Of a stretch of DNA of 64,000 nt, positions 1 to 64,000 are shown piece after piece. Positions within the stretch are counted from its first letter, which is position 1, and each line of letters opens with the position of its first letter. Under the pieces are notes generated by a model. The model saw only the letters and a list, made by a program, of their open reading frames with translations. It was not told the origin of the DNA and did no database searches. The translations under genes and the position numbers were made by a program. The stretch spans positions 72,058 to 136,057 of the forward strand of contig JAFAFE010000005.1 of NCBI GenBank assembly GCA_023423655.1, written 5' to 3'. The DNA is from Pseudomonadota bacterium (GTDB taxonomy: Bacteria; Pseudomonadota; Alphaproteobacteria; Sphingomonadales; Sphingomonadaceae).

Positions 1-2696
1 GACTTCGGCGACCTGATCGACACCGAACCGTTCGATGATCGCATCGAGCGCCGTCGCGATCGGCGGCAAGGCACAGAGCTGCTCGATCATGCTATCGCGC
101 GCGGCAAGCGCCGAACGACAGAGAACAGGGGCACCGTTCTCATCACTCATCGGTTCGGACCGGGCATTGCCATTCTCGTCCGTAAACACGGCCATCAACC
201 GCACCGGAAAGCTTTTGGTGAGGTAATCGACCACGTATTCGCGGGGGGAGAGATCGATTTCGAGTGCTTCACGTTCCGCATCGGAGAGATCAGCGAGGCG
301 GCGGTTGAGCATGGCTTCGGCGGTCGAGACGAGTTGCACTACAACAGCGTTGCCGTCGGCAAGTGCCGCATCGATCGCAGGCAGCAGGCTCGGCAACTTC
401 ATCGATAGAAGGAGCTGCGCGAAGAAGCGCTGCTTGGTGCCTTCAAAAACCGAAAGCGCCGCTGATTTGGCACCTGAATTGAGGGTTTCGCCACTATCAG
501 TGTCGACGATCCGGGTTGCCTCGAGTGCCTCGCGCAGGTTGCCATGTATGATTGCCCAAGCGTCTGCATACGCGTCATAGACCGCTACCTGGTCGGGGGT
601 CAGGCAATGCTCGAGAATCTCGTACTCAACTCCGGCGAATGAGAGCGCCCTCGCCGCATACAGCCCCAGTGACGTCAGATCGCGCGCGACCAGTTCCATT
701 GCAGCGATACCGCCATCGCGGATATCTGCGACGAAGGCTTCGCGATTGGCAAAAGCCGTCTCGGGACCCCACAGGCCAAGACGGGTGGCATAGGCGAGAT
801 TATTGACGTCGGATGCCCCGGTCGCCGAAGCGTAGAGCACGCGGGCGCGCGGCAGCAGATTCTGGATGCGAACACCGGCAATGCCCTGCTCCGATCCTTT
901 GACCTTGCCACGTGAGCCCTCCCCGCCTGCGGCGTTGGCCATCGCATGGGCTTCGTCAAAGACGATGAGCCCGTCGAAGTCCTCCCCTGCCCATTCGAGA
1001 ATCTGCTCGAGCCGGGTCGCGTCGCTTCGACCCGAACGCAGTGTCGGATAAGTCACGAAGAGTATGCCCTCGCGCATCCCGATCGGGACACCGAGCTTCC
1101 ATTGGCCAAGGGGCTGGACGTCGATGGGAAGGCCGCCGAGCGCGCTCCAGTCGCGGCGGGCATCTTCGAGCAAAGCATCGTTCTTGGAAATCCAGATGTG
1201 GCGCCGTTCGCCCCTCACCCACCGGTCGAGGATGACGGAAGCGACCTGCCGTCCTTTCCCTGCACCAGTTCCGTCACCAAGAAAGTAGCCCATGCGGTAG
1301 GCGTGCCCTCGGCGCTCGCCTTCAAGGCGCAGCCCTTGTCGTCGGGCTCAAACCGTCCCGGCAGATCGCGGGCATGCGCGCTTGCGGCATAGATCAGGGT
1401 CTCGGCCTGCGCAGCGGATAGGGCGCCCCCAGCAATGAGGCTCGACGGAAGCTGAGGCACCACTTCGGGCACGGGTGCGGTTATCGAACCCATCGCAACG
1501 GATTCGACTAGGGGGGTCGGATGCGGGACAGCATCTGCAATCGAGATCCGGCTCGGCCGGTAGGGCAAATAATGCCCAACCTGGCTTTCGATCGGCGCAG
1601 GTGCTTCGAGCGGAGTAAAATCAAGCGGCAGGATCGACGGCGCCGCATCGGTCGGATGGACCTTAAGTGGAACTGGTTTCGTCTTGTTCGCAACCAGCCG
1701 AAGCGGCAATGCTGGCTTGATGCCGATGCTGGGTCCCGCGGGCAGGCTTACCCGGTCAGGGAGCATATCGATCAGCAGATGAAGGTCGGCAAAGTTTGCC
1801 GGCTGGGCGATGATCGGGCTGGTACCATCCTCAGCCTTGTCGAGAATCAGGAGCCGGGTTGAGATTGAGGTGCCCTGCTTGATGAAACCGCGCTCGATCG
1901 TCGCGTTGAGGCGCAACGAGAGGGGACCTGCGATCCCGGCGAGGAATTTCGGAAGCTCGAACCATTCAGGCATCACTGCCACCAGGCGGCCACCGGGCAG
2001 AAGGCGCTTCCAGGCAGAACGTAAGTGCCGATCGCCAGTGCGACTATCGTGGCCCCTCTCGATACCGTGTGAATAGGGCGGGTTCATCAACACCACGCTC
2101 GGACCCACGTCGGGCGTGAGAAGTTCGTCGATCAGTTCCCCGTCAAATCCGGTGACTGTCGCTTCCGGAAACACGGCGCCCAGACATTCGCGGCGCAGCG
2201 GCGATATCTCGTTGAGAGCAAGACGCGCAGCTGCCTTTGCCGCCCATACGCCCAGCATCCCAGTCCCGGCCGACGGCTCGAGAACCAGTTCATTGGCAGA
2301 AATGGCGCATGCTTTTGCAGCGATCCAGGCCAGACGGGGCGGCGTTGCGAATTGTTGCCACTCGATCTGCTCGTCGCTCCGGTTGGACTGGGTCGGGACC
2401 AGACCTTCAAGGCGCGTGAAAGCCTCATCGGCAAAGCTGGATGACATTGCAGGTGAGAATTCAGTTGCCTGCGCCAGGAACAGCACCTGCGCCAATTCAA
2501 GTGCGGCATGGGCATCGCGTAAGGACCAGCGTCCTTCGGCGTCGCTACCGCCGAAGTGATCGGCCATTGTTGCATTCACAGTGAGCCGTGAAATTGCTTG
2601 ATCTGCAGCGAGCCGCGCGGCCAGTGCCCTCGCCGCTGCCAGCACTTGCGGCTCGGCGGGATCGGAGAATGCGAAAGCGGTATTTGCGTGTGACAT
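1..2696 (-). pseudogene. Strawberry-notch-like fusion of an N-terminal N6-adenine methyltransferase and an SNF2/DEAH helicase (ICE/plasmid type). It appears frameshifted, and its 3' part runs off the window.
   Basis: ORF 1215..2696 (-) has an AdoMet-MTase core (VLEPSAGTGMLG, VVLMNPPYS). A second frame on the same strand, absent from the track, is open from ATG 1293-1291 down to base 1. I translated it by hand: MGYFLGDGTGAGKGRQVASVILD ... LIVFDEAHAMANAAG ... VLYASATGASD. That frame is closed upstream by TGA at 1350-1348, so the two frames must be joined between ~1347 and ~1290. Confidence 0.75.
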
Positions 2697-2799
2697 GAGA
2701 GACCTCCTGAAGAGGCCCTGGGTTTGTCCGGGTGTCCGTTCGGATGGATCCGCCCGGGGGCCTCACAAGGCCCCAAGCCCGCTTTTCTCTCACCGACAT

Positions 2800-3708
2800 T
2801 CAGACCGCAGCTCGGACTGAGCGCATGAGCACATCATTCCAGTCGTCGCCGGTTAGCTCCGGACGCCTGGTGACAATCAGCCGCCCTTCACAAGCGTAGG
2901 CCTCTCGCGCACGCTCTTCAGCAAGGTGCCCGCCCGCATCATTGTCGACAAAGAGATACAGCTGGTGCACCGATTCCGGGATTGTGGCCAAGCCGAAGCG
3001 TTCGTTTCCTAGCGTCGCCCAGCAGGGAACCTTGAACATTTGCATCGCTGAGAGGGCCGTTTCGTTTCCTTCTGCGAGGCCAAGGCGTCCCTCATCCGGG
3101 TGCGCGAAACGCACCGCCCCAGAACCGGGGCTGCCTAACGCACGCCTGGGCTGATCGAAAGAAGCCAAACTAGTTTTGTCGAGGTCGAGGAAGGAGCGAT
3201 GCAGCGCGAGAATTCCGGCATCATTGCGCACGGCCGCCACCATCGCGGGAAGAAACCGGACAGCACCCTTTGGCCCCAGAGGCATACGCGGGTGGAAACG
3301 CAGCTCCGGCGAAGCAATCGTGATGCCTCTGGACACGAGGTACTTTTCGGCGAGGCTGCCAGCGATGGTCGACGCCTCACGCCAGAGCCTCAGCGCATTG
3401 CGATTGGCGACTTCCTCGCGCGGTTCGGCCACGATCGGACCACTCGTGCCGTCGAACAGATCCGCAATTCGTATTCCGAGCCCGGCCATGGCTTCTATCA
3501 CCGCCTCGTTCGTGCAGCCGGCAAAGCAATGAACAAGAATTGCGCGCTTTCCGAGCGTGATGCTTAGCGAAGGAGTGCGGTCGTCGTGGGCCGGGCAGCA
3601 GCACATTCCGCGCGAACGCGACCAGGCACCGCCTAGCTGCTCGACTATCTTGCGCGCGCGGGTTTCCAGTTGCAGACCTTGGAATTGGGATGATCGGTGT
3701 TGGTGCAT
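2800..3708 (-). CDS. Zinc-finger (CHC2-like) / Toprim domain protein, a primase-like ICE/plasmid maintenance protein
   Basis: ORF 2800..3774. Motifs: CCCPAHDDRTPSLSI...HCFAGC (zinc-binding) and LYLFVDNDAGGHLAEE (Toprim acidic motif). The internal ATG at 3708 is preceded by GGAGA, so I prefer it as the start. Confidence 0.7.
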   Translation of the reverse strand: MHQHRSSQFQGLQLETRARKIVEQLGGAWSRSRGMCCCPAHDDRTPSLSITLGKRAILVHCFAGCTNEAVIEAMAGLGIRIADLFDGTSGPIVAEPREEVANRNALRLWREASTIAGSLAEKYLVSRGITIASPELRFHPRMPLGPKGAVRFLPAMVAAVRNDAGILALHRSFLDLDKTSLASFDQPRRALGSPGSGAVRFAHPDEGRLGLAEGNETALSAMQMFKVPCWATLGNERFGLATIPESVHQLYLFVDNDAGGHLAEERAREAYACEGRLIVTRRPELTGDDWNDVLMRSVRAAV

Positions 3709-3835
3709 GGGGGCATCTCCATCGTAACGTGCCTCCACCCGCGCAGCCTCCGCTCTGCGTCGCTGACGTTTCACTTTCCTACATCACATGTTCTATATAT
3801 GTTCTTTCCCGATTCGACCACAAAAGGATTCGGAA

Positions 3836-4495
3836 ATGAGACTGAAATGGGCAGTAGTTGCAGCGGCAACGACAGGATTTGGGTCCGTCCTCCCCGCTCA
3901 CGCGCAGGAACTTGAGCCCACTCAGATGACCGTCGCCTCGGAGTTGACGACCGATGGCTTCCGCGTTGCAGAAGGAACCGATGGCTTCCTTCTCGTCGAA
4001 CACGGCATTTGGAGAAAGCCTCCAACGGCCTCGTCCGAGCCGCCGGCTACCGATGCGGGTCGAACCTATCTGCCCTATCGCTATCCAAAGCCCCAAGGCA
4101 ACGCGCCATCGGGCTTCCGTCGGGCAAGCTACCTTCCTCATGTCTACGCTGCTGAGGCTCAATACTCGCTACCAAGCGGCCTTCTCGACGCTCTTGTATG
4201 GACGGAATCACGATATAATCCGATGGCCATCAGCAAGGCCGGGGCCGCAGGCTTGGGGCAATTGATGCCAAGGACAGCGCGGGACCTTGGCGTTTCAAAT
4301 CGCTTCGATCCCAAGGCGAACATCTTGGGTGCGGCCCGATACCTACGCCAGATGCTGGACAAGTTCGGGGTGGTTCATCTGGCCCTCGCTGCCTACAACG
4401 CAGGTCCAGGTGCCGTCGAGCGCGCAGGCGGTATTCCTCGCAATGGCGAGACGCCGGCCTATGTGCGTGAAGTGCTGCGCCATTGGCGTTTTTGA
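3836..4495 (+). CDS. Lytic transglycosylase (SLT domain), secreted
   Basis: ORF 3788..4495. ATG at 3836 follows AAGGA and gives the signal peptide [26 protein letters not shown] motifs: [29 protein letters not shown]. Confidence 0.85.
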
Positions 4496-4561
4496 ACGGG
4501 GGGTGTTGTGAGCACGGGTCGAATACGCGTCTCGTGAATTTTAAGCCGCGGTAGACGCGGG

Positions 4562-4705
4562 ATGTTCCTGACCACGACAGACGAAGTCGTCTGGATCATC
4601 GAGAGCGAAGAACCCGAATGCGAATTCGTCGGATCAGCGGTGATTGTCGAGGGGGTTGTCGCAGGTCGAGATCGTTTGCGCGCAGACTGGATTGGACCGG
4701 TCTGA
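4562..4705 (+). CDS. Possible 47-aa ORF, reminiscent of the C-terminal half of small ICE-borne DUF5818-type proteins
   Basis: Below the track cutoff; hand translation gives MFLTTTDEVVWIIESEEPECEFVGSAVIVEGVVAGRDRLRADWIGPV. It lies between the SLT gene and the integrase. There is an in-frame stop at 4535-4537 and no obvious RBS. Confidence 0.3.
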   Translation: MFLTTTDEVVWIIESEEPECEFVGSAVIVEGVVAGRDRLRADWIGPV

Positions 4706-4720
4706 TCGAAGCCATAGTTA

Positions 4721-5974
4721 TCAGCCTGCGCGCTTCCCTGCCTTCTTGATGTCGATCACCTTCCCGCCGCTCAGATAGTCAGCCCAGTCCTGCATCATCC
4801 GGCGCCGGGGAGCCAGGTATTCAGCGGCATTGTAAGCTCCACGCACGTCGTTTTTCTCCGAATGCGCGAGTTGTAGTTCCACCCAATCCTCATGGTATTT
4901 CCTGATCCACATGGGCGGCTTACCGAACTCGACCAACTGCTCATTGGCCCAAGTGCTCGCCAAGCCCCGGAAGCCGTGTACGGTTTGGCGGCTGTGGTAT
5001 CCGAGGCGATAGAGCGCGTAGATCATTGTGTTCTCTGAAAGCGGCTTGTTCGGGCCGTTGCCCGGGAAGAGAAACTCGCCAGGCGCTGCTGCTATCATGG
5101 ATTTCGCGATGTGCATTGCCTGCTGCGAGAGGGGTACCAAATGCTCTCGTCCCATCTTCATTCGCTCGGCTGGTATCCTCCAGACAGGTGATTTTCCGCC
5201 CAGGTCTTCAAACTCGGATTTGGCGGCGAAACGTAGTTCCTTGGTTCGAACCCAAGTCAGGAGCGCAAAGAGAACTGCGTCACGGGTGATCGCGGACCGT
5301 CGTTCGCCCTCTTCCTGGTAGGCATGCAGCTTCTCGATGAATGCGGGCAACTCGCTGAGCGGCAGCCGGCTCATATGCTTCACTCTTGGTCGCGGCTTTA
5401 GAGCCCCGCGCAAATGCGTCGTCGGATCGTTCGAGGCCAGACCACACGCGATTGCGAACTGGAAGACTTGCCCCACCCCTTGTTTCGCACGCCGGCTGAT
5501 ATCGAGCGCGCCTCTTGCTTCGATCTTGCGGATCGTTGCCAGGACGTCGGGTGCCGTGATTTCATTCACGAGTTTCTCGCCGATGACTGGAAAGACGTCC
5601 CTTTCCATGCGCGACCAGACGCGTTCGGCGTGCGCGGCATTCAACGCGCTTTTTCGATTTTCATGCCAGCGCTTTGCGACCTCGAAGAAGGTGGCTCCTT
5701 CCTGCGAGATCACTTCTCCCTTGGATTTCATTGGATCCTTGCCCTCGGCTAGCAACGCCTTTGCGGCTGTGCGCTTGTCGCGCGCGGCAGCTATCCCGAG
5801 ATCTGGGTAAGCGCCGAACGAGAGCAACTTCTCCTTGCCCGCGAAGCGGTACTTCATCCGCCATAACTTTGACCCGTTCGGCTGTACGAACAGGAATAAG
5901 CCCTCCCCGTCGGCCATCTTGTAGGCGCGCTCGCGTGGCTTGGAATTTCGGGCCTGAATCTCCGTGAGAGGCAT
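4721..5974 (-). CDS. int: Tyrosine-type site-specific integrase (P4-like, with N-terminal arm-binding domain)
   Basis: ORF 4721..6148. I prefer ATG 5974 (MPLTEIQARNSKP...), since the longer ORF reaches to within 5 nt of the tRNA 3' end. Catalytic-region motifs: HGFRGLASTW and LAHSEKNDVRGAYN. The gene sits directly beside the 3' end of a tRNA gene. Confidence 0.9.
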   Translation of the reverse strand: MPLTEIQARNSKPRERAYKMADGEGLFLFVQPNGSKLWRMKYRFAGKEKLLSFGAYPDLGIAAARDKRTAAKALLAEGKDPMKSKGEVISQEGATFFEVAKRWHENRKSALNAAHAERVWSRMERDVFPVIGEKLVNEITAPDVLATIRKIEARGALDISRRAKQGVGQVFQFAIACGLASNDPTTHLRGALKPRPRVKHMSRLPLSELPAFIEKLHAYQEEGERRSAITRDAVLFALLTWVRTKELRFAAKSEFEDLGGKSPVWRIPAERMKMGREHLVPLSQQAMHIAKSMIAAAPGEFLFPGNGPNKPLSENTMIYALYRLGYHSRQTVHGFRGLASTWANEQLVEFGKPPMWIRKYHEDWVELQLAHSEKNDVRGAYNAAEYLAPRRRMMQDWADYLSGGKVIDIKKAGKRAG

Positions 5975-6152
5975 TGGGGGTATCGCTCCTTTCCGATACT
6001 CCGCGAAAATACCCCCAAAATACCCCCACACCAAATCTGGCTGCATGTGGAAGACCATGGGCGCATGCGGACGCGAATCACCCGCAACCCTCTGCTTTTC
6101 TTTCGATTTTTGGAAAAATGCGGAAGCTAGTGGAAGCTTCCGGATCAAGGAA

Positions 6153-6229
6153 TGGTAGCGGAGGAGGGACTCGAACCCCCGACACGCGGATTATGATTCC
6201 GCTGCTCTAACCGGCTGAGCTACTCCGCC
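6153..6229 (-). tRNA. tRNA with CAU anticodon: elongator tRNA-Met, or lysidine-type tRNA-Ile2 (the sequence alone cannot tell them apart)
   Basis: The reverse complement folds by hand into a 77-nt cloverleaf: acceptor GGCGGAG/CTCCGCT, D arm GCTC...GAGC, anticodon stem GCGGA/TCCGC with loop ATCATAA, T arm GGGGG-TTCGAGT-CCCTC, and encoded CCA. It lacks the initiator features (three G-C pairs in the anticodon stem, a 1-72 mismatch). Confidence 0.9.
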
Positions 6230-6347
6230 ATCCGAGAGGGGCGCCTATATCGGGGGGATTTGGTGTGGTCAAGAGAAGTATTACCCGGTTTCACCTGCAA
6301 CCTTCAATTCCTTGACTGCATTGCTGTATTATGGCATTAATCCTCTT

Positions 6348-6698
6348 ATGGTTGAACAGTCAAAGCCCGTCTACCAACGCCTGCGCGATGGTATTGCCGC
6401 AGCGATATTGGACGGCGAATTTCGCGACGGGGATATGCTCCCTTCGGTGCGGGCCTTGGCCGCAGAACAAGGCGCCAATCCGCTTACGGTTGCCAAGGCT
6501 TATCAGACCTTTCAGGATGACGGGCTGGTGACGGTCAAGCGCGGGGTGGGCATGTTTGTCGCCGATGGCGCGACCGATAAATTGCGCGCGATGTTGAAGG
6601 ACGACTTCCTCACCAATGTCTGGCCGCCGGTCGCGGCGCAAATGAAGCGAATCGGGATCGACGCGCGCGCGCTATTGGACGACAGCGAAACCGTCTGA
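6348..6698 (+). CDS. GntR-family transcriptional regulator (short, YtrA-like)
   Basis: ORF 6312..6698; ATG at 6348. Winged-helix motif: LPSVRALAAEQGANPLTVAKAYQTFQDDGLVTVKRGVGMFV. Confidence 0.85.
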   Translation: MVEQSKPVYQRLRDGIAAAILDGEFRDGDMLPSVRALAAEQGANPLTVAKAYQTFQDDGLVTVKRGVGMFVADGATDKLRAMLKDDFLTNVWPPVAAQMKRIGIDARALLDDSETV

Positions 6699-6704
6699 GG
6701 CTTT

Positions 6705-8690
6705 TCAGCCCTTTTGATTGGCTGCGCGCGCTTGGTCGAAGCGTTGGCGGTAGGTGCCAGTATCGGGCGCAAGGATGACCGCTTTTTCCAGCAAATCGAG
6801 CGAGGTCCGGGAAGGCCCGCTCAAACGATGCAGCGCCCAGCCGAGATTATTGGTAATCGCGGCATTGGCGGGCTGGATCGCATAAGCATGGCGGAAATAG
6901 GTGGTGGCCTTGGCAAGATTGCCCTTCCCCTGCCAGGCGCTCCCCAATTCATTCATTAGCAGCGCATCGCGATTGCCCGTTCGCGCACGCACCATTTCAA
7001 GCGCCGCGACCGCGCGGTTCCAATCTTGGCTCTTGAGATAAAGCGACCCCAAAATGCGTGTTGCCGGAATATTTTCCGGATTGCGGCTGGTGAAATCGCC
7101 CAGCGTGTGGAGCGCGGCGGCATCATTGCCGCTTTCGCTATACGCATTGGCAAGGCGCAACGCTCCCACTTCTCCGAAGCGCAAACGCACCGCTTGTTGA
7201 TAGGCGGTGACCGCCGCAGCGGCGCGTTTTCCGGCAAGCTCGGTATCGCCGACCAGCATATGCGCGTCGGGAACGCCGGGGTTGGCGCGCTGTAACCGCT
7301 GGGCAGCGACAAGTGCGCTGCCGATGCGCCCACTATTCACTTCGGAGCGGATATAGGGGATGACAAGCTGTGCATTGAGCGGATTGCGCGTAGCGTCTGC
7401 AGCCAATAATTCCGGCGCGGTGGCGGGGGCAAAGGCAATCGCATCGCCTTTGCGGAACTGGCTCGCGCGGGTCAGCAGCGGCACGGCCTCTCCTATGTCC
7501 CCTTCCTCCTCCAGCGCCGACGCTGCCAGCATGATCGACCAGCTATCGGCATCGGGCCGGGTATAGATGGGGGCGATAATGTGCCAGGCATCGTCGGCAT
7601 CGCCTGCATTCAGGCTCGCCAGCGCCAAGATGCGCCGCGCGGTGAAATTATTGGGCTGGAGGTCGAGCAATTTGGTCGCGCGGTTTACCGCGACATTATG
7701 GTTGCCCAATTCCTCCTCGACCACCGCGCTCACGAGCAGGAAGGCGGGGAGGTTTTCCAGTTGGTCACCGATTTTGAACAGGATGCGCTGGGCCAGATCA
7801 TAATTTTCCGCACGCGCCGCCAAAATTGCCTGCAACAACCGCGCGCGCGCATTATTTTTGTCGATGGCCAGCACCCGCCTTGTGGTCTTGAGCATATCGG
7901 TGGAGCGCCCGACATCGCCCAATGTTGCGGCATATTCGACGAGTGCGCCGACATGGTCGGGCTTGACCTTGAGGACGCGCTCATACCAGCCGAGCGCAGG
8001 CAGCAGCCCCTGATTTTCACGCACCAGTCCCGCCTTGATGAGCGTTGCATCCATATTGTTGCGGTTGAGCTGGAGCGCGCGGTCAATCGCCTGCATCGCG
8101 CCGCCGACATCGGCATTGGTATAGCGGAAACGTGAAATATCCGCCCAAAGCTGGCTGTTATCAGGGTCGAGCCGGATCGATTCATCAAAGGCCGCGCGCG
8201 CGCCGTCAAAATTGCCCAAATCCATCGCAGCATTGCCCGCAATCCGTTCGGCATAGGCTTTATAACGGTCGGGCACTGGGCCTGCCTGTAATTCGGCGAG
8301 CGCCCGCGCCGGCTCGCCTTGCAGCCATACCGCATGGGCAAGCTGCACGCGGGTTGCAGTGTCGGACAGGCCAAGTTCGCGCGCGCGGCGGATTTCCGCT
8401 TCCGCGCCAATCCCGTTCCCCATCGCCACCAATATCCGCGCTTGCGCAAGCCGTGCATCGGGCCAATCCGGATCGGCCTCTATCGCTTTGGCCATTGCGT
8501 TATGCGCATCGCGCAAATTTTGCGCGCGTTCATAGGCTATCGCGGTTTTGAAAGCCCCGCGCGCGACTTCACTATCTGCCGCCCAAGCCTTGCCCGCCCA
8601 GCCCGTTGCAGCAACCGCCAACGCAAGCGCAGCCACGGCAAAGCCTGTAATTTTATTACTATATTTCAAAGGCCTGTCATTGAAGATCAT
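6705..8690 (-). CDS. Secreted TPR-repeat protein (PrsT-like by position downstream of prsK-prsR)
   Basis: ORF 6705..8810. The plausible starts are ATG 8690 or TTG 8669, both giving the signal peptide ...ITGFAVAALALAVAATGWAGKAWA. TPR-like A/L/Y-rich repeats run throughout. It is the last gene of the prsK-prsR string. Confidence 0.7.
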   Translation of the reverse strand: MIFNDRPLKYSNKITGFAVAALALAVAATGWAGKAWAADSEVARGAFKTAIAYERAQNLRDAHNAMAKAIEADPDWPDARLAQARILVAMGNGIGAEAEIRRARELGLSDTATRVQLAHAVWLQGEPARALAELQAGPVPDRYKAYAERIAGNAAMDLGNFDGARAAFDESIRLDPDNSQLWADISRFRYTNADVGGAMQAIDRALQLNRNNMDATLIKAGLVRENQGLLPALGWYERVLKVKPDHVGALVEYAATLGDVGRSTDMLKTTRRVLAIDKNNARARLLQAILAARAENYDLAQRILFKIGDQLENLPAFLLVSAVVEEELGNHNVAVNRATKLLDLQPNNFTARRILALASLNAGDADDAWHIIAPIYTRPDADSWSIMLAASALEEEGDIGEAVPLLTRASQFRKGDAIAFAPATAPELLAADATRNPLNAQLVIPYIRSEVNSGRIGSALVAAQRLQRANPGVPDAHMLVGDTELAGKRAAAAVTAYQQAVRLRFGEVGALRLANAYSESGNDAAALHTLGDFTSRNPENIPATRILGSLYLKSQDWNRAVAALEMVRARTGNRDALLMNELGSAWQGKGNLAKATTYFRHAYAIQPANAAITNNLGWALHRLSGPSRTSLDLLEKAVILAPDTGTYRQRFDQARAANQKG

Positions 8691-10077
8691 AGAGCTTGAG
8701 CAGATCATAAAGCGTCGGGCGGCTGATGCCCAAAAGCTTGGCCGCGCCGGAAATATTGCCTTCGGTGCGAGCGAGCGCGCGGCGGATCGCCTTGCGGTCA
8801 GCGGCTTCACGCACGGCTTTGAGGTTCAACACCGCCGCCGCATCATCTTCGGCTTCGTCCAAATCCATATCGGCCGCCGAAACCAGCTTGGTATCGGCCA
8901 TGATGACCGCGCGCTTGATGCGGTTTTCCAGCTCGCGCACATTGCCGGGCCAGGGATAAGCGTCAATCATCGCGAGCGCGTCGGGCGCAAGGCCTTTGAC
9001 TTGCGGGTTCATGTCGGGCGCAAAACGCTGGACGAAATGTTTGGCGAGCAGTCCCGCATCGCCTGGCCGTTCGGCGAGCGTCGGGATTTTCACGACAATT
9101 TCGGCGAGGCGGTAATAAAGATCCTCGCGGAACGTGCCCTCGGCAATCATCGCGTCAAGGTCGCGGTGGGTCGCGCATACGACGCGGGTGTCGACCGCAA
9201 TCGGCTTGCGCCCGCCAATCCGCTCGATCACCCGCTCTTGCAAAAAGCGCAGGAGTTTTACCTGCAAAGGCAGCGGAATATCGCCCACTTCGTCAAGGAA
9301 CAAGGTGCCGCCTTGCGCCATTTCGATCTTGCCTTCGGTGGTTTTGACCGCGCCGGTAAACGCACCTTTTTCATGCCCGAATAATTCGCTTTCGAGCAGA
9401 TTTTCGGGGATGGCCGCACAGTTGATCGCGATAAAAGCGCCATCGCGGCGGTTGCTGGCATCATGGAGGCCGTGCGCGAGCAATTCCTTGCCCGTGCCGC
9501 TCGCCCCCAACAGCATGACCGACACATTATTGGTCGCAACCCGTTCGATGGTGCGCGATACTTTGAGCATTTCGGGTGCGCCGGTAATCATCCGCCCCAG
9601 TACCTGCTGGCTTTCACCGACCGCAGAGGCCAAGCGGATATTTTCCATCTCCAGCGCGCGCACATGGAAAGCGCGGCGCACGATGAGGCCCAGCTCGTCA
9701 ATGTCGATGGGCTTTTGATAAAAATCATAAGCGCCGCCCGAAATCGCCCGCAACGCACTTTCGCGCGCACCATGACCCGAAGCGACAATGACCTTGGTGT
9801 CGGGCTTTAGCGCCAATATTTCATCGAGCGTGCGAAAGCCTTCAGTTGTGCCGTCGGGGTCCGGCGGCAAGCCAAGGTCAAGCGTCACCACATCCGGCTC
9901 TTCGGCGCGCAGCAGGTTGATCGCTTCTTCGCGGGTTCCGGCGGTGAGGATCTGATAATCCTCATAAGCCCAGCGCAACTGTTTCTGCAGCCCCGGATCA
10001 TCTTCGACGATGAGCAATTTGGGCAGCGGTTCGGTCCCGTTCCGGCTTTTGGCAAGGTCTGCGGTCTTGGTCGTCAT
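8677..10077 (-). CDS. prsR: Sigma-54-dependent response regulator (NtrC/AtoC class; PEP-CTERM-box regulator PrsR type)
   Basis: Receiver domain (LLIVEDDPGL, VVTLDLGLPPD), AAA+ domain (GASGTGKELLA, the sigma-54 contact motif ESELFGHEKGAFTGA) and C-terminal Fis-type HTH (GNISGAAKLLGISRPTLYDLLK). Its start overlaps the kinase stop as ATGA (10074-10077). Confidence 0.85.
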   Translation of the reverse strand: MTTKTADLAKSRNGTEPLPKLLIVEDDPGLQKQLRWAYEDYQILTAGTREEAINLLRAEEPDVVTLDLGLPPDPDGTTEGFRTLDEILALKPDTKVIVASGHGARESALRAISGGAYDFYQKPIDIDELGLIVRRAFHVRALEMENIRLASAVGESQQVLGRMITGAPEMLKVSRTIERVATNNVSVMLLGASGTGKELLAHGLHDASNRRDGAFIAINCAAIPENLLESELFGHEKGAFTGAVKTTEGKIEMAQGGTLFLDEVGDIPLPLQVKLLRFLQERVIERIGGRKPIAVDTRVVCATHRDLDAMIAEGTFREDLYYRLAEIVVKIPTLAERPGDAGLLAKHFVQRFAPDMNPQVKGLAPDALAMIDAYPWPGNVRELENRIKRAVIMADTKLVSAADMDLDEAEDDAAAVLNLKAVREAADRKAIRRALARTEGNISGAAKLLGISRPTLYDLLKLYDLQ

Positions 10078-12191
10078 GCGGCGTCCTGCGTATCAAAATT
10101 ATCGGGCATAAGAAGCGATTGGTCATCGGCAGCGGGCGGGAGGGTGAGGCGGAACAGGCTGCCTTCCCCGACGCGGCTTTCAACGCCAAGGCTTCCGCCC
10201 ATGGCAGCGGCGAGCGCGCGCGCTTCAAATGCGCCAATGCCAAAGCCGCCTTCCTTGGTGGAGTGGAATGGTTTGAACAATTCGTTGCGGATGAAGTCGG
10301 GCGTCATCCCTGTGCCGCGATCCATCACCTCGATAATCGCATCCTCATTATGGCGGCGCACGATAATCTGGATAGGTTCGCTCGCCGGACTGGCTTCAAT
10401 CGCATTTTGCGTGAGATGGAGCAGGATTTGCTCCAGCCGCGCCGGATCGACCATCGCCTTAACCTCGTCCTGCACGCCGACCACAATCGGATGCTGACCG
10501 CGCTTGGTGCGCGCCAATTCTTCGGCAAACGCGCCCAGAGCCACCGGCTGCGGCTCGTCGGGCCGCGCGCGGTTGTGCTGCGAAAGGCGCGCGAGCAGGT
10601 CATTCATCCGGCTCACCGAAAATTGCAGCGTTTCAATCATATCGGCGCGGAATTCGGGATTGTCGGCATGGCGTTCGGCATTGCGCGCAACAAGGCTCAA
10701 CTGGCTCACCAGATTTTTAATATCGTGGATGATGAAGGCGAAGCGGCGGTTAAATTCTTCAAAGCGCCGCGCTTCGGATAGAGCCTCCTGCCCCTGCGAT
10801 TCCGCAAGATAGCTTGCCACTTGCCGCCCGACGATGCGCAGCAGGTCGAAATCTTCCCAATCGAGCGTGCGGTCGAGCGCGGGCCGTTCGAGCAGAACCA
10901 TCCCCGCCACCCGGTCAAAATGGACGAGCGGGACACCGACCCAGACGCGGCGCTCTTCGATCATCCATACGGGCATTGCGGCGCGTTCGGCATCATCGCT
11001 GGGCGCTTTGCGCAGCGCATCAAAGTCGATGATGCGCGCATTATCCTGTAAATGGAGATAGGTTTTAATATCGGCGGCGACCGGCGGCACGTCGATATTC
11101 TTGGCCTTCCACCGGCTTTCCAGCACCAGCGCGCCGCCTTCATCGGGGAGCAATAGCAGGCCGCCGGGCGATTCGGTAATATCCGCAATCGCCTTGATAA
11201 TGCGCGCGTTGAACGGCTCCGAACTGTCTCCCGGCTTTCCGATGGTCCGTGTAAAGCGCATCCATTCATTGCGGTAATCATAGCGGTGCTGGAAGAAATG
11301 TTTGGACACTTGCACCCGCAACATCGCGCGGAAACGCGACGATGGCAGGAACACGACGATGAAGGCAAAGGCGATGCCGAGAAACGCCTTTTGCATGATC
11401 GCGCCATAATCGCCGCCAATCATGCGCAGCGCTGCTGCAATCAGCACCATGCCCATCAAATAAGCGCCGATGGCCATCAGTGACAGCGTCTGGAAGGTCA
11501 CGGTGCGCGACAAGCGGATCGTCGCATTGCCGCGCTTGACCAGCACCGCCATGAACAAAGGCAACAGCAACAGGCTGAGCGCCGGGCGCAGCTCGATTAG
11601 CGCATTGGCCGGCTCGCCCGCCAGATAGGTGATGGTATAAAGATTAAGGTCATAGCCCCACATCGCGGTCAGCGCGGCCATATAGGGCGCGACCAGATGG
11701 CGGGAATCGGGCGCGGTCACGGTGTAAAGATTGTGGACCAGCACCAAGCTGCCAATCGTCATCACCATTTGCAGGACAAGCCGCGCGGTACCGATCAGTT
11801 CGGGCGACCGGATTGCCACAATATTGCCGACTATCGCCAAATCGAGCATCGCAATCAGAAAAGCGATGATGGCGAGCGCGGCATAAACCGACAACAGGCC
11901 CCGGCTTTGCAATTCTATTTTGGCGCGGCGCAGCAGCACATACATGAAGCCCAGCCAAGCGGTATTCCTGATATTCTCCAATATCAGGGCTTCATAACCG
12001 GTCGCGCCACCGAACGCTGAAGCCCATAGCCATAGCGATGTAACCGCAAGCGCCGCCGCCAGCACCGCCCGCTGGGTCGCCAAACCCCGCAACGGGTGCA
12101 GCACCCACAAAAACAGCGCACAAAAGCCAGAGGCTGCAACAATTGCGCCCCAATGCTCTATCGCTGTCAAAAGATGATCCGCCCCCTGCAT
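10074..12191 (-). CDS. prsK: Polytopic membrane sensor histidine kinase (PrsK type)
   Basis: About 300 aa of hydrophobic helices, a central GAF-like region, an H-box (FIIHDIKNLVSQL) and an ATPase region (LTQNAIEA, DRGTGM, GGFGIGAFEARALA). It is paired with a sigma-54 response regulator and follows a sugar-transferase gene. Confidence 0.8.
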   Translation of the reverse strand: MQGADHLLTAIEHWGAIVAASGFCALFLWVLHPLRGLATQRAVLAAALAVTSLWLWASAFGGATGYEALILENIRNTAWLGFMYVLLRRAKIELQSRGLLSVYAALAIIAFLIAMLDLAIVGNIVAIRSPELIGTARLVLQMVMTIGSLVLVHNLYTVTAPDSRHLVAPYMAALTAMWGYDLNLYTITYLAGEPANALIELRPALSLLLLPLFMAVLVKRGNATIRLSRTVTFQTLSLMAIGAYLMGMVLIAAALRMIGGDYGAIMQKAFLGIAFAFIVVFLPSSRFRAMLRVQVSKHFFQHRYDYRNEWMRFTRTIGKPGDSSEPFNARIIKAIADITESPGGLLLLPDEGGALVLESRWKAKNIDVPPVAADIKTYLHLQDNARIIDFDALRKAPSDDAERAAMPVWMIEERRVWVGVPLVHFDRVAGMVLLERPALDRTLDWEDFDLLRIVGRQVASYLAESQGQEALSEARRFEEFNRRFAFIIHDIKNLVSQLSLVARNAERHADNPEFRADMIETLQFSVSRMNDLLARLSQHNRARPDEPQPVALGAFAEELARTKRGQHPIVVGVQDEVKAMVDPARLEQILLHLTQNAIEASPASEPIQIIVRRHNEDAIIEVMDRGTGMTPDFIRNELFKPFHSTKEGGFGIGAFEARALAAAMGGSLGVESRVGEGSLFRLTLPPAADDQSLLMPDNFDTQDAA

Positions 12192-12193
12192 GA

Positions 12194-13582
12194 TCAGCGC
12201 GCCCCGTCCGGCCAGAGCAATACGCGCAATGTCTGCAAAATAATCAGCAGGTCCAGAAACGGCGTGTAATTTTTGGCATAATAAAGATCATATTCCAGCT
12301 TCTGCCGCGCATCGTCGATGGACGCACCATAAGGATAGTTGATCTGCGCCCAGCCAGTGAGGCCGGGTTTTACCATATGGCGTTCGGCATAATAGCGGAT
12401 TTGCTGTTCCAGTTCGGACACAAATTCGGGCCGTTCGGGGCGCGGCCCGACAAAGCTCATTTCGCCTTTCAACACGCACCAGATTTGCGGCAACTCGTCG
12501 ATCCGCAGCTTGCGGATGACCTGTCCCACACGGGTCACGCGTGGGTCATGTTTGGCCGCCCAGATCGCCTTGCCGCCCGCTTCGGCATCGGTACGCATCG
12601 AGCGTAATTTGATAATATTATAGGGGACGCCATATAGCCCCACGCGCTCTTGCCGGTAGAAAGCAGGCCCCTTGCTGTCGAGCTTCACAATGATCGCAAA
12701 CAGGATGATGACCGGAAAGGTCAGCGCAAGCACGATAAGGCTCGCGACAATGTCGAAGATACGCTTGGCAAAGGTCGAAATCCGTTGCCCTGCGGTAAAA
12801 CCGTCCGAAAAAATCAGCCAGCTCGGATTGACGGTATCGAGGTCGACGCGGCCGGTTTCGCGTTCAAGAAAGCTGGAAATTTCATTGACATGCACACCGG
12901 TTGTCTTGATCCGCAACAGGTCGGAGAGTGGCAGGGCATTGCGCCTTTCTTCGAGCGCCAGCACGACCTCGCTCGCCCCCAAGCGCACGACATGGTCGGA
13001 CAGGCTGTCAATCGCATCGCGGCGCACCGCTTCGCCGACTATTTGTTCGCCATCGGTCATCGCGACATAGCCGACCACCGAAAAGCCACTCTCTTTGCGC
13101 TTCGACAATGTTTTGATGCGGTCGGCGCGCGCGCCCGCACCCAGCACCAAAATCCGCCGCCGGAAGGATTCGCCGCCAAGCAAACGCCCCAGCAGCAAAC
13201 GCACGAGCAGCAGCGCAATAATCGCAAAGACCATCGCATAGAGCGAGTTTGACCGCCACAAGGTAGTCCCCGGCAAAATGAAGTTCATCACCGACAGGAA
13301 GATGACGCCCAGGGAGATAGCGGTAAGCAGGCGCGCCGTTGCAAAGCGCATCGACTGGAAGGCTTCGGCGCTATACACCCCCACCGCAATCATCGCGAGT
13401 TGCAGGGCCAGCGCGAAACTCAGCAAAGGCGCAACACGCTCGCTGACCGCTCCGACGCTCATGCCAATCTGCTGCGCGCGCACAATCCACGCCAATTCCC
13501 CCGCGCCGATCAGCGCCAGAAAATCGAGCAAGGCGAGCAGCAATACGCCATGCGGAATATAATGTTTAAACAGCCGGAACAT
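12194..13582 (-). CDS. Exopolysaccharide-priming polyprenyl glycosylphosphotransferase (bacterial sugar transferase family)
   Basis: N-terminal TM helices and a C-terminal catalytic motif: [12 protein letters not shown]...[41 protein letters not shown]. Confidence 0.85.
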
Positions 13583-13764
13583 ATTTCAGCGGACCCGTTA
13601 TCCTTTTTTCCTGTCGTTCAATCTTCGCCTTTGCGCACGTCCTAACACTGACCCATGTCAATTTCGTAAAGATATCCGACAGTGGTAAAGTGTCGATTGC
13701 TTTTACAAAAGCATTAATCAATTTATGGTTAAAGGTCAGCATCCAGGCTGTAACCGGAAAGACA

Positions 13765-14829
13765 ATGATGAGCCTTGCCCCCCTATCCTCGCCCCAGCGT
13801 ATCACGCCGGTCATATTGTCGGGCGGCGCGGGCACGCGGCTATGGCCGGCATCGCGCGCGGACAAACCGAAGCAATTTCTGTGCCTTACCGACGATCAGC
13901 AATCCATGCTGCAATTGACCGCCGCCCGATGTGCAGACACCAACCGTTTCCTGCCGCCGCTGATTGTAACAGGCCATGACCACCTTCCATTGATTGCCGA
14001 CCAATTGGCGGTGCTTGCCGGCTATCGCATTGTGGCCGAGCCGATGGGGCGGAACACTGCGCCCGCGCTGGTTCTGGCTGCGCTTGCACTTGCCAATGAT
14101 GATGACCTGATGCTCGTCATGCCGAGCGACCATGCGATTGCCGATGAGGCCGCGTTCCAGCGCGCCATCGACAAAGCCGTCCCGCTCGCGCGCAACGGGC
14201 AATTGGTGACATTCGGCATCGAGCCGACCCATGCCGAAACCGGCTATGGCTATATCGAAGCAGGCGCAGCCCTTGGCGACGGCTTCCAAGTCGCGCGTTT
14301 TGTCGAAAAGCCTATCAAGGCCAAAGCCGAAGAAATGCTCGCGGCAGGGGGATTCCTATGGAATGCCGGATTATTCCTATTTTCGCGCCGCGCGCTTCTG
14401 GATGCCGTCGAGCAATTTGAACCCGCCATTATCGCTGCCTGTCGTAATGCGATGGCCGCCGCGCGCACCGACGGCAATATCCTTTCCCCCGACGCCGATG
14501 CCTTTGCGCAAAGCCCCGCCATTTCCATCGACTATGCGGTGATGGAGCGCGCGGATAATGTCGCGGTGGTGCCGGTCGATATGGGCTGGTCGGATATCGG
14601 AAGCTGGCAGGCTCTTCATGACCGTGCAGCGCAGGATGCGGATGGCAATGCGCTGTCGGGCGATGTGCTGATGGTCGACGCGGCGCATAATCTGGTGCGC
14701 GCAGACGGCAAGCGCGTGTCGATCATCGGGCTGGAAGGCTATGCGGTGATTGTCGAGGGCGATGATATTGTCATCACCCCGCTCGCCCGCGCGCAAGATG
14801 TGCGCCAACTGGCCGAAAAGCGGCGCTAG
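13765..14829 (+). CDS. Mannose-1-phosphate guanylyltransferase (nucleotidyltransferase part only)
   Basis: ORF 13690..14829; ATG at 13765. Motifs: PVILSGGAGTRLWPASR and ETGYGYIE. Confidence 0.85.
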   Translation: MMSLAPLSSPQRITPVILSGGAGTRLWPASRADKPKQFLCLTDDQQSMLQLTAARCADTNRFLPPLIVTGHDHLPLIADQLAVLAGYRIVAEPMGRNTAPALVLAALALANDDDLMLVMPSDHAIADEAAFQRAIDKAVPLARNGQLVTFGIEPTHAETGYGYIEAGAALGDGFQVARFVEKPIKAKAEEMLAAGGFLWNAGLFLFSRRALLDAVEQFEPAIIAACRNAMAAARTDGNILSPDADAFAQSPAISIDYAVMERADNVAVVPVDMGWSDIGSWQALHDRAAQDADGNALSGDVLMVDAAHNLVRADGKRVSIIGLEGYAVIVEGDDIVITPLARAQDVRQLAEKRR

Positions 14830-14838
14830 CTCTCGCGC

Positions 14839-16227
14839 TCAATCGCCTGCAAAATGATACGCATTGATCGTGCGTTCGCGTTCATTGAACAATAAAGTGC
14901 GGCCCGCAGGCGGCGCGGAGCGTTGGCTGCAATCAGGGCGCATACAGGCGATGCAGCCCAGCCCCACCGGCACCACGCGCGTGCCGGTCACGCCCCTTTC
15001 CCCGCGTACCGACAGGCTGGAGGCAAAGCGCGCTTCGACCCCCACAGCGACCGCAAATCGCGCCGGATGCTGCGTGCCATAAGTCGGTCCTTCGACCGTG
15101 CGCGAAAAGGTCAGCCATTGACTGCCATCTTCCAGTTCGACCAGATCATGCAGCAATTCGGCAGGCCGCGCGAACGCGCCATGGATATTCCATAACGGGC
15201 ATCGCTGCGCCGACGCGACGAGCGGCGATCCGCTCGCCCCCGCATAGCGTTTGGACGTCTGCCCCGCCCTGTCGATACGCATCATGAAGAAAGGAAGCCC
15301 GCGCGCACCGACGCGCTGCAAGGTGGTAAGCCGGTGCGCGACCTGTTCAAACCCCGCGCCAAAGCGGCGCTGCAACAGGATGAGGTCATAGCCGGTCGCC
15401 TCGCACGCCCGCAAAAAACGCGCATAAGGCATGATGAGCGCGGCGGCGAAATAGCTGAACAAATGGCGCCGCAACAGCCGTTCCGCCGCCCGGTCGGGAA
15501 GATTGGCACCGGCAACCAGCGCATCCACTTCGCCGCGCGCTTCCAACTGCGCCAATTGGGTTGCAGCCTGAAAAGTGCGCGAGGCCGGTTCGAGCATCTC
15601 CGAAAGCTGGAGCTGGCGCGCGTGGAGATCGAGCCGCCGCAGCCGGTCGGGCATCACATCGACGGGGAGGATGCGGATGGCAAGCTGGTGGCGTGCGCGC
15701 AGCCGCTCGCTGATCGCGCCATAAAGGTCCGCCGACCCCAGCCGCAATTCGTCCGCCAAGGCTTCGGCCTGCGCATCAAGATCGGCGAAATGGTTTTTCC
15801 ACCGTTCAATCTCCTGCCGCACCAGCCGCACCGCAAGCGGTTCTGCGTCCGGAACGCCGTTGTCCTGCCCTGCCCCGCCTTCGGCAAGGCGCAATATTGC
15901 CGCCGCAATGCCGGGGGCTTGTTCGGCCAGTTCGGAGATTTCGCTCGCGACAATATCAAGGTCGGCAAAGTCGGAATGGCCGAACAGGCGTTTGAGCGCA
16001 CTGGTCTGTTCCCCGCGCGTGTCGCCTGCAAAATCGCGCGGGTCAATGTCGAACCGTTCGGCAATGCGCAGCAATATCGCTGCGCTGACGGGCCGCTGGT
16101 TATGCTCGATAAGGTTCAGATAGCTTGAGGAAATATCCAGCGTTTCGGCCATCGACACTTGGGTCAGGCTATGATTGCGCCGCAACCGCCGCAACGACGC
16201 TCCTGCAAAAATCTTCCGCTCTGCCAT
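14839..16227 (-). CDS. XRE-family HTH regulator fused to an ImmA/IrrE-like domain (RamB / short-chain acyl-CoA regulator type)
   Basis: N-terminal HTH: LTQVSMAETLDISSSYLNLIEHNQRPVS, followed by a long C-terminal domain. It is divergent from the isocitrate lyase gene. Confidence 0.75.
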   Translation of the reverse strand: MAERKIFAGASLRRLRRNHSLTQVSMAETLDISSSYLNLIEHNQRPVSAAILLRIAERFDIDPRDFAGDTRGEQTSALKRLFGHSDFADLDIVASEISELAEQAPGIAAAILRLAEGGAGQDNGVPDAEPLAVRLVRQEIERWKNHFADLDAQAEALADELRLGSADLYGAISERLRARHQLAIRILPVDVMPDRLRRLDLHARQLQLSEMLEPASRTFQAATQLAQLEARGEVDALVAGANLPDRAAERLLRRHLFSYFAAALIMPYARFLRACEATGYDLILLQRRFGAGFEQVAHRLTTLQRVGARGLPFFMMRIDRAGQTSKRYAGASGSPLVASAQRCPLWNIHGAFARPAELLHDLVELEDGSQWLTFSRTVEGPTYGTQHPARFAVAVGVEARFASSLSVRGERGVTGTRVVPVGLGCIACMRPDCSQRSAPPAGRTLLFNERERTINAYHFAGD

Positions 16228-16247
16228 CCCGCCACCTTACACCATCT

Positions 16248-16265
16248 TTGTAAAGATATTTACAA
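16248..16265. promoter_or_regulatory. Inverted repeat TTGTAAA-N4-TTTACAA in the regulator/isocitrate-lyase divergent region (candidate operator)
   Basis: Read directly from the sequence. A further TTTACAA lies at 16312-16318. The region is AT-rich and lies between the divergent starts at 16227 and 16395. Confidence 0.4.
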
Positions 16266-16394
16266 TATTACATTCTTATATGCACATTATCTGCCAATTC
16301 CACTAAATATTTTTACAAAAATGGCGCACAGCGAAAAGCGCAGGGCTACACCAACACCAAGACAAACAGATTCTTTGGTGAAGGGGCCAAAATC

Positions 16395-17987
16395 ATGAGC
16401 TATAGTGAAGACATCTCCAAGGCTACGGCCGTCATCACCGGTAACGGCAAGCCGTGGGACGCGATTTCGGGTGAAAATATTGCCCGTATGCGCGCGCAGA
16501 ACCGTTTCAAATCGGGCGTCGATATTGCGCGTTACACCGCCAAGATCATGCGCGACGATATGGCCGCTTATGATGCCGACCCCGCCAATTACACGCAATC
16601 CTTGGGCTGCTGGCACGGGTTCATCGCGCAGCAAAAGCTGATTTCGATCAAGAAGCATTTCGGCACCACCAAAGGCCGCTATATCTATCTGTCGGGATGG
16701 ATGATTGCCGCGCTGCGCAGCGAATTCGGTCCGCTGCCCGACCAGTCGATGCACGAAAAAACCAGCGTTCCGGCGCTGATCGAGGAAATCTACACTTTCT
16801 TAAAGCAAGCCGATGCGCGCGAACTGGGCGGCCTGTTCCGCGAACTTGATGCGGCGCGCGATGCGGGCGACGAGGTCAAGGCCAAGCAGGTCCAGCATCA
16901 AATCGACAATTTCGAAACCCATGTCGTTCCGATCATCGCCGATATTGATGCAGGGTTCGGCAATGCGGAAGCCACCTATCTTCTCGCCAAGAAGATGATC
17001 GAAGCGGGCGCTTGTGCGCTGCAGATCGAAAACCAAGTGTCGGACGAAAAACAATGCGGTCACCAGGACGGCAAAGTCACGGTTCCGCATGAGGATTTCC
17101 TCGCGAAAATCCGTGCGCTGCGTTACGCTTTCATGGAAATGGGCGTTGAGGATGGCATCATTGTTTCCCGCACCGACAGCCTTGGCGCAGGCCTCACCAA
17201 GCAGATCGCCTTCACCCGCGAGCCCGGCGATATTGGTGACCAGTATAACAGCTTCCTCGATTGCGAAGAGGTGGATGGCGCGGGCAATCCGGGCGATGTC
17301 CTCATCAACCGCGATGGCAAGCTGATGCGTCCCAAGCGCCTGCCTTCGAACCTGTTCCAGTTCCGTGCCGGTTCGGGCGAAGACCGCTGCGTTCTCGATT
17401 GCATCACCTCGCTCCAAAATGGCGCGGACCTGTTGTGGATCGAAACCGAAAAGCCGCATATCGAACAGATTGCGGGCATGGTCGACCGTATCCGCGCGGT
17501 TATCCCGAATGCCAAGCTGGCCTATAATAATTCGCCTTCGTTCAACTGGACGCTGAATTTCCGCCAGCAAGTGTTCGATGCGTGGGAACAGGGCGGCAAG
17601 GATGTGTCGGCTTATGACCGGGCCAAGTTGATGAGCGTCGATTATGACGCCACCCCCTTGGCGCAGGAAGCCGATGACCGCATCCGCACTTTCCAGCGCG
17701 ATGCTGCGGCGCGGGCGGGGATTTTCCACCACCTCATCACGCTCCCGACCTATCATACGGCGGCGCTCTCGACCGATAACCTCGCCAAGGAATATTTCGG
17801 CGACCAAGGGATGCTCGGCTATGTCGAAGGCGTGCAGCGTAAGGAAATCCGCGAGGGCATTGCTTGTGTGAAGCACCAGAATATGTCGGGCAGCGACATT
17901 GGTGATGATCACAAGGAATATTTCTCCGGCGAAGCTGCGCTGAAAGCGGCGGGCAAGGACAATACGATGAACCAATTCGCGGCATAA
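16395..17987 (+). CDS. aceA: Isocitrate lyase (long ~530-aa form)
   Basis: 530-aa ORF with the ICL active-site region ENQVSDEKQCGHQDGKV, an RBS-like GAAGGGG upstream, and the expected divergent regulator. Confidence 0.85.
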   Translation: MSYSEDISKATAVITGNGKPWDAISGENIARMRAQNRFKSGVDIARYTAKIMRDDMAAYDADPANYTQSLGCWHGFIAQQKLISIKKHFGTTKGRYIYLSGWMIAALRSEFGPLPDQSMHEKTSVPALIEEIYTFLKQADARELGGLFRELDAARDAGDEVKAKQVQHQIDNFETHVVPIIADIDAGFGNAEATYLLAKKMIEAGACALQIENQVSDEKQCGHQDGKVTVPHEDFLAKIRALRYAFMEMGVEDGIIVSRTDSLGAGLTKQIAFTREPGDIGDQYNSFLDCEEVDGAGNPGDVLINRDGKLMRPKRLPSNLFQFRAGSGEDRCVLDCITSLQNGADLLWIETEKPHIEQIAGMVDRIRAVIPNAKLAYNNSPSFNWTLNFRQQVFDAWEQGGKDVSAYDRAKLMSVDYDATPLAQEADDRIRTFQRDAAARAGIFHHLITLPTYHTAALSTDNLAKEYFGDQGMLGYVEGVQRKEIREGIACVKHQNMSGSDIGDDHKEYFSGEAALKAAGKDNTMNQFAA

Positions 17988-18019
17988 CGCCGCGGGTGGG
18001 AACCAATTCGCGGCATAAC
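17969..18019 (+). repeat. 20-nt perfect direct repeat (17969-17988 and 18000-18019) that duplicates the last codons and stop of aceA
   Basis: GAACCAATTCGCGGCATAAC occurs twice, 31 bp apart. The flanking CCGCG..TGGG is also similar between the two copies. Confidence 0.9.
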
Positions 18020-18136
18020 ATCCGCGATGGGAGGACCGGCTGGCGCAACGAAGCCAGAGCCAGCCGGTTCCACCGACAAGACTAACGGCCCAGATTACCG
18101 ACCCTGATTACCGATGAAGAAGAAAGGAATATCGTT

Positions 18137-18307
18137 ATGCCAGAGCCAGCACGGTCCCGCGCGGTCCTTTCCACCGCCGATTTTGAATTGCTGCGCACAG
18201 CGGTGCTTCATTATCTGAAAGCCATCGAAGACAAGCCGGAATCGGTGGAATATGCCAATCTTTACCACCGCCTCGGTAGCGCGCTCGGCGCGCCAAAGGG
18301 AAGCTAA
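18137..18307 (+). CDS. Small 56-aa hypothetical protein downstream of aceA
   Basis: Not in the track (<60 aa). ATG follows GAAGAAGAAAGGAAT. Translation: MPEPARSRAVLSTADFELLRTAVLHYLKAIEDKPESVEYANLYHRLGSALGAPKGS. It looks protein-like, whereas the listed antisense ORF 18135..18323 does not. Confidence 0.5.
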   Translation: MPEPARSRAVLSTADFELLRTAVLHYLKAIEDKPESVEYANLYHRLGSALGAPKGS

Positions 18308-18375
18308 GGCCTGAACATTTCAAGATAAACGGCCGGTGGAGCGCCGGGTAAGCGCAAACACCGGAACCGCAACCG

Positions 18376-18431
18376 ATCTTTCCTGGGGAGGAAAGATAGC
18401 CGTCGGAAGGGGAAACCTTTCCGGCGGCTAT
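18376..18431 (+). terminator. Two adjacent stem-loops after the aceA/small-ORF unit. The second is a ~17-bp stem capped by a GAAA tetraloop.
   Basis: ATCTTTCC-TGGGGA-GGAAAGAT (18376-18397), and ATAGCCGTCGGAAGG-GAAA-CCTTTCCGGCGGCTAT (18396-18431) followed by TTC. The U-tract is weak. Confidence 0.35.
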
Positions 18432-18494
18432 TTCATGGGGAGCGAGGAGATGCGGGGCGGAGTATTAGGTCCGATTTGGGACTATTTGTGTGAG

Positions 18495-18509
18495 TGGCAG
18501 ATCGCCTGC
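18495..18509 (+). promoter_or_regulatory. Weak sigma-54-like -24/-12 element (TGGCAG-N6-TGC) inside the ORF-poor spacer
   Basis: GG at 18496-97 and GC at 18508-09 have the canonical 12-nt offset. The match outside GG/GC is poorer than for the two promoters at 22.3/22.5 kb. Confidence 0.25.
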
Positions 18510-18707
18510 CTGCCTGAGTGCGATTATTCCTTCATGCCCATCGGAGCGCGGGCATCCGATGCGGGTCTGATAACGCTAACAGGTGTCGACACCCCTTTAC
18601 AGGCACACAGCTTCAAGCCTTTCGGCGCAAGCCTCCACGCAAAAGCCCCCGCCCCTTCCAAGCGCGCCCACGCCTTCCACGCGCCCGCTCCCCCCCAAAA
18701 CGCAAAC

Positions 18708-18734
18708 GGGCGCTGGATATGAAACCCAGCGCCC
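18708..18734 (-). terminator. Intrinsic-terminator-like hairpin for a minus-strand transcript
   Basis: GGGCGCTGG-N9-CCAGCGCCC forms a perfect 9-bp GC stem. On the minus strand it is followed by GTTTGCGTTTTGGGG. Confidence 0.45.
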
Positions 18735-19332
18735 ACTGCGCTATCGTAAAAATAAGCGGACTTTCTTTGCCCTGAAGGTCAATGCCGTCCGTATTTTCGC
18801 GTCAGCGTCCGGAAAAACATGCGTCCAAACCTCTAAGGCCCAGCCGCCTGCTTCCTATAGGCCATCCGCCCGGTGAGGGGGGACAGCCGGACCTGTTCCG
18901 ATGATATGCTTATGCTTGGCCTTTAGCGGGACGCATCTGCCTCATCACCAACAGGGTGTGACGGTTTTGGATGTCCGGCCATTTTTGCCTAGGTGTTTGG
19001 GCAGCCTGAAAGCAAAAGCGGCGTTCATCCGCGATCATCACATGGTGAATTTTACGGTATCGCAGCCATGCCGTTTCATCGGTCTGCCGATCATCCGGTC
19101 CTCGCGTGAAGCAAGGTCCGGCCATCTTGTGACCGCGAACGGAGGCACGCCTTGGCAACCATTCACCACTCGCCCGTTGCGCCGCACAATCCGGTTTCTG
19201 ATCCCAAGCGCCGGTTTCTCATGGAAAACCATGTGAAATCCGGACCTCGCCGATCATCGCCATTGAGCTTTGCACCGTGTCGATAAGGTCAAGGTGACTC
19301 GCACCACCGAGTCGCGGCAAATGAAAAAATGC

Positions 19333-19371
19333 GATTTATCCACAGGAGTTTCAGTAAATTGTGGATAAGTC
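19333..19371 (-). terminator. Probable nadA terminator; the arms are also perfect DnaA-box 9-mers
   Basis: On the minus strand: GACTTATCCACA-N15-TGTGGATAAATC, then GCATTTTTTCATTT. It lies ~100 nt downstream of the nadA stop. Confidence 0.5.
19336..19368. promoter_or_regulatory. Inverted pair of consensus DnaA boxes (TTATCCACA / TGTGGATAA) separated by 15 nt
   Basis: Read directly: 19336-19344 and 19360-19368. A third 8/9 box, TGTCGATAA, lies at 19278-19286. Confidence 0.4.
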
Positions 19372-19467
19372 CACCTACGCGTAATTTAATTACGCGACAT
19401 ACGCCGCGCTACGCCCATATGGCCATGCGCGAAGGGATGCTGTTGCGGATTGCGTAAAGGGCCGCCG

Positions 19468-20469
19468 TTAAGGCCGCGGCCCCACATCGCCCTGCCCGAC
19501 TGTGCTTGAGGCCATCTCCAGCATCTTGTCGAGGCTGCGCTTGGCGGCGAGGCGCAATTCTTCGTCAATTTCGACACGCGGCTCCAGATCGCGCAGCGCG
19601 AGATAGAGTTTTTCCATCGTATTCAATGCCATATAGGGGCAGACATTACAGTTGCAGTTGCCGTCCGCGCCCGGTGCGCCGATAAAAGTCTTTTCCGGCA
19701 CCGCTTTTTCCATCTGGTGGATGATATGCGGTTCGGTCGCGACAATCAGCGTGTCGCCTTCCATCGTCTTGGCATAATTTAAAATGCCGCTGGTGGAGCC
19801 CACATAATCGGCATGTTCGACAATATAGCCCGGACATTCGGGGTGGGCAGCGACCGGCGCGTCGGGATGCTGCGCCTTCAATTTGATCAGCTCGGTTTCG
19901 CTAAACGCTTCATGGACGATGCACACGCCCGGCCATAACAGCATCTCGCGGCCCAGCTTGCGCGACAAATAACCGCCCAGATGCTTGTCGGGGCCAAAGA
20001 TGATTTTCTGTTCGGGCGGGATTTGCGACAGGATTTTTTCCGCCGAGGACGAGGTCACGATCACATCGGACAGTGCCTTCACCTCGGTCGAACAGTTGAT
20101 ATAGGTGAGCGCGATATGGTCGGGATGCGCTTCGCGAAACGCTTTGAACTGCGCGGGCGGGCAGCTATCTTCAAGACTGCATCCCGCGTCCAGATCCGGC
20201 AGCACGACAATTTTTTCGGGCGACAAAATCTTGGCGGTATCGGCCATGAATTTGACCCCGCAAAAAGCGATAACATCGGCGTCGGTTTCCGCTGCTTTGC
20301 GCGACAATTCAAGGCTGTCACCGACAAAATCGGCAATATCCTGGATTTCCGGCTTTTGGTAATAATGGGCGAGGATCACCGCATTGCGCTCTTTGCGCAA
20401 ACGTTCAATCTCTGCGCGAATATCGACACCCTGCAAGGTGCCGCCGATACCGTTACGTGCGTCCATCAT
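19468..20469 (-). CDS. nadA: Quinolinate synthase
   Basis: 333-aa ORF with NAVILAHYYQKPEIQDIADFVGDSLELS and conserved cysteine regions (GCSLEDSC, YINCSTEV, CNCNVCPYM). Confidence 0.95.
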   Translation of the reverse strand: MMDARNGIGGTLQGVDIRAEIERLRKERNAVILAHYYQKPEIQDIADFVGDSLELSRKAAETDADVIAFCGVKFMADTAKILSPEKIVVLPDLDAGCSLEDSCPPAQFKAFREAHPDHIALTYINCSTEVKALSDVIVTSSSAEKILSQIPPEQKIIFGPDKHLGGYLSRKLGREMLLWPGVCIVHEAFSETELIKLKAQHPDAPVAAHPECPGYIVEHADYVGSTSGILNYAKTMEGDTLIVATEPHIIHQMEKAVPEKTFIGAPGADGNCNCNVCPYMALNTMEKLYLALRDLEPRVEIDEELRLAAKRSLDKMLEMASSTVGQGDVGPRP

Positions 20470-20559
20470 TCATCCCTTTATAGTTGCCCCCTAAATGGCG
20501 GCAGCGGGACGATTGCGCAAGACCTATGGGCAATCCGCTCTGCCGATGGCGCGTATGGC

Positions 20560-21180
20560 TCAGCCTTCGTCGGCAAAATAGACTTTGACGCCCGCATCCA
20601 CGCCGGCGGATTTGAGCGGGGCGCTAAAGCTGCGTTTGACGATAGCGCGCACCGCCGCCTTGGCTTGCTCCATCGGGCCTTTGGCGCGGGCTTGTTCCAA
20701 AAGTTGGGCTTCGGCGCTGCGGCGGCTGGCGCGGTCGATGCCGCCCTCTTTTTTGGCGAGCGGAACGGGCTTGCCCCCGCCGCGCCAGCGCGCAATCGCG
20801 TCATGGACAATATCCGGCCCGTTCACGCGCAATTTCGGGAGCTTTATCTCCAGCTCCTTGGTGGTTGCATTCCATTCAAGATCGGAAGCGCGCACGCCTT
20901 CGACATCGACTTCATAACGCACCGTGCCGGGGACAAGGAGCAATTGCGGCGACCCCGCCGACGATACGGTTTGCGGCACCACCGCGACATAGCGCGCGAT
21001 GAAGGGGGTCAGCACTTGCTGTTCTTTCAGCGTTTCGAGGCTGGCCTGAACGATCATTTGCGGGTCGCCATCAGGGGTCGCAGCACGGCGGCTATTCCAT
21101 CCGGCGAGGAGACCGATAAGGATGAGGGCGGCGATGCCCCATCCCCATAAGCGGTTGCCGCCGGGCAATGCACCGCTCAT
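20560..21180 (-). CDS. DUF4230-like membrane-anchored protein
   Basis: ORF 20560..21195. ATG 21180 overlaps the upstream stop as ATGA. It has a single N-terminal TM helix (WGWGIAALILIGLLAGW). Confidence 0.6.
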   Translation of the reverse strand: MSGALPGGNRLWGWGIAALILIGLLAGWNSRRAATPDGDPQMIVQASLETLKEQQVLTPFIARYVAVVPQTVSSAGSPQLLLVPGTVRYEVDVEGVRASDLEWNATTKELEIKLPKLRVNGPDIVHDAIARWRGGGKPVPLAKKEGGIDRASRRSAEAQLLEQARAKGPMEQAKAAVRAIVKRSFSAPLKSAGVDAGVKVYFADEG

Positions 21181-22052
21181 CCGGTGAGGCTCCACACGCC
21201 ATCGGCATCTTCGGTAACGCGGCCGCGGATCTGCAATTCGAGCAAATGGGCAAGCACCGATCGGCCCGCCGCTCCGTGCAGGCGCGGGTCGAGGCCTTTA
21301 TACATTTCGGCGACAAAATCGTCGATGCGTTGCGGCCCGCGTTCGAGCATCCGCACAATCTGCCCTTCGCGCTGCTTGCGGTGGCCCATCATACCGCGCG
21401 CGAGCCGTTGCGGTTTATCCACCGGCGCGCCGTGGGCGGGATAATAGATGCGGTCCTGAGGCCGGTCGATCAGCTTTTGGAGGCTATCCATATAGGCCGC
21501 CATATCGCCATCGGGCGGGGAAATGACGCTGGTGGACCAGCCCATAATATGGTCGCCGGTAAACAGTGCGCCGCTTTCCTCCAGCGCATAGCAAAGATGG
21601 TTCGATGTATGCCCCGGTGTCGCTACCGCCGTCAGCGTCCAGCCTTCGCCGCGCACAATGTCGCCATCGGCCATGACCGCATCGGCGCGATAGGTCCGGT
21701 CGAACGATGCGTCAGCGCGCGGGCCGCTATCGTCGAGGACGAGGGGCGCACAGCCGATGATCGGCGCACTGGTTTTGGCCTGAAGCGGAACTGCCGCCGG
21801 ACTATGGTCGCGGTGCGTGTGGGTGCACATGATCGCAATGATGTCGCGCGCGCCTACCGCTTGGATAAGGGCTTCCAGATGGTCGGCATCGTCGGGGCCG
21901 GGGTCAATCACCGCAACATCCTTGCCGCCACCGACAATATAGGTTTGTGTGCCGGTATAGGTGTAAGGCGACGGATTGCCCGCAAGCAATCGCTGCACCA
22001 AAGGCTCAACCTGTTCGATCAGGCCGACAGGACCGGGGGGCGGAATATTCAT
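21177..22052 (-). CDS. MBL-fold metallo-hydrolase
   Basis: HTHRDHSPAA (HxHxDH) plus downstream PGHTSNH and FTGDH motifs. Confidence 0.85.
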   Translation of the reverse strand: MNIPPPGPVGLIEQVEPLVQRLLAGNPSPYTYTGTQTYIVGGGKDVAVIDPGPDDADHLEALIQAVGARDIIAIMCTHTHRDHSPAAVPLQAKTSAPIIGCAPLVLDDSGPRADASFDRTYRADAVMADGDIVRGEGWTLTAVATPGHTSNHLCYALEESGALFTGDHIMGWSTSVISPPDGDMAAYMDSLQKLIDRPQDRIYYPAHGAPVDKPQRLARGMMGHRKQREGQIVRMLERGPQRIDDFVAEMYKGLDPRLHGAAGRSVLAHLLELQIRGRVTEDADGVWSLTG

Positions 22053-22266
22053 GACAGGCCTTGTGGCAAATCCCGCGCAGCTTTTGAAGGATTTGTTGGA
22101 TCGGGTTCCCGTCTTTGTGCGCGGCGATTTTAGGATGCTTGTTTAGGCGCGGGGAAAAAGCAACCGGCGGCCCGCGCCTTATTCTGTCGGGATTATTTAC
22201 AAAGCCGCCCCGCGTTCATCTTTTGCTTACCATCATAAGCGGCAGAAACCGGCGCTTGATCTAAAG

Positions 22267-22282
22267 TGGCACGCGCGGTGCA
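22267..22282 (+). promoter_or_regulatory. Sigma-54 (RpoN) promoter A: TGGCACGCGCGGTGCA
   Basis: Matches TGGCACG-N4-TTGCA at 15/16 positions with correct GG/GC spacing. It is intergenic, and no plus-strand ORF of at least 60 aa lies downstream. Confidence 0.7.
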
Positions 22283-22292
22283 TAGTTTCCGA

Positions 22293-22466
22293 TATTCCTG
22301 AGTGTTTCGCTCCAGAGAGGCGGGTTCGGACCGGATTGGTCCCTGATCCGACCCGCCCTCACCCGGCATCCCGACAATTTGAAGCCACAGCCCGCCCGCG
22401 TTGATACGCGCGGACATATGCGCTTGCCGGAGATTACGCCCATCCCGTTGATTGTCGGGCATTTTT
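22293..22466 (+). ncRNA. Candidate sigma-54-dependent small RNA A
   Basis: The predicted start is ~12 nt after the -12 element. It has a conserved 5' segment and an imperfect ~13-bp hairpin (22317-22360). A possible weak terminator is CCCG-N8-CGGG followed by CATTTTT at 22445-22466. Only a 22-codon ORF is present. Confidence 0.35.
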
Positions 22467-22518
22467 ACACCCAAGCGGCGCGTTAATAAACCGCACACCA
22501 TTAGGTAGCGCAAAAATC

Positions 22519-22545
22519 CGCGCGTGCCGCAAATTGGCACGCGCG
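22519..22545 (-). terminator. Intrinsic terminator for the minus-strand gene 22671..23177; it overlaps the -24 element of promoter B
   Basis: CGCGCGTGCC-N7-GGCACGCGCG forms a 10-bp stem, followed on the minus strand by GATTTTTG. Confidence 0.5.
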
Positions 22546-22550
22546 CTGCA
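22535..22550 (+). promoter_or_regulatory. Sigma-54 (RpoN) promoter B: TGGCACGCGCGCTGCA
   Basis: Same spacing and near-identical sequence to promoter A. It points toward the 3' end of a convergent gene. Confidence 0.65.
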
Positions 22551-22560
22551 TAGATTAAAT

Positions 22561-22634
22561 TGTTCCTAAGTGTCTCGCTCTAGAGAGAGCGGGCCAGTCC
22601 CGGTCTGGTCCCCGGTCTGGCCCGCCCTCACCCG
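22561..22634 (+). ncRNA. Candidate sigma-54-dependent small RNA B (3' end undefined; could read antisense into 22671..23177)
   Basis: The 5' block is conserved with copy A. The hairpin at 22585-22629 has an upper stem of different sequence that is still complementary (CCAG/CTGG here, TTCGGA/TCCGA in copy A). Confidence 0.3.
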
Positions 22635-22670
22635 CTTCTTCAAAGTTATGAAAAAGCTGGCGCTATTGCC

Positions 22671-23177
22671 TCATTGTGCCATTTCATTGGCAAAAGCCGC
22701 ATAGACAGCGCGCCGTGTTTCCGAGTCAGGCAAGGCTCTATATGCCATATAATGGTCGCGGGCGCGTCCAAGCTGCGCGTGACGCGCTTTCTCGTCCAAT
22801 GCTTCAGCCGAACAATTAATAACCTTGACCAGCCGCGTCGTCTTTGCGGTGCGGATGGTGCGTTCCAACAATAAGCTACTCACATCGCCATTGCTGACAC
22901 ATTGCGACAGCACATCCTGCAATGCGAGACCGGACACGGCATTTTGCGTCAGCACCATATAGTCGCGCATAATCCCGTTCGTGGTGTCATAATTGACCAA
23001 CCGCACGGCCTCATAAGCATCCCGGCCTTTGGAAAGTGTCGGGACATAAGGCATCGCAGAAATATTGGGCTCAGGCATCGGCGTGAACGGGCTGGCCAGA
23101 AACGAGGGAGGCTCAGGCTGCGCGTGGGCGGCCGTCGCAAGACAAAGAACAGCAACCGCAAGGACAATGCTTTTCAT
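22671..23177 (-). CDS. Secreted hypothetical protein
   Basis: Signal peptide MKSIVLAVAVLCLATAAHA. I recognise no family. Confidence 0.6.
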   Translation of the reverse strand: MKSIVLAVAVLCLATAAHAQPEPPSFLASPFTPMPEPNISAMPYVPTLSKGRDAYEAVRLVNYDTTNGIMRDYMVLTQNAVSGLALQDVLSQCVSNGDVSSLLLERTIRTAKTTRLVKVINCSAEALDEKARHAQLGRARDHYMAYRALPDSETRRAVYAAFANEMAQ

Positions 23178-23268
23178 AAGTTCCTCCTATATGTGCGAAG
23201 GAAGATATGCCTCACATGTTACAGTGTCAATTCGGCGGCATGGTCGATCAGGGGCAGGAGCTAGTTAC

Positions 23269-23604
23269 TCAGCCCTCGGCAGCAGCAACGCCTTCGTCGG
23301 CCATCAACTGTTGCAGTTCACCCGCTTCATACATTTCCATCATAATGTCGGAGCCGCCGACAAATTCGCCCTTCACATAAAGCTGGGGAATGGTCGGCCA
23401 ATCGGAATATTCCTTGATGCCCTGGCGCACTTCCATGTCCTGCAACACATCAACGCTTTCATATTTGACGCCGAGATGATCGAGAATGGCAATCGCGCGG
23501 CTGGAAAAGCCGCATTGCGGGAAAAGGGGCGAGCCCTTCATGAACAGCACAACGTCATTATTCTTGACGAGAGCATCAATGCGGGATTGGGCGGGGGTGG
23601 ACAT
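23269..23604 (-). CDS. grxD: Monothiol glutaredoxin (Grx4 family)
   Basis: CGFS active site (PQCGFSSRA) and WPTIPQLYVKGEFVGG. Confidence 0.95.
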   Translation of the reverse strand: MSTPAQSRIDALVKNNDVVLFMKGSPLFPQCGFSSRAIAILDHLGVKYESVDVLQDMEVRQGIKEYSDWPTIPQLYVKGEFVGGSDIMMEMYEAGELQQLMADEGVAAAEG

Positions 23605-23624
23605 AGCAGTCTCCTGTTCGGGGC

Positions 23625-23858
23625 CTATTCGGGAAGGGCTGTGGTGAGTTGGAGCGCGTGCAAAGTCGTGCCCATATGTTCGCCGAGCGCGGCATAAACC
23701 GCGCGCTGTTGCTTGATGCGCGGGATCCCGCGAAAGCTTTCCGACACGACATGCGCGGCATAATGGTCGCCATCACCGGCAAGGTCGGTGATCGTCACCT
23801 GCGCATCGGGGATCGCATCGCGGATCATGGTTTCAATCGTTTCGGCGCTCATCGGCAT
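23625..23858 (-). CDS. BolA-family protein
   Basis: 77 aa with HYAAHVVSESF and RIKQQRAVYAAL, located next to grxD. Confidence 0.85.
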   Translation of the reverse strand: MPMSAETIETMIRDAIPDAQVTITDLAGDGDHYAAHVVSESFRGIPRIKQQRAVYAALGEHMGTTLHALQLTTALPE

Positions 23859-23871
23859 GGCGGAATAGGCC

Positions 23872-24195
23872 TCAAATCTCGCTCATCAACTGGCGGCGCG
23901 CTTCGATAAGCTTTTCATCGAGCGCCTGACGGATACCGGCATCGTCAATATCGATACCGGCCGAGACCAGATCGCCTAACAATTTGCGGACCACATCTTC
24001 ATCGCCTGCTTCTTCGAAATCGGCCTGCACTACGCTTTTGGCATAGGCGTCGGTTTCTTCGGGGGTCAGGCCCATTTTTTCTGCCGCCCATTGGCCGACC
24101 AGCTTGTTGCGGCGCGCATTGACACGGAAATTCATTTCCTCGTCGCGGGCAAATTTGGTTTCAAAAGCGCGTTCGCGGTCGTCGAAGGTCGTCAT
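23872..24195 (-). CDS. DUF1476 protein (alphaproteobacterial F1-ATPase inhibitor zeta-subunit family)
   Basis: MTTFDDRERAFETKFARDEEMNFRVNARRNKLVGQWAAEKMGL. Confidence 0.75.
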   Translation of the reverse strand: MTTFDDRERAFETKFARDEEMNFRVNARRNKLVGQWAAEKMGLTPEETDAYAKSVVQADFEEAGDEDVVRKLLGDLVSAGIDIDDAGIRQALDEKLIEARRQLMSEI

Positions 24196-24302
24196 GGTCA
24201 GGCTGTCCCCTTTTGGAAATCACAGTCAATGCAGCAGATAGGGTGGCAAGCCCCCTTTCGCAAGGCGGTTGACGGCAGGAAAGTTTCCGCCAAAAGGACC
24301 GC

Positions 24303-25781
24303 ATGACGCATCAAGACGCCAAGCCTGCCGCCACGCCTGCTAGCCCAGCTGCCCCACTCATGCTGTTTGACAGCCTGACCCGCGCGTTAAAGCCGTTCGA
24401 TCCGGTGCATGAGGGCGAAGCGCGTGTTTATAGCTGTGGCCCCACCGTCTATAATTTCCCGCATATCGGCAATATGCGCGCTTATGTGTTTGCCGACACG
24501 CTGGGCCGCGTGCTGACATGGAAAGGCTATAAGCTGCGCCATGTCATCAACATCACCGATGTCGGTCACCTCACCGACGACGCCGATGCGGGCGAGGATA
24601 AGCTTGAAAAAGCCGCGGCGGAAAAAGCCCAGTCGATCTGGGACATTGCCCGCTTTTATACCGAAGCCTATTGGGACGATGTGAAGGCGCTCAATATCCG
24701 TCAGCCTGCGCATTGGTCGATTGCGACCGATTATGTGCCGCAGATGATCGCCTTTGCGGAGAAAATTGCCGACAAACATTGCTACCAACTGGAGAGCGGC
24801 CTTTATTTCGATACCAGCACCGTGCCCGATTATGGCCGCCTTGCGCGCCACGGCACCGATGAGGGCGAAAGCCGTATTGACCCGGTGGACGGCAAGCGCC
24901 ACCCCGCGGACTTTGCGATCTGGCGCAAAACGCCGGAGGGTGAAAAGCGTCAGATGGAATGGGATTCGCCGTGGGGCAAGGGCGCGCCGGGCTGGCATCT
25001 TGAATGTTCGGTGATGAGCGAGGCGCTGCTCGGTATGCCGTTCGACATCCACACCGGCGGCATCGACCATCGCGAAATCCACCATCCCAACGAGATTGCG
25101 CAGAACCAGGCCCATGCCTGCGCCGCCGATACGGGCGCGCGGATGTGGATGCACAATAATTTCCTCGTCGACCGCACCGGTAAAATGTCGAAATCGAGCG
25201 GCGAATTTTTGCGGCTCCAGCTTTTGATCGACAAAGGCTATCACCCGCTCGGCTATCGTATGATGTGCTTGCAGGCCCATTATCGTAGCGAGCTGGAATT
25301 TAGCTGGGACAATCTGGGCGCGGCGCTCACGCGGTTAAAGCGCATGGTGATGGCCGTCAGCCAGTTGCGCGAGACGACCGGGGCCGCAACTGAGATAAGC
25401 CATCCCAAATTGACCGAACTGCTAAGCCGTTTTGATGCGGCCATATCGGATGACCTCAACACGCCGATTGCGCTCACAATATTGGAAGAGGCGATTGCGC
25501 TTAAAAAAATAGATGCCGCGCAAAAGCTTGCGACGATTGCGCGCATGGATGATGTGACGGGCCTTGCGCTCCTCACTGTGTCGCGCGCCGACTTGCGCCT
25601 GCGTCCCAAGACCGCGACCATCAACGAAACCGAAATCGACGCCGCGATTGCCGAGCGCAAACAGGTGCGCGAGGCCAAAGATTATGCCGCCTCCGACCGC
25701 ATCCGCGACACGATGGCTGCGCAAGGCGTCGCGCTGATGGATGGCGACTCGCTGGGGTGGGAATGGCTGCTCGCGCCGTAA
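24303..25781 (+). CDS. cysS: Cysteine--tRNA ligase
   Basis: HIGNMR (HIGH) and KMSKSSG (KMSKS) motifs. AAAGGA RBS lies before ATG 24303; an alternative ATG at 24360 lacks an RBS. Confidence 0.95.
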   Translation: MTHQDAKPAATPASPAAPLMLFDSLTRALKPFDPVHEGEARVYSCGPTVYNFPHIGNMRAYVFADTLGRVLTWKGYKLRHVINITDVGHLTDDADAGEDKLEKAAAEKAQSIWDIARFYTEAYWDDVKALNIRQPAHWSIATDYVPQMIAFAEKIADKHCYQLESGLYFDTSTVPDYGRLARHGTDEGESRIDPVDGKRHPADFAIWRKTPEGEKRQMEWDSPWGKGAPGWHLECSVMSEALLGMPFDIHTGGIDHREIHHPNEIAQNQAHACAADTGARMWMHNNFLVDRTGKMSKSSGEFLRLQLLIDKGYHPLGYRMMCLQAHYRSELEFSWDNLGAALTRLKRMVMAVSQLRETTGAATEISHPKLTELLSRFDAAISDDLNTPIALTILEEAIALKKIDAAQKLATIARMDDVTGLALLTVSRADLRLRPKTATINETEIDAAIAERKQVREAKDYAASDRIRDTMAAQGVALMDGDSLGWEWLLAP

Positions 25782-25885
25782 AGGGGCCGCCACGCGCCGT
25801 GATTTTGTAACAAAGCCTATCACAGCCCCGCACCTGTTGCAGAACCGCCGGAGGACGGCTTTTGGCAACAAGTGCAACCAATTAG

Positions 25886-25924
25886 TGTAAAATCCAATGT
25901 AAAATCTATTGTAAATCCTTGTAA
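25886..25924 (+). promoter_or_regulatory. Four phased direct repeats of TGTAA(A)(A)TC upstream of the response-regulator gene
   Basis: TGTAA at 25886, 25898, 25910 and 25920 (spacing 12, 12, 10). There are further copies at 25981 and 26006 and an inverted copy (GTTACA) at ~25935. Confidence 0.45.
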
Positions 25925-26059
25925 CTATTTGCGGTTACAGGTTTATTTTTCAACGGATACTCTTCATCGTTACGCGCGTTTGTAAAAAAACCAGATTTAC
26001 GGACGTGTAAGGGGAAGTGCGGGGAGAGGAAGTTTCCCGCACAGGTGAAGGGAAATAAA

Positions 26060-26761
26060 ATGCGTATCGCTATTGCCGATGACGACAATACGATGTCGGA
26101 TTACATCGCCGGAATTGTAAAAGACCAAGGATATAACAGCCAGACGTTCGCCAATGGCGACCATCTGCTGACGGCGCTGCGCCGCGATACCTATGATCTG
26201 GTCATGCTTGACTGGAACATGCCGGGCAAGTCCGGCATCGAGACACTGGAAGTCATCCGCGACACGATGGATGAAGCGCCGCCGGTCATCATGCTCACGA
26301 GTCGCGCCGACAAGCGCGACATCGCCACCGCGCTTCAGGCGGGGGCCGATGATTATATTGTCAAGCCTGAAGTGCCCGAAATAATTGCCGCCCGCATGGC
26401 CGCTGTTTTACGCCGCACGGTGAAGGTGGATCCGAGTGTCCGTGTCGAAGATATTGGCCCTTACACATTCGATTATATCAACCGCACGATCCGTGTGAAG
26501 GGTGAGGAAGTCATTCTGACAGCGAAAGAATATAGTCTTGCGCTGATGTTCTTCCGCAACCTCAACCGCGCTTTGTCGCGTTCCTATCTGTTACAGACTT
26601 TATGGAATAGTGTGGCGGACTTGCCCACCCGGACATTGGACATGCACGTATCGCGAATCCGTTCAAAGCTGGAATTAACCGCGGAGAATGGCTATCGGGT
26701 CCAGACCGTATTTGGTTATGGGTATCGTTTGGAATGTCTGACCGAAGAGTCCTTGAACTGA
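26060..26761 (+). CDS. OmpR/PhoB-family response regulator
   Basis: ATG 26060 follows GAAGGGA. Receiver domain (IAIADDD, DLVMLDWNMPGKSG) and winged-helix output domain (LTAKEYSLALMFFRN, GYGYRL). Confidence 0.9.
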   Translation: MRIAIADDDNTMSDYIAGIVKDQGYNSQTFANGDHLLTALRRDTYDLVMLDWNMPGKSGIETLEVIRDTMDEAPPVIMLTSRADKRDIATALQAGADDYIVKPEVPEIIAARMAAVLRRTVKVDPSVRVEDIGPYTFDYINRTIRVKGEEVILTAKEYSLALMFFRNLNRALSRSYLLQTLWNSVADLPTRTLDMHVSRIRSKLELTAENGYRVQTVFGYGYRLECLTEESLN

Positions 26762-26796
26762 GCAAATGCTCTCCGCAAAAGCCCGCCGGCGTGACT

Positions 26797-28134
26797 ATGC
26801 TGCTGGCGGCTTTGATGCTGGGCGGCCTGTCCGTGCCGCTCGCCCCGGCGCTCGCGCAAAGCAGCAATACCGCGCGCGCGACCTCAGGCATGGTCCACGG
26901 CGATATGCTCCATTATCGCATGAAGCAGGGCGACAATCTCTACGTCCTAGCCCAGCGCCATATGTCGACCATGACGGCAGTGGAAAAAGTGCAGCGGCTG
27001 AACCGCATCGCCAATCCGCGCGCGGTGCCGGTGGGGACGGTCATCCGCATCCCCGTCGCCTATCTCAAATATCGTCCCGAAAAAGCGCGGCTGGTCGCAT
27101 GGCGCGGCGATGTCGGCGTCGGCAAAACGGGCGCGCCCACGGTCGGTATGGAATTGGGCGAAGGCATTGCGATTGCGACCGGGCAAGGCGGCTTTGTGAC
27201 GCTGCAACTGTCCAATGGCAGCCGTGTTTCAATCCCCTCGCAAAGTCTGGTGCGTATTGCGCGCCTCCGCGAATATAGCATCAATCAGGCGCTGGATTAT
27301 GAAATTGCGGTGGACAAGGGCCGCCTCCAGACCAAGGCCGCGCCGCTTAAAAATCCGGACAGCCGCTATCGCATCCGCACGCCCATTGCGGTGAGCGCGG
27401 TGCGCGGCACCGAATTCCGCATCAAGCTGGAAGGCGATAAAGTGCCCTCGCTCACCGAAGTGCTGGAAGGCACGGTCGAAGTGGGCGCGGCCGCCAAGGG
27501 CAGCCCGACCACGCCTGTCGTTAAAGGCGAAGGGCTGGCGGTGACCAGTGATGGCCGCAACATCGCCGAAAATCTCCTGCCCGCGCCCGAACTGGTGCGC
27601 CCCGGCAAGGTGCAGAAGGATGAAACGCTGTCGTTCGAAGTGGCGCCGGTGAGCGGGGCAACCCGCTATCACGCCATTTTCGCAACCGATGCGTCCTTGT
27701 CCGAACAATTTGCCGAAACGCGATCGGACACGCCGGTTATCACCTATCCGTCCATTCCCAATGGCCGCTATTATGTGCGCGTGTCGGCGCTTTCGCCTAA
27801 CGGATTTGAAGGCTTTCCCGCCAATTACGGCTTTGCCCGCCGCCTGTCGTCGGTCAAGGGAAGCGCCGCGCCGTCCGCCAGCGATGGCAGCGTCCTGTTC
27901 AAATGGGATGCGATGGGCGAAGGCAAGATTGTCCACCGCTTCCAGCTTTATCGCGATAGTGTGGAATCGACGCCTTATATTGACGAACCGGGCTTGGCCA
28001 AAAGCGAGATACGCCTCGACCGCCTTCCGCCCGGCACCTGGTATTGGCGCGTCGGCATTTCAGTTTTCGACGATGGCGCTGTCACCGACAGTTGGACCAC
28101 AGCCGAAAAGCTGATTATCGCCCGTGAAGAATGA
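26797..28134 (+). CDS. Secreted LysM + FecR-domain protein
   Basis: Signal peptide MLLAALMLGGLSVPLAPALA. LysM region: YRMKQGDNLYVLAQRH...VGTVIRIP. FecR-like region: GFVTLQLSNGSRVSIPSQS...AVRGTEFRI. Confidence 0.75.
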   Translation: MLLAALMLGGLSVPLAPALAQSSNTARATSGMVHGDMLHYRMKQGDNLYVLAQRHMSTMTAVEKVQRLNRIANPRAVPVGTVIRIPVAYLKYRPEKARLVAWRGDVGVGKTGAPTVGMELGEGIAIATGQGGFVTLQLSNGSRVSIPSQSLVRIARLREYSINQALDYEIAVDKGRLQTKAAPLKNPDSRYRIRTPIAVSAVRGTEFRIKLEGDKVPSLTEVLEGTVEVGAAAKGSPTTPVVKGEGLAVTSDGRNIAENLLPAPELVRPGKVQKDETLSFEVAPVSGATRYHAIFATDASLSEQFAETRSDTPVITYPSIPNGRYYVRVSALSPNGFEGFPANYGFARRLSSVKGSAAPSASDGSVLFKWDAMGEGKIVHRFQLYRDSVESTPYIDEPGLAKSEIRLDRLPPGTWYWRVGISVFDDGAVTDSWTTAEKLIIAREE

Positions 28135-30451
28135 GCGTCGGCCTCCGACGGTCGCCTATACCCCCATCCCTATCCGCCGCCGTTTATGGTTTGAATGGCT
28201 GCTCGTTGCGTTGATCGCCACCTTATTTGTGTTTGCCCTATCCTATACCGGCATGACGCGGCGGGTGGATAATATCATTTATGACCGCGCGCTGGGCTTG
28301 TTCCAGCCAGCAGTTGACGAGCGCATCCTGCTGGTCACGATTGACGATGACAGTTTGAAGCAGTTGGGGCGCTGGCCTTGGCCGCGCGAACTTCATGCGC
28401 GCATGGTCGAGCGGCTCCACCAGAGCGGCGCGCGGGCCGTCGCTTATGACGTATTATTCCCCGACCCCGCGCTCCCCGCCGATGATAGCGCGCTTGCCCG
28501 CGCTCTCGCGCTCGGCACGCCGGTTGTGCTGCCGCAAGCCTATAGTGTGCCCGGCCTCAATGGTGCGCCTTATGATGTGGTGAAACCCATCCCCGAGCTT
28601 GCGCATGCGGCCAAAGCGGTCGGCCATGTCAGCCTTGCTTATGATAGCGACGGGGTGGTGCGGCGTGTGCCGTTAAGCTTTGGCGACGGCGCGGACCGCA
28701 CGCTCCATATGATGGAGGAGCTTTACCGCATCGAACATGGCCGGCCATCGCATATGTGGGCGCGCAGCAGCGGCACCGACCATGAGGCGCTTATCAGCTA
28801 TCAGGCCAAAGGCGGCGGCTTTTCCGCCATCAGCTTTGCAAGTGTGTTGAACGGGGAAGTCCCCCCTGCGCTCATCAAGGATAAGCTGGTGCTGGTGGGA
28901 GCGGCGGCTTCGGGCATGGGGGATATTCATCCGACCCCGACCGGACGCGGCGGCACCGCATATGGGGTCGAGCTGATGGCCAATGTCCTCAATGCGATGG
29001 AGCAAGGCAAGGCAATCCGCGAGGTGCGCCCGCTTGTGCTTGCGCTGAGTTCGCTAGCGCCGATTGCTTTATTGCTGGTGAGTTTCTGGTTGCTGCGCCC
29101 GCGCACTACCCTCATCCTGACTTTGCTCCTTATCATAGCGATTTTCCTCATCCGCATCCTGTTGCTGCGCTTCGGGCTATGGGTGCCGCCCAGTCCTGCG
29201 CTGATCGGCGTGGCGCTGGTTTACCCTCTATGGGGTTGGCGGCGGTTGCAGGCGATGGACGATTTTGTCGGCACCCAGCTAAACCGCATCAGCCGCGAGG
29301 ATAATATCCTCCCGTCGGCGCAAGCGATGCCCGCGCTCAGCGACTATGTCGGGCAACGCGCGTTCCGGCTGGAACAGGCGATTTCCGAGGTGCGCGAATT
29401 GCGGCGCATCGTCTCCGACATATTGGAACAGCTTCCCGACCCGATGATGCTGGTGGACAGCAGCGGACGGGTGCGGCTCGCCAATGAGGATGCGGCGGAA
29501 TTGTTCGGCACCGCGCTCTATCATGATCAGGCGCTCAACCTGCTGCGCGGCATCGCTATCCCCGAAGACCGGCGCTATTTCGACGATCTCAAACCCGGAC
29601 TGGATGAAGAACATCGCATCACGTTCCAATCGCGCGCGGGACGCAGCTATGAAATCCGCAGCCTCCATGTGCGCGCGGATAATGGCGAATTGCGCGGGCT
29701 TTTATATTATCTGGCCGATGTGACGGGGCAAAAGCGGGCGGCGGAAGAACGTGAAGAACTGCTCCAGCTTCTGACCCATGATATGCGCTCGCCGCAAAGC
29801 TCGATATTGGCGCTGCTCGACGGGGTTCCGGCCAAACCGCTGGCGGTCAAGGATTATGACCGGCTGCGCAATTATGCGCGGCGCACACTGACCTTGGCGG
29901 ACAATTTCGTCCATCTGGCGCGGTTGAAAGGCACCGATTTCGAGCCGGAATTTATGGACCTTGGCGACATTGTGCAGGAAGCCGCCGACGCACTTTACAC
30001 GCTCGCCCACCGGCGCGGCATCCGCATCAAAGTGTCGCGCGCGGATCGCGGCGAATATTGGGTGATGGGCGAGCCCGGCACCTTGCACCGCGCTTTTTGC
30101 AACCTGTTCGACAATGCGGTCAAATATAGCCCCGACAAGGGTGTGATTTCCGCGCATTTATCGCGCGAGGGAGACATAATCCGCTGCGACCTGCTCGACG
30201 AAGGGCGCGGGATCGAGGGAGATTTGGCCGAACGGCTGTTCACCCGCTTTGCCAAAGGCGTGGCCCCCGTGACACAGCCGGTAGAGGGGGTCGAAGGCGC
30301 AGGATTGGGCCTTAATTTTGTGCTGACGGTGGTGGACCGGCATGGCGGCAATATCCGCGCCGAAACCGGCGAAGCGCAGAAAGGCGCGCATTTCATCATC
30401 GAATTTCCCGCAGCGGGCGATGATGGCACCGATCTTGATTTCGAGCCTTAA
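28124..30451 (+). CDS. CHASE2-domain sensor histidine kinase
   Basis: GTG 28124 overlaps the FecR gene's stop by 11 nt. The N-terminal periplasmic CHASE2-like region is followed by TM helices, an H-box (LTHDMRSPQSSILAL) and ATPase boxes (NLFDNAVKYS, DEGRGI, GAGLGLNFV). Confidence 0.8.
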   Translation: MKNERRPPTVAYTPIPIRRRLWFEWLLVALIATLFVFALSYTGMTRRVDNIIYDRALGLFQPAVDERILLVTIDDDSLKQLGRWPWPRELHARMVERLHQSGARAVAYDVLFPDPALPADDSALARALALGTPVVLPQAYSVPGLNGAPYDVVKPIPELAHAAKAVGHVSLAYDSDGVVRRVPLSFGDGADRTLHMMEELYRIEHGRPSHMWARSSGTDHEALISYQAKGGGFSAISFASVLNGEVPPALIKDKLVLVGAAASGMGDIHPTPTGRGGTAYGVELMANVLNAMEQGKAIREVRPLVLALSSLAPIALLLVSFWLLRPRTTLILTLLLIIAIFLIRILLLRFGLWVPPSPALIGVALVYPLWGWRRLQAMDDFVGTQLNRISREDNILPSAQAMPALSDYVGQRAFRLEQAISEVRELRRIVSDILEQLPDPMMLVDSSGRVRLANEDAAELFGTALYHDQALNLLRGIAIPEDRRYFDDLKPGLDEEHRITFQSRAGRSYEIRSLHVRADNGELRGLLYYLADVTGQKRAAEEREELLQLLTHDMRSPQSSILALLDGVPAKPLAVKDYDRLRNYARRTLTLADNFVHLARLKGTDFEPEFMDLGDIVQEAADALYTLAHRRGIRIKVSRADRGEYWVMGEPGTLHRAFCNLFDNAVKYSPDKGVISAHLSREGDIIRCDLLDEGRGIEGDLAERLFTRFAKGVAPVTQPVEGVEGAGLGLNFVLTVVDRHGGNIRAETGEAQKGAHFIIEFPAAGDDGTDLDFEP

Positions 30452-30458
30452 GGGCGCG

Positions 30459-31001
30459 TTATTCGACGCCTTGCCGTTCGACGGTCCGCGGTCCGTTTTG
30501 GCCGGAAAAGCCGCTGAGCGCGGAATCGAGCAAGAACGGCATCACGTCCACCGCTTTGGCTTTGCAATGATATTCTTCGGCCATGCCGCGATAGGCGATT
30601 GCGGCGTCCTTGACCCGCATTAGCACCAATTTAATGCCAATTTCCCGATCTTTGCAGCTTTGCAGCGCGCGGCGTTTTTTACTCTTGGCAAGCGGCGCGC
30701 CATCGACCGCATAACTCATATCGGCAGGCCGGTCGGAGACAGAAAGGGATGCGGCATAATGGGCGGCTTCCGCATCATCGGTGCGGGTGAGGCCAAGCGC
30801 CGACAGACGCCCTTCGAGCAGCCGCGCGGCTTCCACTGACAAGGGCGCGGGCGGTCCTTCCGGCACCGCCAGAATATAGGTCGCGCCCCGTTCCGGCGCG
30901 TGCAGGATGGCGGTATCAATGCGCGTCTGGATCGGGCCGGAGCAAGCCGCGAGCGCAAACAGGCCCGCCGCCAGACATACCGGCTTTGCAAAATGCAGCA
31001 T
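30459..31001 (-). CDS. Hypothetical lipoprotein
   Basis: Lipobox LFALAAC|SGP. No family recognised. Confidence 0.55.
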   Translation of the reverse strand: MLHFAKPVCLAAGLFALAACSGPIQTRIDTAILHAPERGATYILAVPEGPPAPLSVEAARLLEGRLSALGLTRTDDAEAAHYAASLSVSDRPADMSYAVDGAPLAKSKKRRALQSCKDREIGIKLVLMRVKDAAIAYRGMAEEYHCKAKAVDVMPFLLDSALSGFSGQNGPRTVERQGVE

Positions 31002-31029
31002 CTCTCTTTCCCTCCCCTTCGGACCGGCC

Positions 31030-34000
31030 TTAGCGGGTCATCAAGGCTGTATTGCCGCCCGATGCGGTAATATCGGTGGACAATGTCTTTTCCTCGGCGA
31101 ACCTGAACAGATAATGAGGACCGCCCGCTTTGGGACCGGTGCCTGACAGGCCGCGCCCGCCAAACGGCTGGCTACCGACAATCGCGCCGATCTGGTTGCG
31201 GTTGATATAGATATTACCGACCCGCGCGCGCGAGGCAATATGCGCGGCGACCGCATCAATCCGGCTGTGGATGCCAAGGGTAAGGCCGTAGCCCGTCCCG
31301 TTAATCTGGTCGATCACATCGTCCATCTCTTCGGCCTTGAAGGTGACGACGTGCAGCACCGGTCCGAAAATTTCGCGCTTCATGTCGGCAATCCGGTCCA
31401 GCCGGATGATAGTCGGCGGGATGAAGGTGCCATCGGGTGAGGCATCTTCAGTGCGCGTGGCTTCGGCCAAAACGCGATTTTCGCGGCGGCGGTCCTCAAT
31501 ATAGGCGGCGATACCGTCGCGCGCCTCCGCGTCGATAATCGGCCCGACATCGGTGGTGAGCGTGGCCGGATCGCCAACGCGCATTTCCGCCATCGCACCG
31601 CGCACCATGTCTACCATCGTTTCGGCGACATCTTCCTGCACGACGAGCAAGCGCAACGCCGAACAGCGTTGCCCTGCGCTCTGGAAAGAGGAGGCAATCA
31701 CATCGCGCGCCACCTGTTCGGGGAGCGCGGTGGAATCAACGATCATCGCGTTCAAACCGCCGGTTTCTGCGATAAGCGTCGCAATCGGCCCTTCGCGCGC
31801 GGCCAAGCTGCGGTTGATGATTTTCGCAACTTCGGTCGAGCCGGTGAAGCACACGCCATCGACATGGTCATGGCCAGTGAGCGCCGCGCCCACCGTTTCG
31901 CCATCACCGGGGAGGAACGCCATTACTTCGGGCGGCACACCCGCTTCATGGAGCAATTTGACCGCGGCATGGGCGATGAGCGGGGTTTGTTCGGCAGGCT
32001 TGGCAAGCACGGCATTGCCTGCAACCAGTGCCGCCGACACTTGGCCAAGGAAGATTGCCAGCGGGAAGTTCCACGGCGAGATACAGGCGAACACGCCCTT
32101 GCCTTCGAGGATCATTTCATTGCGTTCGCCGGTGGGTCCGGGCAGCGTCGTATTGCGTGCAAAATGCTTGCGCGCTTGCGCTGCATAATAGCGTAGAAAA
32201 TCGGTCGCTTCGCGCAATTCGGCAATCGCATCGAGCAAAGTCTTGCCCGCTTCATCCATCGCCAGCGCGAGGAAGTTAGCAGTGTTAGCTTCGAGCAAAT
32301 CCGCCGCGCGTTCCAGCTTTTCGGCGCGCCATTCGCCGCCCGCAAGCGACCAGTCAGGCTGCGCCGCAACCGCCAAAGCAATCGCCCGATCCACCGCCGC
32401 GCTATCGGCATTGATAACATGGCCAATCGTCTCGCCGGTCGCGGGATTGGTGACAGGGACTTGGGCGCCCGTCACAGTAACGCCCGCAACCAGAGGCACC
32501 GCAAGCCGCTCGCCTGCACGCGCTTTGTCCATGCTCGCGACCAACTCTGCCGCGACACCGGGGTCGTTAATGTCATAGCCCTGACTGTTACGGCGTTCCG
32601 GATTGAACAGCTCGGTGCCGGTCGGGATGCCGCTCCCCATCATGCTCACGCTCGCCATTTCGCGCGGGTCGATGGTGAGTTCTTCGACTGTCACATCGGG
32701 GTCGGAAAATTGGTGGACGAAGGACGAGTTCGCGCCATTTTCCAGCAAGCGCCGCACCAGATAGGCGAGCAGATCGCGGTGGGTGCCAACCGGCGCATAA
32801 ATCCGCACGGGCCGCGCATGGCCGCTAATTTCGCCCAAAGCGTCATGCGCGCCTTCGCCCATACCGTGGAGGCGCTGCAATTCATGGTCGTTCTTATGGC
32901 CGAACAATGTCGCAACATAAGCAACCGTCATCGCATTATGCGTCGCGAAACAGGGATAGAGATGGTCGGTCATGCCGTGCAGCATCTGCGCGCACCGCAT
33001 ATAGGAAATGTCGGTATTATTCTTCGCGGTATAGACCGGAAAATAATCAATGCCGAGCACTTGGCCGCGCTTGATTTCGCTATCCCAATAAGCGCCCTTG
33101 ACCAGCCGCATCGCCAGTTTCACCTGCGCGCGTTTGGCAAGCTCATAGAGCCATTGCACCGCTTCGGGGGCGCGTTTCTGATAGGCTTGGATGACAATGC
33201 CAAAACCGGTCCAATCGCTCGCCAATCCGGCTGCAACCACGCCTTCGCACATATCCATATGCGGTTCCAACCGGTCGCTTTCTTCGGCATCGACCATGAT
33301 CGGAATATTGACGGCGCGCGCCTGTTCGACGAGCGCGATAACCTTCGGCAGCAATTCGCTTTTGACGCGGTCGGCCTGCAAATATTCATAGCGCGGATGG
33401 AGCGCGGACAGTTTGATCGAAATGCCGTGATTGGCGTGCGGATCGCCGGGCTTCGCATATTTGCCGATGACGTTGATGGCATCGCGATAGCTGTCAAAAT
33501 AGCGGTCCGCATCTTCCATCGTGCGCGCCGCTTCGCCCAGCATATCGAAGGAGCAAAGTTCGTCGGGCGCAATTTTGCCTGCCCGGCGGATGGCGTCCTC
33601 GATGGTTTCGCCCATGACAAATTGCTGGCCGAGCAATTTCATCGCGGCAAGCGCGGCTTGACGGATGACCGGCTCACCCGATTTGCGGATAAGTTTGCGC
33701 AAAATAGAAAGCGGGGCTGCCTTGCTGCCAATTTGGTCGAGCAGCAATGTCGCCGACCCCAAAGACAGGCCCCAAGCCGACATATCGACGAGCATCTTGC
33801 CCGACCGCGCATCGCTTTCGGTCCAATCGCGCCCGGCAATCTTGTCCTTGATGAGCGCATTGGCGGTTTCATCATCCGGCACGCGCAGCAAGGCTTCGGC
33901 AAGGCACATCAGCACCACGCCTTCTTCGGTTGAAAGCCGGTAGCGGTTCATAAACGCATCAATCAGCGTTTCTTTATTGTCGCCCGATTTGGCTATGCCG

Positions 34001-34143
34001 ATAATCTTGCGGCCCAGCGCTTTGACCGTTTCGACAGACGGCGCATCGACCGCGAGCGCGGCCAGCAGCGAACGAACCAGTTCGCCTTCATCGCGCCGTT
34101 GCGCTTGACGTAACAATGTCCGGTTATCTGCTGTGTGCGCCAT
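31030..34143 (-). CDS. putA: Bifunctional proline dehydrogenase / L-glutamate-gamma-semialdehyde dehydrogenase
   Basis: ORF 31030..34329; I prefer ATG 34143 (MAHTADNRTLL...). About 1037 aa. The PRODH barrel region is followed by an ALDH domain (FTGSTEVAK, EETGGLNAMIVD-like IAETGGLNAMIVDS, GQRCSALR). Confidence 0.9.
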   Translation of the reverse strand: MAHTADNRTLLRQAQRRDEGELVRSLLAALAVDAPSVETVKALGRKIIGIAKSGDNKETLIDAFMNRYRLSTEEGVVLMCLAEALLRVPDDETANALIKDKIAGRDWTESDARSGKMLVDMSAWGLSLGSATLLLDQIGSKAAPLSILRKLIRKSGEPVIRQAALAAMKLLGQQFVMGETIEDAIRRAGKIAPDELCSFDMLGEAARTMEDADRYFDSYRDAINVIGKYAKPGDPHANHGISIKLSALHPRYEYLQADRVKSELLPKVIALVEQARAVNIPIMVDAEESDRLEPHMDMCEGVVAAGLASDWTGFGIVIQAYQKRAPEAVQWLYELAKRAQVKLAMRLVKGAYWDSEIKRGQVLGIDYFPVYTAKNNTDISYMRCAQMLHGMTDHLYPCFATHNAMTVAYVATLFGHKNDHELQRLHGMGEGAHDALGEISGHARPVRIYAPVGTHRDLLAYLVRRLLENGANSSFVHQFSDPDVTVEELTIDPREMASVSMMGSGIPTGTELFNPERRNSQGYDINDPGVAAELVASMDKARAGERLAVPLVAGVTVTGAQVPVTNPATGETIGHVINADSAAVDRAIALAVAAQPDWSLAGGEWRAEKLERAADLLEANTANFLALAMDEAGKTLLDAIAELREATDFLRYYAAQARKHFARNTTLPGPTGERNEMILEGKGVFACISPWNFPLAIFLGQVSAALVAGNAVLAKPAEQTPLIAHAAVKLLHEAGVPPEVMAFLPGDGETVGAALTGHDHVDGVCFTGSTEVAKIINRSLAAREGPIATLIAETGGLNAMIVDSTALPEQVARDVIASSFQSAGQRCSALRLLVVQEDVAETMVDMVRGAMAEMRVGDPATLTTDVGPIIDAEARDGIAAYIEDRRRENRVLAEATRTEDASPDGTFIPPTIIRLDRIADMKREIFGPVLHVVTFKAEEMDDVIDQINGTGYGLTLGIHSRIDAVAAHIASRARVGNIYINRNQIGAIVGSQPFGGRGLSGTGPKAGGPHYLFRFAEEKTLSTDITASGGNTALMTR

Positions 34144-34290
34144 AAAATTACGCTCTCCTGCGGGGGCTTGATACTGCACCGACGCCCTATAAGCAAACTG
34201 GTTCCACGCGCAATAAAAGAAGGTATTGGCGAAATATAATTTCAATAAAAGTGTAACAAAGACGTGTTTGCTTCTCTTTTTTACCCGCCT

Positions 34291-34411
34291 CCCCCACCCG
34301 TCATTGCGAGCGCCGTAGGCGCGCGGCAATCCAGATCCACGGAACGCAAAGCTTGTGTGAGGCGACTCTGGATTGCCGCGCCGCTACGCGGCTCGCAATG
34401 ACGGGTGGGGG
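34291..34411. repeat. Large imperfect palindrome (44-nt arms, 33-nt spacer) between the divergent putA and RNB genes
   Basis: Arms: CCCCCACCCGTCATTGCGAGCGCCGTAGGCGCGCGGCAATCCAG and CTGGATTGCCGCGCCGCTACGCGGCTCGCAATGACGGGTGGGGG. They differ only in the central ~11 nt. Confidence 0.9.
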
Positions 34412-34488
34412 CATAAGAAGTAACGAATCCGCACCATCGGCTTTTCAAGCCTTGCCCGACGCGGGTGGATGCGGATAGCAAAGGGGCG

Positions 34489-35874
34489 ATGAAAAGCCTG
34501 ATCGACCCGACGCACACGCTGAACAGCGGCCTTGCCACCATCCGCCAGCAATTCCAGGTTCCGCCCGACTTCCCGCCCGACGTGCTGGCCGCCGCCAATG
34601 ATGCCGCCACCCGCGCGCCGACCGCGCATCAGGACCGCACCGCGCTTCCCTTTGTGACCTTGGACCCGGCGACCTCGACCGACCTCGACCAAGCCTTTGC
34701 CATCGAAGTTGCGGGCGCGGACATCCTCCTGCGCTATGCGATTGCGGATGTGGCGTGGTTTGTCGATGATGGCGGGGTGCTTGATGCCGAAGCGTGGAAA
34801 CGCGGCGCGACCATCTATATGCCCGACGGCAAGGCAGGGCTTTATCCGCCGGTATTGAGCGAAAATGCGGCCAGCCTGCTCCCCGACGGCCCGCGCCCTG
34901 CGGTGATTTTCACTGTGCGGGTCGATGCGGATGGCGTGCCGAAACTGGACGGGGCGGAACGCGCGATCATCCAAAGCCGCGCCAAGCTTGCGTATGACAG
35001 CGTGCGCCCCGCCGATTTGCCACAAGGTTTTGCCGAGCTTGCGCGGCGGATGCAGGCCGCCGAAGTCGCGCGCGGCGCGGCGCGCGTCGATCCGCCCGAG
35101 CAGGAGGTCGGCCATGATGCGGAAGGGCGGCCCGAACTTTTGTTCCGCCCGCGCCTCCAGTCGGAAGAGGATAATGCCGCGCTGTCGCTCGCGACCAATT
35201 TGGCGATTGCCGATGCGTTGCAGGCTAACGCTACAGGTCTGTTTCGTGTAATGGAGGAGCCGGGCGAACCGGCGATCCGGCGGCTGCGCCACACCGCGCG
35301 CGCGTTCGGGCTGGACTGGCCCGAAAGCGCCTCTTTGAGCGATTATGAAAAGACGCTCGACCCCGCCGACGCGCGGCAAGCGGCGTTCATGCTCGCGATA
35401 CGGCGGGCGGGCAATGGCGCAAGCTATAAGCCTTATGAAGCGGGCGTCACGCCCTGGCATTCGGCGATGGCGGCAACCTATACCCATGCGACCGCGCCGC
35501 TCCGCCGCTTGGCCGACCGCTATATTGTGCGCGCGGCATTAAGCGTCGCCAATGGCGAGGCGGTGGAACCGGTTGTCGCTGACGCCTTCCAGCGCCTCCC
35601 CAAAATCATGGCGCGCGCCGATTCGCTCGGCAATCAGGTCAATAATGCGGTGATAGACCTCGCCGAAACCATCGTGTTGCAGGACAAAATCGGACAATCG
35701 TTCGACGCCATCGTCACCGACATAGACGAACGCGGCGTGAGGATGCAGCTCAGCCAATACCCCGTCGTCGCCCGCGTCGTAGCGCGCGGCACCAACCCCG
35801 GCGACTCCATGCAAGTCCGCTTGGTCAAAGCCGACACAGCCAGCCGCACCTTGGAATTTGAACGCATAGCTTGA
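34489..35874 (+). CDS. RNB-domain exoribonuclease (RNase II/R family, no obvious N-terminal CSD)
   Basis: ORF 34465..35874; ATG 34489. Motifs: LDPATSTDLDQAFAIE and YTHATAPLRRLADRY (RNB catalytic region), with a C-terminal S1-like end. Confidence 0.8.
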   Translation: MKSLIDPTHTLNSGLATIRQQFQVPPDFPPDVLAAANDAATRAPTAHQDRTALPFVTLDPATSTDLDQAFAIEVAGADILLRYAIADVAWFVDDGGVLDAEAWKRGATIYMPDGKAGLYPPVLSENAASLLPDGPRPAVIFTVRVDADGVPKLDGAERAIIQSRAKLAYDSVRPADLPQGFAELARRMQAAEVARGAARVDPPEQEVGHDAEGRPELLFRPRLQSEEDNAALSLATNLAIADALQANATGLFRVMEEPGEPAIRRLRHTARAFGLDWPESASLSDYEKTLDPADARQAAFMLAIRRAGNGASYKPYEAGVTPWHSAMAATYTHATAPLRRLADRYIVRAALSVANGEAVEPVVADAFQRLPKIMARADSLGNQVNNAVIDLAETIVLQDKIGQSFDAIVTDIDERGVRMQLSQYPVVARVVARGTNPGDSMQVRLVKADTASRTLEFERIA

Positions 35875-35905
35875 GGGAGGGGGAGGGAATAAAATAAAAA
35901 ATCCC

Positions 35906-36436
35906 ACGGTCATTGAACGCGCCGAACGATTAAAACAGGCCTTTAAGGAATCGGGCATCCGACAGTCGGAAGTTCTTGAACGACTGAAATTGAAGGAATC
36001 CACATTCCGTGGAAATCGAAACGGAAACGCCAATTTTGGTTATAATCGTGCCCATGAATATGCCAAATTGTTCGGCGTTGATACGGGCTGGCTCTATCAC
36101 GGTTCCAGCTATCACGACCATCTTGTTAATTTTAACGGAATGAAAGACGGGTATTGCGTCAGAGAGGATTTCCCAAATACCTTACAGGAGCAGTTATCCT
36201 CCGCGACAGCCTCGATGGTTTTGGATCAAACCGACAATATTCCTATGAGCGGCTATGCTTACGCTTTCGATATAAATGGCGTTGTTATTTATGGTATTTA
36301 TCAAGCCCATCCTGCACCACGGATTGAGCCTCTTCCAATAAATTTATCTCAAAAAACGATACCCTTAAATGCCAATCCGAGAACACGAACATGGCACGTG
36401 ACAGGAAGAATAGTAAAAATAACGATTGAGATTTGA
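35906..36436 (+). pseudogene. Phage/ICE repressor-like XRE HTH protein whose HTH coding sequence extends upstream of any canonical start codon
   Basis: The track ORF starts at TTG 35990. The same frame is open back to 35870 and encodes ...TVIERAERLKQAFKESGIRQSEVLERLKLKESTFRGNRNGNANFGYNRAHEYAKLFGVDTGWLYHGS, an XRE-type HTH. There is no ATG/GTG/TTG in frame between 35870 and 35990. The gene is much more AT-rich than its surroundings. Confidence 0.55.
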
Positions 36437-36702
36437 GATTTATTTGCGAACCGGATTACAAGGCTTTTACGAAACTTTCGTAAAGCCAGAGAAATCATAG
36501 CTCTTTCTGGCTAGGTAGAACTACTGTCAGTTTGAACCCTCCAATCACCGTTCGGGCGACAAAGTGACAAGGCGCGAAGTCGATTATCCAACAAGGAGTT
36601 GCCACCGGCCAAGGCGACCGAGCGACTTGTGCGGAAAATCTGTCAGTCGACGCGCCTACGGATTTCGGATGAGAAATCGAAATATCGGAACGGCGTTGCC
36701 GC

Positions 36703-37320
36703 CTAGCGGGGTCGCGACATTAGAACGTCTGTCTCGCCCATGACGATCGCGACAATCTCCAGCACCACCGGATCGGGGAGTTCGAGCAACCGCGCAAACA
36801 GTGGCGCAAAAGGGGGACAGCCCAGCGGCCTTCCCGTGACGCTGGGCGCTTCCGGATCGAAGCCGAGCACGTCGAGCACCGCGCGGCGCTTAGTGTCGAA
36901 CGCCGCCTCGGCTGGACAGCTCTCGACGCTCTCGGCGATATCCTCCTTCGGCACGCGCTGGCCCTCGACATCGACGCGCCAGAGATCGGCGCCAGCGATG
37001 ACATGCGCTAGCATCGCCCGCAGCGCCACCCCGCCATGACCCGCTAGATCGGCGCACACCGCCGCATGGCGATGCAGGTCGATATATGCATTGAGCGGAC
37101 CCGACACCTCGGGCCGCACCGGCTTCGCGACGACCGCATCGCCCTCGCCATCGCCGCTGCCCGCCGAAAGCCGCTTCGCTTCCTTCGATGTGACGAACCC
37201 TTCGTGGAACGTCACCTCTCCGCTCTCGCGCACCTCTGCGACGTCGGGGTCTTTCCCCTTCCCGCACATGTTGGCAGCGGCAATGGTCAGATTGCCCAGA
37301 TCGACGAAATCCAGCTTCAT
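36703..37320 (-). pseudogene. Short ParB-like ORF, probably a remnant of a large ICE/plasmid ParB/Srx-type protein
   Basis: ATG 37320 follows AAGGAAG. The N-terminus MKLDFVDLGNLTIAAANM... resembles the start of ICE ParB-like proteins as I remember them, but the ORF is only 205 aa and lacks a recognisable ParB core. Confidence 0.45.
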
Positions 37321-38137
37321 GACTTTCTTCCTTTTCTTCAACCACACCCGGCCCCGGACGGCGGGGCGGGCGGCGAGAAAAGGCTACGGGACCGCTCCAA
37401 AGGACCGCGCGCGCCCGAAGGGCCGCAATGCAATGGAGGAGCCGGGTCCGGCGGACCGGCTTGCGGGGCGTCCGAGCGGTCCCATAGCCGTGCGCCGAAC
37501 GACACGCTGTCCGTGGCCAGCTCACCGGCAACGCCGCCGTGCGGTCAGCGCGGCGTCATCTTCGGAGAACAGACGCGCCGTTGGCGAAGCCGCCGGCGGG
37601 GAGGCGTGCGTGCGGGCCTGTGCTTAGCCGCCGCCCCGCCAAGACCAGCGAGCCCAAGAGCGCTGCGCGGCCAACCGTGCAAACACGCGACCTCTGGCGG
37701 CAGCCTGTCGCCGCCGGTGCGCGCTCAATTGAGGCCGCGCTCGTTTTCTCACGTTTTTAGCGGACTGTCCGCTGCTAGGCGTCGCTCCAGATAACGGATA
37801 TTCCGAGTTGCTATCGCCGAACACTACCGAGCGGGCAACAAAACGGCCAATGTGCGTTTATATGCAATAGCCGCCGCACCACCCAAATAGCCGACTGACT
37901 GCAATAGTCAGGACAGACGCGCAATCCCTGACCGCGCCAGCCGTCGGTGACAAGGGACCATCAGGAACCGGGCGTACACTTGGCGGGTCGTAGGGAGCGG
38001 CCAGCCTCTGCGCGAGAAGTGCGGCCGGATTTTTAGCCGGTCGTAAGAAAAAGGTTTTCCACTTCCTTGTTCAAGTCACTGCGGAAAACTGCACCTCTCG
38101 CTGTCGCGGTGTTGAAACGAGAGAATGGCTGCTCGGG

Positions 38138-39335
38138 TTAGATAACACGCTGCGATCGGAGGGCCGAAATCTGCTCACGCGTCATGCCAAGTGAAGATTC
38201 TAGTATCTCGTCAGTTTGTGCTCCAAGCTCCGGAGCCAAGCGCGGTACCGGCGCTGGTGTTGCGCTTAATCTCGGCATTTTCAGTTGGCCAATGCGGGGA
38301 TTGTCGAGAGTCAAAATTCCGCCGCGTGCGGCATAATGTGGATTGTCGAGGATATCGCCAGCCGAATATATGAGCGAATAGGCGAGCCCCTTCGCTTCAA
38401 GCAAGTCGCAGACTTCGGATGTCGGCATAGACAAATCCAATCCGCCACGATTTTATTTATTTATCTCCCTCACATGCTCCCATCTCCAGCGCGTGCGTGC
38501 GGTAGCGCGCATCTTCGAGCAGGTCCAAACGGTTCATTGCCGTGCATAGGCGGGCGAACAGCCCATCATTGGAAATGGTCATGACGAGATAGCGACCATC
38601 GCTCGTCTCGAAATGGTCACCCGGTGCCGCGCCAAAATGTAGGTTACCTGTCCGGTCGCGCTTATTCCCGAGTTTGTCGAACGCAGTGATCATGACGTCC
38701 GTGAATCGGAAGGCCGTCTCAAACAGCGACAAGTCAATATGCTGGCCAAGTCCGCCAGCCACGTCGCGATGGTAAAGCGCGACCGTCACGGAATAGGCGC
38801 CGAAGATGGCGGTTTGATAATCCGCAATGGCAGCGCCAAGTCGAACCGGTGGCCGATCCGGATCGCCGGTCATGTGGAGCAGGCCAGAATAGGCAAGCGC
38901 GATGCGATCGTAGGCGGCGCGCGATGCATTGGGGCCGGTCTGCCCGTATCCGGAAATGCTGAGCATGCCGAGCCGCGGATTTGTTTCCCGCAGGCGTTCA
39001 TAGTCGATGCTCCATTTCTTCATCGTTCCGGGACGGAAATTCTCGATGAGGACATCGGCTTGCTTCACAAGTTCGCGCAGGATCGATTGTCCCTCTTCTT
39101 GGCGGAGATCGAGCGTCAGAGAGCGTTTTCCGCGACCCTCGATATTCCACCAGAGGCCTTCGCCATCGATCGCCGGACCATTGGAACGAATGGTATCGCT
39201 GCCGTCCGGGCGCTCGACCTTAATCACGTCAGCACCGAGATCGCTCATAAGCGTCGCGGCAACTAGGCCGGCAACCATTGTGCCGAGGTCGAGAATGGTA
39301 ATCCCCGCCAGCGGCCCTCGCCCTTCCTCGGTCAT
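38138..39335 (-). pseudogene. Family III (CaiB/BaiF) CoA-transferase, disrupted
   Basis: N-terminal 292 aa (38457..39335: ITILDLGTMVAGLVAATLMSDLGADVIKVE..) and C-terminal 100 aa (38138..38440: ..DILDNPHYAARGGIL..) lie in different frames. They are separated by an AT-rich ATAAATAAAA stretch with a TAA stop. Fragments of the expected linker (EHVREINK, IVADWI) appear in two other frames. Confidence 0.75.
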
Positions 39336-39348
39336 CGAACCTCCAATC

Positions 39349-40626
39349 TCACCCCTCGCGGGCCGTGATATCGGCCACCAGTGTCCGGCTCGCTCGCCAA
39401 TAGCTGATCGACGAAAGCGCCTTGGCGAAAACCACGATGCAAAGGGCCCAGCGAAGCGATTCGATCCCGAAGGACGGCTCCAGGAGGTCGCTGAGCAGTC
39501 CGATAATCTGGGGTCCGAGGCCTGCGCCGATAAGGTTCATGACGAAGAGTAGAATTGCCGCCGCAAGCGCCCGGGTTCGTGGCTCGGCCAGCAACTGCAC
39601 GCTCGCAAAAACCGGGGAGAGGTAGGCATAGTTGAGTATGCCCGGAATTGCGAAGAGGAGAAATGCGAGTTGCGGGCTCCCTGCAACGAAGACACTAAAA
39701 TAAAAGGGCGTGGCGACCAGCATCGCGATCGCGGGAACGAGAACATACCAAGCCTTGTTGCGCCGCCCGAGATATTCGGCGACCCACCCGCCGCCGAGAA
39801 CCCCGATCGCGCCCGAAATCCCGGTCGCGAGCCCGAGATACAAGCCGATCTCGGCGGTACCCATGCCATGCGACCGGATGAAGAAGGTCGGCGTCCACTG
39901 GAGGATCCCGTAACCCCCGATCGCATTCAATGACGATGCAATGACAATATTGCGGTAACTCGGAACCGCCCACAGCTGCCGGAAAGCGCCCCAGGCCGAG
40001 ACCTCGCCCTGACTCTTTATCGCCTTGCGTTCAGGTTCCTTGATCGTGAGCCATGTCAGCAGGGCGAGCGCGACGCCCGGCAATCCGACGATCATGAAGG
40101 CGTGGCGCCAGCTGAAATGTTCGTTGATCCACCCGCCGGCGGCGAGGCCGATTAGGATGCCGACGGGCAGCCCGAGCGAATAGATCGCAAGCGCGCGCAC
40201 CCGCCAGCTACTCGGAAATATATCGGTCAGCATCGAGTGGGCGGGCGGCGTACAGCCGGCCTCGCCGACCGCGACCGCCGTCCGCGCCGCAAGCAGTTGC
40301 GGGAAGGTCCGGGCAAGACCGCAGACCGCGGTCATCGCGCTCCACAAGGCGAGGCTCGCGACGACGACATTACGCCGCGACCATCGGTCGGCGAGGCGCG
40401 CCAGCGGGACACCGAACACCGCGTAGAAGAAAGCGAAGGTGATGCCGGTAAGGAAACCGAGCTGTGTGTCGTTGAGCTCGAGGTCGGTCCGGATAGACTC
40501 CATCAGAATCGACAGGATCTGACGGTCGATATAGTTGAACACGTTGATCGCAAAAAGTACCGCGAGGACGTACCAGGCATAGAGAGAAGCGGGCTTCTCC
40601 GCGCCATCTGCCGAAACATTCGTCAT
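39349..40626 (-). CDS. MFS transporter
   Basis: ORF 39349..40677; ATG 40626. About 12 hydrophobic segments and the MFS loop motif GVPLARLADRWSRR. Confidence 0.85.
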   Translation of the reverse strand: MTNVSADGAEKPASLYAWYVLAVLFAINVFNYIDRQILSILMESIRTDLELNDTQLGFLTGITFAFFYAVFGVPLARLADRWSRRNVVVASLALWSAMTAVCGLARTFPQLLAARTAVAVGEAGCTPPAHSMLTDIFPSSWRVRALAIYSLGLPVGILIGLAAGGWINEHFSWRHAFMIVGLPGVALALLTWLTIKEPERKAIKSQGEVSAWGAFRQLWAVPSYRNIVIASSLNAIGGYGILQWTPTFFIRSHGMGTAEIGLYLGLATGISGAIGVLGGGWVAEYLGRRNKAWYVLVPAIAMLVATPFYFSVFVAGSPQLAFLLFAIPGILNYAYLSPVFASVQLLAEPRTRALAAAILLFVMNLIGAGLGPQIIGLLSDLLEPSFGIESLRWALCIVVFAKALSSISYWRASRTLVADITAREG

Positions 40627-40720
40627 TTGCTGATCAACTTTCTGTTGCTGGCGAAGCGGCGCAGTGCTGCCGAACACAATGCGCGCATTTCGCGGCGCAT
40701 CGTGTCCGGCCAGCGATGTC

Positions 40721-42952
40721 CTAGAAGGAATAATCCAAGCGGACGCCGTAGGTCCTCGGCTGCGCGAGCACCTGCGAATCTGCCGTTCCCGACGTCGTCA
40801 GCGTGAGGCTATATTGTTCATTGAATAGATTCTCGCCCCATAGCGAGATGCGGAAATCGGCCGGGCCGGGTTTCCAGCCGATTTCGGCGTTAGCAAGCAA
40901 TTTCGAGGGTTCGCGGAGACGGTTGAACGTATCCCAATAGCTGTGGCCGGAATAATAGAGGTTTCCGGACAGCGAAATCTCGCCATCGCCTACGGGCGCA
41001 GTATAATTTCCGCCGACATTCGCCGTGAAAAACGGCGTGTTATTGACGCGATTGCCGCTGACGTCGCAGATCACCGTTCGGTTGCCGCCGATCGTCGGAC
41101 CTGTTCCCATGACGCACGCAGTCGCGGGGACCGGGTTTACCGTGGTGGCGGGGATCGTCACCTGTGCATTGGTGAAGTTCTTGAACTTCCCGCTGAGCGC
41201 CGAGACGCCGGTGCGCAACGTTAGCTGCGAGCTCGGCTTGATTACGGCTTCGAACTCGCCGCCATAGATGCGCGCGCTGCCGGCATTCTGCAGGATCGAC
41301 AGCAGGGTCACGGGATCGCGCGCTTGGTTCTGCATATCCTTATAGTCGGTGTAGTAGCCGGCCAGATTTATGCGGAGCCACGGCGTGATGTCGCTCTTCA
41401 GGCCAATCTCATATTGTTTGACATTCTCCGGCTGGACCGGGCGCAAAGCGGCTTGGTTCGTCGTCGCCGGGGCGAACAGCCCGCTTTTGAAGGCTTCGCC
41501 ATATTTGGCATAGAGGTTTAGCGAGGACGACGGCTGGTATTGCAGCGTAAGGCTTGGGGTGAATTTGCTGAACGTGGCCTTGGCGGCCAGCGTGCCGCCC
41601 GGCAGCGGCCGCGTCACGACCGACTCCAACCGACGCTTTTCCTTCGTGTATCGCCCCCCGGCGATGACAGAAAATGTGTCGGTGAGCGCGTAGGTCGCCT
41701 GGAGATAGGCCGCATAGCTATCGGTGTAGGAATGCGGATCGATATCGGTCGATGGCGCTCCGTTCACTCGCACTTGGTAGAAGGGATAATAAGAGTGATC
41801 GTGGAAATAGACGAGACCGCCGACCAGCTGGAGCGGCCCGTCCCATTCGGACGTGAAATAGGTCTCATGATAGAGATTCTTCGAATTCATCGTGTAATCG
41901 ATCGTCGCGAGTTCGGCGCGTGTGCCGTCCGAATCTGCCAGAATGTCGAGCGTGTTGTACTGATAGGCGGTGAGCGACGTGACTGTCACTGGGTCGAGCC
42001 GGAGAATGGCTGTTACCGTCCCGGTATATTGCTCAAGATTGTTGCGTGGGTCATAAGAGAGCGACGACGTGTAAGGCGCGATCCCATAGGGATTGCCGAC
42101 GACGCGTCGACCGGTCGTATTCTGTTCGAACGGCCGATAAGCCTCGCCCGTCGACTCCTTATTGCGCGTATAGCTGCCTGCGAGACGCAATTCGAAAGTC
42201 CCGCCTTGATTGATGTAGAGCTTCGCACGCGTCGAAAAATCGTCGCGAGAGCCAATCTTGTCGTCACGGCCGAAGTCGTAAATATAGCCATCGTCGCGTG
42301 TGATCACGAAGGCAACGCTCCCAGCGACCTTCTCCGAGCCGACCGAGGCATAGCCCTTGGCGACAACTTCGTTGAAACGTCCGTAGCTCAGACTGAGCGA
42401 CCCGGTGAGATCCTGCGAGGGCGTCTTGGTGATGACGTTGACTGCACCGCCGGTAGCGTTGCGCCCGAAGAGCGCACCCTGCGGCCCTTTGAGGACCTCG
42501 ATCCGCTCGATGTCGTTGAACTGAAAATTCTGCCCGCCGAGGAACGACTGGTAGGCACCGTCGACATAGATCGGCACGGTCGATTCATCGCCCGCGGCGA
42601 CGCCGCGAACACCGATCCCGCGAATGGTCGGCTGGGGCGAATAGACATATTGCGTGAAGTTGAGACCCGGCGTGACCTGCGTCAGTTCGTTCGTGCTGGA
42701 AATTCCGGCGGCCGCGAGCATACCGCTATCGAACGCGGTGATCGCCACGGGAACGTCCTGGAGTCGCTCTTCGCGACGGTTCGCAGTCACGATGATGTCG
42801 CCGACGCCAGCTTCTTCCGTTTGAGCCTGCTCGGGGGCCGGTGCTGAATCCTGGGCGAAAGCCGGTGCCGCCGAGACAAGCGCGCCCACTGCAACGCAGC
42901 AACCGAGCATCAGATTGATCGTGCGGCTCTTTCCTTGAGTCATGTCAGTCAT
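40721..42952 (-). CDS. TonB-dependent outer-membrane receptor
   Basis: ATG 42952 follows GGAAGGGGAG. Signal peptide, plug region (GDIIVTANRREERLQDVPVAITAF) and C-terminal barrel ending in ...YGVRLDYSF. Confidence 0.9.
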   Translation of the reverse strand: MTDMTQGKSRTINLMLGCCVAVGALVSAAPAFAQDSAPAPEQAQTEEAGVGDIIVTANRREERLQDVPVAITAFDSGMLAAAGISSTNELTQVTPGLNFTQYVYSPQPTIRGIGVRGVAAGDESTVPIYVDGAYQSFLGGQNFQFNDIERIEVLKGPQGALFGRNATGGAVNVITKTPSQDLTGSLSLSYGRFNEVVAKGYASVGSEKVAGSVAFVITRDDGYIYDFGRDDKIGSRDDFSTRAKLYINQGGTFELRLAGSYTRNKESTGEAYRPFEQNTTGRRVVGNPYGIAPYTSSLSYDPRNNLEQYTGTVTAILRLDPVTVTSLTAYQYNTLDILADSDGTRAELATIDYTMNSKNLYHETYFTSEWDGPLQLVGGLVYFHDHSYYPFYQVRVNGAPSTDIDPHSYTDSYAAYLQATYALTDTFSVIAGGRYTKEKRRLESVVTRPLPGGTLAAKATFSKFTPSLTLQYQPSSSLNLYAKYGEAFKSGLFAPATTNQAALRPVQPENVKQYEIGLKSDITPWLRINLAGYYTDYKDMQNQARDPVTLLSILQNAGSARIYGGEFEAVIKPSSQLTLRTGVSALSGKFKNFTNAQVTIPATTVNPVPATACVMGTGPTIGGNRTVICDVSGNRVNNTPFFTANVGGNYTAPVGDGEISLSGNLYYSGHSYWDTFNRLREPSKLLANAEIGWKPGPADFRISLWGENLFNEQYSLTLTTSGTADSQVLAQPRTYGVRLDYSF

Positions 42953-42993
42953 ATCTACTCCCCTTCCCAATTTTTTGAATCTCAGTTCAATAT

Positions 42994-43875
42994 TCAATCA
43001 TCACTAACTCGCAGGAATTCAGGCGCGCGCCGTTTCAGAAACGAATTGACACCTTCGACAAAATCTTTGGATTTCGAGCTTTCCAGCATCAGTGCGTAGG
43101 ATTTGCTCATCGCCTCATCGAGGCTCGTTTCGAGGTCCTCATAAGCCTGCCTCTTGATGATTCTGAGCGAGTTGGGCGCGCAGCGCGCCGCCATATCCGC
43201 GATATATCGTTTCGCGAATTCTACGACGTCGTCGCCCTCGACGATCCGGTTGAGGAGGCCGATACGCACGGCTTCGGCCGCATCGACCTTGCGACTCGAC
43301 AACAGCATGTCGAGCGCATGGCCGTGGCCGACAAGCCGCGGGAGAATCCAGCTGAGCCCCCATTCGGCAATCAGGCCCCGCTCGGGAAACGCCGCCTTGA
43401 ACATGGCGCTGGGCGATCCAAAGCGAACGTCGCAAAATGCTGCGATCGGGAGCGCCATGCCAACCACGGGTCCGCTGATCGCGGCAACGACGGGCTTTCG
43501 CACCGAAGCGAAATAGGCGTAGGAGAGGCGGAACCCACGCGGCATATCCTGGTCGCCCGGCGACGCGCGCGCGATATCGGAATCGGGCGCGATTGGGTCA
43601 CCGCCGGACGCGATCGCATGGGCATCCTGGAGGTCTCGGCCCGAACAAAAGGCGCCGCCCGCCCCGGTCAGCACGATCCCGACGACGCGCCTGTCGGCTT
43701 CGGCTGCCGCTAGCGCGTGCCGGACTTCCTTGCCCATGCGGTCGGTCCAGGCATTGAGCTGTTTCGGTCGATTAAACGTGATGACCGCGACCGGATCGTC
43801 GACGTCGTAGAGAATATCGCTGTACACAATCCTGACCTTTGCATTTGTCCCGGAAGTGGATGACCGCGCGGCCAC
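42994..43875 (-). CDS. Enoyl-CoA hydratase/isomerase (crotonase) family
   Basis: VAVITFNRPKQLNAW and GAGGAFCSGRDL (oxyanion-hole region). The start is uncertain: GTG 43875 or GTG 43827. Confidence 0.85.
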   Translation of the reverse strand: MAARSSTSGTNAKVRIVYSDILYDVDDPVAVITFNRPKQLNAWTDRMGKEVRHALAAAEADRRVVGIVLTGAGGAFCSGRDLQDAHAIASGGDPIAPDSDIARASPGDQDMPRGFRLSYAYFASVRKPVVAAISGPVVGMALPIAAFCDVRFGSPSAMFKAAFPERGLIAEWGLSWILPRLVGHGHALDMLLSSRKVDAAEAVRIGLLNRIVEGDDVVEFAKRYIADMAARCAPNSLRIIKRQAYEDLETSLDEAMSKSYALMLESSKSKDFVEGVNSFLKRRAPEFLRVSDD

Positions 43876-43897
43876 CGTGGAGCGGCGGCGTTATCGG

Positions 43898-44800
43898 CTA
43901 GCCTTTGTTGATGTTGGCGTAGAGCGGCGCGAGCGCGTCGCCGACGTGGCGTGGGTGGGTCGCGTTCGAGAAGTCGACCACGGGGTCCCAATTGTCGGAG
44001 AGAAGCTCAGGCGTCAGTTCGCTTGACAGCTCGAAAGTTATGCCCGCGGTGCGCTCCCAGCGCAGCCGACCAAACCAGCCGGCGCCGACTTCATAGAGGC
44101 CGCCGCCATCGGTGTGCTCCTCGCTGCACAGCTTGACGACGAGCGGCATGACATATTCGGGCTTGATCTTCTCGATAACTTCGGGCGGCAGCACCGTCTC
44201 GGTCATCCGCGACCCTGCGAAGGGCGCGATCGTGTTCGAGACGATGTTGAGCTTCTTGCCTTCGAAGTTGAGCGTCCGGCTCAGACCGTAAAGGCCAATC
44301 TTGGCCATCGAGTAATTGGCCTGACCGAAATTGCCGTAGATTCCTGCGGCCGAGGCAGTGAAGATCAGCCGGCCATAGGCTCGCTCGCGCATATGGGGCC
44401 AAGCGGCATGCGTAACCGCATAGGCGCCCTTGACGTGGACATTGTAGACGAGATCCCAGTCGTCGTCGGTCATCTTGTGAAAGCTTGCGTCGCGCAGGAT
44501 ACCGGCGTTGTTGATCACGATGTCGACCTGACCATATGTGTCGAGCGCGATCTGGACGATCTTGTCTCCTTCGAGAACCGAGTCATGGCTGGCGACCGCA
44601 TCGCCGCCGTTGGCACGAATTTCTGCGACCACAGCATCCGCAGCCGAGGTGTCGGCACCGCCGCCGAAGGTCGAGCCGCCGAGATCGTTGACGACGACCT
44701 TCGCGCCGCGCTCAGCCAGCGCGAGCGCATAGGAGCGGCCGAGCCCACGGCCAGCGCCGGTGATGATCGCCACGCGGTTGTCAAAATTGAGTTTAGACAT
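43898..44800 (-). CDS. SDR-family 3-hydroxyacyl-CoA dehydrogenase (MFE-2 dehydrogenase-domain-like)
   Basis: ORF 43898..45034; ATG 44800 (MSKLNFDNRVAIITGAGRGLGRSYA). YSMAK catalytic motif. Confidence 0.85.
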   Translation of the reverse strand: MSKLNFDNRVAIITGAGRGLGRSYALALAERGAKVVVNDLGGSTFGGGADTSAADAVVAEIRANGGDAVASHDSVLEGDKIVQIALDTYGQVDIVINNAGILRDASFHKMTDDDWDLVYNVHVKGAYAVTHAAWPHMRERAYGRLIFTASAAGIYGNFGQANYSMAKIGLYGLSRTLNFEGKKLNIVSNTIAPFAGSRMTETVLPPEVIEKIKPEYVMPLVVKLCSEEHTDGGGLYEVGAGWFGRLRWERTAGITFELSSELTPELLSDNWDPVVDFSNATHPRHVGDALAPLYANINKG

Positions 44801-44849
44801 TGATTGATCCTCGTCTTGGTTGTTCCGTCTGGGTCTGTGATCCCGATGG

Positions 44850-45995
44850 TCAGTTGGGGTTGGTGCCGAGCACGATGCAGCCGCTCGATCCGAAGATTCC
44901 GCCGACGCCAAGGCAGACCGACGTCTCCGCGCCTTCGACTTGGGCTGGCGACGTGCCACGCATTTGGCGGACGCTCTCCTGGAGAGCATACATGCCGTAC
45001 ATCCCCGAGTGCATGTATGAGAGGCCGCCGCCATTGGTGTTCATCGGGAGCTTGCCGCCGGGGCGCGTATGCCCCTCCCATATGAAGGCGCCGCCCTCGC
45101 CGCGCTCGCAGAAGCCGAGCGCCTCGAGCCCGTAGATCGGCAGGTGCGCGAAGGCATCGTAGACCATGAGATGATCGACATCGGCATGGCTGACGCCGGC
45201 CGAGCGCATCGCTTCACGGCCGGCCTGCCGAAAACTGTGAAAACCGCAAAGGTCATCCATTTGGCTGACCATGGTGGTTTCCGCACACTCGCCCCCCCCC
45301 AGCACATAGACGGGCTTCTGCCGCAAATCCTTCGCGCGCTCGGCCGATGTCACGATCAACGCACCCCCGCCATCGGTGACGAGGCAGCATTCGAGGATGT
45401 GGAAGGGATAGGCGATCATCTTGGAGGCGAAGACGTCCTCGATCGTGATCAGGTCGCGATAGGTCGCGCGCGGATGACGGCTCGCCCACTCGCGCTGGAC
45501 GACTGCGACATTGGCGAGTTGCTCCGCAGTCAGCCCATAATCCTTCATGTAACGGAGCACGGGAAGCGTGAACATCGTCGGCGGCCCGAGCAGCCCGAAC
45601 GGTGCCTCGAACTGACCGACCAGCGAGTTGGCGGCCAGCCCCTTATATTTGCCAGCTCCGACCTGTGAACGCCCGCTTTCGCCGTGCGTAATCAGCACTG
45701 TCGTGCAATAGCCCGCCTCGATCGCGGCCATCGCGTGGCGGACGTGGATCATAAACGAACAGCCGCCAACGTTGGTGCCGTCGATCCAGGTCGGCTTGAG
45801 GCCAAGATAGTGGGCTATCTCGTCTGGTGTGTCGCCGGGTCCCGCGGTCGCGATGCCGTCTATGTCATTCAGCTCGAGCCCGGCATCGGCGATCGCGTTG
45901 AGCGCCGCATCCGCATGGAGGAAGAGCTGCCCCTGATCGGGAATCAACCCGAGCTCCGTCGTCTCGGCCGCCCCGACGATTGCGACGCCGCTCAT
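44850..45995 (-). CDS. Thiolase-like protein (SCP-x/lipid-transfer-protein type)
   Basis: MSGVAIVGAAETTELG... and NTNGGGLS. It overlaps the DUF35 partner gene by 4 nt. Confidence 0.8.
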   Translation of the reverse strand: MSGVAIVGAAETTELGLIPDQGQLFLHADAALNAIADAGLELNDIDGIATAGPGDTPDEIAHYLGLKPTWIDGTNVGGCSFMIHVRHAMAAIEAGYCTTVLITHGESGRSQVGAGKYKGLAANSLVGQFEAPFGLLGPPTMFTLPVLRYMKDYGLTAEQLANVAVVQREWASRHPRATYRDLITIEDVFASKMIAYPFHILECCLVTDGGGALIVTSAERAKDLRQKPVYVLGGGECAETTMVSQMDDLCGFHSFRQAGREAMRSAGVSHADVDHLMVYDAFAHLPIYGLEALGFCERGEGGAFIWEGHTRPGGKLPMNTNGGGLSYMHSGMYGMYALQESVRQMRGTSPAQVEGAETSVCLGVGGIFGSSGCIVLGTNPN

Positions 45996-46447
45996 GCGTC
46001 CACTCCCGCCGGCTCGAAGACCGGAAGCGTGACCTTGTCGGTCACCGCCTCGAAGGCGACGCGCAATGGCATGTCGAGGACGAGTACCTCAGGTGTCTGC
46101 GGACAGCCGACGATATTAGTGAGCATGCACGGCCCTTCTGCGAGCTCGACGATCGCGATCGAATAGGGCTCCCTCCATTTCCATTTGGGATGGAGTCGCT
46201 GGTTGATGACGTAGCTGAGGAGGCGGGCCTCGCCCGAACAGGCGAGCGGTTCGACGTCGCGGCTGCCGCACTTGGGGCAGAAGGGACGCGGCGGGAAATA
46301 AGCCTTCTCGCATGCAATACAGCGCTGGACGAGTAGTCGCCCCTCGCGCGTTGCCTCCCAGAAGAAGCGCGTCTCGGGTGTTGGCTCGGGAAGCGGGCGG
46401 TCGGGCACTGGTCTATCGCTCATCGTCGTCCCCTCAGATTCGCTCAA
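45992..46447 (-). CDS. Zn-ribbon / OB-fold protein (DUF35 family)
   Basis: The CIAC...CPKC zinc ribbon is followed by an OB-fold region. It is coupled to the thiolase-like gene. Confidence 0.85.
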   Translation of the reverse strand: MSESEGTTMSDRPVPDRPLPEPTPETRFFWEATREGRLLVQRCIACEKAYFPPRPFCPKCGSRDVEPLACSGEARLLSYVINQRLHPKWKWREPYSIAIVELAEGPCMLTNIVGCPQTPEVLVLDMPLRVAFEAVTDKVTLPVFEPAGVDA

Positions 46448-47660
46448 TGATCGTCGCGGTGCCCATCCCGCCGCCGGTGCACATTGAGACCAGCGCAGTG
46501 GACTTGTTTTGCCGCTCGAGTTCGTCGAGCACGGTCATGATCAGCATCGGGCCGGTCGCGCCGATCGGATGACCGAGCGCGATCGCGCCGCCGTTGGGAT
46601 TAACCGTTGCAGGGTCGACTTCCATCTCGCGGAGGAATTTCAGTACCACCGACGCGAACGCCTCGTTGACCTCCCACAGATCGATATCCGAAGCCGCCAT
46701 CCCCGCCTTTTCGAGGCATTTGCGCGCCGACGGCGCGGGCGCGGTCAGCATGATCACTGGGTCGTCGCCGGCGACCGCCGTCTGGACGATACGCGCGCGT
46801 GGCTTCAGCCCATGCACCTTCGCATAGTCAGGCGAGGCGATCAGGATCGCGCTCGCGCCATCCACGATACCTGAGGAATTGCCACCATGATGTACATGGT
46901 TGATCGGACCGTCGAGGCCATAGCGCGCCCGCGCAATCTCGTCCCAGCTGCGCTCGGCGCCCTTTGGCCCCTTAGCTCCCAGCTCGGTGAAGGAAGGCGT
47001 CAGAGCCGCGAGGCTTTCAAGCGTGGTGCCCGGCCGGGCATGCTCGTCATGGTCGAGCGCAGTTGAGCCATCCTCGTTGGTGACCGGAATGATGGATTTC
47101 TCGAAACGGCCCTCCGCCTTGGCTATTGCCGCGCGGCGTTGGCTCTCGACCGCATAAGCGTCGCAGTCGCCGCGCGAAAATCCTTCGATCGTCGCGATCA
47201 GATCGGCGGACAATCCCTGGTTGATCAACGGATACTGCGCAAAGAGGTGGGCGTTGCCCGCGTGCATTCCCTGCGTCGAAAGCGATATATAATGCGACAT
47301 GAATTCGACGCCCCCGCCGATGACCGCCTGCTGCTGACCCGACATAACCGCCATCGCGGCAAAGCTCACCGCTTGCTGGCCGCTACCGCAGTAGCGGTGA
47401 AGCGTTACGCCGGTAGCTGAAACCGGCCAGCCCGCATCGAGCGCGGCGAGACGCGCGATGTCGTGCGCATGGTCGCCATTGCCGACCGAACAGCCGGCGA
47501 CGACGTCTTCGATATCGGCCGGATCGAAACCGACCTTCTTTTGAAGGCCTGCGAGAATCTGGGCGAAGCACCGTTGCGGGTGAATATGGGCGAGTCCGCC
47601 CCCCGGCTTTCCGCGGCCCCGCGGCGAGCGCGCCCCATCGATGATCCAAGCTTCGTGCAT
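46434..47660 (-). CDS. Acetyl-CoA C-acyltransferase (thiolase II)
   Basis: ORF 46434..47711; ATG 47660. Motifs: RYCGSGQQAV (active Cys), NPNGGAIALGHPIGATG, CTGGGMG. Confidence 0.9.
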   Translation of the reverse strand: MHEAWIIDGARSPRGRGKPGGGLAHIHPQRCFAQILAGLQKKVGFDPADIEDVVAGCSVGNGDHAHDIARLAALDAGWPVSATGVTLHRYCGSGQQAVSFAAMAVMSGQQQAVIGGGVEFMSHYISLSTQGMHAGNAHLFAQYPLINQGLSADLIATIEGFSRGDCDAYAVESQRRAAIAKAEGRFEKSIIPVTNEDGSTALDHDEHARPGTTLESLAALTPSFTELGAKGPKGAERSWDEIARARYGLDGPINHVHHGGNSSGIVDGASAILIASPDYAKVHGLKPRARIVQTAVAGDDPVIMLTAPAPSARKCLEKAGMAASDIDLWEVNEAFASVVLKFLREMEVDPATVNPNGGAIALGHPIGATGPMLIMTVLDELERQNKSTALVSMCTGGGMGTATIIERI

Positions 47661-47715
47661 CCTGTCTTGCTCTCCCCTGCCGGGTGCCCATCCAGGCACC
47701 GACTCGCTCAATAAT

Positions 47716-47744
47716 TTATGTTGTCATATGGTATGGTTCCATAA
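47716..47744. promoter_or_regulatory. Candidate operator: two adjacent TTATG-N4-CATA(A) palindromes in the divergent promoter region
   Basis: TTATGttgtCATAtggTATGgttcCATAA sits in an AT-rich island between the divergent starts at 47660 and 47816. Confidence 0.45.
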
Positions 47745-47815
47745 TATACAAGACACAATCAACAAGCCGATGAGCGGATATCTTCCGCAAGAGCAGGCAA
47801 AGCAGGGAGTTTCAG

Positions 47816-48916
47816 GTGAAATTTGGCTTTTCAGAGGAGCAGAATCTACTGCGCGAGCATGTGCGTCGCTATGTCGGCGATCAATTTTCGTCGGAATCGG
47901 TGCGGCGTCTTTCGGGCGATCGCGACTCGCTCCGCGCAGCTTGGCTCGGCTTTTGCGACTTGGGCTGCCTCGGCTCGGCGGTTGCCGAAGCCGATGGCGG
48001 CCTGGGCCTGGGCTGGGTCGATCTCGTGATCATTCTCGAGGAGGTTGGCCGCGCGCTCTGTCCGCTCCCGATCGTGTCGCAGCTGGTTTCGATCGCGGCC
48101 ATCGCCGAGTTTGGTACGCCGGACATCAAGGCGCGCTGGCTGCAGTCGTTGATCGACGGATCGAACGTCATGGTCCCCGCCCTTTCGGGTAGCCCGCATC
48201 GCAGTGATGATCCGGCGGCTGACATTTGCTCGGTCGAAGAAGAGGACTCTTTCGCCCTATCGGGCACGATGAATTTTGTGGGCGACCTTGATCTCGCCGA
48301 CCTGTTCCTCGTCGCTTCCATAGATGCCGCTGGTGCGCCGCGGCTCGCCATAGTGGCAGCCGGCGAGACTGACTTCGCATGCCAGCCGACTTACGATCTC
48401 ACTAAGCCGATCGGAACGCTTCGGCTGGACGCCGTCTCGGTCGCACGCGAGGATACGATCCCCGTCACAGCCGAACAGTTGCAGAAGATCCTCGACTATG
48501 GCGCGCTGTGCGTCACGGCCGAAGCGGTGGGCGCGGCCGAGGCAGCGCTGCAACTGACGGCGGATTACGCTCGGCAGCGCTTCCAGTTCGGTTCGCCGAT
48601 CGGCCGCTTTCAGGGGGTAAAGCATCCGCTCGCGGATATGTATGTCGATCTCGAATCGATGAAATCGTTAACGCAGTGGGCGTCCCTTACGGCCGATGGC
48701 GACCCCGCGACTTTCCCGAAGGCGGTATCGCTCGCAAAAGCGCTCGCATCCGATGCATTCAACTCGCTTACAATAGAGTGCGTCAACCTCCACGGCGCGA
48801 TGGGCTTCACCGAGGAATATGACATCCAGCTGTTTCTCAAGCGCGCGAAGTGGTTCCGCCCGGCGTTTGGGGACGCCGCTTATCATTATGTCCGCAGCGC
48901 ACGAATGGACGCTTGA
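47816..48916 (+). CDS. Acyl-CoA dehydrogenase family protein, beta-type (no canonical C-terminal EGT catalytic motif)
   Basis: GTG 47816. ACAD fold with the N-terminus FGFSEEQNLLREHVRRYV. The C-terminal region LHGAMGFTEEYDIQLFLKRAKW lacks E-G-T. Confidence 0.8.
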   Translation: MKFGFSEEQNLLREHVRRYVGDQFSSESVRRLSGDRDSLRAAWLGFCDLGCLGSAVAEADGGLGLGWVDLVIILEEVGRALCPLPIVSQLVSIAAIAEFGTPDIKARWLQSLIDGSNVMVPALSGSPHRSDDPAADICSVEEEDSFALSGTMNFVGDLDLADLFLVASIDAAGAPRLAIVAAGETDFACQPTYDLTKPIGTLRLDAVSVAREDTIPVTAEQLQKILDYGALCVTAEAVGAAEAALQLTADYARQRFQFGSPIGRFQGVKHPLADMYVDLESMKSLTQWASLTADGDPATFPKAVSLAKALASDAFNSLTIECVNLHGAMGFTEEYDIQLFLKRAKWFRPAFGDAAYHYVRSARMDA

Positions 48917-48918
48917 CC

Positions 48919-50079
48919 ATGGAATTCGATCTTAACGACAAGGAACGCGCGTTCCAGGCCGAAGTGCGCAGCTTCGTTGCCAAGAACCTCCCTCCGCCCC
49001 GCGAACGTGGCCAGGATTTCCTAAGTCAGTGGCTGACGAAAGTTCGCGCGAAGAGGTGGGTCGGCTTTTCCTGGCCGCGCGAGTTCGGCGGCGGCGGCGG
49101 CACGCTCGTTGAGCAACTCGTGCTCAAGCATGAAATGGCGCTCGCCGACGCGCCGCCACTAGGAATATCGCACATGGGACTCGCGTGGGTCGGGCCCGCC
49201 ATCATCGCGTATGGCACCGAAGAGCAGCAGCAGCGCTTTCTTCCCGACATTCTCGATTCGAAGACCCTCTGGTGCACAGGCTATTCGGAGCCTGGCGCGG
49301 GAAGCGATCTTGCAAGCATCAAGACGCAGGCGGTGCTTGAAGGCGATCATTATGTGGTGAATGGCCAGAAGACATGGACGTCACTCGCACCTTGGGCGGA
49401 CTGGATCATCCTCCTCGTACGCACCAGCCAGCATGCCGGCGACCGGCATGAGGGTATCACCGCGCTGCTGCTTCCGCTCGATACGCCTGGCCTGACCATC
49501 CGCGCGATCCGGAACACCGTCGGCGACGAACATTTCGCCGAGATCTTTCTCGACGACGTCAAAGTGCCCGTTGCCAACCGCCTTGGCGAGGAAGGCAAGG
49601 GCTGGAATGTCACCATCTCCGCGCTCGCGAACGAACGCAGCAGCATCGGCGAAGTGACCGCGCTCGAGAAGCGGCTGAAATCCATCCGCTCGCTTCTAGC
49701 AGGAACCGAACGGGGCGGCGTGGCAACGCTCGCCGACCCCAACATCCTGCGCCGGCTAGGCGAATTCGAAGCGTGGATCGCCGCGATGAAATATAACGGC
49801 ATGCGCTATCTGACGCACCAGCTCGAAGGTCGGCCCGTGTCGAGCGAGACATCGGTCAACAAGCTCATTCGCTCCGACCTCGAGCTCGATATGGTGGATT
49901 TCGTTCTCGAATATTTCGGGATGGCCGCCCTCGAAGCCCGCGGCGGCGTGAATGCGGTCGACAAGGGTAAATGGACCCGGCTCGGGCTCAACTTCCCCTA
50001 TGTGACCGTCGGCGGCGGCACCCACAATATTCAGCGCAACATCATCGCCGAGCGGATTCTCGGCCTGCCGAAGGATTGA
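48919..50079 (+). CDS. Acyl-CoA dehydrogenase, alpha-type partner (FadE26/ChsE4-like architecture)
   Basis: ATG 48919 lies 2 nt after the preceding stop. Motifs: YSEPGAGSDLAS and GGGTHNIQRNIIAERILGLPK. Confidence 0.85.
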   Translation: MEFDLNDKERAFQAEVRSFVAKNLPPPRERGQDFLSQWLTKVRAKRWVGFSWPREFGGGGGTLVEQLVLKHEMALADAPPLGISHMGLAWVGPAIIAYGTEEQQQRFLPDILDSKTLWCTGYSEPGAGSDLASIKTQAVLEGDHYVVNGQKTWTSLAPWADWIILLVRTSQHAGDRHEGITALLLPLDTPGLTIRAIRNTVGDEHFAEIFLDDVKVPVANRLGEEGKGWNVTISALANERSSIGEVTALEKRLKSIRSLLAGTERGGVATLADPNILRRLGEFEAWIAAMKYNGMRYLTHQLEGRPVSSETSVNKLIRSDLELDMVDFVLEYFGMAALEARGGVNAVDKGKWTRLGLNFPYVTVGGGTHNIQRNIIAERILGLPKD

Positions 50080-50131
50080 CCCCTCCGGATAGCCCAACCA
50101 CCGAATATATAATATTGACGTGTTTCATATA

Positions 50132-50144
50132 TTATGGTAACATA
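50132..50144. promoter_or_regulatory. Third copy of the TTATG-N4-CATA motif, upstream of the CitE-like operon
   Basis: TTATGgtaaCATA sits within the AT-rich island 50105-50160. Confidence 0.4.
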
Positions 50145-50171
50145 CAATTATATTAGAACAGAAGGACGGGG

Positions 50172-51005
50172 ATGAGCGTGGCAAAAGCCTTCAGATGTCT
50201 GCTTTTCGTGCCGGGAGAGCGCCCCGAGCGATTCGCCAAGGCGCTCGCAGCCGGGCCGGACATGATCTGCATCGACTTAGAAGATGCGGTGCTGTTCGAC
50301 AACAAGCGGCAAGCCCGCAAGGATATGCTGGCCTTTCTCGCGGCGGCCGACACCGATCTGTCGCGCGTCGCGGTACGGATCAATCCGGTTACCAGCGAAT
50401 TGGGTGACGAGGATCTCGCCGCCCTCGTCGCGGCGCGGCGGCGGCCCGCGATGGTGATGCTGCCGAAGATCAAGCACTCCGACGATGCGCTGATGGTCGC
50501 CGAAGCACTCGGCGAGCAGGTGTCGCTGATCGGACTCGTCGAATGCCCCGAAGCGCTTCTGAATGTCGATGAGATTGCCGACGGCGGCGGTGATGCCCTC
50601 ACCCACATCATGTTCGGGGGCGCCGATTTTTCGGTCGAGCTCGGCGCCGACATGGGCTGGGACAGCCTCCTATATGCGCGCGGGCACCTCGCCACGGTCG
50701 CCGCGAAACATGGCAAGGGCCTGATAGACGTGCCCTATCTCGGTGTCGGCGACCCCGCCGGGCTCGAGGACGAGACGCGGCGGGTGAAGGGGATGGGTTT
50801 CTCGGCTAAGGCCGCGATCCATCCCGCACAGGTGCCCAGCATCCAATCGGTCTTCGCTTCCACCGCGGACGAGATCGAACGTGCCCGCAAGATCATTGAC
50901 GCGTTCGAGCAGGCCGGGACGACCGGCGCGCTGCTCGTCGATGGCCGGCTCGTCGACAAGCCGGTCATCACGGCGGCGAAGAAAATTCTGGGTACCGCAG
51001 CCTGA
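50172..51005 (+). CDS. HpcH/HpaI aldolase / citrate-lyase beta-subunit-like acyl-CoA lyase (CitE family)
   Basis: CLLFVPGERPERFAKALAAGPDMICIDLEDAV and GFSAKAAIHPAQV. Confidence 0.85.
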   Translation: MSVAKAFRCLLFVPGERPERFAKALAAGPDMICIDLEDAVLFDNKRQARKDMLAFLAAADTDLSRVAVRINPVTSELGDEDLAALVAARRRPAMVMLPKIKHSDDALMVAEALGEQVSLIGLVECPEALLNVDEIADGGGDALTHIMFGGADFSVELGADMGWDSLLYARGHLATVAAKHGKGLIDVPYLGVGDPAGLEDETRRVKGMGFSAKAAIHPAQVPSIQSVFASTADEIERARKIIDAFEQAGTTGALLVDGRLVDKPVITAAKKILGTAA

Positions 51006-51035
51006 GCGAAGCCCCAACATCTAAAGGAGCATGAC

Positions 51036-51554
51036 ATGCCGCAATTTGTGAAGGTCCTCGGGCCCAACCATTATCGCGAGAGCTTCGGGCGCAGCTTCGA
51101 GGATTTCGAGGTCGGCGACATTTATGAGCACCGGCCCGGGCGCACGATCACCGAAACCGACAACACCTGGTTCACGCTGCTGACGATGAACACCCATCCG
51201 ATGCACTTCGACAAGGAATATGCGAAGGCCTCCGAATTCGGCCGGTGCATCATCTGCAGCCCGTTCACCGTGGCGCTGATGGTGGGCATGAGCGTCACCG
51301 ACGTCAGCCAGCGCGCCGTCGCCAATCTCGGCTGGGACGAGATCAAGATGACCTATCCTCTGTTCGTCGGCGACACGCTCTACGCGACGTCCGAGGTCAT
51401 CGCCAAGCGCGAGTCAGGATCGCGGCCCGAGCAGGGCATCGTGACCGTCGTGACCCGGGGCTATAATCAGGACAAGAAGGAGGTTTGCTCCTTCACCCGC
51501 AAGATGCTGATCTGGCGGAGCGGTTGCGGCTTCGACGACGAGGTCAACTACTGA
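51036..51554 (+). CDS. MaoC-family (R)-specific enoyl-CoA hydratase, single hotdog
   Basis: 172 aa with FEDFEVGDIYEHRPGRTITETDNTWFTLLTMNTHPMHFD. Confidence 0.85.
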   Translation: MPQFVKVLGPNHYRESFGRSFEDFEVGDIYEHRPGRTITETDNTWFTLLTMNTHPMHFDKEYAKASEFGRCIICSPFTVALMVGMSVTDVSQRAVANLGWDEIKMTYPLFVGDTLYATSEVIAKRESGSRPEQGIVTVVTRGYNQDKKEVCSFTRKMLIWRSGCGFDDEVNY

Positions 51555-52717
51555 TGGCCTCCGACATCAATTCCGAGATTCTGGACGCCGTCGAGAAATG
51601 GGTGCGCAACGAAGTGGCGCCCATCGCGCAGCAGCATGACAACGCCGACACCTATCCGCATGCGCTCGTCGAGCAGATGAAGGAGATGGGGCTGTTCGGC
51701 GCGATCATTCCGGAAGCCTATGGCGGGCTGGGACTATCGGCTGACGCCTACACCCGCATCGTCTGGACGGTCGCCTCGGCCTGGATGGCGCCAAGCGGAA
51801 TCTTCAACTCGCACCTCATCATGGGATCGGCGATACAGCGGTGCGGCACCGAAGCGCAGCGCGAACGCTTCCTGCCGAAAATGGCGACCGGCGAACGGCG
51901 CGGCGGTCTCGGTCTCACCGAGCCCGGCGCCGGGACCGACCTTCAGGGTGTGCGCACCGCCGCGAAGCGAGTCGGGGACACCTATGTCCTCAACGGCACC
52001 AAGACCTGGATCACCAATGCGCTCAATGGGCACATGCTGCTGGTGCTCGTGAAGACCGATCCCGATGCCGTTCCGGCCCACAAGGGGCTGTCGATGTTCA
52101 TCGTCGAGACCAAGGACGAGACGGGCCAACCGCTCAAGGGCGTTTCGATCAGCAAGCTCAAGAAGATGGGCTACCGCGCGATCGACACCTGCGAGGTCGT
52201 GTTCGACGATTTCGTAGTCCCTGCCGAAAATCTGCTCGGCGGGGTCGAGGGACAGGGCTTCGTCCAAGCGGCCAAGGGACTCGAGATCGGTCGCCTCAAC
52301 GTCGCCGCACGCGGCGGCGGGATCGCCGATGGCGCGCTGCAACGGGCGCTGCGTTATTCGCAGGAACGGCAGACCTTCGGCACCGCGATCTGCAACCACC
52401 AGTCGATCCAGATCAAGCTCGCCGAAATGGCGACGCGCGTTGAGGCTTCAAAGCTGCTGCTCGCGAGTGCGGCCGCCAAATATGACGCCGGAGAACGCTG
52501 CGACCTCGAAGCCGGGATGGCGAAGCTGTTCGCGACCGAGGCCGGCGCCTTTTGCGCGCAGGAAGGCATGCGGATTTTCGGCGGCTACAGCTACTCGGTC
52601 GAATATGAAATCGAGCGCCTCTACCGCGATTGCCTGATCATGTGCATCGGCGAGGGCACCAACGAGATGCAGCGTATCATCATCGCCAAGCGACTCGTCG
52701 AAAAGTATCCGGCTTGA
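51554..52717 (+). CDS. Acyl-CoA dehydrogenase (canonical homomeric type)
   Basis: ATG 51554 overlaps the preceding stop (TGATG). Motifs: LTEPGAGTDL and the catalytic region CIGEGTNEMQRIIIAKRL. Confidence 0.9.
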   Translation: MASDINSEILDAVEKWVRNEVAPIAQQHDNADTYPHALVEQMKEMGLFGAIIPEAYGGLGLSADAYTRIVWTVASAWMAPSGIFNSHLIMGSAIQRCGTEAQRERFLPKMATGERRGGLGLTEPGAGTDLQGVRTAAKRVGDTYVLNGTKTWITNALNGHMLLVLVKTDPDAVPAHKGLSMFIVETKDETGQPLKGVSISKLKKMGYRAIDTCEVVFDDFVVPAENLLGGVEGQGFVQAAKGLEIGRLNVAARGGGIADGALQRALRYSQERQTFGTAICNHQSIQIKLAEMATRVEASKLLLASAAAKYDAGERCDLEAGMAKLFATEAGAFCAQEGMRIFGGYSYSVEYEIERLYRDCLIMCIGEGTNEMQRIIIAKRLVEKYPA

Positions 52718-53973
52718 TGCGCGCCGGCGAAACCCGCGGCCCGCAACCCGCGCCGGCCTTGCCGCTGGCCGGGCTACGCGTGATCGCAATCGAGCAATAT
52801 GGCGCGGGTCCCTACGGCTCGATGTATCTCGCCGATCTCGGGGCCGAGGTCATCAAGATCGAAAACCCCGCGACATCGGGCGATGTCGCGCGCGCGACCG
52901 GTCCCTATCATCTCGGCGATACCGACAGCCTCTTCTTCCAGTTCTTCAACCAGAACAAGAGCAGCCTCGCGCTCGACATGAAGTCGGCCAAGGGCCGCGA
53001 GATTTTCGAGCGCCTCGTCCAAACCGCCGACGTCGTCCTCAACAATCTGCGCGGCGACCAGCCGACGAAGCTCGCGATCACTTACACGGACCTGAAGCAG
53101 ATCAATCCTCGGATCGTCTGCGCGCACCTCTCGGCCTATGGCCGAGGCAACGACCGTGAGACTTGGCCGGGCTATGACTATCTCATGCAGGCCGAGGCGG
53201 GGTTCCTCCACCTGACCGGCGAGCCCGACGGGCCGCCGACGCGCTTCGGCCTGTCGGTTGTCGACTTCTTGACCGGGCTCGTCGCGAGCGTCGGCATCCT
53301 CTCGTCGGTGTGGGGTGCCGCGCGCAGCGGGTTGGGCCGCGACGTCGATGTCAGCCTGTTCGACGTCGCGATGCATCAGCTGTCCTATCCCGGCATCTAC
53401 TATCTCAATGAAGAGGCCGTGACCAGCCGCGTCGAGCATTCGGGCCATCCGAGCGTCGTGCCGTGCCAGCTCTATCCAACCGCCGACGGCAGCATCTTCC
53501 TGATGATCATGTCGGGGCCCTTCTGGGAAAAAATGACCACACGGATCGGCGACGATCGCCTGTTCGACGACGAGAAATATGGAACGCTCGACCGGCGCCA
53601 GCGCAACAAGGCCGAGCTCAACGCTCTGCTCGACGCGATCTTCGCCGAGCGGCGCTCCGATGAGTGGGTGACGCTCCTCGGCGGCGCGGTGCCGATCGCC
53701 CCCGTGCATCGCCTCGACGCCGCGCTCGAAAATGCGTTCGTCCGCAACCGCGGCGGCGTCCAGACTTATCGGCATAGGGAAAAGGGCGAAATTGCAACGA
53801 TCAGCAATCCGATCCTGCTCGATGGCGAGCGGCTCGCTGCCACCGGCGCCCCGCAGCTCGGACGCGATACCGGCCGCCTGCTCGCGGAGCTCGGGCTTTC
53901 GCAGTCCGAAATCGCCCAGCTTCGCCGCGACGGCGTAGTGCTCGCGACAACGTCCGCCGGAGCGTCAGCATGA
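52717..53973 (+). CDS. Family III CoA-transferase (CaiB/BaiF)
   Basis: ATG 52717 overlaps the preceding stop. Motifs: LRVIAIEQYGAGPYGSMYLADLGAEVIKIE and NLRGDQPTKL. Confidence 0.85.
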   Translation: MRAGETRGPQPAPALPLAGLRVIAIEQYGAGPYGSMYLADLGAEVIKIENPATSGDVARATGPYHLGDTDSLFFQFFNQNKSSLALDMKSAKGREIFERLVQTADVVLNNLRGDQPTKLAITYTDLKQINPRIVCAHLSAYGRGNDRETWPGYDYLMQAEAGFLHLTGEPDGPPTRFGLSVVDFLTGLVASVGILSSVWGAARSGLGRDVDVSLFDVAMHQLSYPGIYYLNEEAVTSRVEHSGHPSVVPCQLYPTADGSIFLMIMSGPFWEKMTTRIGDDRLFDDEKYGTLDRRQRNKAELNALLDAIFAERRSDEWVTLLGGAVPIAPVHRLDAALENAFVRNRGGVQTYRHREKGEIATISNPILLDGERLAATGAPQLGRDTGRLLAELGLSQSEIAQLRRDGVVLATTSAGASA

Positions 53974-55115
53974 AACTCGATGGCGTGAAGGTGCTCGACC
54001 TGTCGCTTTTCCTTCCCGGGCCCCATCTGACGATGATGATGGCCGATCACGGCGCCGAGGTTATCGCGGTCGAGCCGCCGACGGGCGAGCCCAATCGCGA
54101 CATCGGCATCAAGGCGAATGGCGCGTCGGTCTGGTTCCGCAACACGCATCGCGGCAAGAAGTCTATCTGTCTCGATTTGAAGGTGGATGCCGACCGCGAG
54201 GCCTTTCTCGCGCTTTGCCGCTCCGCCGATGTGATCGTCGAGGCCTTTCGCCCGGGGGTCGTCGATCGGCTCGGCGTCGGCTACGAGGCGGTGCGCGCCG
54301 TCAATCCGGCGATCATCTATTGCTCGATCTCGGCCTACGGCCAAACGGGACCGAAGCGGCTCAAGCCCGCGCACGATCTCAGCGTCGAAGCGGATTCGGG
54401 CATCGTGTCGCTCAATCTCGGCCCCGACGGCACGCCGGCGATGCCGGGCATCCCCGCCGCGGACATGGCGTCCTCCCTCATGGCGTTCGGCGGCATATTG
54501 ATGGCGCTCTACCGCCGCACGCAAATGGGTGTGGGCGACTATATAGACATCGCGATGCAGGACAGCCTGATCGCTTGGCTTCCCAACGCCCTGGGACCTC
54601 TGTTCGGTGAAGGGCGGGCGCCGGACGTCGCCCAGGAACGCTCATGGGGCGGGTCGGCGATGTATCAAATCTACTGCACCGCCGACGACCGCTTCGTGAC
54701 GCTCGGCGGGAGCGAAGCCAAGTTTGCGCGCAACCTGCTCGAAGCGCTGGGCCGTCCGGATCTCATTCCGCCGGCGACACAGCCGCCCGGTCCCGCGCAC
54801 GATCCGGTAAAGGCCTTTCTGCGCTACACCTTCCGGACGCGAACGCAGGCCGAGTGGGACACATGGTTCGAGGGCCGCAATATCTGTTACGCGCCCGTCC
54901 GCAATCTCGCCGAGGCCTTCGCCGAGCCGCATCTCGCCGAGCGCGGCATGCTGTTGACCGACGACAGCGGCAACAAGCATCTCGGCATCCCGATCCGGTT
55001 CCGGAACGAGCCGGGCCGTGTCGATCCGCGGTTGCCGGATCTGGGCGAACATAATCGGGCGTGCCTCGACAGTGTGGCAGGCGCACGCGAAGTTCATCAG
55101 CAGGACAGGAGCTAA
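53970..55115 (+). CDS. Family III CoA-transferase (CaiB/BaiF)
   Basis: ATGA overlap with the preceding gene. Motifs: VKVLDLSLFLPGPHLTMMMADHGAEVIAVEPP and AFRPGVVDRLG. Confidence 0.85.
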   Translation: MKLDGVKVLDLSLFLPGPHLTMMMADHGAEVIAVEPPTGEPNRDIGIKANGASVWFRNTHRGKKSICLDLKVDADREAFLALCRSADVIVEAFRPGVVDRLGVGYEAVRAVNPAIIYCSISAYGQTGPKRLKPAHDLSVEADSGIVSLNLGPDGTPAMPGIPAADMASSLMAFGGILMALYRRTQMGVGDYIDIAMQDSLIAWLPNALGPLFGEGRAPDVAQERSWGGSAMYQIYCTADDRFVTLGGSEAKFARNLLEALGRPDLIPPATQPPGPAHDPVKAFLRYTFRTRTQAEWDTWFEGRNICYAPVRNLAEAFAEPHLAERGMLLTDDSGNKHLGIPIRFRNEPGRVDPRLPDLGEHNRACLDSVAGAREVHQQDRS

Positions 55116-55121
55116 GAGCAG

Positions 55122-56678
55122 ATGTACCCGAGTCATTGGGCAAAGATTTTTCCAGACAAGCCGGCCGCGATCGACAGCGAGACGGGCGAAAGCATCTGTT
55201 ACAAGGAGCTCGACGATAGGTCGATGCAGCTCGCAAACCTGATGCGCGCGCGCGGCCTGGTCGCGGGCGACACGATCGCGATCTTCATGGAGAATAATCT
55301 CCGCTATTTTGAAGTCATCTGGGCGGCGCTGCGGTCGGGCCTCTATCTGGTCACGATCAACAAGTTCCTGACCGCCGAGGAAGCGGCCTATATAGCGAAT
55401 GACAGTGATGCGCGGCTGCTCGTCTCGTCGCGGGCGCTGGCCGCAGTGGCGGACGAACTGCCCGGCCTATGCCCGGCCTGCGAATTCTTCCTGATGACCG
55501 ATGGCACTACTGTGGAATGGGAAAGCTATGAGGAAGCGATCGCGCGGCATCCCGCCGAAATCCTTGGCGAGGAACCGCTGGGCGAGTTCATGTGGTACAG
55601 TTCGGGCACGACGGGGCATCCAAAGGGCGTGAAGCGCCCGCTCCGCAAGCTTTCGGTGAACGATGCGAGGACGCCGCTTGGCCGCATGCACCGCGAACTC
55701 TGGGATTTCGACGAGGACACGGTCGCGATCCTTCCCGCTCCGCTCTATCATTCGGCGCCCTCAGGCTACGCCGCGTCGACTCATAAATGGGGCGGTACGC
55801 TTGTCATGATGCCGCGCTTCGATCCCGAAGCCGCGTTGCGCGCGATTGAAACCTACAAGGTCACGCATGGCATGTGGGTCCCGACGATGTTCATCCGTAT
55901 GCTCAAGCTGCCCGAAGACGTGCGCGCGCGCTACGACCTGTCGAGTCTCAAGAACGCCGTCCACAGCGCCGCGCCCTGCCCGCTCGACGTGAAGAAGGCG
56001 ATGTTCGCTTGGTGGGGCGACGTGCTCTACGAACTTTACGGCGGCACCGAGCTCAACGGCTCGACCCATGCGACGCCGCAAGAGTGGCTCGCCAATCCGG
56101 GAACGGTCGGCAAGCCATTGTTCGGCATCATCCACATCTGCGACGACGACGGCCAGGAACTGCCCGCGAACGAAGCTGGCACCGTCTATTTCGAGATGCC
56201 GACCGGCGTGACCTTCAAATATCACAAGGACGACGCCAAGACGAAGAACGCGCTGCACCCCGACCACCCGAACTGGAGCGCTCTCGGCGACGTCGGCTAT
56301 GTGAACGAGCGCGGCTTCCTGTTCCTCGTCGATCGCAAGTCGTTCATGATCATCTCGGGCGGCGTCAATATCTACCCGCAGGAGATCGAAGACCTGTTGA
56401 TCCAGCATCCCGCGATCGAGGATGTCGCGGTAATCGGCGTCCCCAACGAGGATATGGGCGAAGAGGTCAAGGCCGTCGTGCAACTGCGCGATACCGAAGC
56501 GCCGACCGAAGCCTTGGCCGAGGATATCATGGCGTTTGGTCGCGCGAAGCTCGCCAAATATAAATGGCCGCGGACGATCGACTTCATCGACGAACTGCCG
56601 AGGCTGCCGACCGGCAAGCTCTACAAGAACAAGCTTCGCGACAAATATTGGGGCGAACGCGCGCTGCGCATCAACTGA
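55122..56678 (+). CDS. Acyl-CoA synthetase (AMP-forming, adenylate-forming superfamily)
   Basis: AGGAG RBS. Motifs: YSSGTTGHPKGV, YGGTE, and GKLYKNKLRD at the C-terminus. Confidence 0.9.
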   Translation: MYPSHWAKIFPDKPAAIDSETGESICYKELDDRSMQLANLMRARGLVAGDTIAIFMENNLRYFEVIWAALRSGLYLVTINKFLTAEEAAYIANDSDARLLVSSRALAAVADELPGLCPACEFFLMTDGTTVEWESYEEAIARHPAEILGEEPLGEFMWYSSGTTGHPKGVKRPLRKLSVNDARTPLGRMHRELWDFDEDTVAILPAPLYHSAPSGYAASTHKWGGTLVMMPRFDPEAALRAIETYKVTHGMWVPTMFIRMLKLPEDVRARYDLSSLKNAVHSAAPCPLDVKKAMFAWWGDVLYELYGGTELNGSTHATPQEWLANPGTVGKPLFGIIHICDDDGQELPANEAGTVYFEMPTGVTFKYHKDDAKTKNALHPDHPNWSALGDVGYVNERGFLFLVDRKSFMIISGGVNIYPQEIEDLLIQHPAIEDVAVIGVPNEDMGEEVKAVVQLRDTEAPTEALAEDIMAFGRAKLAKYKWPRTIDFIDELPRLPTGKLYKNKLRDKYWGERALRIN

Positions 56679-56733
56679 ACCCCGAGGCTTTCGCCCGCAA
56701 GCGAAGCCAGGACCTGACAAGGGCACCGAACGT

Positions 56734-57948
56734 ATGACAGTCCAAAGCAAATCGAACGCCACCAAACTGAGCCCGGGCGAATTCGCCTCCTATTGTGACG
56801 AATGGCTGGCAAGCAACGCGCAGCCGGCGCCACTAGGACTGCCGCGCAGCGCCATCGATCTGGTCGACCCGGGCCAGTTCGAACAGCTTCGCAGCTGGCA
56901 GGCGGCCGCCTATCGAGCCGGCCTGATCGGCTGCGACTATCCCTCGGACTATGGCGGCGGCGGTCGCAGGGGATTTCAGGCGATCGCGAACGAGGCGCTC
57001 CGACGCGCGGGCGCGCCCTATTTCCCGAGTTTCGTCGGCCTGCAGCTCGTCGCACCGACTTTGCTTTTCCACGCTTCCGAAGAATTGAAGCGCCTGCTTC
57101 TGCCGCGGCTTTTCTCGGGCGAGGATATCTGGTGCCAGGGTTTCAGCGAGCCTGGTGCCGGATCCGATCTAGCCAATGTTGGAACTTCTGCGGTACGCAA
57201 GGGCGACCGCTGGGTAATCAATGGCCACAAGGTCTGGACATCGCATGCCCAATTTGCCGATCGCATGGTGCTCCTCGCGCGCACCGACAAGAGCGACAAA
57301 CGGGGCGGGCTTACCTATTTCGTAGTCCCGATCAGGGAAGCACTCGGGTCGGGGGTTATCGTTCGCCCGTTGATCAAGATTACCGGCGAACCCGGCTTCA
57401 ACGAAGTTCTCTTCGACGATCTTGAGATCGGCGATGAATGGCGGGTCGATGCGGTCGGCGCCGGCTGGCGCGTCGCGATGACGACCTTGCAGCATGAGCG
57501 CAGCGCCGGCCCGATGCTGACGCCGCAGGCGAACGGGTTCGGCAAGACCAAGGCGAGTTCGCAGAGTTCGGGAGCGCATAAGCTCGTCGCGCTGGCGCTG
57601 TCGAACTCGGTCGACGGCCGACCCGCGGCGGAGAATCCGGGGCTTCGCGACCGGGTGATGCGTCTCATCGTCCGCCAGGAAGGACAGAAATATTCGGCGC
57701 AGCGCCACGGCGTCGCCGGTTTGACCGATCACCCCGATCGCATTCCGCTGCAAACCAAACTGGCGCGCACCGCGCTCGCGCAGGACGTCGCCGAACTGGC
57801 GGTCGAAATCGAGGGCGCGGGACGCGATTTGATGTCGGGTTCCTGGACGATGGCCTATCTGTCGTCTTTCGGCATGACGATCGCCGGCGGGACCAACGAA
57901 ATCCAGCACAATATTATCGGCGAGCGTGTCCTCGGCCTCCCCAAGTAA
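56734..57948 (+). CDS. Acyl-CoA dehydrogenase, alpha-type
   Basis: ORF 56536..57948; ATG 56734. Motifs: GFSEPGAGSDLANV and IAGGTNEIQHNIIGERVLGLPK. Confidence 0.85.
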   Translation: MTVQSKSNATKLSPGEFASYCDEWLASNAQPAPLGLPRSAIDLVDPGQFEQLRSWQAAAYRAGLIGCDYPSDYGGGGRRGFQAIANEALRRAGAPYFPSFVGLQLVAPTLLFHASEELKRLLLPRLFSGEDIWCQGFSEPGAGSDLANVGTSAVRKGDRWVINGHKVWTSHAQFADRMVLLARTDKSDKRGGLTYFVVPIREALGSGVIVRPLIKITGEPGFNEVLFDDLEIGDEWRVDAVGAGWRVAMTTLQHERSAGPMLTPQANGFGKTKASSQSSGAHKLVALALSNSVDGRPAAENPGLRDRVMRLIVRQEGQKYSAQRHGVAGLTDHPDRIPLQTKLARTALAQDVAELAVEIEGAGRDLMSGSWTMAYLSSFGMTIAGGTNEIQHNIIGERVLGLPK

Positions 57949-57960
57949 AAAGGAATTCGT

Positions 57961-59097
57961 ATGTCCACACCCAGGGATTTCGGCTTCGACCAAGATGCGC
58001 TCACGCTCAAGGAAGCGGCGCACGACTATCTGCAGGACCAGCTTCGCGCCGGTCTTCTCCTCGAACTGGTAAAGACGGTTGAGCGCGATCCGCGTGCGAC
58101 GCTGCCCGACGGCAGGCTCCAGCAGGACATCATGTCATTGGGCTGGAATGGTCTCGCGATCGCTTCCGACGAGGGCGGCGTCGGAGCATCCTTCCCCGCC
58201 ATCGTCGGCGTCGCCGAAGAACTCGGCCGATCGGCCGCGCCTATCCCGCTTTTGTCCACTCTCATCGCCTGCCAGTTGTTGCAACAATGCCATACCGACG
58301 CGGCACGGGAGGTGCGGAAGGCCGTTGCGGGCGGCGCAACCGTTACCCTCGCCTTTGCTGACCAGCGCAGCAGCCAGCATTGCCGCGACACACGCGTACG
58401 GTTCGAGGATGGTCGGCTGAAAGGCATCGCCTGGTTTGTCCAAGATGGCTGTCAGGCCGACTGGTATCTGGTCGCGGCAAAGGATGCATCGGGAATCGGC
58501 TGGTACGCCGTGCCCGCGGATGATCAGGACATCGACATCATCGCCGACGATATCGCCGACCTGACGCGGACGCAGGCGCGCATCGAATGCAACGCCGTCG
58601 CTGGCGGCAGAAGCCGCTGTCTTGTTGCGCAAGGAGAAGGTATCGACTGTTTCGAAAAGGCCCTGCCTGGCATCCTTGCAATCTCGGCAGCCGACATGGC
58701 CGGCGCCGCCGAATGGCTGTTGCAGACGACCACCGACTATGCGCGGACGCGGACGCAGTTCGGCGTCAGCATCGGTTCCTTCCAGGCGGTGAAGCATCCG
58801 CTCGTCGATCTCATGATCATGATCGACCAGGCGCGCTCGCTGGCCTATGCGACTGCCGGTGCGATTTCCGCCGGGGCGGACGATGCGATGCGGCTCGCGC
58901 GCATGGCGAAGGAGGCGGCGAGCGAAGCCGCCGGCTTCTCGGTCAGGACCGCGATCCAGCTGCATGGCGGCATCGCCTATACCTGGGAATGTGCGGTTCA
59001 TATCTTTGCCAAACGGCAAAAGCACAGCCAGATGCTGTTTGGCGGCGGCGCAGCACAGCGCGAAGCACTGGCGCGGATGCTTCTCGATGGGAATTAG
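57961..59097 (+). CDS. Acyl-CoA dehydrogenase family protein, beta-type partner
   Basis: ACAD fold. The C-terminal region QLHGGIAYTWECAVHIFAKRQ lacks the EGT motif. It lies immediately downstream of the alpha-type gene. Confidence 0.8.
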   Translation: MSTPRDFGFDQDALTLKEAAHDYLQDQLRAGLLLELVKTVERDPRATLPDGRLQQDIMSLGWNGLAIASDEGGVGASFPAIVGVAEELGRSAAPIPLLSTLIACQLLQQCHTDAAREVRKAVAGGATVTLAFADQRSSQHCRDTRVRFEDGRLKGIAWFVQDGCQADWYLVAAKDASGIGWYAVPADDQDIDIIADDIADLTRTQARIECNAVAGGRSRCLVAQGEGIDCFEKALPGILAISAADMAGAAEWLLQTTTDYARTRTQFGVSIGSFQAVKHPLVDLMIMIDQARSLAYATAGAISAGADDAMRLARMAKEAASEAAGFSVRTAIQLHGGIAYTWECAVHIFAKRQKHSQMLFGGGAAQREALARMLLDGN

Positions 59098-59174
59098 GGT
59101 AAAGCGACGATAGCTCTTCGATTTGAAGGCTTGCGTCTATGCAGGCAGCGAAATATCCTCAGGAGAAAGAAAAG

Positions 59175-59654
59175 ATGGCGTCCATCGTGCGAACAGACAA
59201 GGCAGGCTTTATGAGTGCGCGCGCCAGCCAGATCGAATTTACGATGCTTGAGGTGCAGCGTCTGTTTCAACGCGTCTACAGAACGCGCTTCACCGAGAAA
59301 GGGCTGCATTTCCAGCAATCGGCGGTCCTCAACTACGTCTATCACAACAAGCCGATGACGCAGACCGAACTCGCGGCGCTGGCGCATATAGGCCGCCCGG
59401 CGATGGGCGACCTGATCGACCAGCTCGAGACAAAAAAACTCGTTCGCCGTGCCAACGACCCCAACGACCGGCGGACGCGGGTCATCGAGATCACGACCGA
59501 AGGCGAGTCGCTGATGAAGGAGATCGATGCGATCGCGCAGCAGCTGGGTCAGGAGTTGCGGGCAGGAACAACGAAGGAAGAGCGAAAGGAATTTCTCAAG
59601 TTTCTCGAGAAGCTTCGTACCAATCTGAACGCCATGGGGCCTGAAGACAAATAG
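59175..59654 (+). CDS. MarR-family transcriptional regulator
   Basis: ORF 59139..59654; ATG 59175 follows AGGAGAAAG. Winged-helix region: QSAVLNYVYHNKPMTQTELAALAHIGRPAMGDLIDQLETKKLVRRANDPNDRR. Confidence 0.85.
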   Translation: MASIVRTDKAGFMSARASQIEFTMLEVQRLFQRVYRTRFTEKGLHFQQSAVLNYVYHNKPMTQTELAALAHIGRPAMGDLIDQLETKKLVRRANDPNDRRTRVIEITTEGESLMKEIDAIAQQLGQELRAGTTKEERKEFLKFLEKLRTNLNAMGPEDK

Positions 59655-59657
59655 GCG

Positions 59658-60455
59658 CTACCGGCGCCTGAAGCGCGGCGGTCGTTTTTCGCGAAACGCA
59701 CGAACACCCTCGGCAAAATCATCCGAACGCCCGACGTCGCGTTGGATCGTCCGCTCGCGCGCGAGCTGTTCGGGTAGCCCGCCGTCAAGAGCTGCCCAGG
59801 CCATCGTCCGGATATGCCGCTGCGAGAAGGGGCCGCGCGCAAGTGTCTCCGCCAGCGCGAAGGCGTCTTCCTCGAGCGTCTCATTGGGTACAAGGCGGGT
59901 GACGAGACCCCATTCATAGCCGCGTTGCGCGGGCAGTTTTTCGCCGAGCAGCATCATTTCCATCGCCCGCACGCGGCCAATGGCTTTTGCGAGAATGTAG
60001 GCGGAGCCGCTGTCGGGCACGAGTCCGATGTTGCGGAACGCCTGGAGGAAGAAGGCGTCCTCGCTGGCGACGATGATGTCGCCCATCAGCGCAAGGCTGC
60101 ACCCTATTCCCGCCGCCGCGCCTTTTACTGCCGTGACGATCGGAACGTCGAGATCGCGGATCGCGAGGATCAGGGGATTGAACAGCGACTCCATCCGGTC
60201 GCCCACGTCGCGTTCGGTGTCGTCGAGATCGAAGCGCCCCTGCCCGAGAAAAGCACCAGAACAGAAAGATCGGCCCGTGCTCCCGAGGATGATGGCCCCC
60301 GCCTCTCGCGCACCCCGTGCAAGCGCGTCGGCGAGTTCGATCCCCATGTCGATCGACATCGCGTTGAGCGTTGCCCGATCGTTGAGGCGAATGAGAGCGA
60401 CATCGTCGCGTATCTCATACAGAAGCTTCTGATAATCCAATCTCACCTCACGCAT
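59658..60455 (-). CDS. Enoyl-CoA hydratase/isomerase family
   Basis: VALIRLNDRATLNAM and GSTGRSFCSGAFL. Confidence 0.85.
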   Translation of the reverse strand: MREVRLDYQKLLYEIRDDVALIRLNDRATLNAMSIDMGIELADALARGAREAGAIILGSTGRSFCSGAFLGQGRFDLDDTERDVGDRMESLFNPLILAIRDLDVPIVTAVKGAAAGIGCSLALMGDIIVASEDAFFLQAFRNIGLVPDSGSAYILAKAIGRVRAMEMMLLGEKLPAQRGYEWGLVTRLVPNETLEEDAFALAETLARGPFSQRHIRTMAWAALDGGLPEQLARERTIQRDVGRSDDFAEGVRAFREKRPPRFRRR

Positions 60456-60462
60456 TCGCGGA

Positions 60463-62580
60463 TCAGGATGGCCGCTCCGTCACTGGCACGACGACGGCAT
60501 CGAGCGCCATCCCGCCTTGGCCTGCAGAAAAGACGCGGAAGGGATTGATGTCGATACTCTCGATGATGTCCGCATTGTCGGCCGCGAAGACCGACAAGGC
60601 GCTCAGCGCAGCTGCGAGCGCGTCAATGTCGGCGGCAGGCTGTCCGCGGACGCCGTCGAGAATGGCCTTGGCTTTCAGCCGGCCGATGAGCGCGCGCGCT
60701 TCCTCGATTCCGAAAGGCGCCTGACGCAGCACAGTGTCCCCCAGAAGTTCGACGAAGATGCCGCCGACTCCGACAAGGACGACGGGTCCGAAAACGGGAT
60801 CGCGGTTGACGCCGAGGATCATGTCGACGCCCTCGCTCGCCATCGGCTGAACCGTGACGCCTTCGATCGCGGCGCCGGGCATATGGCACCGCGCTGCGTC
60901 GCAAAGATCGCTCCATGCGGTCGTCGCCTCGCTTTCGCTCGCGATATTGAGGCGCACGCCGCCAATATCGCTCTTGTGGAGAATATCGGCCGACGCAATC
61001 TTCATCGCAACGGGAAAGCCCGCAGTGCGCGCAGCGGCCGCGGCCTCCTCCCCGCTCGTCGCGAGCGAAGCCGGTGTGACGGGAACGCCGGCCGCGCCGA
61101 GCAGCGCAAGCGCGGCCCCTTCTGCCAGCGGCTTGGCAAAGGCGGCAACCGTCTTGCTTCCTGTACAGATGGCCGCGAGCGCCGCGCCGGCGAAGCCTGA
61201 TCGCATCTTTGTCATTGCGCCGATCACCGCGATTGCGCGGTTTGGGTCTTCGAAGACGAGGCACCCGGCGGCTTCGAGCGCTTCACGCCGTTCGGCGCTC
61301 ATGATCGCCGACAGCGCGACGAGCTTGTCGGGATGGCGCGCCCGCAGTTCGCCGATCGTCTCGATCAGAAGCGTCGCAATCGGCTCCTGGTCGACGACGT
61401 AGGAAACGAAAATGAGAACGCTATCATAGTCGGCCTCCTCGAAAATCACCTCAAGGCTCGCCTTGAGCTTCGCAAGGTCGCGCACGATCTGAGCCGAGGT
61501 GTCGACGGGATTGCGACCAGTTGCGAAAGGCATGATCTCGGTGATCCGCGCCTGCGCCGCGAGCGGCATTTCCGCAACATCCAGCCCCACCCGGTCGGCT
61601 CCGTCAGCGGACAATATGCCGACGCCTCCCGACAGCGTGAAGATGGCGAGCCGCTTGCCGGCCGGCAGCGGCGCGATTGAAATGCTGCCCGCGATATCGA
61701 TCATTTCTTCCATCGAATGCACGCGGATCGCGCCATTGTCACGAAGCACCGCATCGAACACTTTGTCCGAACCGGCTAGCGCAGCGGTGTGCGACGCCGC
61801 AGCCAAGGCGCCGATCTCCGAACTGCCCGCCTTGATCACAATCACGGGCTTGCGATTGCGCATCGCGAGTCTGAGGGCCGCGATAAGCTTGTCCGCATCA
61901 TGCGTTCCCTCAAGATAGGCGGCGATGACCTTCGTATCGGGATCTTCGGCGAAATAGGCGATACTGTCGGCGACGCAGACGTCGCACTCATTGCCCGTGG
62001 CGACCCACGCACGGACGCCGAGGCCGCGCTCGCGCGCGAGGACGACCAGATGCGCGCCGACAGCCCCCGACTGGCAGGTGAAGGCAATCCCTCCCGGCCG
62101 GGGCCAGCCTTCCTCGACAAAGCCGATGAAAGACGGCAACGCCCTCGATTTCACGCTCATCAAACCGGCACAATTCGGCCCGAGAATCCGGATGCCGGTG
62201 GCGCGCCCGATCTCGGCGATCTCGGCCTGCATACGCTCGCCGTCCGCCCCGGCCTCGGCGAAGCCCGACGAGAAGATGACCGCGGCCCTGACACCCGCGC
62301 CGGCGCATTCGCGCAGCCATCCCGCCACCGCCGCAGCAGGGATCGCGAGCACGGCCAAGTCGACCGGCTGCCCGATTGAGGCGATATCGGAATAGGCCTT
62401 GAGCCCCTGAATTTGGGTCTCGCTGTTATGGATCGGATAGAGAGCTCCCTCGAAGCCACCCTTGAGCATATGATAGAGCGGGCGTCCCCCGAATTTTCCG
62501 ATCTCGTTGGATGCACCGATAATGGCGATGCTCTTGGGATCGAATAGCGGATCAAGCGAATATCGGTCAATGATCATCAT
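60463..62580 (-). CDS. ADP-forming acyl-CoA synthetase (acetate--CoA ligase family; CoA-binding + ATP-grasp fusion)
   Basis: ORF 60463..62598. N-terminal CoA-binding region (PKSIAIIGASNEIGKFGG) and a C-terminal ATP-grasp-like half (GFPVAMKIASADILHKSDIGGVRLNI). Confidence 0.8.
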   Translation of the reverse strand: MMIIDRYSLDPLFDPKSIAIIGASNEIGKFGGRPLYHMLKGGFEGALYPIHNSETQIQGLKAYSDIASIGQPVDLAVLAIPAAAVAGWLRECAGAGVRAAVIFSSGFAEAGADGERMQAEIAEIGRATGIRILGPNCAGLMSVKSRALPSFIGFVEEGWPRPGGIAFTCQSGAVGAHLVVLARERGLGVRAWVATGNECDVCVADSIAYFAEDPDTKVIAAYLEGTHDADKLIAALRLAMRNRKPVIVIKAGSSEIGALAAASHTAALAGSDKVFDAVLRDNGAIRVHSMEEMIDIAGSISIAPLPAGKRLAIFTLSGGVGILSADGADRVGLDVAEMPLAAQARITEIMPFATGRNPVDTSAQIVRDLAKLKASLEVIFEEADYDSVLIFVSYVVDQEPIATLLIETIGELRARHPDKLVALSAIMSAERREALEAAGCLVFEDPNRAIAVIGAMTKMRSGFAGAALAAICTGSKTVAAFAKPLAEGAALALLGAAGVPVTPASLATSGEEAAAAARTAGFPVAMKIASADILHKSDIGGVRLNIASESEATTAWSDLCDAARCHMPGAAIEGVTVQPMASEGVDMILGVNRDPVFGPVVLVGVGGIFVELLGDTVLRQAPFGIEEARALIGRLKAKAILDGVRGQPAADIDALAAALSALSVFAADNADIIESIDINPFRVFSAGQGGMALDAVVVPVTERPS

Positions 62581-62624
62581 TTGCGTCCTGCATAACACCG
62601 AACTGGCGGGGGCGGAGCCTTACG

Positions 62625-63068
62625 TCAGTCGAGATAGCGATAGATGCCTGTTGCCGAGGCGAGCAACGCGCCCTCTTCGTCAAACAGACGGCCTGTAGAA
62701 AAGAATATGGTGCGTCGGCTTCTGTCGACGACACCCTCGCCTCGGATCCGGACTCCGCTCTTTAACGAAGCGATGAAGTTCGTTGTCAGCGAGATGGTCA
62801 CGCATTTGCGCGACGGTAGCCCTTCGCCCCGGCAATTGCCCGCCATCCCGCACGTGACGTCGAGCAGAGTCAGGATCAGTCCGCCGTGTCCGACGCCGTT
62901 GCGATTGAGATGATAGGGCCGCATATCGAGACTGATCGACACGCGACCCGGTTCCCATTCATGATAGGCGATGCCGACAAGGTCGGAGAAATCAGGGGGC
63001 AGCGCGTCTTCCCAAGGCCGGTTCTCGGTGAGGTGAAAACCGCGGTGGGCAAGCGGAGAACCGTCCAT
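62625..63068 (-). CDS. PaaI-family hotdog thioesterase
   Basis: ORF 62625..63311; ATG 63068 follows AAGGAGG. Motif: NGVGHGGLILTLLDV. Confidence 0.8.
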   Translation of the reverse strand: MDGSPLAHRGFHLTENRPWEDALPPDFSDLVGIAYHEWEPGRVSISLDMRPYHLNRNGVGHGGLILTLLDVTCGMAGNCRGEGLPSRKCVTISLTTNFIASLKSGVRIRGEGVVDRSRRTIFFSTGRLFDEEGALLASATGIYRYLD

Positions 63069-63082
63069 CGCGGAGCCCTCCT

Positions 63083-63931
63083 TCAGGCCTTGCCTTCGCG
63101 CAGCGTCATCACGCCCTGGTCGAAGACAGTCCTGCCAGCCTGGTTCGCGGTCCGGAACAGGAACTGGCTTCCTTCCTTCCAGATCGAAACGATCAGTTCG
63201 TCGCCCGGAAAAACGGGGTTCGAGAATTTTCCCTTCATCGACCCGAAGAGCGCGACGTCGCCACCGCAAGCATGCTCGAGAAGCGCGCGGGCCGAATAAC
63301 CATAGGTGCAAAGGCCGTGCAGGATCGGACGATCGAAACCCGCTCGCTGCGCGAACTCGGGATCAGAATGAAGCGGATTGCGGTCACCCGACAGGCGATA
63401 GATCAGCGCCTGGTCATCGCGGGTCTTGTAGATCGACACGAAATCGGGCTCGCGCTCGGGCATTTCGATTTTTTCGCTCGGCCCCCGCTCGCCGTCCCAT
63501 CCGCCCTCGCCGCGAAAGAAAAGGCTGCTTACCGTGCGCATCAGAGGATTCCCGGTCGCGATATCGGAGGATTGGCAGGTAATCTCCACGATGGCCGCCG
63601 ATCCCTTGTCCCAAATCGCCGTGATCTTTCCGACCGTTTCAACCTCGCCTTCCGCCGGGAGCTCGCCGAGCAGCTCTATTTCCTGCCCGCCATGGACCAG
63701 CTTCGCAAGATCGTAGGAACCGAGCCGTTTGAAGGGTTGTCCACCCGAGCCGACGATGACAGCGAAGCTCGGCAGACATTTTTGCGGCGCACTTTTCGTA
63801 TTCTCGGTGGTGAAAGCGAGATCGTTGAGCCCCGCTCCGACACCCAACGCGTATATGATCGCATCCTTCTTGGTCCACGCGCGCCGCACCGGCTCGCCGG
63901 CAAAACCTACTGCACTGGGATCAATTGCCAC
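63083..63931 (-). CDS. MaoC-type double-hotdog enoyl-CoA hydratase (MFE-2 hydratase-domain-like)
   Basis: ORF 63083..63997; I prefer GTG 63931, which follows GAAGGAG. Motifs: YALGVGAG and LSGDRNPLHSDPEFA. Confidence 0.8.
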   Translation of the reverse strand: MAIDPSAVGFAGEPVRRAWTKKDAIIYALGVGAGLNDLAFTTENTKSAPQKCLPSFAVIVGSGGQPFKRLGSYDLAKLVHGGQEIELLGELPAEGEVETVGKITAIWDKGSAAIVEITCQSSDIATGNPLMRTVSSLFFRGEGGWDGERGPSEKIEMPEREPDFVSIYKTRDDQALIYRLSGDRNPLHSDPEFAQRAGFDRPILHGLCTYGYSARALLEHACGGDVALFGSMKGKFSNPVFPGDELIVSIWKEGSQFLFRTANQAGRTVFDQGVMTLREGKA

Positions 63932-64000
63932 TTTTCCGCTCCTTCGTCGCTCGTCCGCCAGCGGCGGCGCTTGATGTGTCTCTCGGCCCCACAGCATCGG

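What the first reader, a model, noticed from the sequence alone, without database searches (positions are those of the whole stretch)
18308..19467. A 1.16 kb ORF-poor spacer between two convergent genes, carrying several transcription signals
aceA plus a small ORF (plus strand) and nadA (minus strand) converge on this region. It contains only short, compositionally unconvincing ORFs. It does contain:
- a long GNRA-capped hairpin (18396-18431)
- a sigma-54-like TGGCAG-N6-TGC element (18495-18509)
- overlapping alternative stems ATGCCC/GGGCAT and CATCGGA/TCCGATG (18534-18561)
- a perfect 12-bp palindrome GGTGTCGACACC (18582-18593)
- a strong minus-strand terminator-like hairpin (18708-18734) that is too far from nadA to be its terminator

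The last item implies at least one additional unannotated minus-strand transcription unit between ~18735 and ~19330.
Basis: seen in the sequence. Interest (0 to 1): 0.6.

Follow-up and report, generated by a model that had tools for sequence, protein, structure and literature searches.

The report
Unannotated DnaA-box-driven structured RNA gene
The seemingly empty 1.16-kb gap between aceA and nadA most likely holds an unannotated gene for a roughly 590-nucleotide, heavily folded non-coding RNA; its promoter carries binding sites for the replication initiator DnaA and a cell-cycle methylation site, and it is a relocated, divergent member of an uncatalogued RNA family found across the Sphingomonadaceae.

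Summary
The minus-strand terminator at 18705-18737 ends an unannotated transcription unit.

- **Conservation:** The block 18696-19168 is conserved in both congeners at about 70% identity. Its indels are not multiples of three, and it has no Pfam or Rfam match.
- **Structure:** 24 base pairs show compensatory changes. The fold z-score is -5.4.
- **Promoter:** Upstream lie two inverted perfect DnaA boxes. Exactly 22 nt further on lies a GANTC site, just after a TTGCCG -35 element, followed by a -10 element and a predicted start near 19284.
- **Family:** The same promoter module and terminator (GCGCAGTGGG...) flank 350-750-nt structured, ORF-less RNAs in at least 39 of 112 sampled Sphingomonadaceae genera, normally between argG and rlpA. 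Here the gene sits between nadA and aceA, and its body is divergent.
- **Other listed signals:** The GAAA-capped hairpin is the conserved terminator of the aceA operon. The sigma-54-like site, the alternative stems and the 12-bp palindrome lie in a non-conserved 260-nt filler and occur at chance frequency.
- **Not shown:** Transcription, DnaA binding and function are inferred.
- **Prior notes:** This scan has noted RNAs of the same class on other DNA (e1-5225736, e1-5232186 and others).

The parts
18378..18395 (+). Small hairpin CTTTCC-TGGGGA-GGAAAG, just upstream of the aceA-operon terminator.
   Evidence: Read from the sequence. It is conserved with the following hairpin in G001, G002 and G003.
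18396..18438 (+). GAAA-capped 16-bp hairpin with a short T tract. Probable intrinsic terminator or 3' stabiliser of the aceA/56-aa-ORF operon.
   Evidence: Inverted repeat I1. The block 18374-18438 is 82-89% identical in G001, G002 and G003.
18439..18694 (.). Lineage-specific filler between the two convergent terminators. It holds the sigma-54-like site (18495-18509), the alternative stems (18534-18561), the 12-bp palindrome (18582-18593) and degenerate C-rich direct repeats (18634-18696).
   Evidence: It does not align to G001 or G002. G001 has about 35 nt here, and G002 has about 480 nt with a lipoprotein-like ORF. Pattern frequencies are at chance level.
18697..19284 (-). Predicted non-coding RNA gene of about 590 nt. 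The 5' end is predicted within about 5 nt; the 3' end is the U tract after the terminator.
   Evidence: The fold has MFE -246.6 kcal/mol against -212.7 +/- 6.3 for shuffles, z = -5.37. The gene is conserved in the congeners. It has no Pfam match, no Rfam match and no conserved ORF.
18696..19168 (-). Conserved structured core of the RNA. It contains invariant stretches of 15-25 nt separated by variable, compensating helices.
   Evidence: Identity to G002 and G001 is 69-71%, and the indels are not multiples of three. RNAalifold predicts 131 pairs. Of these, 24 show changes on both sides against 11.0 +/- 2.4 in shuffles. Pairing is 90.7% against 36-44% when the partners are slid.
18705..18737 (-). 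Intrinsic terminator of the RNA gene: stem GGGCGCTGG/CCAGCGCCC, preceded by GCGCAGT and followed by GTTTGCGTTTT.
   Evidence: Terminator scan. It is invariant in the congeners. Copies 84-87% identical exist in four genomes of another genus. The stem covaries across genera.
19292..19297 (-). Predicted -10 element, TCACCT. The family consensus is CAyyyT.
   Evidence: Alignment of 33 loci. It lies 17 nt downstream of the -35 element. This is an inference.
19296..19300 (.). Second GANTC site (GAGTC on the RNA strand), overlapping the -10 region.
   Evidence: It is shared with L018 and L023 only.
19309..19313 (.). GANTC site (GACTC on the RNA strand), the CcrM methylation motif, exactly 22 nt from the proximal DnaA box.
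   Evidence: It occupies the same position in 30 of 33 loci. It also does so in 4 of 5 loci found independently through the 3' domain, and there N varies (GAATC).
19315..19320 (-). Predicted -35 element, TTGCCG. The family consensus is TTGCSC.
19336..19344 (+). Proximal DnaA box, a perfect TTATCCACA on the + strand. It is centred about 55 nt upstream of the predicted start.
   Evidence: It is conserved in the congeners and across genera.
19360..19368 (-). Distal DnaA box, a perfect TTATCCACA on the - strand. It faces the proximal box head-to-head across 15 bp.
   Evidence: I2. The genome has only 19 perfect boxes, and the only other cluster is at hemE/oriC on contig C7.
19378..19396 (.). AT-rich perfect 19-nt palindrome, CGCGTAATTTAATTACGCG, upstream of the boxes. 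Its role is unknown. In the congeners it could act as the -10 (TATAAT) of a divergent + strand promoter.
   Evidence: Read from the sequence. It is partly conserved in G001 and G002.

Best explanation
**What the spacer contains.** It has three parts.
1. **18378-18438 (+):** the conserved double hairpin that ends the aceA/56-aa-ORF operon.
2. **18439-18694:** about 260 nt of lineage-specific filler. Its sigma-54-like site, alternative stems and palindrome are chance features.
3. **A self-contained minus-strand gene.** The promoter spans 19368-19292, the predicted start is near 19284, and the terminator spans 18737-18697. It encodes a highly structured non-coding RNA of about 590 nt.

**How it most likely works.** The sigma-70-type promoter (TTGCCG, 17 nt, TCACCT) is flanked upstream by two head-to-head consensus DnaA boxes. 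It carries GANTC methylation sites between and over its two elements. Synthesis of the RNA is therefore predicted to depend on DnaA occupancy. It may also depend on the CcrM/GcrA methylation state, which would tie it to replication initiation and the cell cycle.

The product acts as a folded RNA, such as a protein-binding or scaffold RNA. It is not an mRNA or a short base-pairing sRNA. Its partner is unknown.

**Family.** It is a relocated member of an uncatalogued Sphingomonadaceae family that normally lies between argG and rlpA. Its body has diverged from the rest of the family.

**Shown:** conservation, non-coding character, covariation, fold stability, the promoter and terminator module shared across genera, and the position away from oriC.

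**Inferred:** that it is transcribed, the exact 5' end, DnaA and GcrA/CcrM control, and the mode of action.
For: **Conservation without coding.** Three conserved blocks appear in both congeners. The alignment shows long invariant runs and indels that break frame. There is no Pfam match, no Rfam match at E <= 1, no tRNA or tmRNA, and no ORF conserved across genera.

**Structure.**
- The fold z-score is -5.37. Eight other family members give z = -2.2 to -5.3 on the sense strand.
- In the genus alignment, 24 pairs change on both sides against 11.0 +/- 2.4 in shuffles. Pairing is 90.7% against 36-44% for slid controls.
- In the 3' domain across 18 genomes, 10 pairs change on both sides against 5.1 in shuffles. 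Pairing is 94.8% against about 38%.

**Strand.** The terminator's T tract is on the minus strand. The 4-mer CGGA occurs 339 times against 86 for TCCG, and GGAA 246 times against 25 for TTCC. Many G-U pairs are predicted.

**Promoter module.**
- The pattern GTGGATAA-N22-GACTCGG (up to 1 mismatch) is found in 92 of 401 Sphingomonadaceae genomes and 39 of 112 genera. The matches share an extended consensus beyond the pattern.
- The alignment of 33 loci shows the boxes, -35, GANTC, -10 and a yATCGrAA start motif in register.
- Five loci found only through the 3' domain all carry the box module, and four of them have GANTC at the same spacing.

**Same unit elsewhere.** The terminator is conserved across genera. 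The usual context is argG upstream and rlpA downstream.

**Not oriC.** GC skew is monotone across contig C3. The only other cluster of perfect boxes is at hemE on contig C7, which is where Sphingomonadaceae origins lie (PMC4741004).

**Cell-cycle machinery.** GcrA is encoded in this genome.
Against:
- **The simple promoter scan found no sigma-70 consensus in the region**. The proposed -10 (TCACCT) is weak, and the start site is only predicted.
- **The RNA body here is not demonstrably homologous to the main family.** The 3'-domain covariance model gives only 11.6 bits on this locus. That is less than a chance hit on the aceA terminator at 18.5 bits. An nhmmer profile of the family body finds nothing. 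Family membership therefore rests on the promoter, the 5' motif and the terminator.
- **The genus alignment has only three sequences,** and the structure tested was predicted from those same sequences.
- **The first ~115 nt of the predicted RNA (19169-19284) is poorly conserved** within the genus.
- **The GANTC position does not match Caulobacter closely.** It is centred near -27, with a second site near -14. GcrA-dependent sites in Caulobacter cluster around -20 (PMC4647560). The site also departs from YGAKTCK at the central base.
- **The window copy has two boxes,** not the three seen in most genera.
Confidence: 0.72

Rival explanations
1. The functional element is the DNA, not the RNA. On this reading the conserved DnaA-box cluster is a DARS- or datA-like chromosomal site that titrates or recharges DnaA. 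The adjacent transcript is incidental, or it only modulates access to the boxes.
For: The boxes and their spacing are the most conserved feature across genera, while the RNA body diverges beyond recognition between lineages. Most genera have two tandem boxes plus one opposed box. That layout is the same as in the E. coli DARS core, where boxes I and II are head-to-head and II and III head-to-tail (PMC6868365). DARS1 also overlaps a promoter region (from my own knowledge).
Against: - The transcribed body shows compensatory base-pair changes and strongly negative fold z-scores in every lineage tested.
- A sequence-conserved terminator and a conserved 5' motif travel with the boxes.
- The opposed boxes are 15-16 bp apart, not 5 bp as in DARS (PMC6868365).
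- The window copy has only two boxes.
- The two readings are not mutually exclusive.
Confidence: 0.12
2. The block is a decayed protein gene, or it encodes a small protein, and the apparent structure is a by-product of GC-rich sequence.
For: Mechanical ORFs of 64-111 aa cover parts of the block on both strands. The genome has about 59% GC, so spurious stems are common.
Against: - None of nine ORFs has a Pfam match above noise.
- ORF positions, lengths and frames differ in every genus. One family member has no ORF longer than 23 codons.
- Indels of 1-2 nt occur inside the conserved stretches.
- Invariant runs of 15-25 nt show no third-position wobble.
- The z-scores come from dinucleotide-preserving shuffles, which control for composition.
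Confidence: 0.03
3. The conserved block is a long 3' UTR of nadA or a read-through tail. Alternatively, it is an antisense regulator of the convergent aceA operon and not an independent gene.
For: nadA is on the same strand, about 100 nt upstream of the boxes, and has no obvious terminator of its own. The RNA's terminator faces the aceA-operon terminator.
Against: - In both congeners nadA is about 3 kb away, behind an opposite-strand protease operon, yet the block and the boxes are retained.
- In most genera the same module follows argG instead.
- The predicted transcript stops about 260 nt short of the aceA-operon terminator, so it does not overlap that operon.
Confidence: 0.06
4. The locus is a secondary or cryptic replication origin, or a remnant of a plasmid or prophage origin.
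For: It has two perfect DnaA boxes next to an AT-rich palindrome.
Against: - GC skew does not switch here, and the oriC-type box cluster sits at hemE on another contig.
- There is no match in the plasmid collection.
- The locus is single-copy in the genome.
- The flanking genes converge rather than diverge.
- No replication initiator gene is adjacent.
Confidence: 0.02

Closest known systems
Orphan large structured bacterial ncRNAs (OLE RF01071, ROOL, GOLLD, raiA-motif RNA)
   Same: It is a stand-alone gene with its own promoter and terminator. It is several hundred nucleotides long and ORF-less. It has many tetraloop-capped helices (GAAA, GCAA, UUCG), covariation, and a lineage-restricted distribution.
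   Different: It matches no Rfam family at E <= 1. The body sequence evolves much faster between genera. None of those RNAs is defined by a DnaA-box/GANTC promoter, as far as I know. Whether it forms multimeric cages, as ROOL and GOLLD do, is unknown.
CcnA, the cell-cycle non-coding RNA of Caulobacter crescentus (PMC8959179)
   Same: It is an alphaproteobacterial ncRNA whose promoter is wired to the replication and cell-cycle machinery. It would be the nearest functional analogue if the predicted DnaA and GcrA/CcrM control is real.
   Different: CcnA is 182 nt long and lies inside the origin. It has a CtrA box at its promoter, and it acts by pairing with the ctrA and gcrA 5' UTRs (PMC8959179). 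The RNA here is about 590 nt and lies far from oriC. It has DnaA boxes upstream of its -35. It is too tightly folded to look like a pairing sRNA, and no complementary targets were found.
DARS1/DARS2 core of E. coli (DnaA-reactivating sequences; PMC6868365)
   Same: Both are a cluster of DnaA boxes outside oriC in which two boxes face each other head-to-head. In most genera of this family a third box lies in tandem. The cluster sits in an intergenic promoter region.
   Different: The spacing between the opposed boxes is 15-16 bp, not 5 bp. The window copy has two boxes. No IHF or Fis region was identified. The locus is tied to a conserved structured transcript. No DARS has been described in Alphaproteobacteria, to my knowledge.
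GcrA/CcrM-dependent methylated sigma-70 promoters of Caulobacter (PMC4647560)
   Same: A GANTC site is fixed inside the core promoter, and only its N position varies across genera. GcrA is encoded in the genome.
   Different: The site is centred near -27 rather than -20. The sequence CGACTCG departs from YGAKTCK at the central base. Methylation and GcrA dependence were not tested.

Membership tests
Sphingomonadaceae DnaA-box-linked large RNA (uncatalogued; usually argG-rlpA) | An inverted DnaA box (GTGGATAA on the RNA strand) exactly 22 nt upstream of GANTC, with a TTGnnn -35 element between them. | tested here: met
   The window has GTGGATAAATCGCATTTTTTCATTTGCCGCGACTCGG, a zero-mismatch match. 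It aligns in register with 32 other loci.
Sphingomonadaceae DnaA-box-linked large RNA (uncatalogued; usually argG-rlpA) | At least one further DnaA box upstream, head-to-head with the proximal box at 15-16 bp. | tested here: met
   A perfect box lies at 19360-19368, 15 bp from the box at 19336-19344. The third, tandem box seen in most genera is absent or degenerate here.
Sphingomonadaceae DnaA-box-linked large RNA (uncatalogued; usually argG-rlpA) | A 5' start motif yATCGrAA about 59 nt after the proximal box. | tested here: met
   The window has TTATCGACA at the aligned position, against a consensus of TCATCGGAA.
Sphingomonadaceae DnaA-box-linked large RNA (uncatalogued; usually argG-rlpA) | A sequence-conserved terminator: GCGCAGTGGG or GAGAGTGGGG, a stem, then CCCrTTT. 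| tested here: met
   Identity to genus g58 is 84-87%. The terminators are aligned.
Sphingomonadaceae DnaA-box-linked large RNA (uncatalogued; usually argG-rlpA) | The 3' domain (CCGGAyGC, the CGGCG-CGAG-CGCCG hairpin, GCGACAUA ...), as captured by covariance model R1. | tested here: not met
   R1 scores only 11.6 bits at 18698-18818 (-), below a chance hit of 18.5 bits on the aceA terminator. An nhmmer body profile gives no hit. R1 finds 26 of 37 family genomes.
Sphingomonadaceae DnaA-box-linked large RNA (uncatalogued; usually argG-rlpA) | Synteny: immediately downstream of argG and upstream of rlpA. | tested here: not met
   Of 30 loci, 29 follow argG. Here the gene lies between nadA and aceA. 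The genome's own argG (C7:376732-377937) has a low-GC ORF downstream instead.
Sphingomonadaceae DnaA-box-linked large RNA (uncatalogued; usually argG-rlpA) | ORF-less, strongly structured and single-copy. | tested here: met
Any Rfam 15 family | A covariance-model match. | tested here: not met
   No match at E <= 1 in window 17000-21000. No relevant match in eight related loci. RNase P RNA lies elsewhere, at C6:64643-65060.
DARS core (E. coli) | Three DnaA boxes, with I and II head-to-head across 5 bp and III in tandem with II. | tested here: not met
   The window has two boxes, head-to-head across 15 bp. The DARS spacing and orientation are taken from PMC6868365.
DARS core (E. coli) | Promotes ADP release from DnaA. 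| not testable with these tools
   This needs a biochemical assay.
CcnA (Caulobacter) | Lies within oriC, has a CtrA box at the promoter, and is about 182 nt long. | tested here: not met
   oriC is at hemE on contig C7. The predicted RNA is about 590 nt. No TTAA-N7-TTAA was seen in 19280-19470 when reading the sequence.
Sigma-54 promoter (for 18495-18509) | A GG-N10-GC core that is conserved in relatives. | tested here: not met
   The core is present, but the pattern occurs at chance frequency. The surrounding DNA is absent from the congeners.

The most novel reading that the evidence does not exclude
The DnaA boxes, the methylation-sensitive promoter and the large folded RNA together form a replication-initiation feedback module. 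On this reading the RNA is made only when DnaA is active and the locus is in a particular methylation state. It then acts back on DnaA or on the cell-cycle machinery, for example by binding a regulator or by gating a DARS-like recharging site. The scan has noted analogous DnaA-box-linked large RNAs in Caulobacterales, Maricaulales and other Alphaproteobacteria. If those notes hold, this would be a widespread, undescribed RNA layer of alphaproteobacterial cell-cycle control.
Probability: 0.2. Interest if true: 0.9.

Novelty: new variant of a known kind. Interest (0 to 1): 0.7.

Why it matters
- **Annotation.** What looks like a 1.16-kb gene-free gap is most likely a gene. The same unannotated gene appears to exist in a large share of Sphingomonadaceae genomes, a family important in bioremediation and in plant and marine microbiomes.
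- **A new class feature.** Large structured bacterial RNAs are rare, and most have unknown functions. One whose promoter is hard-wired to the replication initiator DnaA and to a CcrM methylation site would link RNA biology to bacterial cell-cycle control. So far only CcnA in Caulobacter is a described example of that link.
- **Evolution.** The family has conserved ends (promoter, 5' motif, terminator) and a fast-evolving but always highly folded body. This window shows that the whole unit can move as a cassette.
- **Testability.** The predictions can be tested in culturable sphingomonads with standard genetics.

Tried and rejected
1. **Known RNA.** Rfam gave nothing at E <= 1 for the window region and for eight related loci. 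ARAGORN found no tRNA or tmRNA. A GGAAAGUCCG motif suggested RNase P, but the real RNase P RNA is on contig C6.
2. **oriC.** Rejected on GC skew and on the hemE-linked box cluster.
3. **Plasmid or mobile origin.** No match in the plasmid collection. The locus is single-copy in the genome.
4. **CsrB-like protein sponge.** The 4-mer CGGA is the commonest and is strand-biased. However, the genome has no CsrA. The GGA of CGGA is unpaired in only 29% of cases against a 36% background. Rejected.
5. **Base-pairing regulator.** A genome search for complements of nine invariant stretches found only the locus itself at zero mismatches and nothing notable otherwise.
6. **Small protein.** No ORF is conserved across genera, and there is no Pfam match.
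7. **More relatives of this genus's RNA body.**
   - The genome contigs pattern scan returned only the two known congeners plus one chance hit.
   - The metagenome pattern scan found nothing.
   - BLAST across 400 family genomes matched only the ends.
8. **Body homology to the main family.** Neither nhmmer nor the covariance model supports it.
9. **The three-box layout outside the family.** A sample of 400 Alphaproteobacteria gave two other genomes, and there it precedes a protein gene.
10. **Literature.**
   - No paper was found describing an argG-rlpA or DnaA-box-linked RNA in sphingomonads.
   - A 2025 preprint states that SuhB is the only sRNA characterised in Sphingopyxis granuli TFA (10.64898/2025.12.09.693200, abstract).
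Full report
**Setting**

The window comes from a 2.93-Mb Sphingomonadaceae genome (contig C3:72058-136057).
- The ORF at 16395-17987 (+) is an isocitrate lyase.
- The ORF at 19468-20469 (-) is quinolinate synthase NadA (Pfam).
- A 56-aa ORF lies at 18137-18307 (+).

The spacer 18308-19467 therefore does lie between convergent genes. None of its mechanical ORFs has a Pfam match above noise. Rfam gives nothing at E <= 1 over 17000-21000, and ARAGORN finds nothing.

**What is conserved**

A search of 40 relatives found the spacer only in the two other species of the genus, G001 and G002. It appears there as three separate blocks:
- 18374-18438, the GAAA-capped hairpin;
- 18696-19168, at 69-71% identity over about 470 nt;
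- 19275-19393, which includes the DnaA boxes.

The stretch 18439-18695 is not conserved. It carries the sigma-54-like site, the alternative stems and the 12-bp palindrome. G001 has about 35 nt in its place. G002 has about 480 nt with a lipoprotein-like ORF. TGGCA-N7-TGC occurs 5 times in the window against 2.75 expected. About 16 perfect 12-bp palindromes are expected per 64 kb. I treat these three signals as chance.

The hairpin at 18396-18431 has 16-nt arms and a GAAA loop. It is preceded by a small CTTTCC/GGAAAG hairpin, and the pair is conserved. It is the 3' end of the aceA/56-aa-ORF operon.

**The central block is a structured RNA on the minus strand**
- **Sequence pattern.** The three-way alignment shows invariant runs of 15-25 nt separated by variable segments. 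Some indels are 1-2 nt long. This does not fit coding sequence.
- **Covariation.** RNAalifold predicts 131 pairs. On that structure 90.7% of cells pair, against 36-44% when the partners are slid. Twenty-four pairs change on both sides, against 11.0 +/- 2.4 in shuffles. The caveat is that there are only three sequences and the structure was derived from them.
- **Fold stability.** The predicted transcript folds at -246.6 kcal/mol, against -212.7 +/- 6.3 for dinucleotide shuffles. That gives z = -5.37.

**The promoter block and the family**

BLAST of the RNA strand against 400 genomes of the family hit only the two ends. The terminator matched at 84-87% identity in four genomes of another genus. 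The DnaA-box region matched in several further genera. Reading those loci showed the same architecture each time:
- DnaA boxes;
- exactly 22 nt further on, CGACTCGG;
- then a yATCGrAA motif;
- then a purine-rich, ORF-less body of 330-750 nt;
- then the same terminator.

The pattern GTGGATAA-N22-GACTCGG (up to 1 mismatch) occurs in 92 of 401 sampled genomes and 39 of 112 genera. The matches share an extended consensus beyond the pattern.

An alignment of 33 loci puts the following in register:
- two tandem boxes (TTATCCACC, TTGTCCACw);
- an opposed box 15-16 bp away;
- a TTGCSC -35 element;
- GANTC immediately after it;
- a CAyyyT -10 element 17 nt from the -35;
- the conserved start motif.

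Those loci were partly selected by the pattern. I therefore checked five loci found only through the 3' domain of the RNA. All five carry the box module, and four have GANTC at the same spacing. In those four the site reads GAATC instead of GACTC. So the constraint is on GANTC, the CcrM methylation motif, and not on the surrounding letters.

In window coordinates:

| Element | Coordinates |
|---|---|
| DnaA boxes | 19360-19368 and 19336-19344 |
| -35 | 19320-19315 |
| GANTC sites | 19313-19309 and 19300-19296 |
| -10 | 19297-19292 |
| Predicted start | about 19284 |
| 3' end | about 18697 |

**These are RNAs, not proteins or DNA-only elements**
- **No coding signal.** No ORF is conserved across genera. 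One member has nothing longer than 23 codons.
- **Fold stability.** Eight further members give sense-strand z-scores of -2.2 to -5.3.
- **Covariation.** The 3' domain of 18 genomes from the main group supports a hand-refined structure. In it, 94.8% of cells pair, against about 38% for slid controls. Ten pairs change on both sides, against 5.1 in shuffles.
- **Distribution.** A covariance model of that domain (R1) finds 26 of 37 sampled Sphingomonadaceae genomes. It gives only three weak hits (E > 1e-4) in the other families of the order.
- **Strand bias.** CGGA occurs 339 times against 86 for TCCG, and GGAA 246 times against 25 for TTCC.

**How this copy differs from the rest of the family**
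- **Position.** In 29 of 30 loci the gene follows argG, and in about half rlpA comes next. In this genome argG lies at C7:376732-377937 and is followed by a low-GC ORF instead. The RNA gene sits between nadA and aceA in all three species of the genus. The two congeners also carry an opposite-strand serralysin-type RTX protease operon between the boxes and nadA. This rules out a nadA 3' UTR.
- **Body.** R1 scores only 11.6 bits on this locus, less than a chance hit on the aceA terminator. An nhmmer profile of the family body finds nothing in this genus. Membership rests on the promoter, the 5' motif and the terminator. I therefore call it a divergent variant.
- **Boxes.** This copy has two boxes rather than three.

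**Not an origin**

GC skew is monotone along contig C3. The genome has 19 perfect TTATCCACA boxes. The only other cluster is at C7:199.6-201.1 kb, next to hemE. That is where Sphingomonadaceae origins are placed (PMC4741004).

**Mechanism**

The boxes lie upstream of the -35 element. The proximal box is centred near -55, a position compatible with activation. GANTC lies inside the core promoter, and GcrA is encoded in the genome. In Caulobacter, GcrA acts at methylated GANTC sites near -20 or at +2 to +30 (PMC4647560). Here the site is near -27, with a second near -14, so the analogy is imperfect.

My best reading is that RNA synthesis is coupled to DnaA status and possibly to methylation state. 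My estimates:

| Claim | Probability |
|---|---|
| The RNA gene is real | about 0.85 |
| It is controlled by DnaA | about 0.6 |
| It is controlled by CcrM/GcrA | about 0.4 |

What the RNA does is not known.
- A CsrB-like sponge is unlikely. The genome has no CsrA, and the CGGA motifs are not preferentially unpaired.
- A pairing sRNA is unlikely, given the tight fold and the lack of complementary targets.
- A protein-binding or scaffold role is what remains, and this is an inference.

The main rival reading is that the box cluster itself is a DARS-like DnaA-recharging site. The DARS core has a similar layout, but its opposed boxes are 5 bp apart (PMC6868365). That reading cannot explain the structural constraint on the transcript, though the two could coexist.

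**Novelty and earlier notes**

I found no Rfam family and no paper describing such an RNA in sphingomonads. After I had reached this reading, the scan's notebook showed that other agents had reported RNAs of the same class:
- one between argG and rlpA in Erythrobacter-type bacteria (e1-5225736);
- a second copy in a Sphingomonadaceae genome with DnaA and GcrA sites (e1-5232186);
- analogous DnaA-box-linked RNAs in Caulobacteraceae, Brevundimonas, Maricaulis-type and uncultured marine Alphaproteobacteria.

These are unchecked notes. They agree with what I found independently. I tested the argG-rlpA context and the DnaA/GANTC promoter myself.

**Limits**

The start site is predicted only from promoter geometry.

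Noticed in passing
window 18137-18307 (+): The 56-aa ORF after aceA is conserved. It has 77% amino-acid identity to the G001 homologue (MAEPTRSRAVLSTADFELLR...). The DNA block 18118-18289 is 73-79% identical in both congeners. It is probably a real small gene co-transcribed with aceA. It has no Pfam family.
   Followed up: partly
L004:1490-1570 (G003, another genus): The double hairpin that ends the aceA operon (CTTTCCTGGGGAGGAAAG plus a long stem) recurs at 89% identity in a genus where it follows the regulator-gene promoter region with no aceA in between. Either aceA was lost there, or the hairpin pair is a portable 3' module.
   Followed up: no
L011:1696-4346 and L012:3447-6182 (congeners G002, G001): Between the RNA gene's DnaA boxes and nadA, both congeners carry a + strand pair of genes that this genome lacks. 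One is a 176-189-aa ORF with no Pfam family. The other is a ~700-aa serralysin-type metalloprotease with RTX repeats (Peptidase_M10_C, HemolysinCabind). The AT-rich palindrome next to the boxes reads TATAAT in G001 and could be its -10 element.
   Followed up: partly
own genome C7:377940-378820: Downstream of argG, where most Sphingomonadaceae carry this RNA gene, this genome has a low-GC ORF of about 300 codons that looks like an insertion. It might mark the event that displaced or replaced the RNA gene.
   Followed up: no
own genome C7:199600-201200: Five of the genome's 19 perfect DnaA boxes cluster around hemE (C7:199717-200706). This is the probable oriC.
   Followed up: partly
window 18634-18696: Degenerate C-rich direct repeats of 19-21 nt (TCCACGC...CCCC, 71-74% identity) lie just beyond the RNA terminator. 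On the RNA strand they form G runs. They are not conserved in the congeners.
   Followed up: no
33 family loci (L002-L060), RNA strand: CGGA is the commonest 4-mer in these RNAs (339 occurrences against 86 for its complement), and GGAA outnumbers TTCC 246 to 25. The motif lies mostly inside predicted stems, so it is not an obvious loop-displayed protein site. The cause is unexplained.
   Followed up: partly
L075:1490-1545 and L076 (two genomes of another alphaproteobacterial family, low GC): The same three-box layout (TTATCCACAGTTATCCACA, about 15 nt, GGTGGATAA) occurs there. About 70 nt downstream it is followed by a protein gene starting MQAGFSALDIVF, not by an RNA.
   Followed up: partly

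What the first reader, a model, noticed from the sequence alone, without database searches (positions are those of the whole stretch)
22205..22640. Two tandem near-consensus sigma-54 promoters, each driving a conserved, structured, ORF-less segment (candidate sRNA pair)
Promoters:
- TGGCACGCGCGGTGCA (22267-22282) and TGGCACGCGCGCTGCA (22535-22550) match the RpoN consensus TGGCACG-N4-TTGCA at all but one position, with correct GG/GC spacing.
- They are part of a 19-mer that is identical at 18 of 19 positions between the two copies.

Downstream segment:
- After a 9-nt spacer that differs in sequence but not in length, both copies share TTCCT[G/A]AGTGT[T/C]TCGCTC[C/T]AGAGAG.
- This is followed by a long hairpin and then CCCGCCCTCACCCG.
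- The upper hairpin stem has different sequence in the two copies (TTCGGA/TCCGA versus CCAG/CTGG) yet stays complementary. That is the pattern expected for a selected RNA structure.

Context:
- Neither promoter has a plus-strand ORF of at least 60 aa downstream. Copy A is followed only by a 22-codon ORF. Copy B faces the 3' end of a convergent gene.
- A pyrimidine-rich conserved 5' block (UUCCU, CUCC) could pair with ribosome-binding sites, but that is speculation.
- The only sigma-54 activator in the window is PrsR, about 12 kb away.
Basis: partly seen in the sequence, partly recalled or inferred. Interest (0 to 1): 0.8.

Follow-up and report, generated by a model that had tools for sequence, protein, structure and literature searches.

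The report
PrsR/sigma-54-driven tandem small RNAs
Two neighbouring, ORF-less, structured ~73-nt RNA genes in a Sphingomonadales genome sit behind the promoter type known to switch on PEP-CTERM/exosortase surface-protein genes, which suggests this biofilm/exopolysaccharide two-component system also has an undescribed small-RNA output.

Summary
Two about 180-nt units (22185-22365 and 22453-22634, + strand) each carry a near-consensus sigma-54 promoter followed by an ORF-less segment that folds into a short 5' hairpin and a long hairpin.

I found the same units in about six related uncultured Sphingomonadales lineages, giving 23 distinct RNA sequences. The -24 GG and -12 GC are kept while the spacer between them varies. 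In the proposed RNA fold, 96% of pair cells form standard pairs, and 7 pairs show compensatory changes (0 of 500 shuffles reach this). G-U pairs place the RNA on the promoter strand. Conservation stops at CACCCG.

New here: each promoter is a textbook "PEP-CTERM box" (Haft 2006). A 17-nt motif ending in TTTACA lies exactly 65 nt upstream of the sigma-54 element. The window encodes PrsT, PrsR and PrsK, and PrsR has an intact GAFTGA motif. Two copies of the same motif lie in front of the epsB2-prsK-prsR operon, and the site recurs upstream of epsB2 in Rhizorhapis and Sphingobium.

Normally this box precedes a PEP-CTERM protein gene; here it precedes an RNA. There is no Rfam match and I found no literature on such an RNA.

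Most likely this is a PrsK/PrsR- and sigma-54-dependent sRNA pair. Transcription, 3' end and targets are untested. It is a new sRNA family of a known regulatory kind, with a narrow known distribution.

The parts
22185..22201 (+). Motif 1 of the PEP-CTERM box, copy A (TGTCGGGATTATTTACA): predicted PrsR binding site
   Evidence: It is 17 nt, ends in TTTACA, and lies exactly 65 nt before TGGCA. It is present at the same offset in all 12 distinct units examined. It matches the text description in Haft 2006.
22213..22233 (+). Second conserved upstream element, copy A (CGTTCATCTTTTGCTTACCAT), about 30 bp from motif 1
   Evidence: It is a conserved island in the 12-unit alignment, palindromic in some copies (TTAACC-N4-GGTTAA). 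The factor that binds it is unknown; a second, weaker PrsR site or a DNA-bending protein site are inferences.
22267..22282 (+). Sigma-54 promoter A (-24 TGGCAC / -12 GTGCA)
   Evidence: The GG and GC are invariant and the spacer varies across lineages.
22293..22365 (+). Predicted sRNA A (about 73 nt): 5' UUCCUGAG, hairpin 1 (GAGUG/CGCUC), long hairpin 2 with apical loop AUUGGUCC, 3' CCCUCACCCG
   Evidence: Covariance model R1 scores it 96.9 bits. Structure. The 5' end is inferred from the -12 position. The 3' end is inferred from where conservation stops.
22453..22469 (+). Motif 1 of the PEP-CTERM box, copy B (TGTCGGGCATTTTTACA)
22481..22501 (+). Second conserved upstream element, copy B (degenerate)
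22535..22550 (+). Sigma-54 promoter B (-24 TGGCAC / -12 CTGCA)
22561..22634 (+). Predicted sRNA B (about 74 nt), paralogue of A with a covarying upper stem and loop UCUGGUCC
   Evidence: R1 scores it 77.9 bits. Its fold has a z-score of -3.7.
13665..13707 (.). Two inverted motif-1 sites (TGTCGGATATCTTTACG on -, TGTCGATTGCTTTTACA on +) upstream of epsB2-prsK-prsR-prsT: predicted PrsR autoregulatory site
   Evidence: The block is near-invariant in the 90% and 79% relatives while its flanks diverge. In Rhizorhapis and Sphingobium baderi, the only close motif-1 match in each 21-kb locus lies upstream of epsB2.
8677..10077 (-). prsR, the PEP-CTERM-box response regulator (sigma-54 activator with GAFTGA): predicted activator of both RNA genes
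   Evidence: TIGR02915 at 674.5 bits, cut-off 502.6. GAFTGA is present.
10074..12191 (-). prsK, the XrtA/PEP-CTERM system histidine kinase
   Evidence: TIGR02916 at 510 bits, cut-off 300.
6705..8810 (-). prsT-like TPR protein (scores below the model cut-off)
   Evidence: TIGR02917 at 237 bits, cut-off 312. It occupies the same operon position as in Rhizorhapis and Sphingobium.
12194..13582 (-). epsB2-type XrtA/PEP-CTERM system glycosyltransferase, first gene of the prs operon
   Evidence: TIGR03013 at 507 bits, cut-off 393.

Best explanation
The region holds two paralogous small-RNA genes, each with its own PEP-CTERM-box promoter.

Proposed mechanism:
1. The membrane kinase PrsK senses an unknown signal and phosphorylates PrsR.
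2. PrsR binds the 17-nt motif TGTCGG-N5-TTTACA, 65 bp upstream of the -24 element. It may also bind a second conserved element about 30 bp further downstream.
3. PrsR contacts sigma-54 RNA polymerase through its GAFTGA loop and opens the promoter.
4. Transcription starts near 22293 (copy A) and 22561 (copy B).

Each transcript is about 73 nt and non-coding. From 5' to 3' it has:
- a free 5' end, UUCCU(G/A)AG;
- a 5-bp hairpin;
- a long imperfect hairpin whose apical loop keeps UGGUC;
- an invariant C-rich 3' segment, CCGCCCUCACCCG. Its 5' part closes the long hairpin and its last about 5 nt are single-stranded.

I infer that the RNAs act in trans as a post-transcriptional arm of the PrsK/PrsR regulon (exopolysaccharide, PEP-CTERM/exosortase, floc or biofilm formation). 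The most likely mode is pairing of the invariant pyrimidine-rich stretches with purine-rich ribosome-binding regions.

Shown here: promoter architecture, its conservation, the RNA structure, its strand, the absence of an ORF, and genomic linkage to the prs operon.
Inferred only: that the RNA is transcribed, that it depends on PrsR and RpoN, where its 3' end lies, that it acts in trans, and what it targets.
For: **Promoter**
- The sigma-54 elements are near consensus. GG and GC are invariant across 12 distinct units while the spacer varies.
- A 17-nt motif ending in TTTACA lies exactly 65 nt upstream in every unit. The published PEP-CTERM box is a 17-nt motif ending in TTTACA, a spacer of 62.8 +/- 10.6 nt, then a sigma-54 motif.
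- Matches to the motif with at most 1 mismatch number 5 in the window against 0.41 expected. None of 100 shuffles reaches 5.
- Two of those matches form a near-invariant block upstream of epsB2-prsK-prsR in the window, L102 and L103.
- In Rhizorhapis and Sphingobium baderi, the only close match in each 21-kb locus lies upstream of epsB2.
- PrsR, PrsK and a PrsT-like protein are encoded in the window. PrsR has GAFTGA.
- PrsR orthologues lie on the same contigs as the RNA pair in relatives.
- Published experiments: the Desulfovibrio vulgaris PrsR orthologue bound all five predicted PEP-CTERM targets by DAP-chip (PMC3333781). An Aquincola PEP-CTERM gene is RpoN-dependent with a mapped start site (PMC9850573).

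**RNA**
- There are 23 distinct sequences from about six lineages.
- 96.2% of pair cells form standard pairs. Seven pairs and 35 cells change on both sides. None of 500 shuffles reaches these values, and slid controls pair at 42-53%.
- RNAalifold predicts the same fold on its own, with 8 compensatory pairs.
- U-G and G-U pairs (columns 13-19 and 51-62) fit only the + strand.

**No coding potential**
- Gene callers found no gene in this intergenic region in any relative.
- Indels break every reading frame.
- Conservation stops at CACCCG.
Against: - There are no expression data, so transcription itself is unproven.
- No intrinsic terminator follows either copy. The long hairpin is followed by C-rich sequence without a U tract, so the 3' end and the length are uncertain. 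The usual Hfq-type 3' module is missing.
- The lower 8 pairs of the long hairpin and most of hairpin 1 never vary. They say nothing for or against the structure.
- The alignment used for counting was fitted to the model. The sequences are related paralogues and orthologues, which inflates shuffle statistics.
- I matched motif 1 to Haft's text description only. The published logo is a figure I could not read.
- No sigma-54 promoter follows the motif-1 pair at epsB2, so PrsR action there would have to work differently.
- No target was identified.
- The lineage of L096/L097 (MBL protein 80% identical) lacks the pair at this locus.
Confidence: 0.68

Rival explanations
1. Relics of PEP-CTERM protein genes. 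The two boxes and their about 73-nt leaders would be what remains after the downstream PEP-CTERM coding regions were lost, and the RNA would have no function of its own.
For: The box normally lies 71 +/- 38 nt upstream of a PEP-CTERM start codon. That is about the length of the conserved segment. No PEP-CTERM ORF exists in the window.
Against: The ORF-less arrangement persists in about six lineages, down to 77-81% identity of the neighbouring MBL protein, and in L055. The RNA body is under strong constraint with compensatory changes, while sequence immediately downstream is unalignable. Both tandem copies keep intact promoters. A decaying relic should not do this.
Confidence: 0.08
2. The RNAs are sigma-54-dependent, but another enhancer-binding protein (NtrC, NtrX or similar) activates them, not PrsR.
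For: Only 64 kb of the genome is visible, and other sigma-54 activators probably exist elsewhere. PrsR lies 12 kb away, not adjacent. I could not compare the published motif-1 logo base by base.
Against: Motif length, its TTTACA end and the 65-nt spacing all fit the PEP-CTERM box. The same motif marks the prs operon in three close lineages and in Rhizorhapis and Sphingobium. By eye I saw no NtrC-type palindrome (TGCACC-N5-GGTGCA, recalled from memory) in the alignment of the units; I did not run a search for it.
Confidence: 0.1
3. The RNAs are PrsR/sigma-54-dependent but do not work by base pairing. They would be protein-binding or decoy RNAs, acting like CrcZ or GlmY. The invariant loop UGGUC and the tail CCGCCCUCACCCG would be protein recognition sites.
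For: There is no terminator U tract, so no typical Hfq 3' module. Thirteen invariant nucleotides at the 3' side and an invariant loop core exceed what the structure alone requires. Two paralogues recall the GlmY/GlmZ pair.
Against: No repeated protein-binding motif is present (no multiple GGA or A-rich repeats). The free pyrimidine-rich 5' end is typical of seed regions. Nothing here discriminates directly between the two modes.
Confidence: 0.15
4. The promoters act in cis. Unterminated transcripts would run antisense into the convergent 168-aa gene and the grx4-bolA genes, or copy A would read into copy B. The conserved hairpin would only stabilise the transcript.
For: There is no terminator after either copy. 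In all syntenic lineages the pair points at the 3' end of the 168-aa gene or of grx4.
Against: The 168-aa gene is absent in L003, L095, L105 and L109, yet the RNAs are unchanged there. In L055 the flank that is divergent from the RNA carries a BlaI/BlaR1 pair. Conservation is confined to the first about 73 nt.
Confidence: 0.05
5. A repetitive DNA palindrome (REP or MITE-like), or a tiny peptide gene.
For: A long GC-rich inverted repeat is present twice. Short ORFs can be drawn, such as a GTG-started ORF of 14 codons in copy A.
Against: The covariance model found only the two copies in the 64-kb window and none beyond the tandem pair in the other loci it was run on. The genome-wide pattern scan found only the tandem pair in the OH_SFB_50 genome. 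Every copy sits at a fixed distance behind a sigma-54 promoter. G-U pairs are strand-specific. No reading frame is shared between copies.
Confidence: 0.02

Closest known systems
PEP-CTERM box: the PrsR/sigma-54 cis-regulatory site upstream of PEP-CTERM protein genes in Proteobacteria (Haft et al. 2006, PMC1569441)
   Same: - A 17-nt motif ending in TTTACA, followed by a spacer (65 nt here, 62.8 +/- 10.6 nt published), then a -24 GG / -12 GC element.
- Intergenic location.
- A genome that encodes PrsK, PrsR and a PrsT-like protein next to an epsB2-type glycosyltransferase.
   Different: The published sites precede PEP-CTERM protein genes, or occasionally other genes. Here each site precedes a conserved, structured, ORF-less RNA. 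I found no RNA output of this regulon in the literature.
Qrr1-5 sRNAs of Vibrio (LuxO + sigma-54)
   Same: From my own knowledge: several paralogous sRNAs of about 100 nt or less, each with its own sigma-54 promoter, activated by a phosphorylated NtrC-family response regulator, and steering a collective-behaviour and biofilm programme.
   Different: There is no sequence or structure homology: Rfam gave no hit. Qrr RNAs end in a Rho-independent terminator and depend on Hfq; these RNAs have no U tract. The regulator and the bacterial class differ.
GlmY/GlmZ of Enterobacteriaceae (GlrR/QseF + sigma-54)
   Same: From my own knowledge: two homologous sRNAs with sigma-54 promoters and upstream activator sites, controlling cell-envelope sugar metabolism. 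They show that paralogous sRNAs can act in a hierarchy, one as a decoy.
   Different: There is no homology. GlmY and GlmZ are about 150-200 nt and are not tandem. Nothing here indicates a processing adaptor or a decoy mechanism.
Dv_sRNA2 of Desulfovibrio vulgaris, target of the sigma-54 response regulator DVU0679 (Rajeev et al. 2011, PMC3333781)
   Same: An sRNA gene is a target, apparently the main one, of a two-component, sigma-54-dependent response regulator. It was recognised from a binding site plus a sigma-54 promoter with no ORF.
   Different: The regulator is different. In that organism the PrsR orthologue DVUA0057 was mapped to PEP-CTERM protein genes, not to an sRNA.
Tandem sRNA paralogues of Alphaproteobacteria (AbcR1/2; CcsR1-4 with C-rich anti-Shine-Dalgarno loops)
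   Same: From my own knowledge: tandemly duplicated short sRNAs in Alphaproteobacteria, each with its own promoter, with C/U-rich conserved stretches thought to pair with ribosome-binding sites.
   Different: Those RNAs use sigma-70 or RpoH-type promoters and have terminators. No Rfam family matched here.

Membership tests
PEP-CTERM box (Haft 2006 cis-regulatory site) | 17-nt motif 1 whose 3' end is TTTACA | tested here: met
   TGTCGGGATTATTTACA (22185-22201) and TGTCGGGCATTTTTACA (22453-22469). The motif is kept in 12 distinct units, with TTTACA, TTGACA or ATTACA at the end. The comparison is with the paper's text only; the logo was not readable.
PEP-CTERM box (Haft 2006 cis-regulatory site) | Spacer of about 63 nt (SD 10.6, range 32-92) between motif 1 and motif 2 | tested here: met
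   Exactly 65 nt in all 12 distinct units.
PEP-CTERM box (Haft 2006 cis-regulatory site) | Motif 2 conforms to the sigma-54 -24 GG / -12 GC pattern | tested here: met
   TGGCAC-N5-(G/C)TGCA. GG and GC are invariant across lineages, except that L055 has TTGAA at -12.
PEP-CTERM box (Haft 2006 cis-regulatory site) | Occurs only in genomes that encode PrsK, PrsR and PrsT | tested here: met
   The window encodes PrsR and PrsK above their cut-offs, and a PrsT-like protein below its cut-off. PrsR orthologues are on the contigs of the L002 and L003/L050 lineages. Not checked for L055, L095 or L099.
PEP-CTERM box (Haft 2006 cis-regulatory site) | Lies upstream (71 +/- 38 nt) of a PEP-CTERM protein gene | tested here: not met
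   No PEP-CTERM-type C-terminus appears in any frame of the window. There is no conserved ORF downstream in any lineage. Haft 2006 does report a few boxes upstream of other genes, so the promoter can still count as a box; the downstream gene is the novelty.
Sigma-54 / enhancer-binding-protein-dependent trans-acting sRNAs (Qrr, GlmY/GlmZ, CrcZ type) | Own sigma-54 promoter with an upstream activator site and no ORF | tested here: met
Sigma-54 / enhancer-binding-protein-dependent trans-acting sRNAs (Qrr, GlmY/GlmZ, CrcZ type) | Conserved secondary structure supported by covariation | tested here: met
Sigma-54 / enhancer-binding-protein-dependent trans-acting sRNAs (Qrr, GlmY/GlmZ, CrcZ type) | Rho-independent terminator (hairpin plus U tract) that defines the 3' end | tested here: not met
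   No terminator-like site on the + strand after either copy. Only 1 of 12 distinct units (L099 copy B) has TTTT after the hairpin.
Sigma-54 / enhancer-binding-protein-dependent trans-acting sRNAs (Qrr, GlmY/GlmZ, CrcZ type) | A detectable discrete transcript that depends on rpoN and the activator, and regulates targets in trans | not testable with these tools
   No expression data or genetics are available. The target scans in the window were uninformative.
Any curated RNA family (Rfam 15, including Qrr, GlmY, GlmZ, CrcZ and the alphaproteobacterial sRNAs) | Covariance-model score at or above the family's gathering threshold | tested here: not met
   The only hit in the window at gathering threshold is a tRNA. 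The permissive scan of 22050-22750 gave only matches with E of 0.44 or worse and scores far below threshold.

The most novel reading that the evidence does not exclude
The PrsK/PrsR two-component system, known only as the predicted activator of PEP-CTERM surface-protein genes, has a dedicated riboregulatory output in this Sphingomonadales clade. That output is a pair of terminator-less, about 73-nt sRNAs. Their invariant 5' UUCCU and 3' CCGCCCUCACCCG segments would reprogramme translation of exopolysaccharide, exosortase or biofilm genes. In that case the PEP-CTERM box would be a general regulon signal rather than a marker of PEP-CTERM proteins, and similar orphan boxes in other Proteobacteria could hide further sRNA families.
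Probability: 0.35. Interest if true: 0.65.

Novelty: new member of a known kind. Interest (0 to 1): 0.55.

Why it matters
PrsK/PrsR and sigma-54 are required for floc formation in activated-sludge bacteria. They are found across Proteobacteria that have the PEP-CTERM/exosortase system. Their regulon has so far been described only as protein genes.

A conserved RNA gene behind the same promoter would do three things:
- add a post-transcriptional layer to this regulon;
- give a concrete handle for asking what the system controls beyond PEP-CTERM proteins (two defined promoters and two short RNAs that can be deleted or over-expressed);
- suggest re-examining "orphan" PEP-CTERM boxes in other genomes for hidden RNA genes.

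It would also be, to my knowledge, a rare case of a sigma-54-dependent sRNA in Alphaproteobacteria.

The practical value is limited. The family is known so far from only a few, mostly uncultured lineages, and its targets are unknown.

Tried and rejected
**Searches for more copies**
- Rfam, at gathering threshold and in a permissive scan, gave no family.
- The genome-contig scan used the invariant 3' pattern TGGTC-N11-CCGCCCTCACCCG. It returned 59 loci, of which only L050 (the same sequence as L003) and L055 are real; the rest are chance matches in GC-rich genomes. This scan needs an exact match and even missed the window's own species, so it sets only a lower bound on distribution.
- The metagenome-contig scan used TTCCTGAGTGT-N40-70-CCCTCACCC. 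All 30 loci were chance matches.
- BLASTN against PLSDB plasmids found nothing.
- Model R1 found no copies in the 21-kb prs regions of Rhizorhapis and Sphingobium baderi.

**Target prediction**
- Duplex energies of the conserved single-stranded segments against the start regions of 52 ORFs in the window gave no convincing outlier.
- Whole-RNA duplexes with the epsB2, prsK, prsR and MBL leaders in three lineages were uninformative, because duplexfold ignores intramolecular structure.
- A 6-8-nt match of the 5' UUCCUG to CAGGAA in the window's epsB2 leader is not conserved in L102, so I dropped it.

**Alternative structures and elements**
- CGCUC could pair with the downstream GAG(A/C)G instead of the upstream GAGUG. 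This gives a proper hairpin only in L055, which has a 4-nt insertion. In the other copies the loop would be 2 nt, so I do not propose it as general.
- By eye the second upstream element does not fit the IHF consensus (WATCAANNNNTTR, recalled from memory). I leave its binding factor open.

**Coding readings**
- The 154-codon ORF that starts at the RNA's 5' end in L055 translates to low-complexity sequence with no PEP-CTERM tail.
- The antisense ORF at 22193-22540 was never called as a gene in relatives.

**Another sigma-54-like site**
- The match at 16281-16296 (-), in front of the ramB-like gene, is not conserved in L103, so it is probably chance.
Full report
**1. What is in the sequence**

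- TGGCACGCGCGGTGCA lies at 22267-22282 and TGGCACGCGCGCTGCA at 22535-22550.
- In each copy a 9-nt variable spacer follows, then TTCCT(G/A)AGTGT(T/C)TCGCTC(C/T)AGAGAG, a long GC-rich hairpin, and CCCGCCCTCACCCG.

The repeat is longer than reported. The two units align at 82% identity from about 22181 and 22449 through to CACCCG, so they include about 85 nt upstream of the promoters.

TGGCA-N7-TGCA occurs three times in the 64 kb, against 0.6 expected.

The segment lies between two genes on the minus strand:
- an MBL-fold hydrolase gene (21177-22052, -), divergent from copy A;
- a 168-aa gene of unknown function (22671-23177, -), convergent with copy B.

Beyond these lie grx4, bolA, an ATPase-inhibitor zeta-subunit gene and cysS.

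Rfam has nothing for the segment.

**2. The organism and the relatives**

The flanking proteins place the window in Sphingomonadales. The best named hits are about 70% identical (Sphingomonas, Novosphingobium, Sphingobium), and closer relatives are unnamed metagenome contigs.

I fetched contigs through homologues of the MBL protein and through exact matches to Grx4. The tandem pair lies in the same intergenic region in these lineages:
- MBL about 90% identical: L001 and L002;
- 89%: L095;
- 81%: L099;
- 79%: L003, which has the same sequence as the genome-collection locus L050;
- 77%: L098, where the copy is cut off by the contig end;
- several near-identical strains (L104-L113), including NCBI assembly GCA_023426105.1.

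A single copy lies next to a BlaI/BlaR1 pair in another alphaproteobacterial MAG, L055.

Two lineages lack the RNA at this locus:
- L096/L097 (80% identical) has only 128 nt between the neighbouring genes;
- L005 (71% identical) has a different upstream neighbour, 134 nt away.

Pattern scans of 185,579 species genomes and of the JGI metagenomes added only L050 and L055. Everything else they returned was chance. So the family looks narrow. These scans need exact matches, however, and they even missed the window's own species, so the distribution is a lower bound.

**3. The promoters are PEP-CTERM boxes**

I aligned the 12 distinct units from 130 nt upstream of the promoter to 90 nt downstream of the RNA. 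Conservation is confined to four islands:
1. TGTCGG-N5-TTTACA;
2. a second element about 30 bp further on;
3. TGGCA-N7-TGCA, with invariant GG and GC and a free spacer;
4. the RNA body, from TTCC to CACCCG.

Nothing upstream of island 1 or downstream of CACCCG aligns.

Island 1 ends exactly 65 nt before TGGCA in every unit.

Haft et al. 2006 describe the proteobacterial PEP-CTERM regulatory site as follows:
- a 17-nt motif ending in TTTACA;
- a spacer of 62.8 +/- 10.6 nt;
- a 17-nt sigma-54 motif;
- a phylogenetic profile that matches PrsK, PrsR and PrsT exactly.

The window encodes epsB2, prsK, prsR and a prsT-like gene at 6.7-13.6 kb. PrsR keeps the GAFTGA sigma-54 contact motif.

The motif is independently tied to the prs system.
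- TGTCGGNNNNNNTTACA with at most 1 mismatch occurs five times in the window, against 0.41 expected.
- Two occurrences are the RNA promoters.
- Two more form an inverted pair, 9 nt apart, just upstream of epsB2 (13665-13707).
- That block is near-invariant in the 90% and 79% relatives, although the surrounding intergenic DNA has diverged.
- In Rhizorhapis and Sphingobium baderi, whose PrsR proteins are about 80% identical, the only close match in each 21-kb locus again sits in the intergenic region upstream of epsB2.

I read this as PrsR autoregulation. It is the best evidence available here that motif 1 is the PrsR site in this order.

Published experiments support the general scheme.
- The Desulfovibrio PrsR orthologue bound all five predicted PEP-CTERM targets in a DAP-chip assay (PMC3333781).
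- An Aquincola PEP-CTERM gene is RpoN-dependent, with a mapped start site behind TGGCAC/CTGCTT (PMC9850573).

**4. The transcribed segment is a structured non-coding RNA**

A covariance model built from 12 copies recovers 27 matches, 23 of them distinct, at 78-98 bits. It finds no other copy in the window.

Pair counts on the proposed fold (hairpin 1 of 5 bp, and a long hairpin of 17 bp in two helices):

| Measure | 23 distinct sequences |
|---|---|
| Pair cells forming a standard pair | 96.2% |
| Same, with partners slid by 1-3 columns | 42-53% |
| Pairs changed on both sides | 7 |
| Cells changed on both sides | 35 |
| Covariation score, observed vs shuffled mean | 0.217 vs 0.101 |
| Shuffles reaching the observed covariation score | 0 of 500 |

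The 12-sequence set gave the same picture. RNAalifold predicts the same structure without being told, with 8 compensatory pairs.

The variation sits in the middle and upper stem. Examples are UUCGG/CCGA, CCAG/CUGG, UAGC/GCUA and UUCAAU/AUUGA.

The lower stem, the loop core UGGUC, the 5' UUCCU and the 3' CCGCCCUCACCCG are invariant or nearly so. That suggests sequence-specific contacts.

U-G and G-U pairs would be mismatches on the other strand, so the RNA runs in the direction of the promoters.

Two caveats apply. The alignment was fitted to the model, and the sequences are related, so the shuffle control overstates significance. The slid controls and the independent RNAalifold result are the more telling evidence.

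No reading frame is shared between copies: indels shift every frame and there is no AUG inside the conserved body. Gene callers placed nothing in this intergenic region in any relative.

**5. What remains odd**

There is no intrinsic terminator on the + strand. The hairpin is followed by C-rich, G-poor sequence, and only one of 12 units has a U run. The 3' end may be set by Rho, by the hairpin alone, or by trimming back to the hairpin. This is inference.

No target could be proposed from 64 kb of sequence.

**6. Interpretation**

Most likely these are two PrsK/PrsR- and sigma-54-dependent sRNAs of about 73 nt. They would form an RNA output of the PEP-CTERM/exosortase regulatory system.

In regulatory logic they resemble Qrr (LuxO and sigma-54, several paralogues) and GlmY/GlmZ (GlrR and sigma-54, two paralogues). 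There is no homology to either, and the Hfq-type terminator module is missing.

The promoter passes the tests for a PEP-CTERM box. What fails is the expected downstream PEP-CTERM protein gene, and that is the point of interest.

I found no paper that describes a PrsR-dependent or PEP-CTERM-box-driven sRNA.

The rival readings are listed in the report with what would refute each:
- relic leaders of lost PEP-CTERM genes;
- a different sigma-54 activator;
- a protein-binding decoy RNA;
- cis-antisense transcription;
- a repeat element or a tiny peptide gene.

**7. Verdict**

- Novelty: a new sRNA family of a known regulatory kind.
- Interest is moderate to good. It is limited by the narrow known distribution, the absence of expression data and the unknown targets.

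Noticed in passing
window 13665-13707; L102 about 8590-8640; L103 about 20090-20140; L114 6410-6455; L115 6445-6485: Upstream of the epsB2-prsK-prsR-prsT operon there is an inverted pair of PEP-CTERM-box motif-1 sites, 9 nt apart: TGTAAAAGCAATCGACA-CTTTACCAC-TGTCGGATATCTTTACG. The block is near-invariant in two relatives. In Rhizorhapis and Sphingobium baderi the only close motif-1 match in the locus lies upstream of epsB2, and by eye a weaker second site sits beside it. No sigma-54 promoter follows, which suggests PrsR autoregulation by another mode, for example repression at a sigma-70 promoter.
   Followed up: partly
window 1215-6229: An integrative element lies beside a tRNA gene (6156-6229, -). 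It carries a tyrosine integrase (4721-6148, -), a Toprim/DUF7146 primase-like protein (2800-3774, -), an SLT transglycosylase (3788-4495, +) and an AAA_34 protein (1215-2696, -). It directly abuts the prsT end of the prs operon.
   Followed up: partly
window 16228-16394 (aceA-ramB intergenic); L101 14959-15223; L103 18053-18214: A conserved 16-bp palindrome, TGTAAA-N4-TTTACA, lies between the isocitrate lyase gene and the RamB/ScfR-like regulator gene. It shares the TTTACA half-site with motif 1 but has different spacing and is probably the RamB-type operator. The nearby sigma-54-like match TGGCAGATAATGTGCA (16281-16296, -) is not conserved in L103.
   Followed up: partly
window 22519-22545: A 10-bp perfect inverted repeat, CGCGCGTGCC/GGCACGCGCG, has one arm that is the -24 region of promoter B. 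On the minus strand it is followed by GATTTTTGCG and scores as a terminator, possibly for the convergent 168-aa gene. It is present in near-identical strains (L104, L105, L107) but not in L001, L095 or L099.
   Followed up: partly
window 22585-22592, compared with L105, L106, L107, L109 and L112: Copy B of the window reads GAGAGAGCGGGC where close relatives read GAGAGAGGCGGGC. This 1-nt deletion at the base of the long hairpin lowers its covariance-model score (77.9 bits against about 80-85).
   Followed up: no
L096 2873-3001 and L097 2747-2875: A lineage whose MBL protein is 80% identical has the same gene order (grx4, a 161-aa gene, MBL) but only 128 nt between the last two genes and no sRNA pair. 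This is a natural loss or never-gained case. It would be useful for testing co-occurrence with prsR if the genomes were available.
   Followed up: no
protein P0131: A PrsR protein 99% identical to the window's is deposited as "Pseudonocardia sp. TMWB2A" (WP_337828261.1, on a 3.07-Mb contig). The window's flanking proteins and its closest PrsR homologues are from Sphingomonadales, so the organism label looks wrong, or the record is not from an actinomycete.
   Followed up: no
L115 697-712 (Sphingobium baderi CP013264.1): A near-consensus sigma-54 promoter, TGGCAGCTTTGTTGCA, lies about 70 nt upstream of a 59-codon ORF of unknown function, about 6 kb from the prs operon. No clear motif 1 lies at the -65 spacing.
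   Followed up: no
window 41002-41018 (-): A fifth close match to motif 1, TGTCGGCGGAAATTATA (1 mismatch), lies inside a TonB-dependent receptor gene (40721-42997, -). It is probably chance.
   Followed up: no
window 22671-23177 (-): The 168-aa gene convergent with sRNA B matches no Pfam or NCBIfam family. Its presence is patchy among close relatives: present in L001, L104, L106 and L099, absent in L003, L095, L105 and L109.
   Followed up: partly
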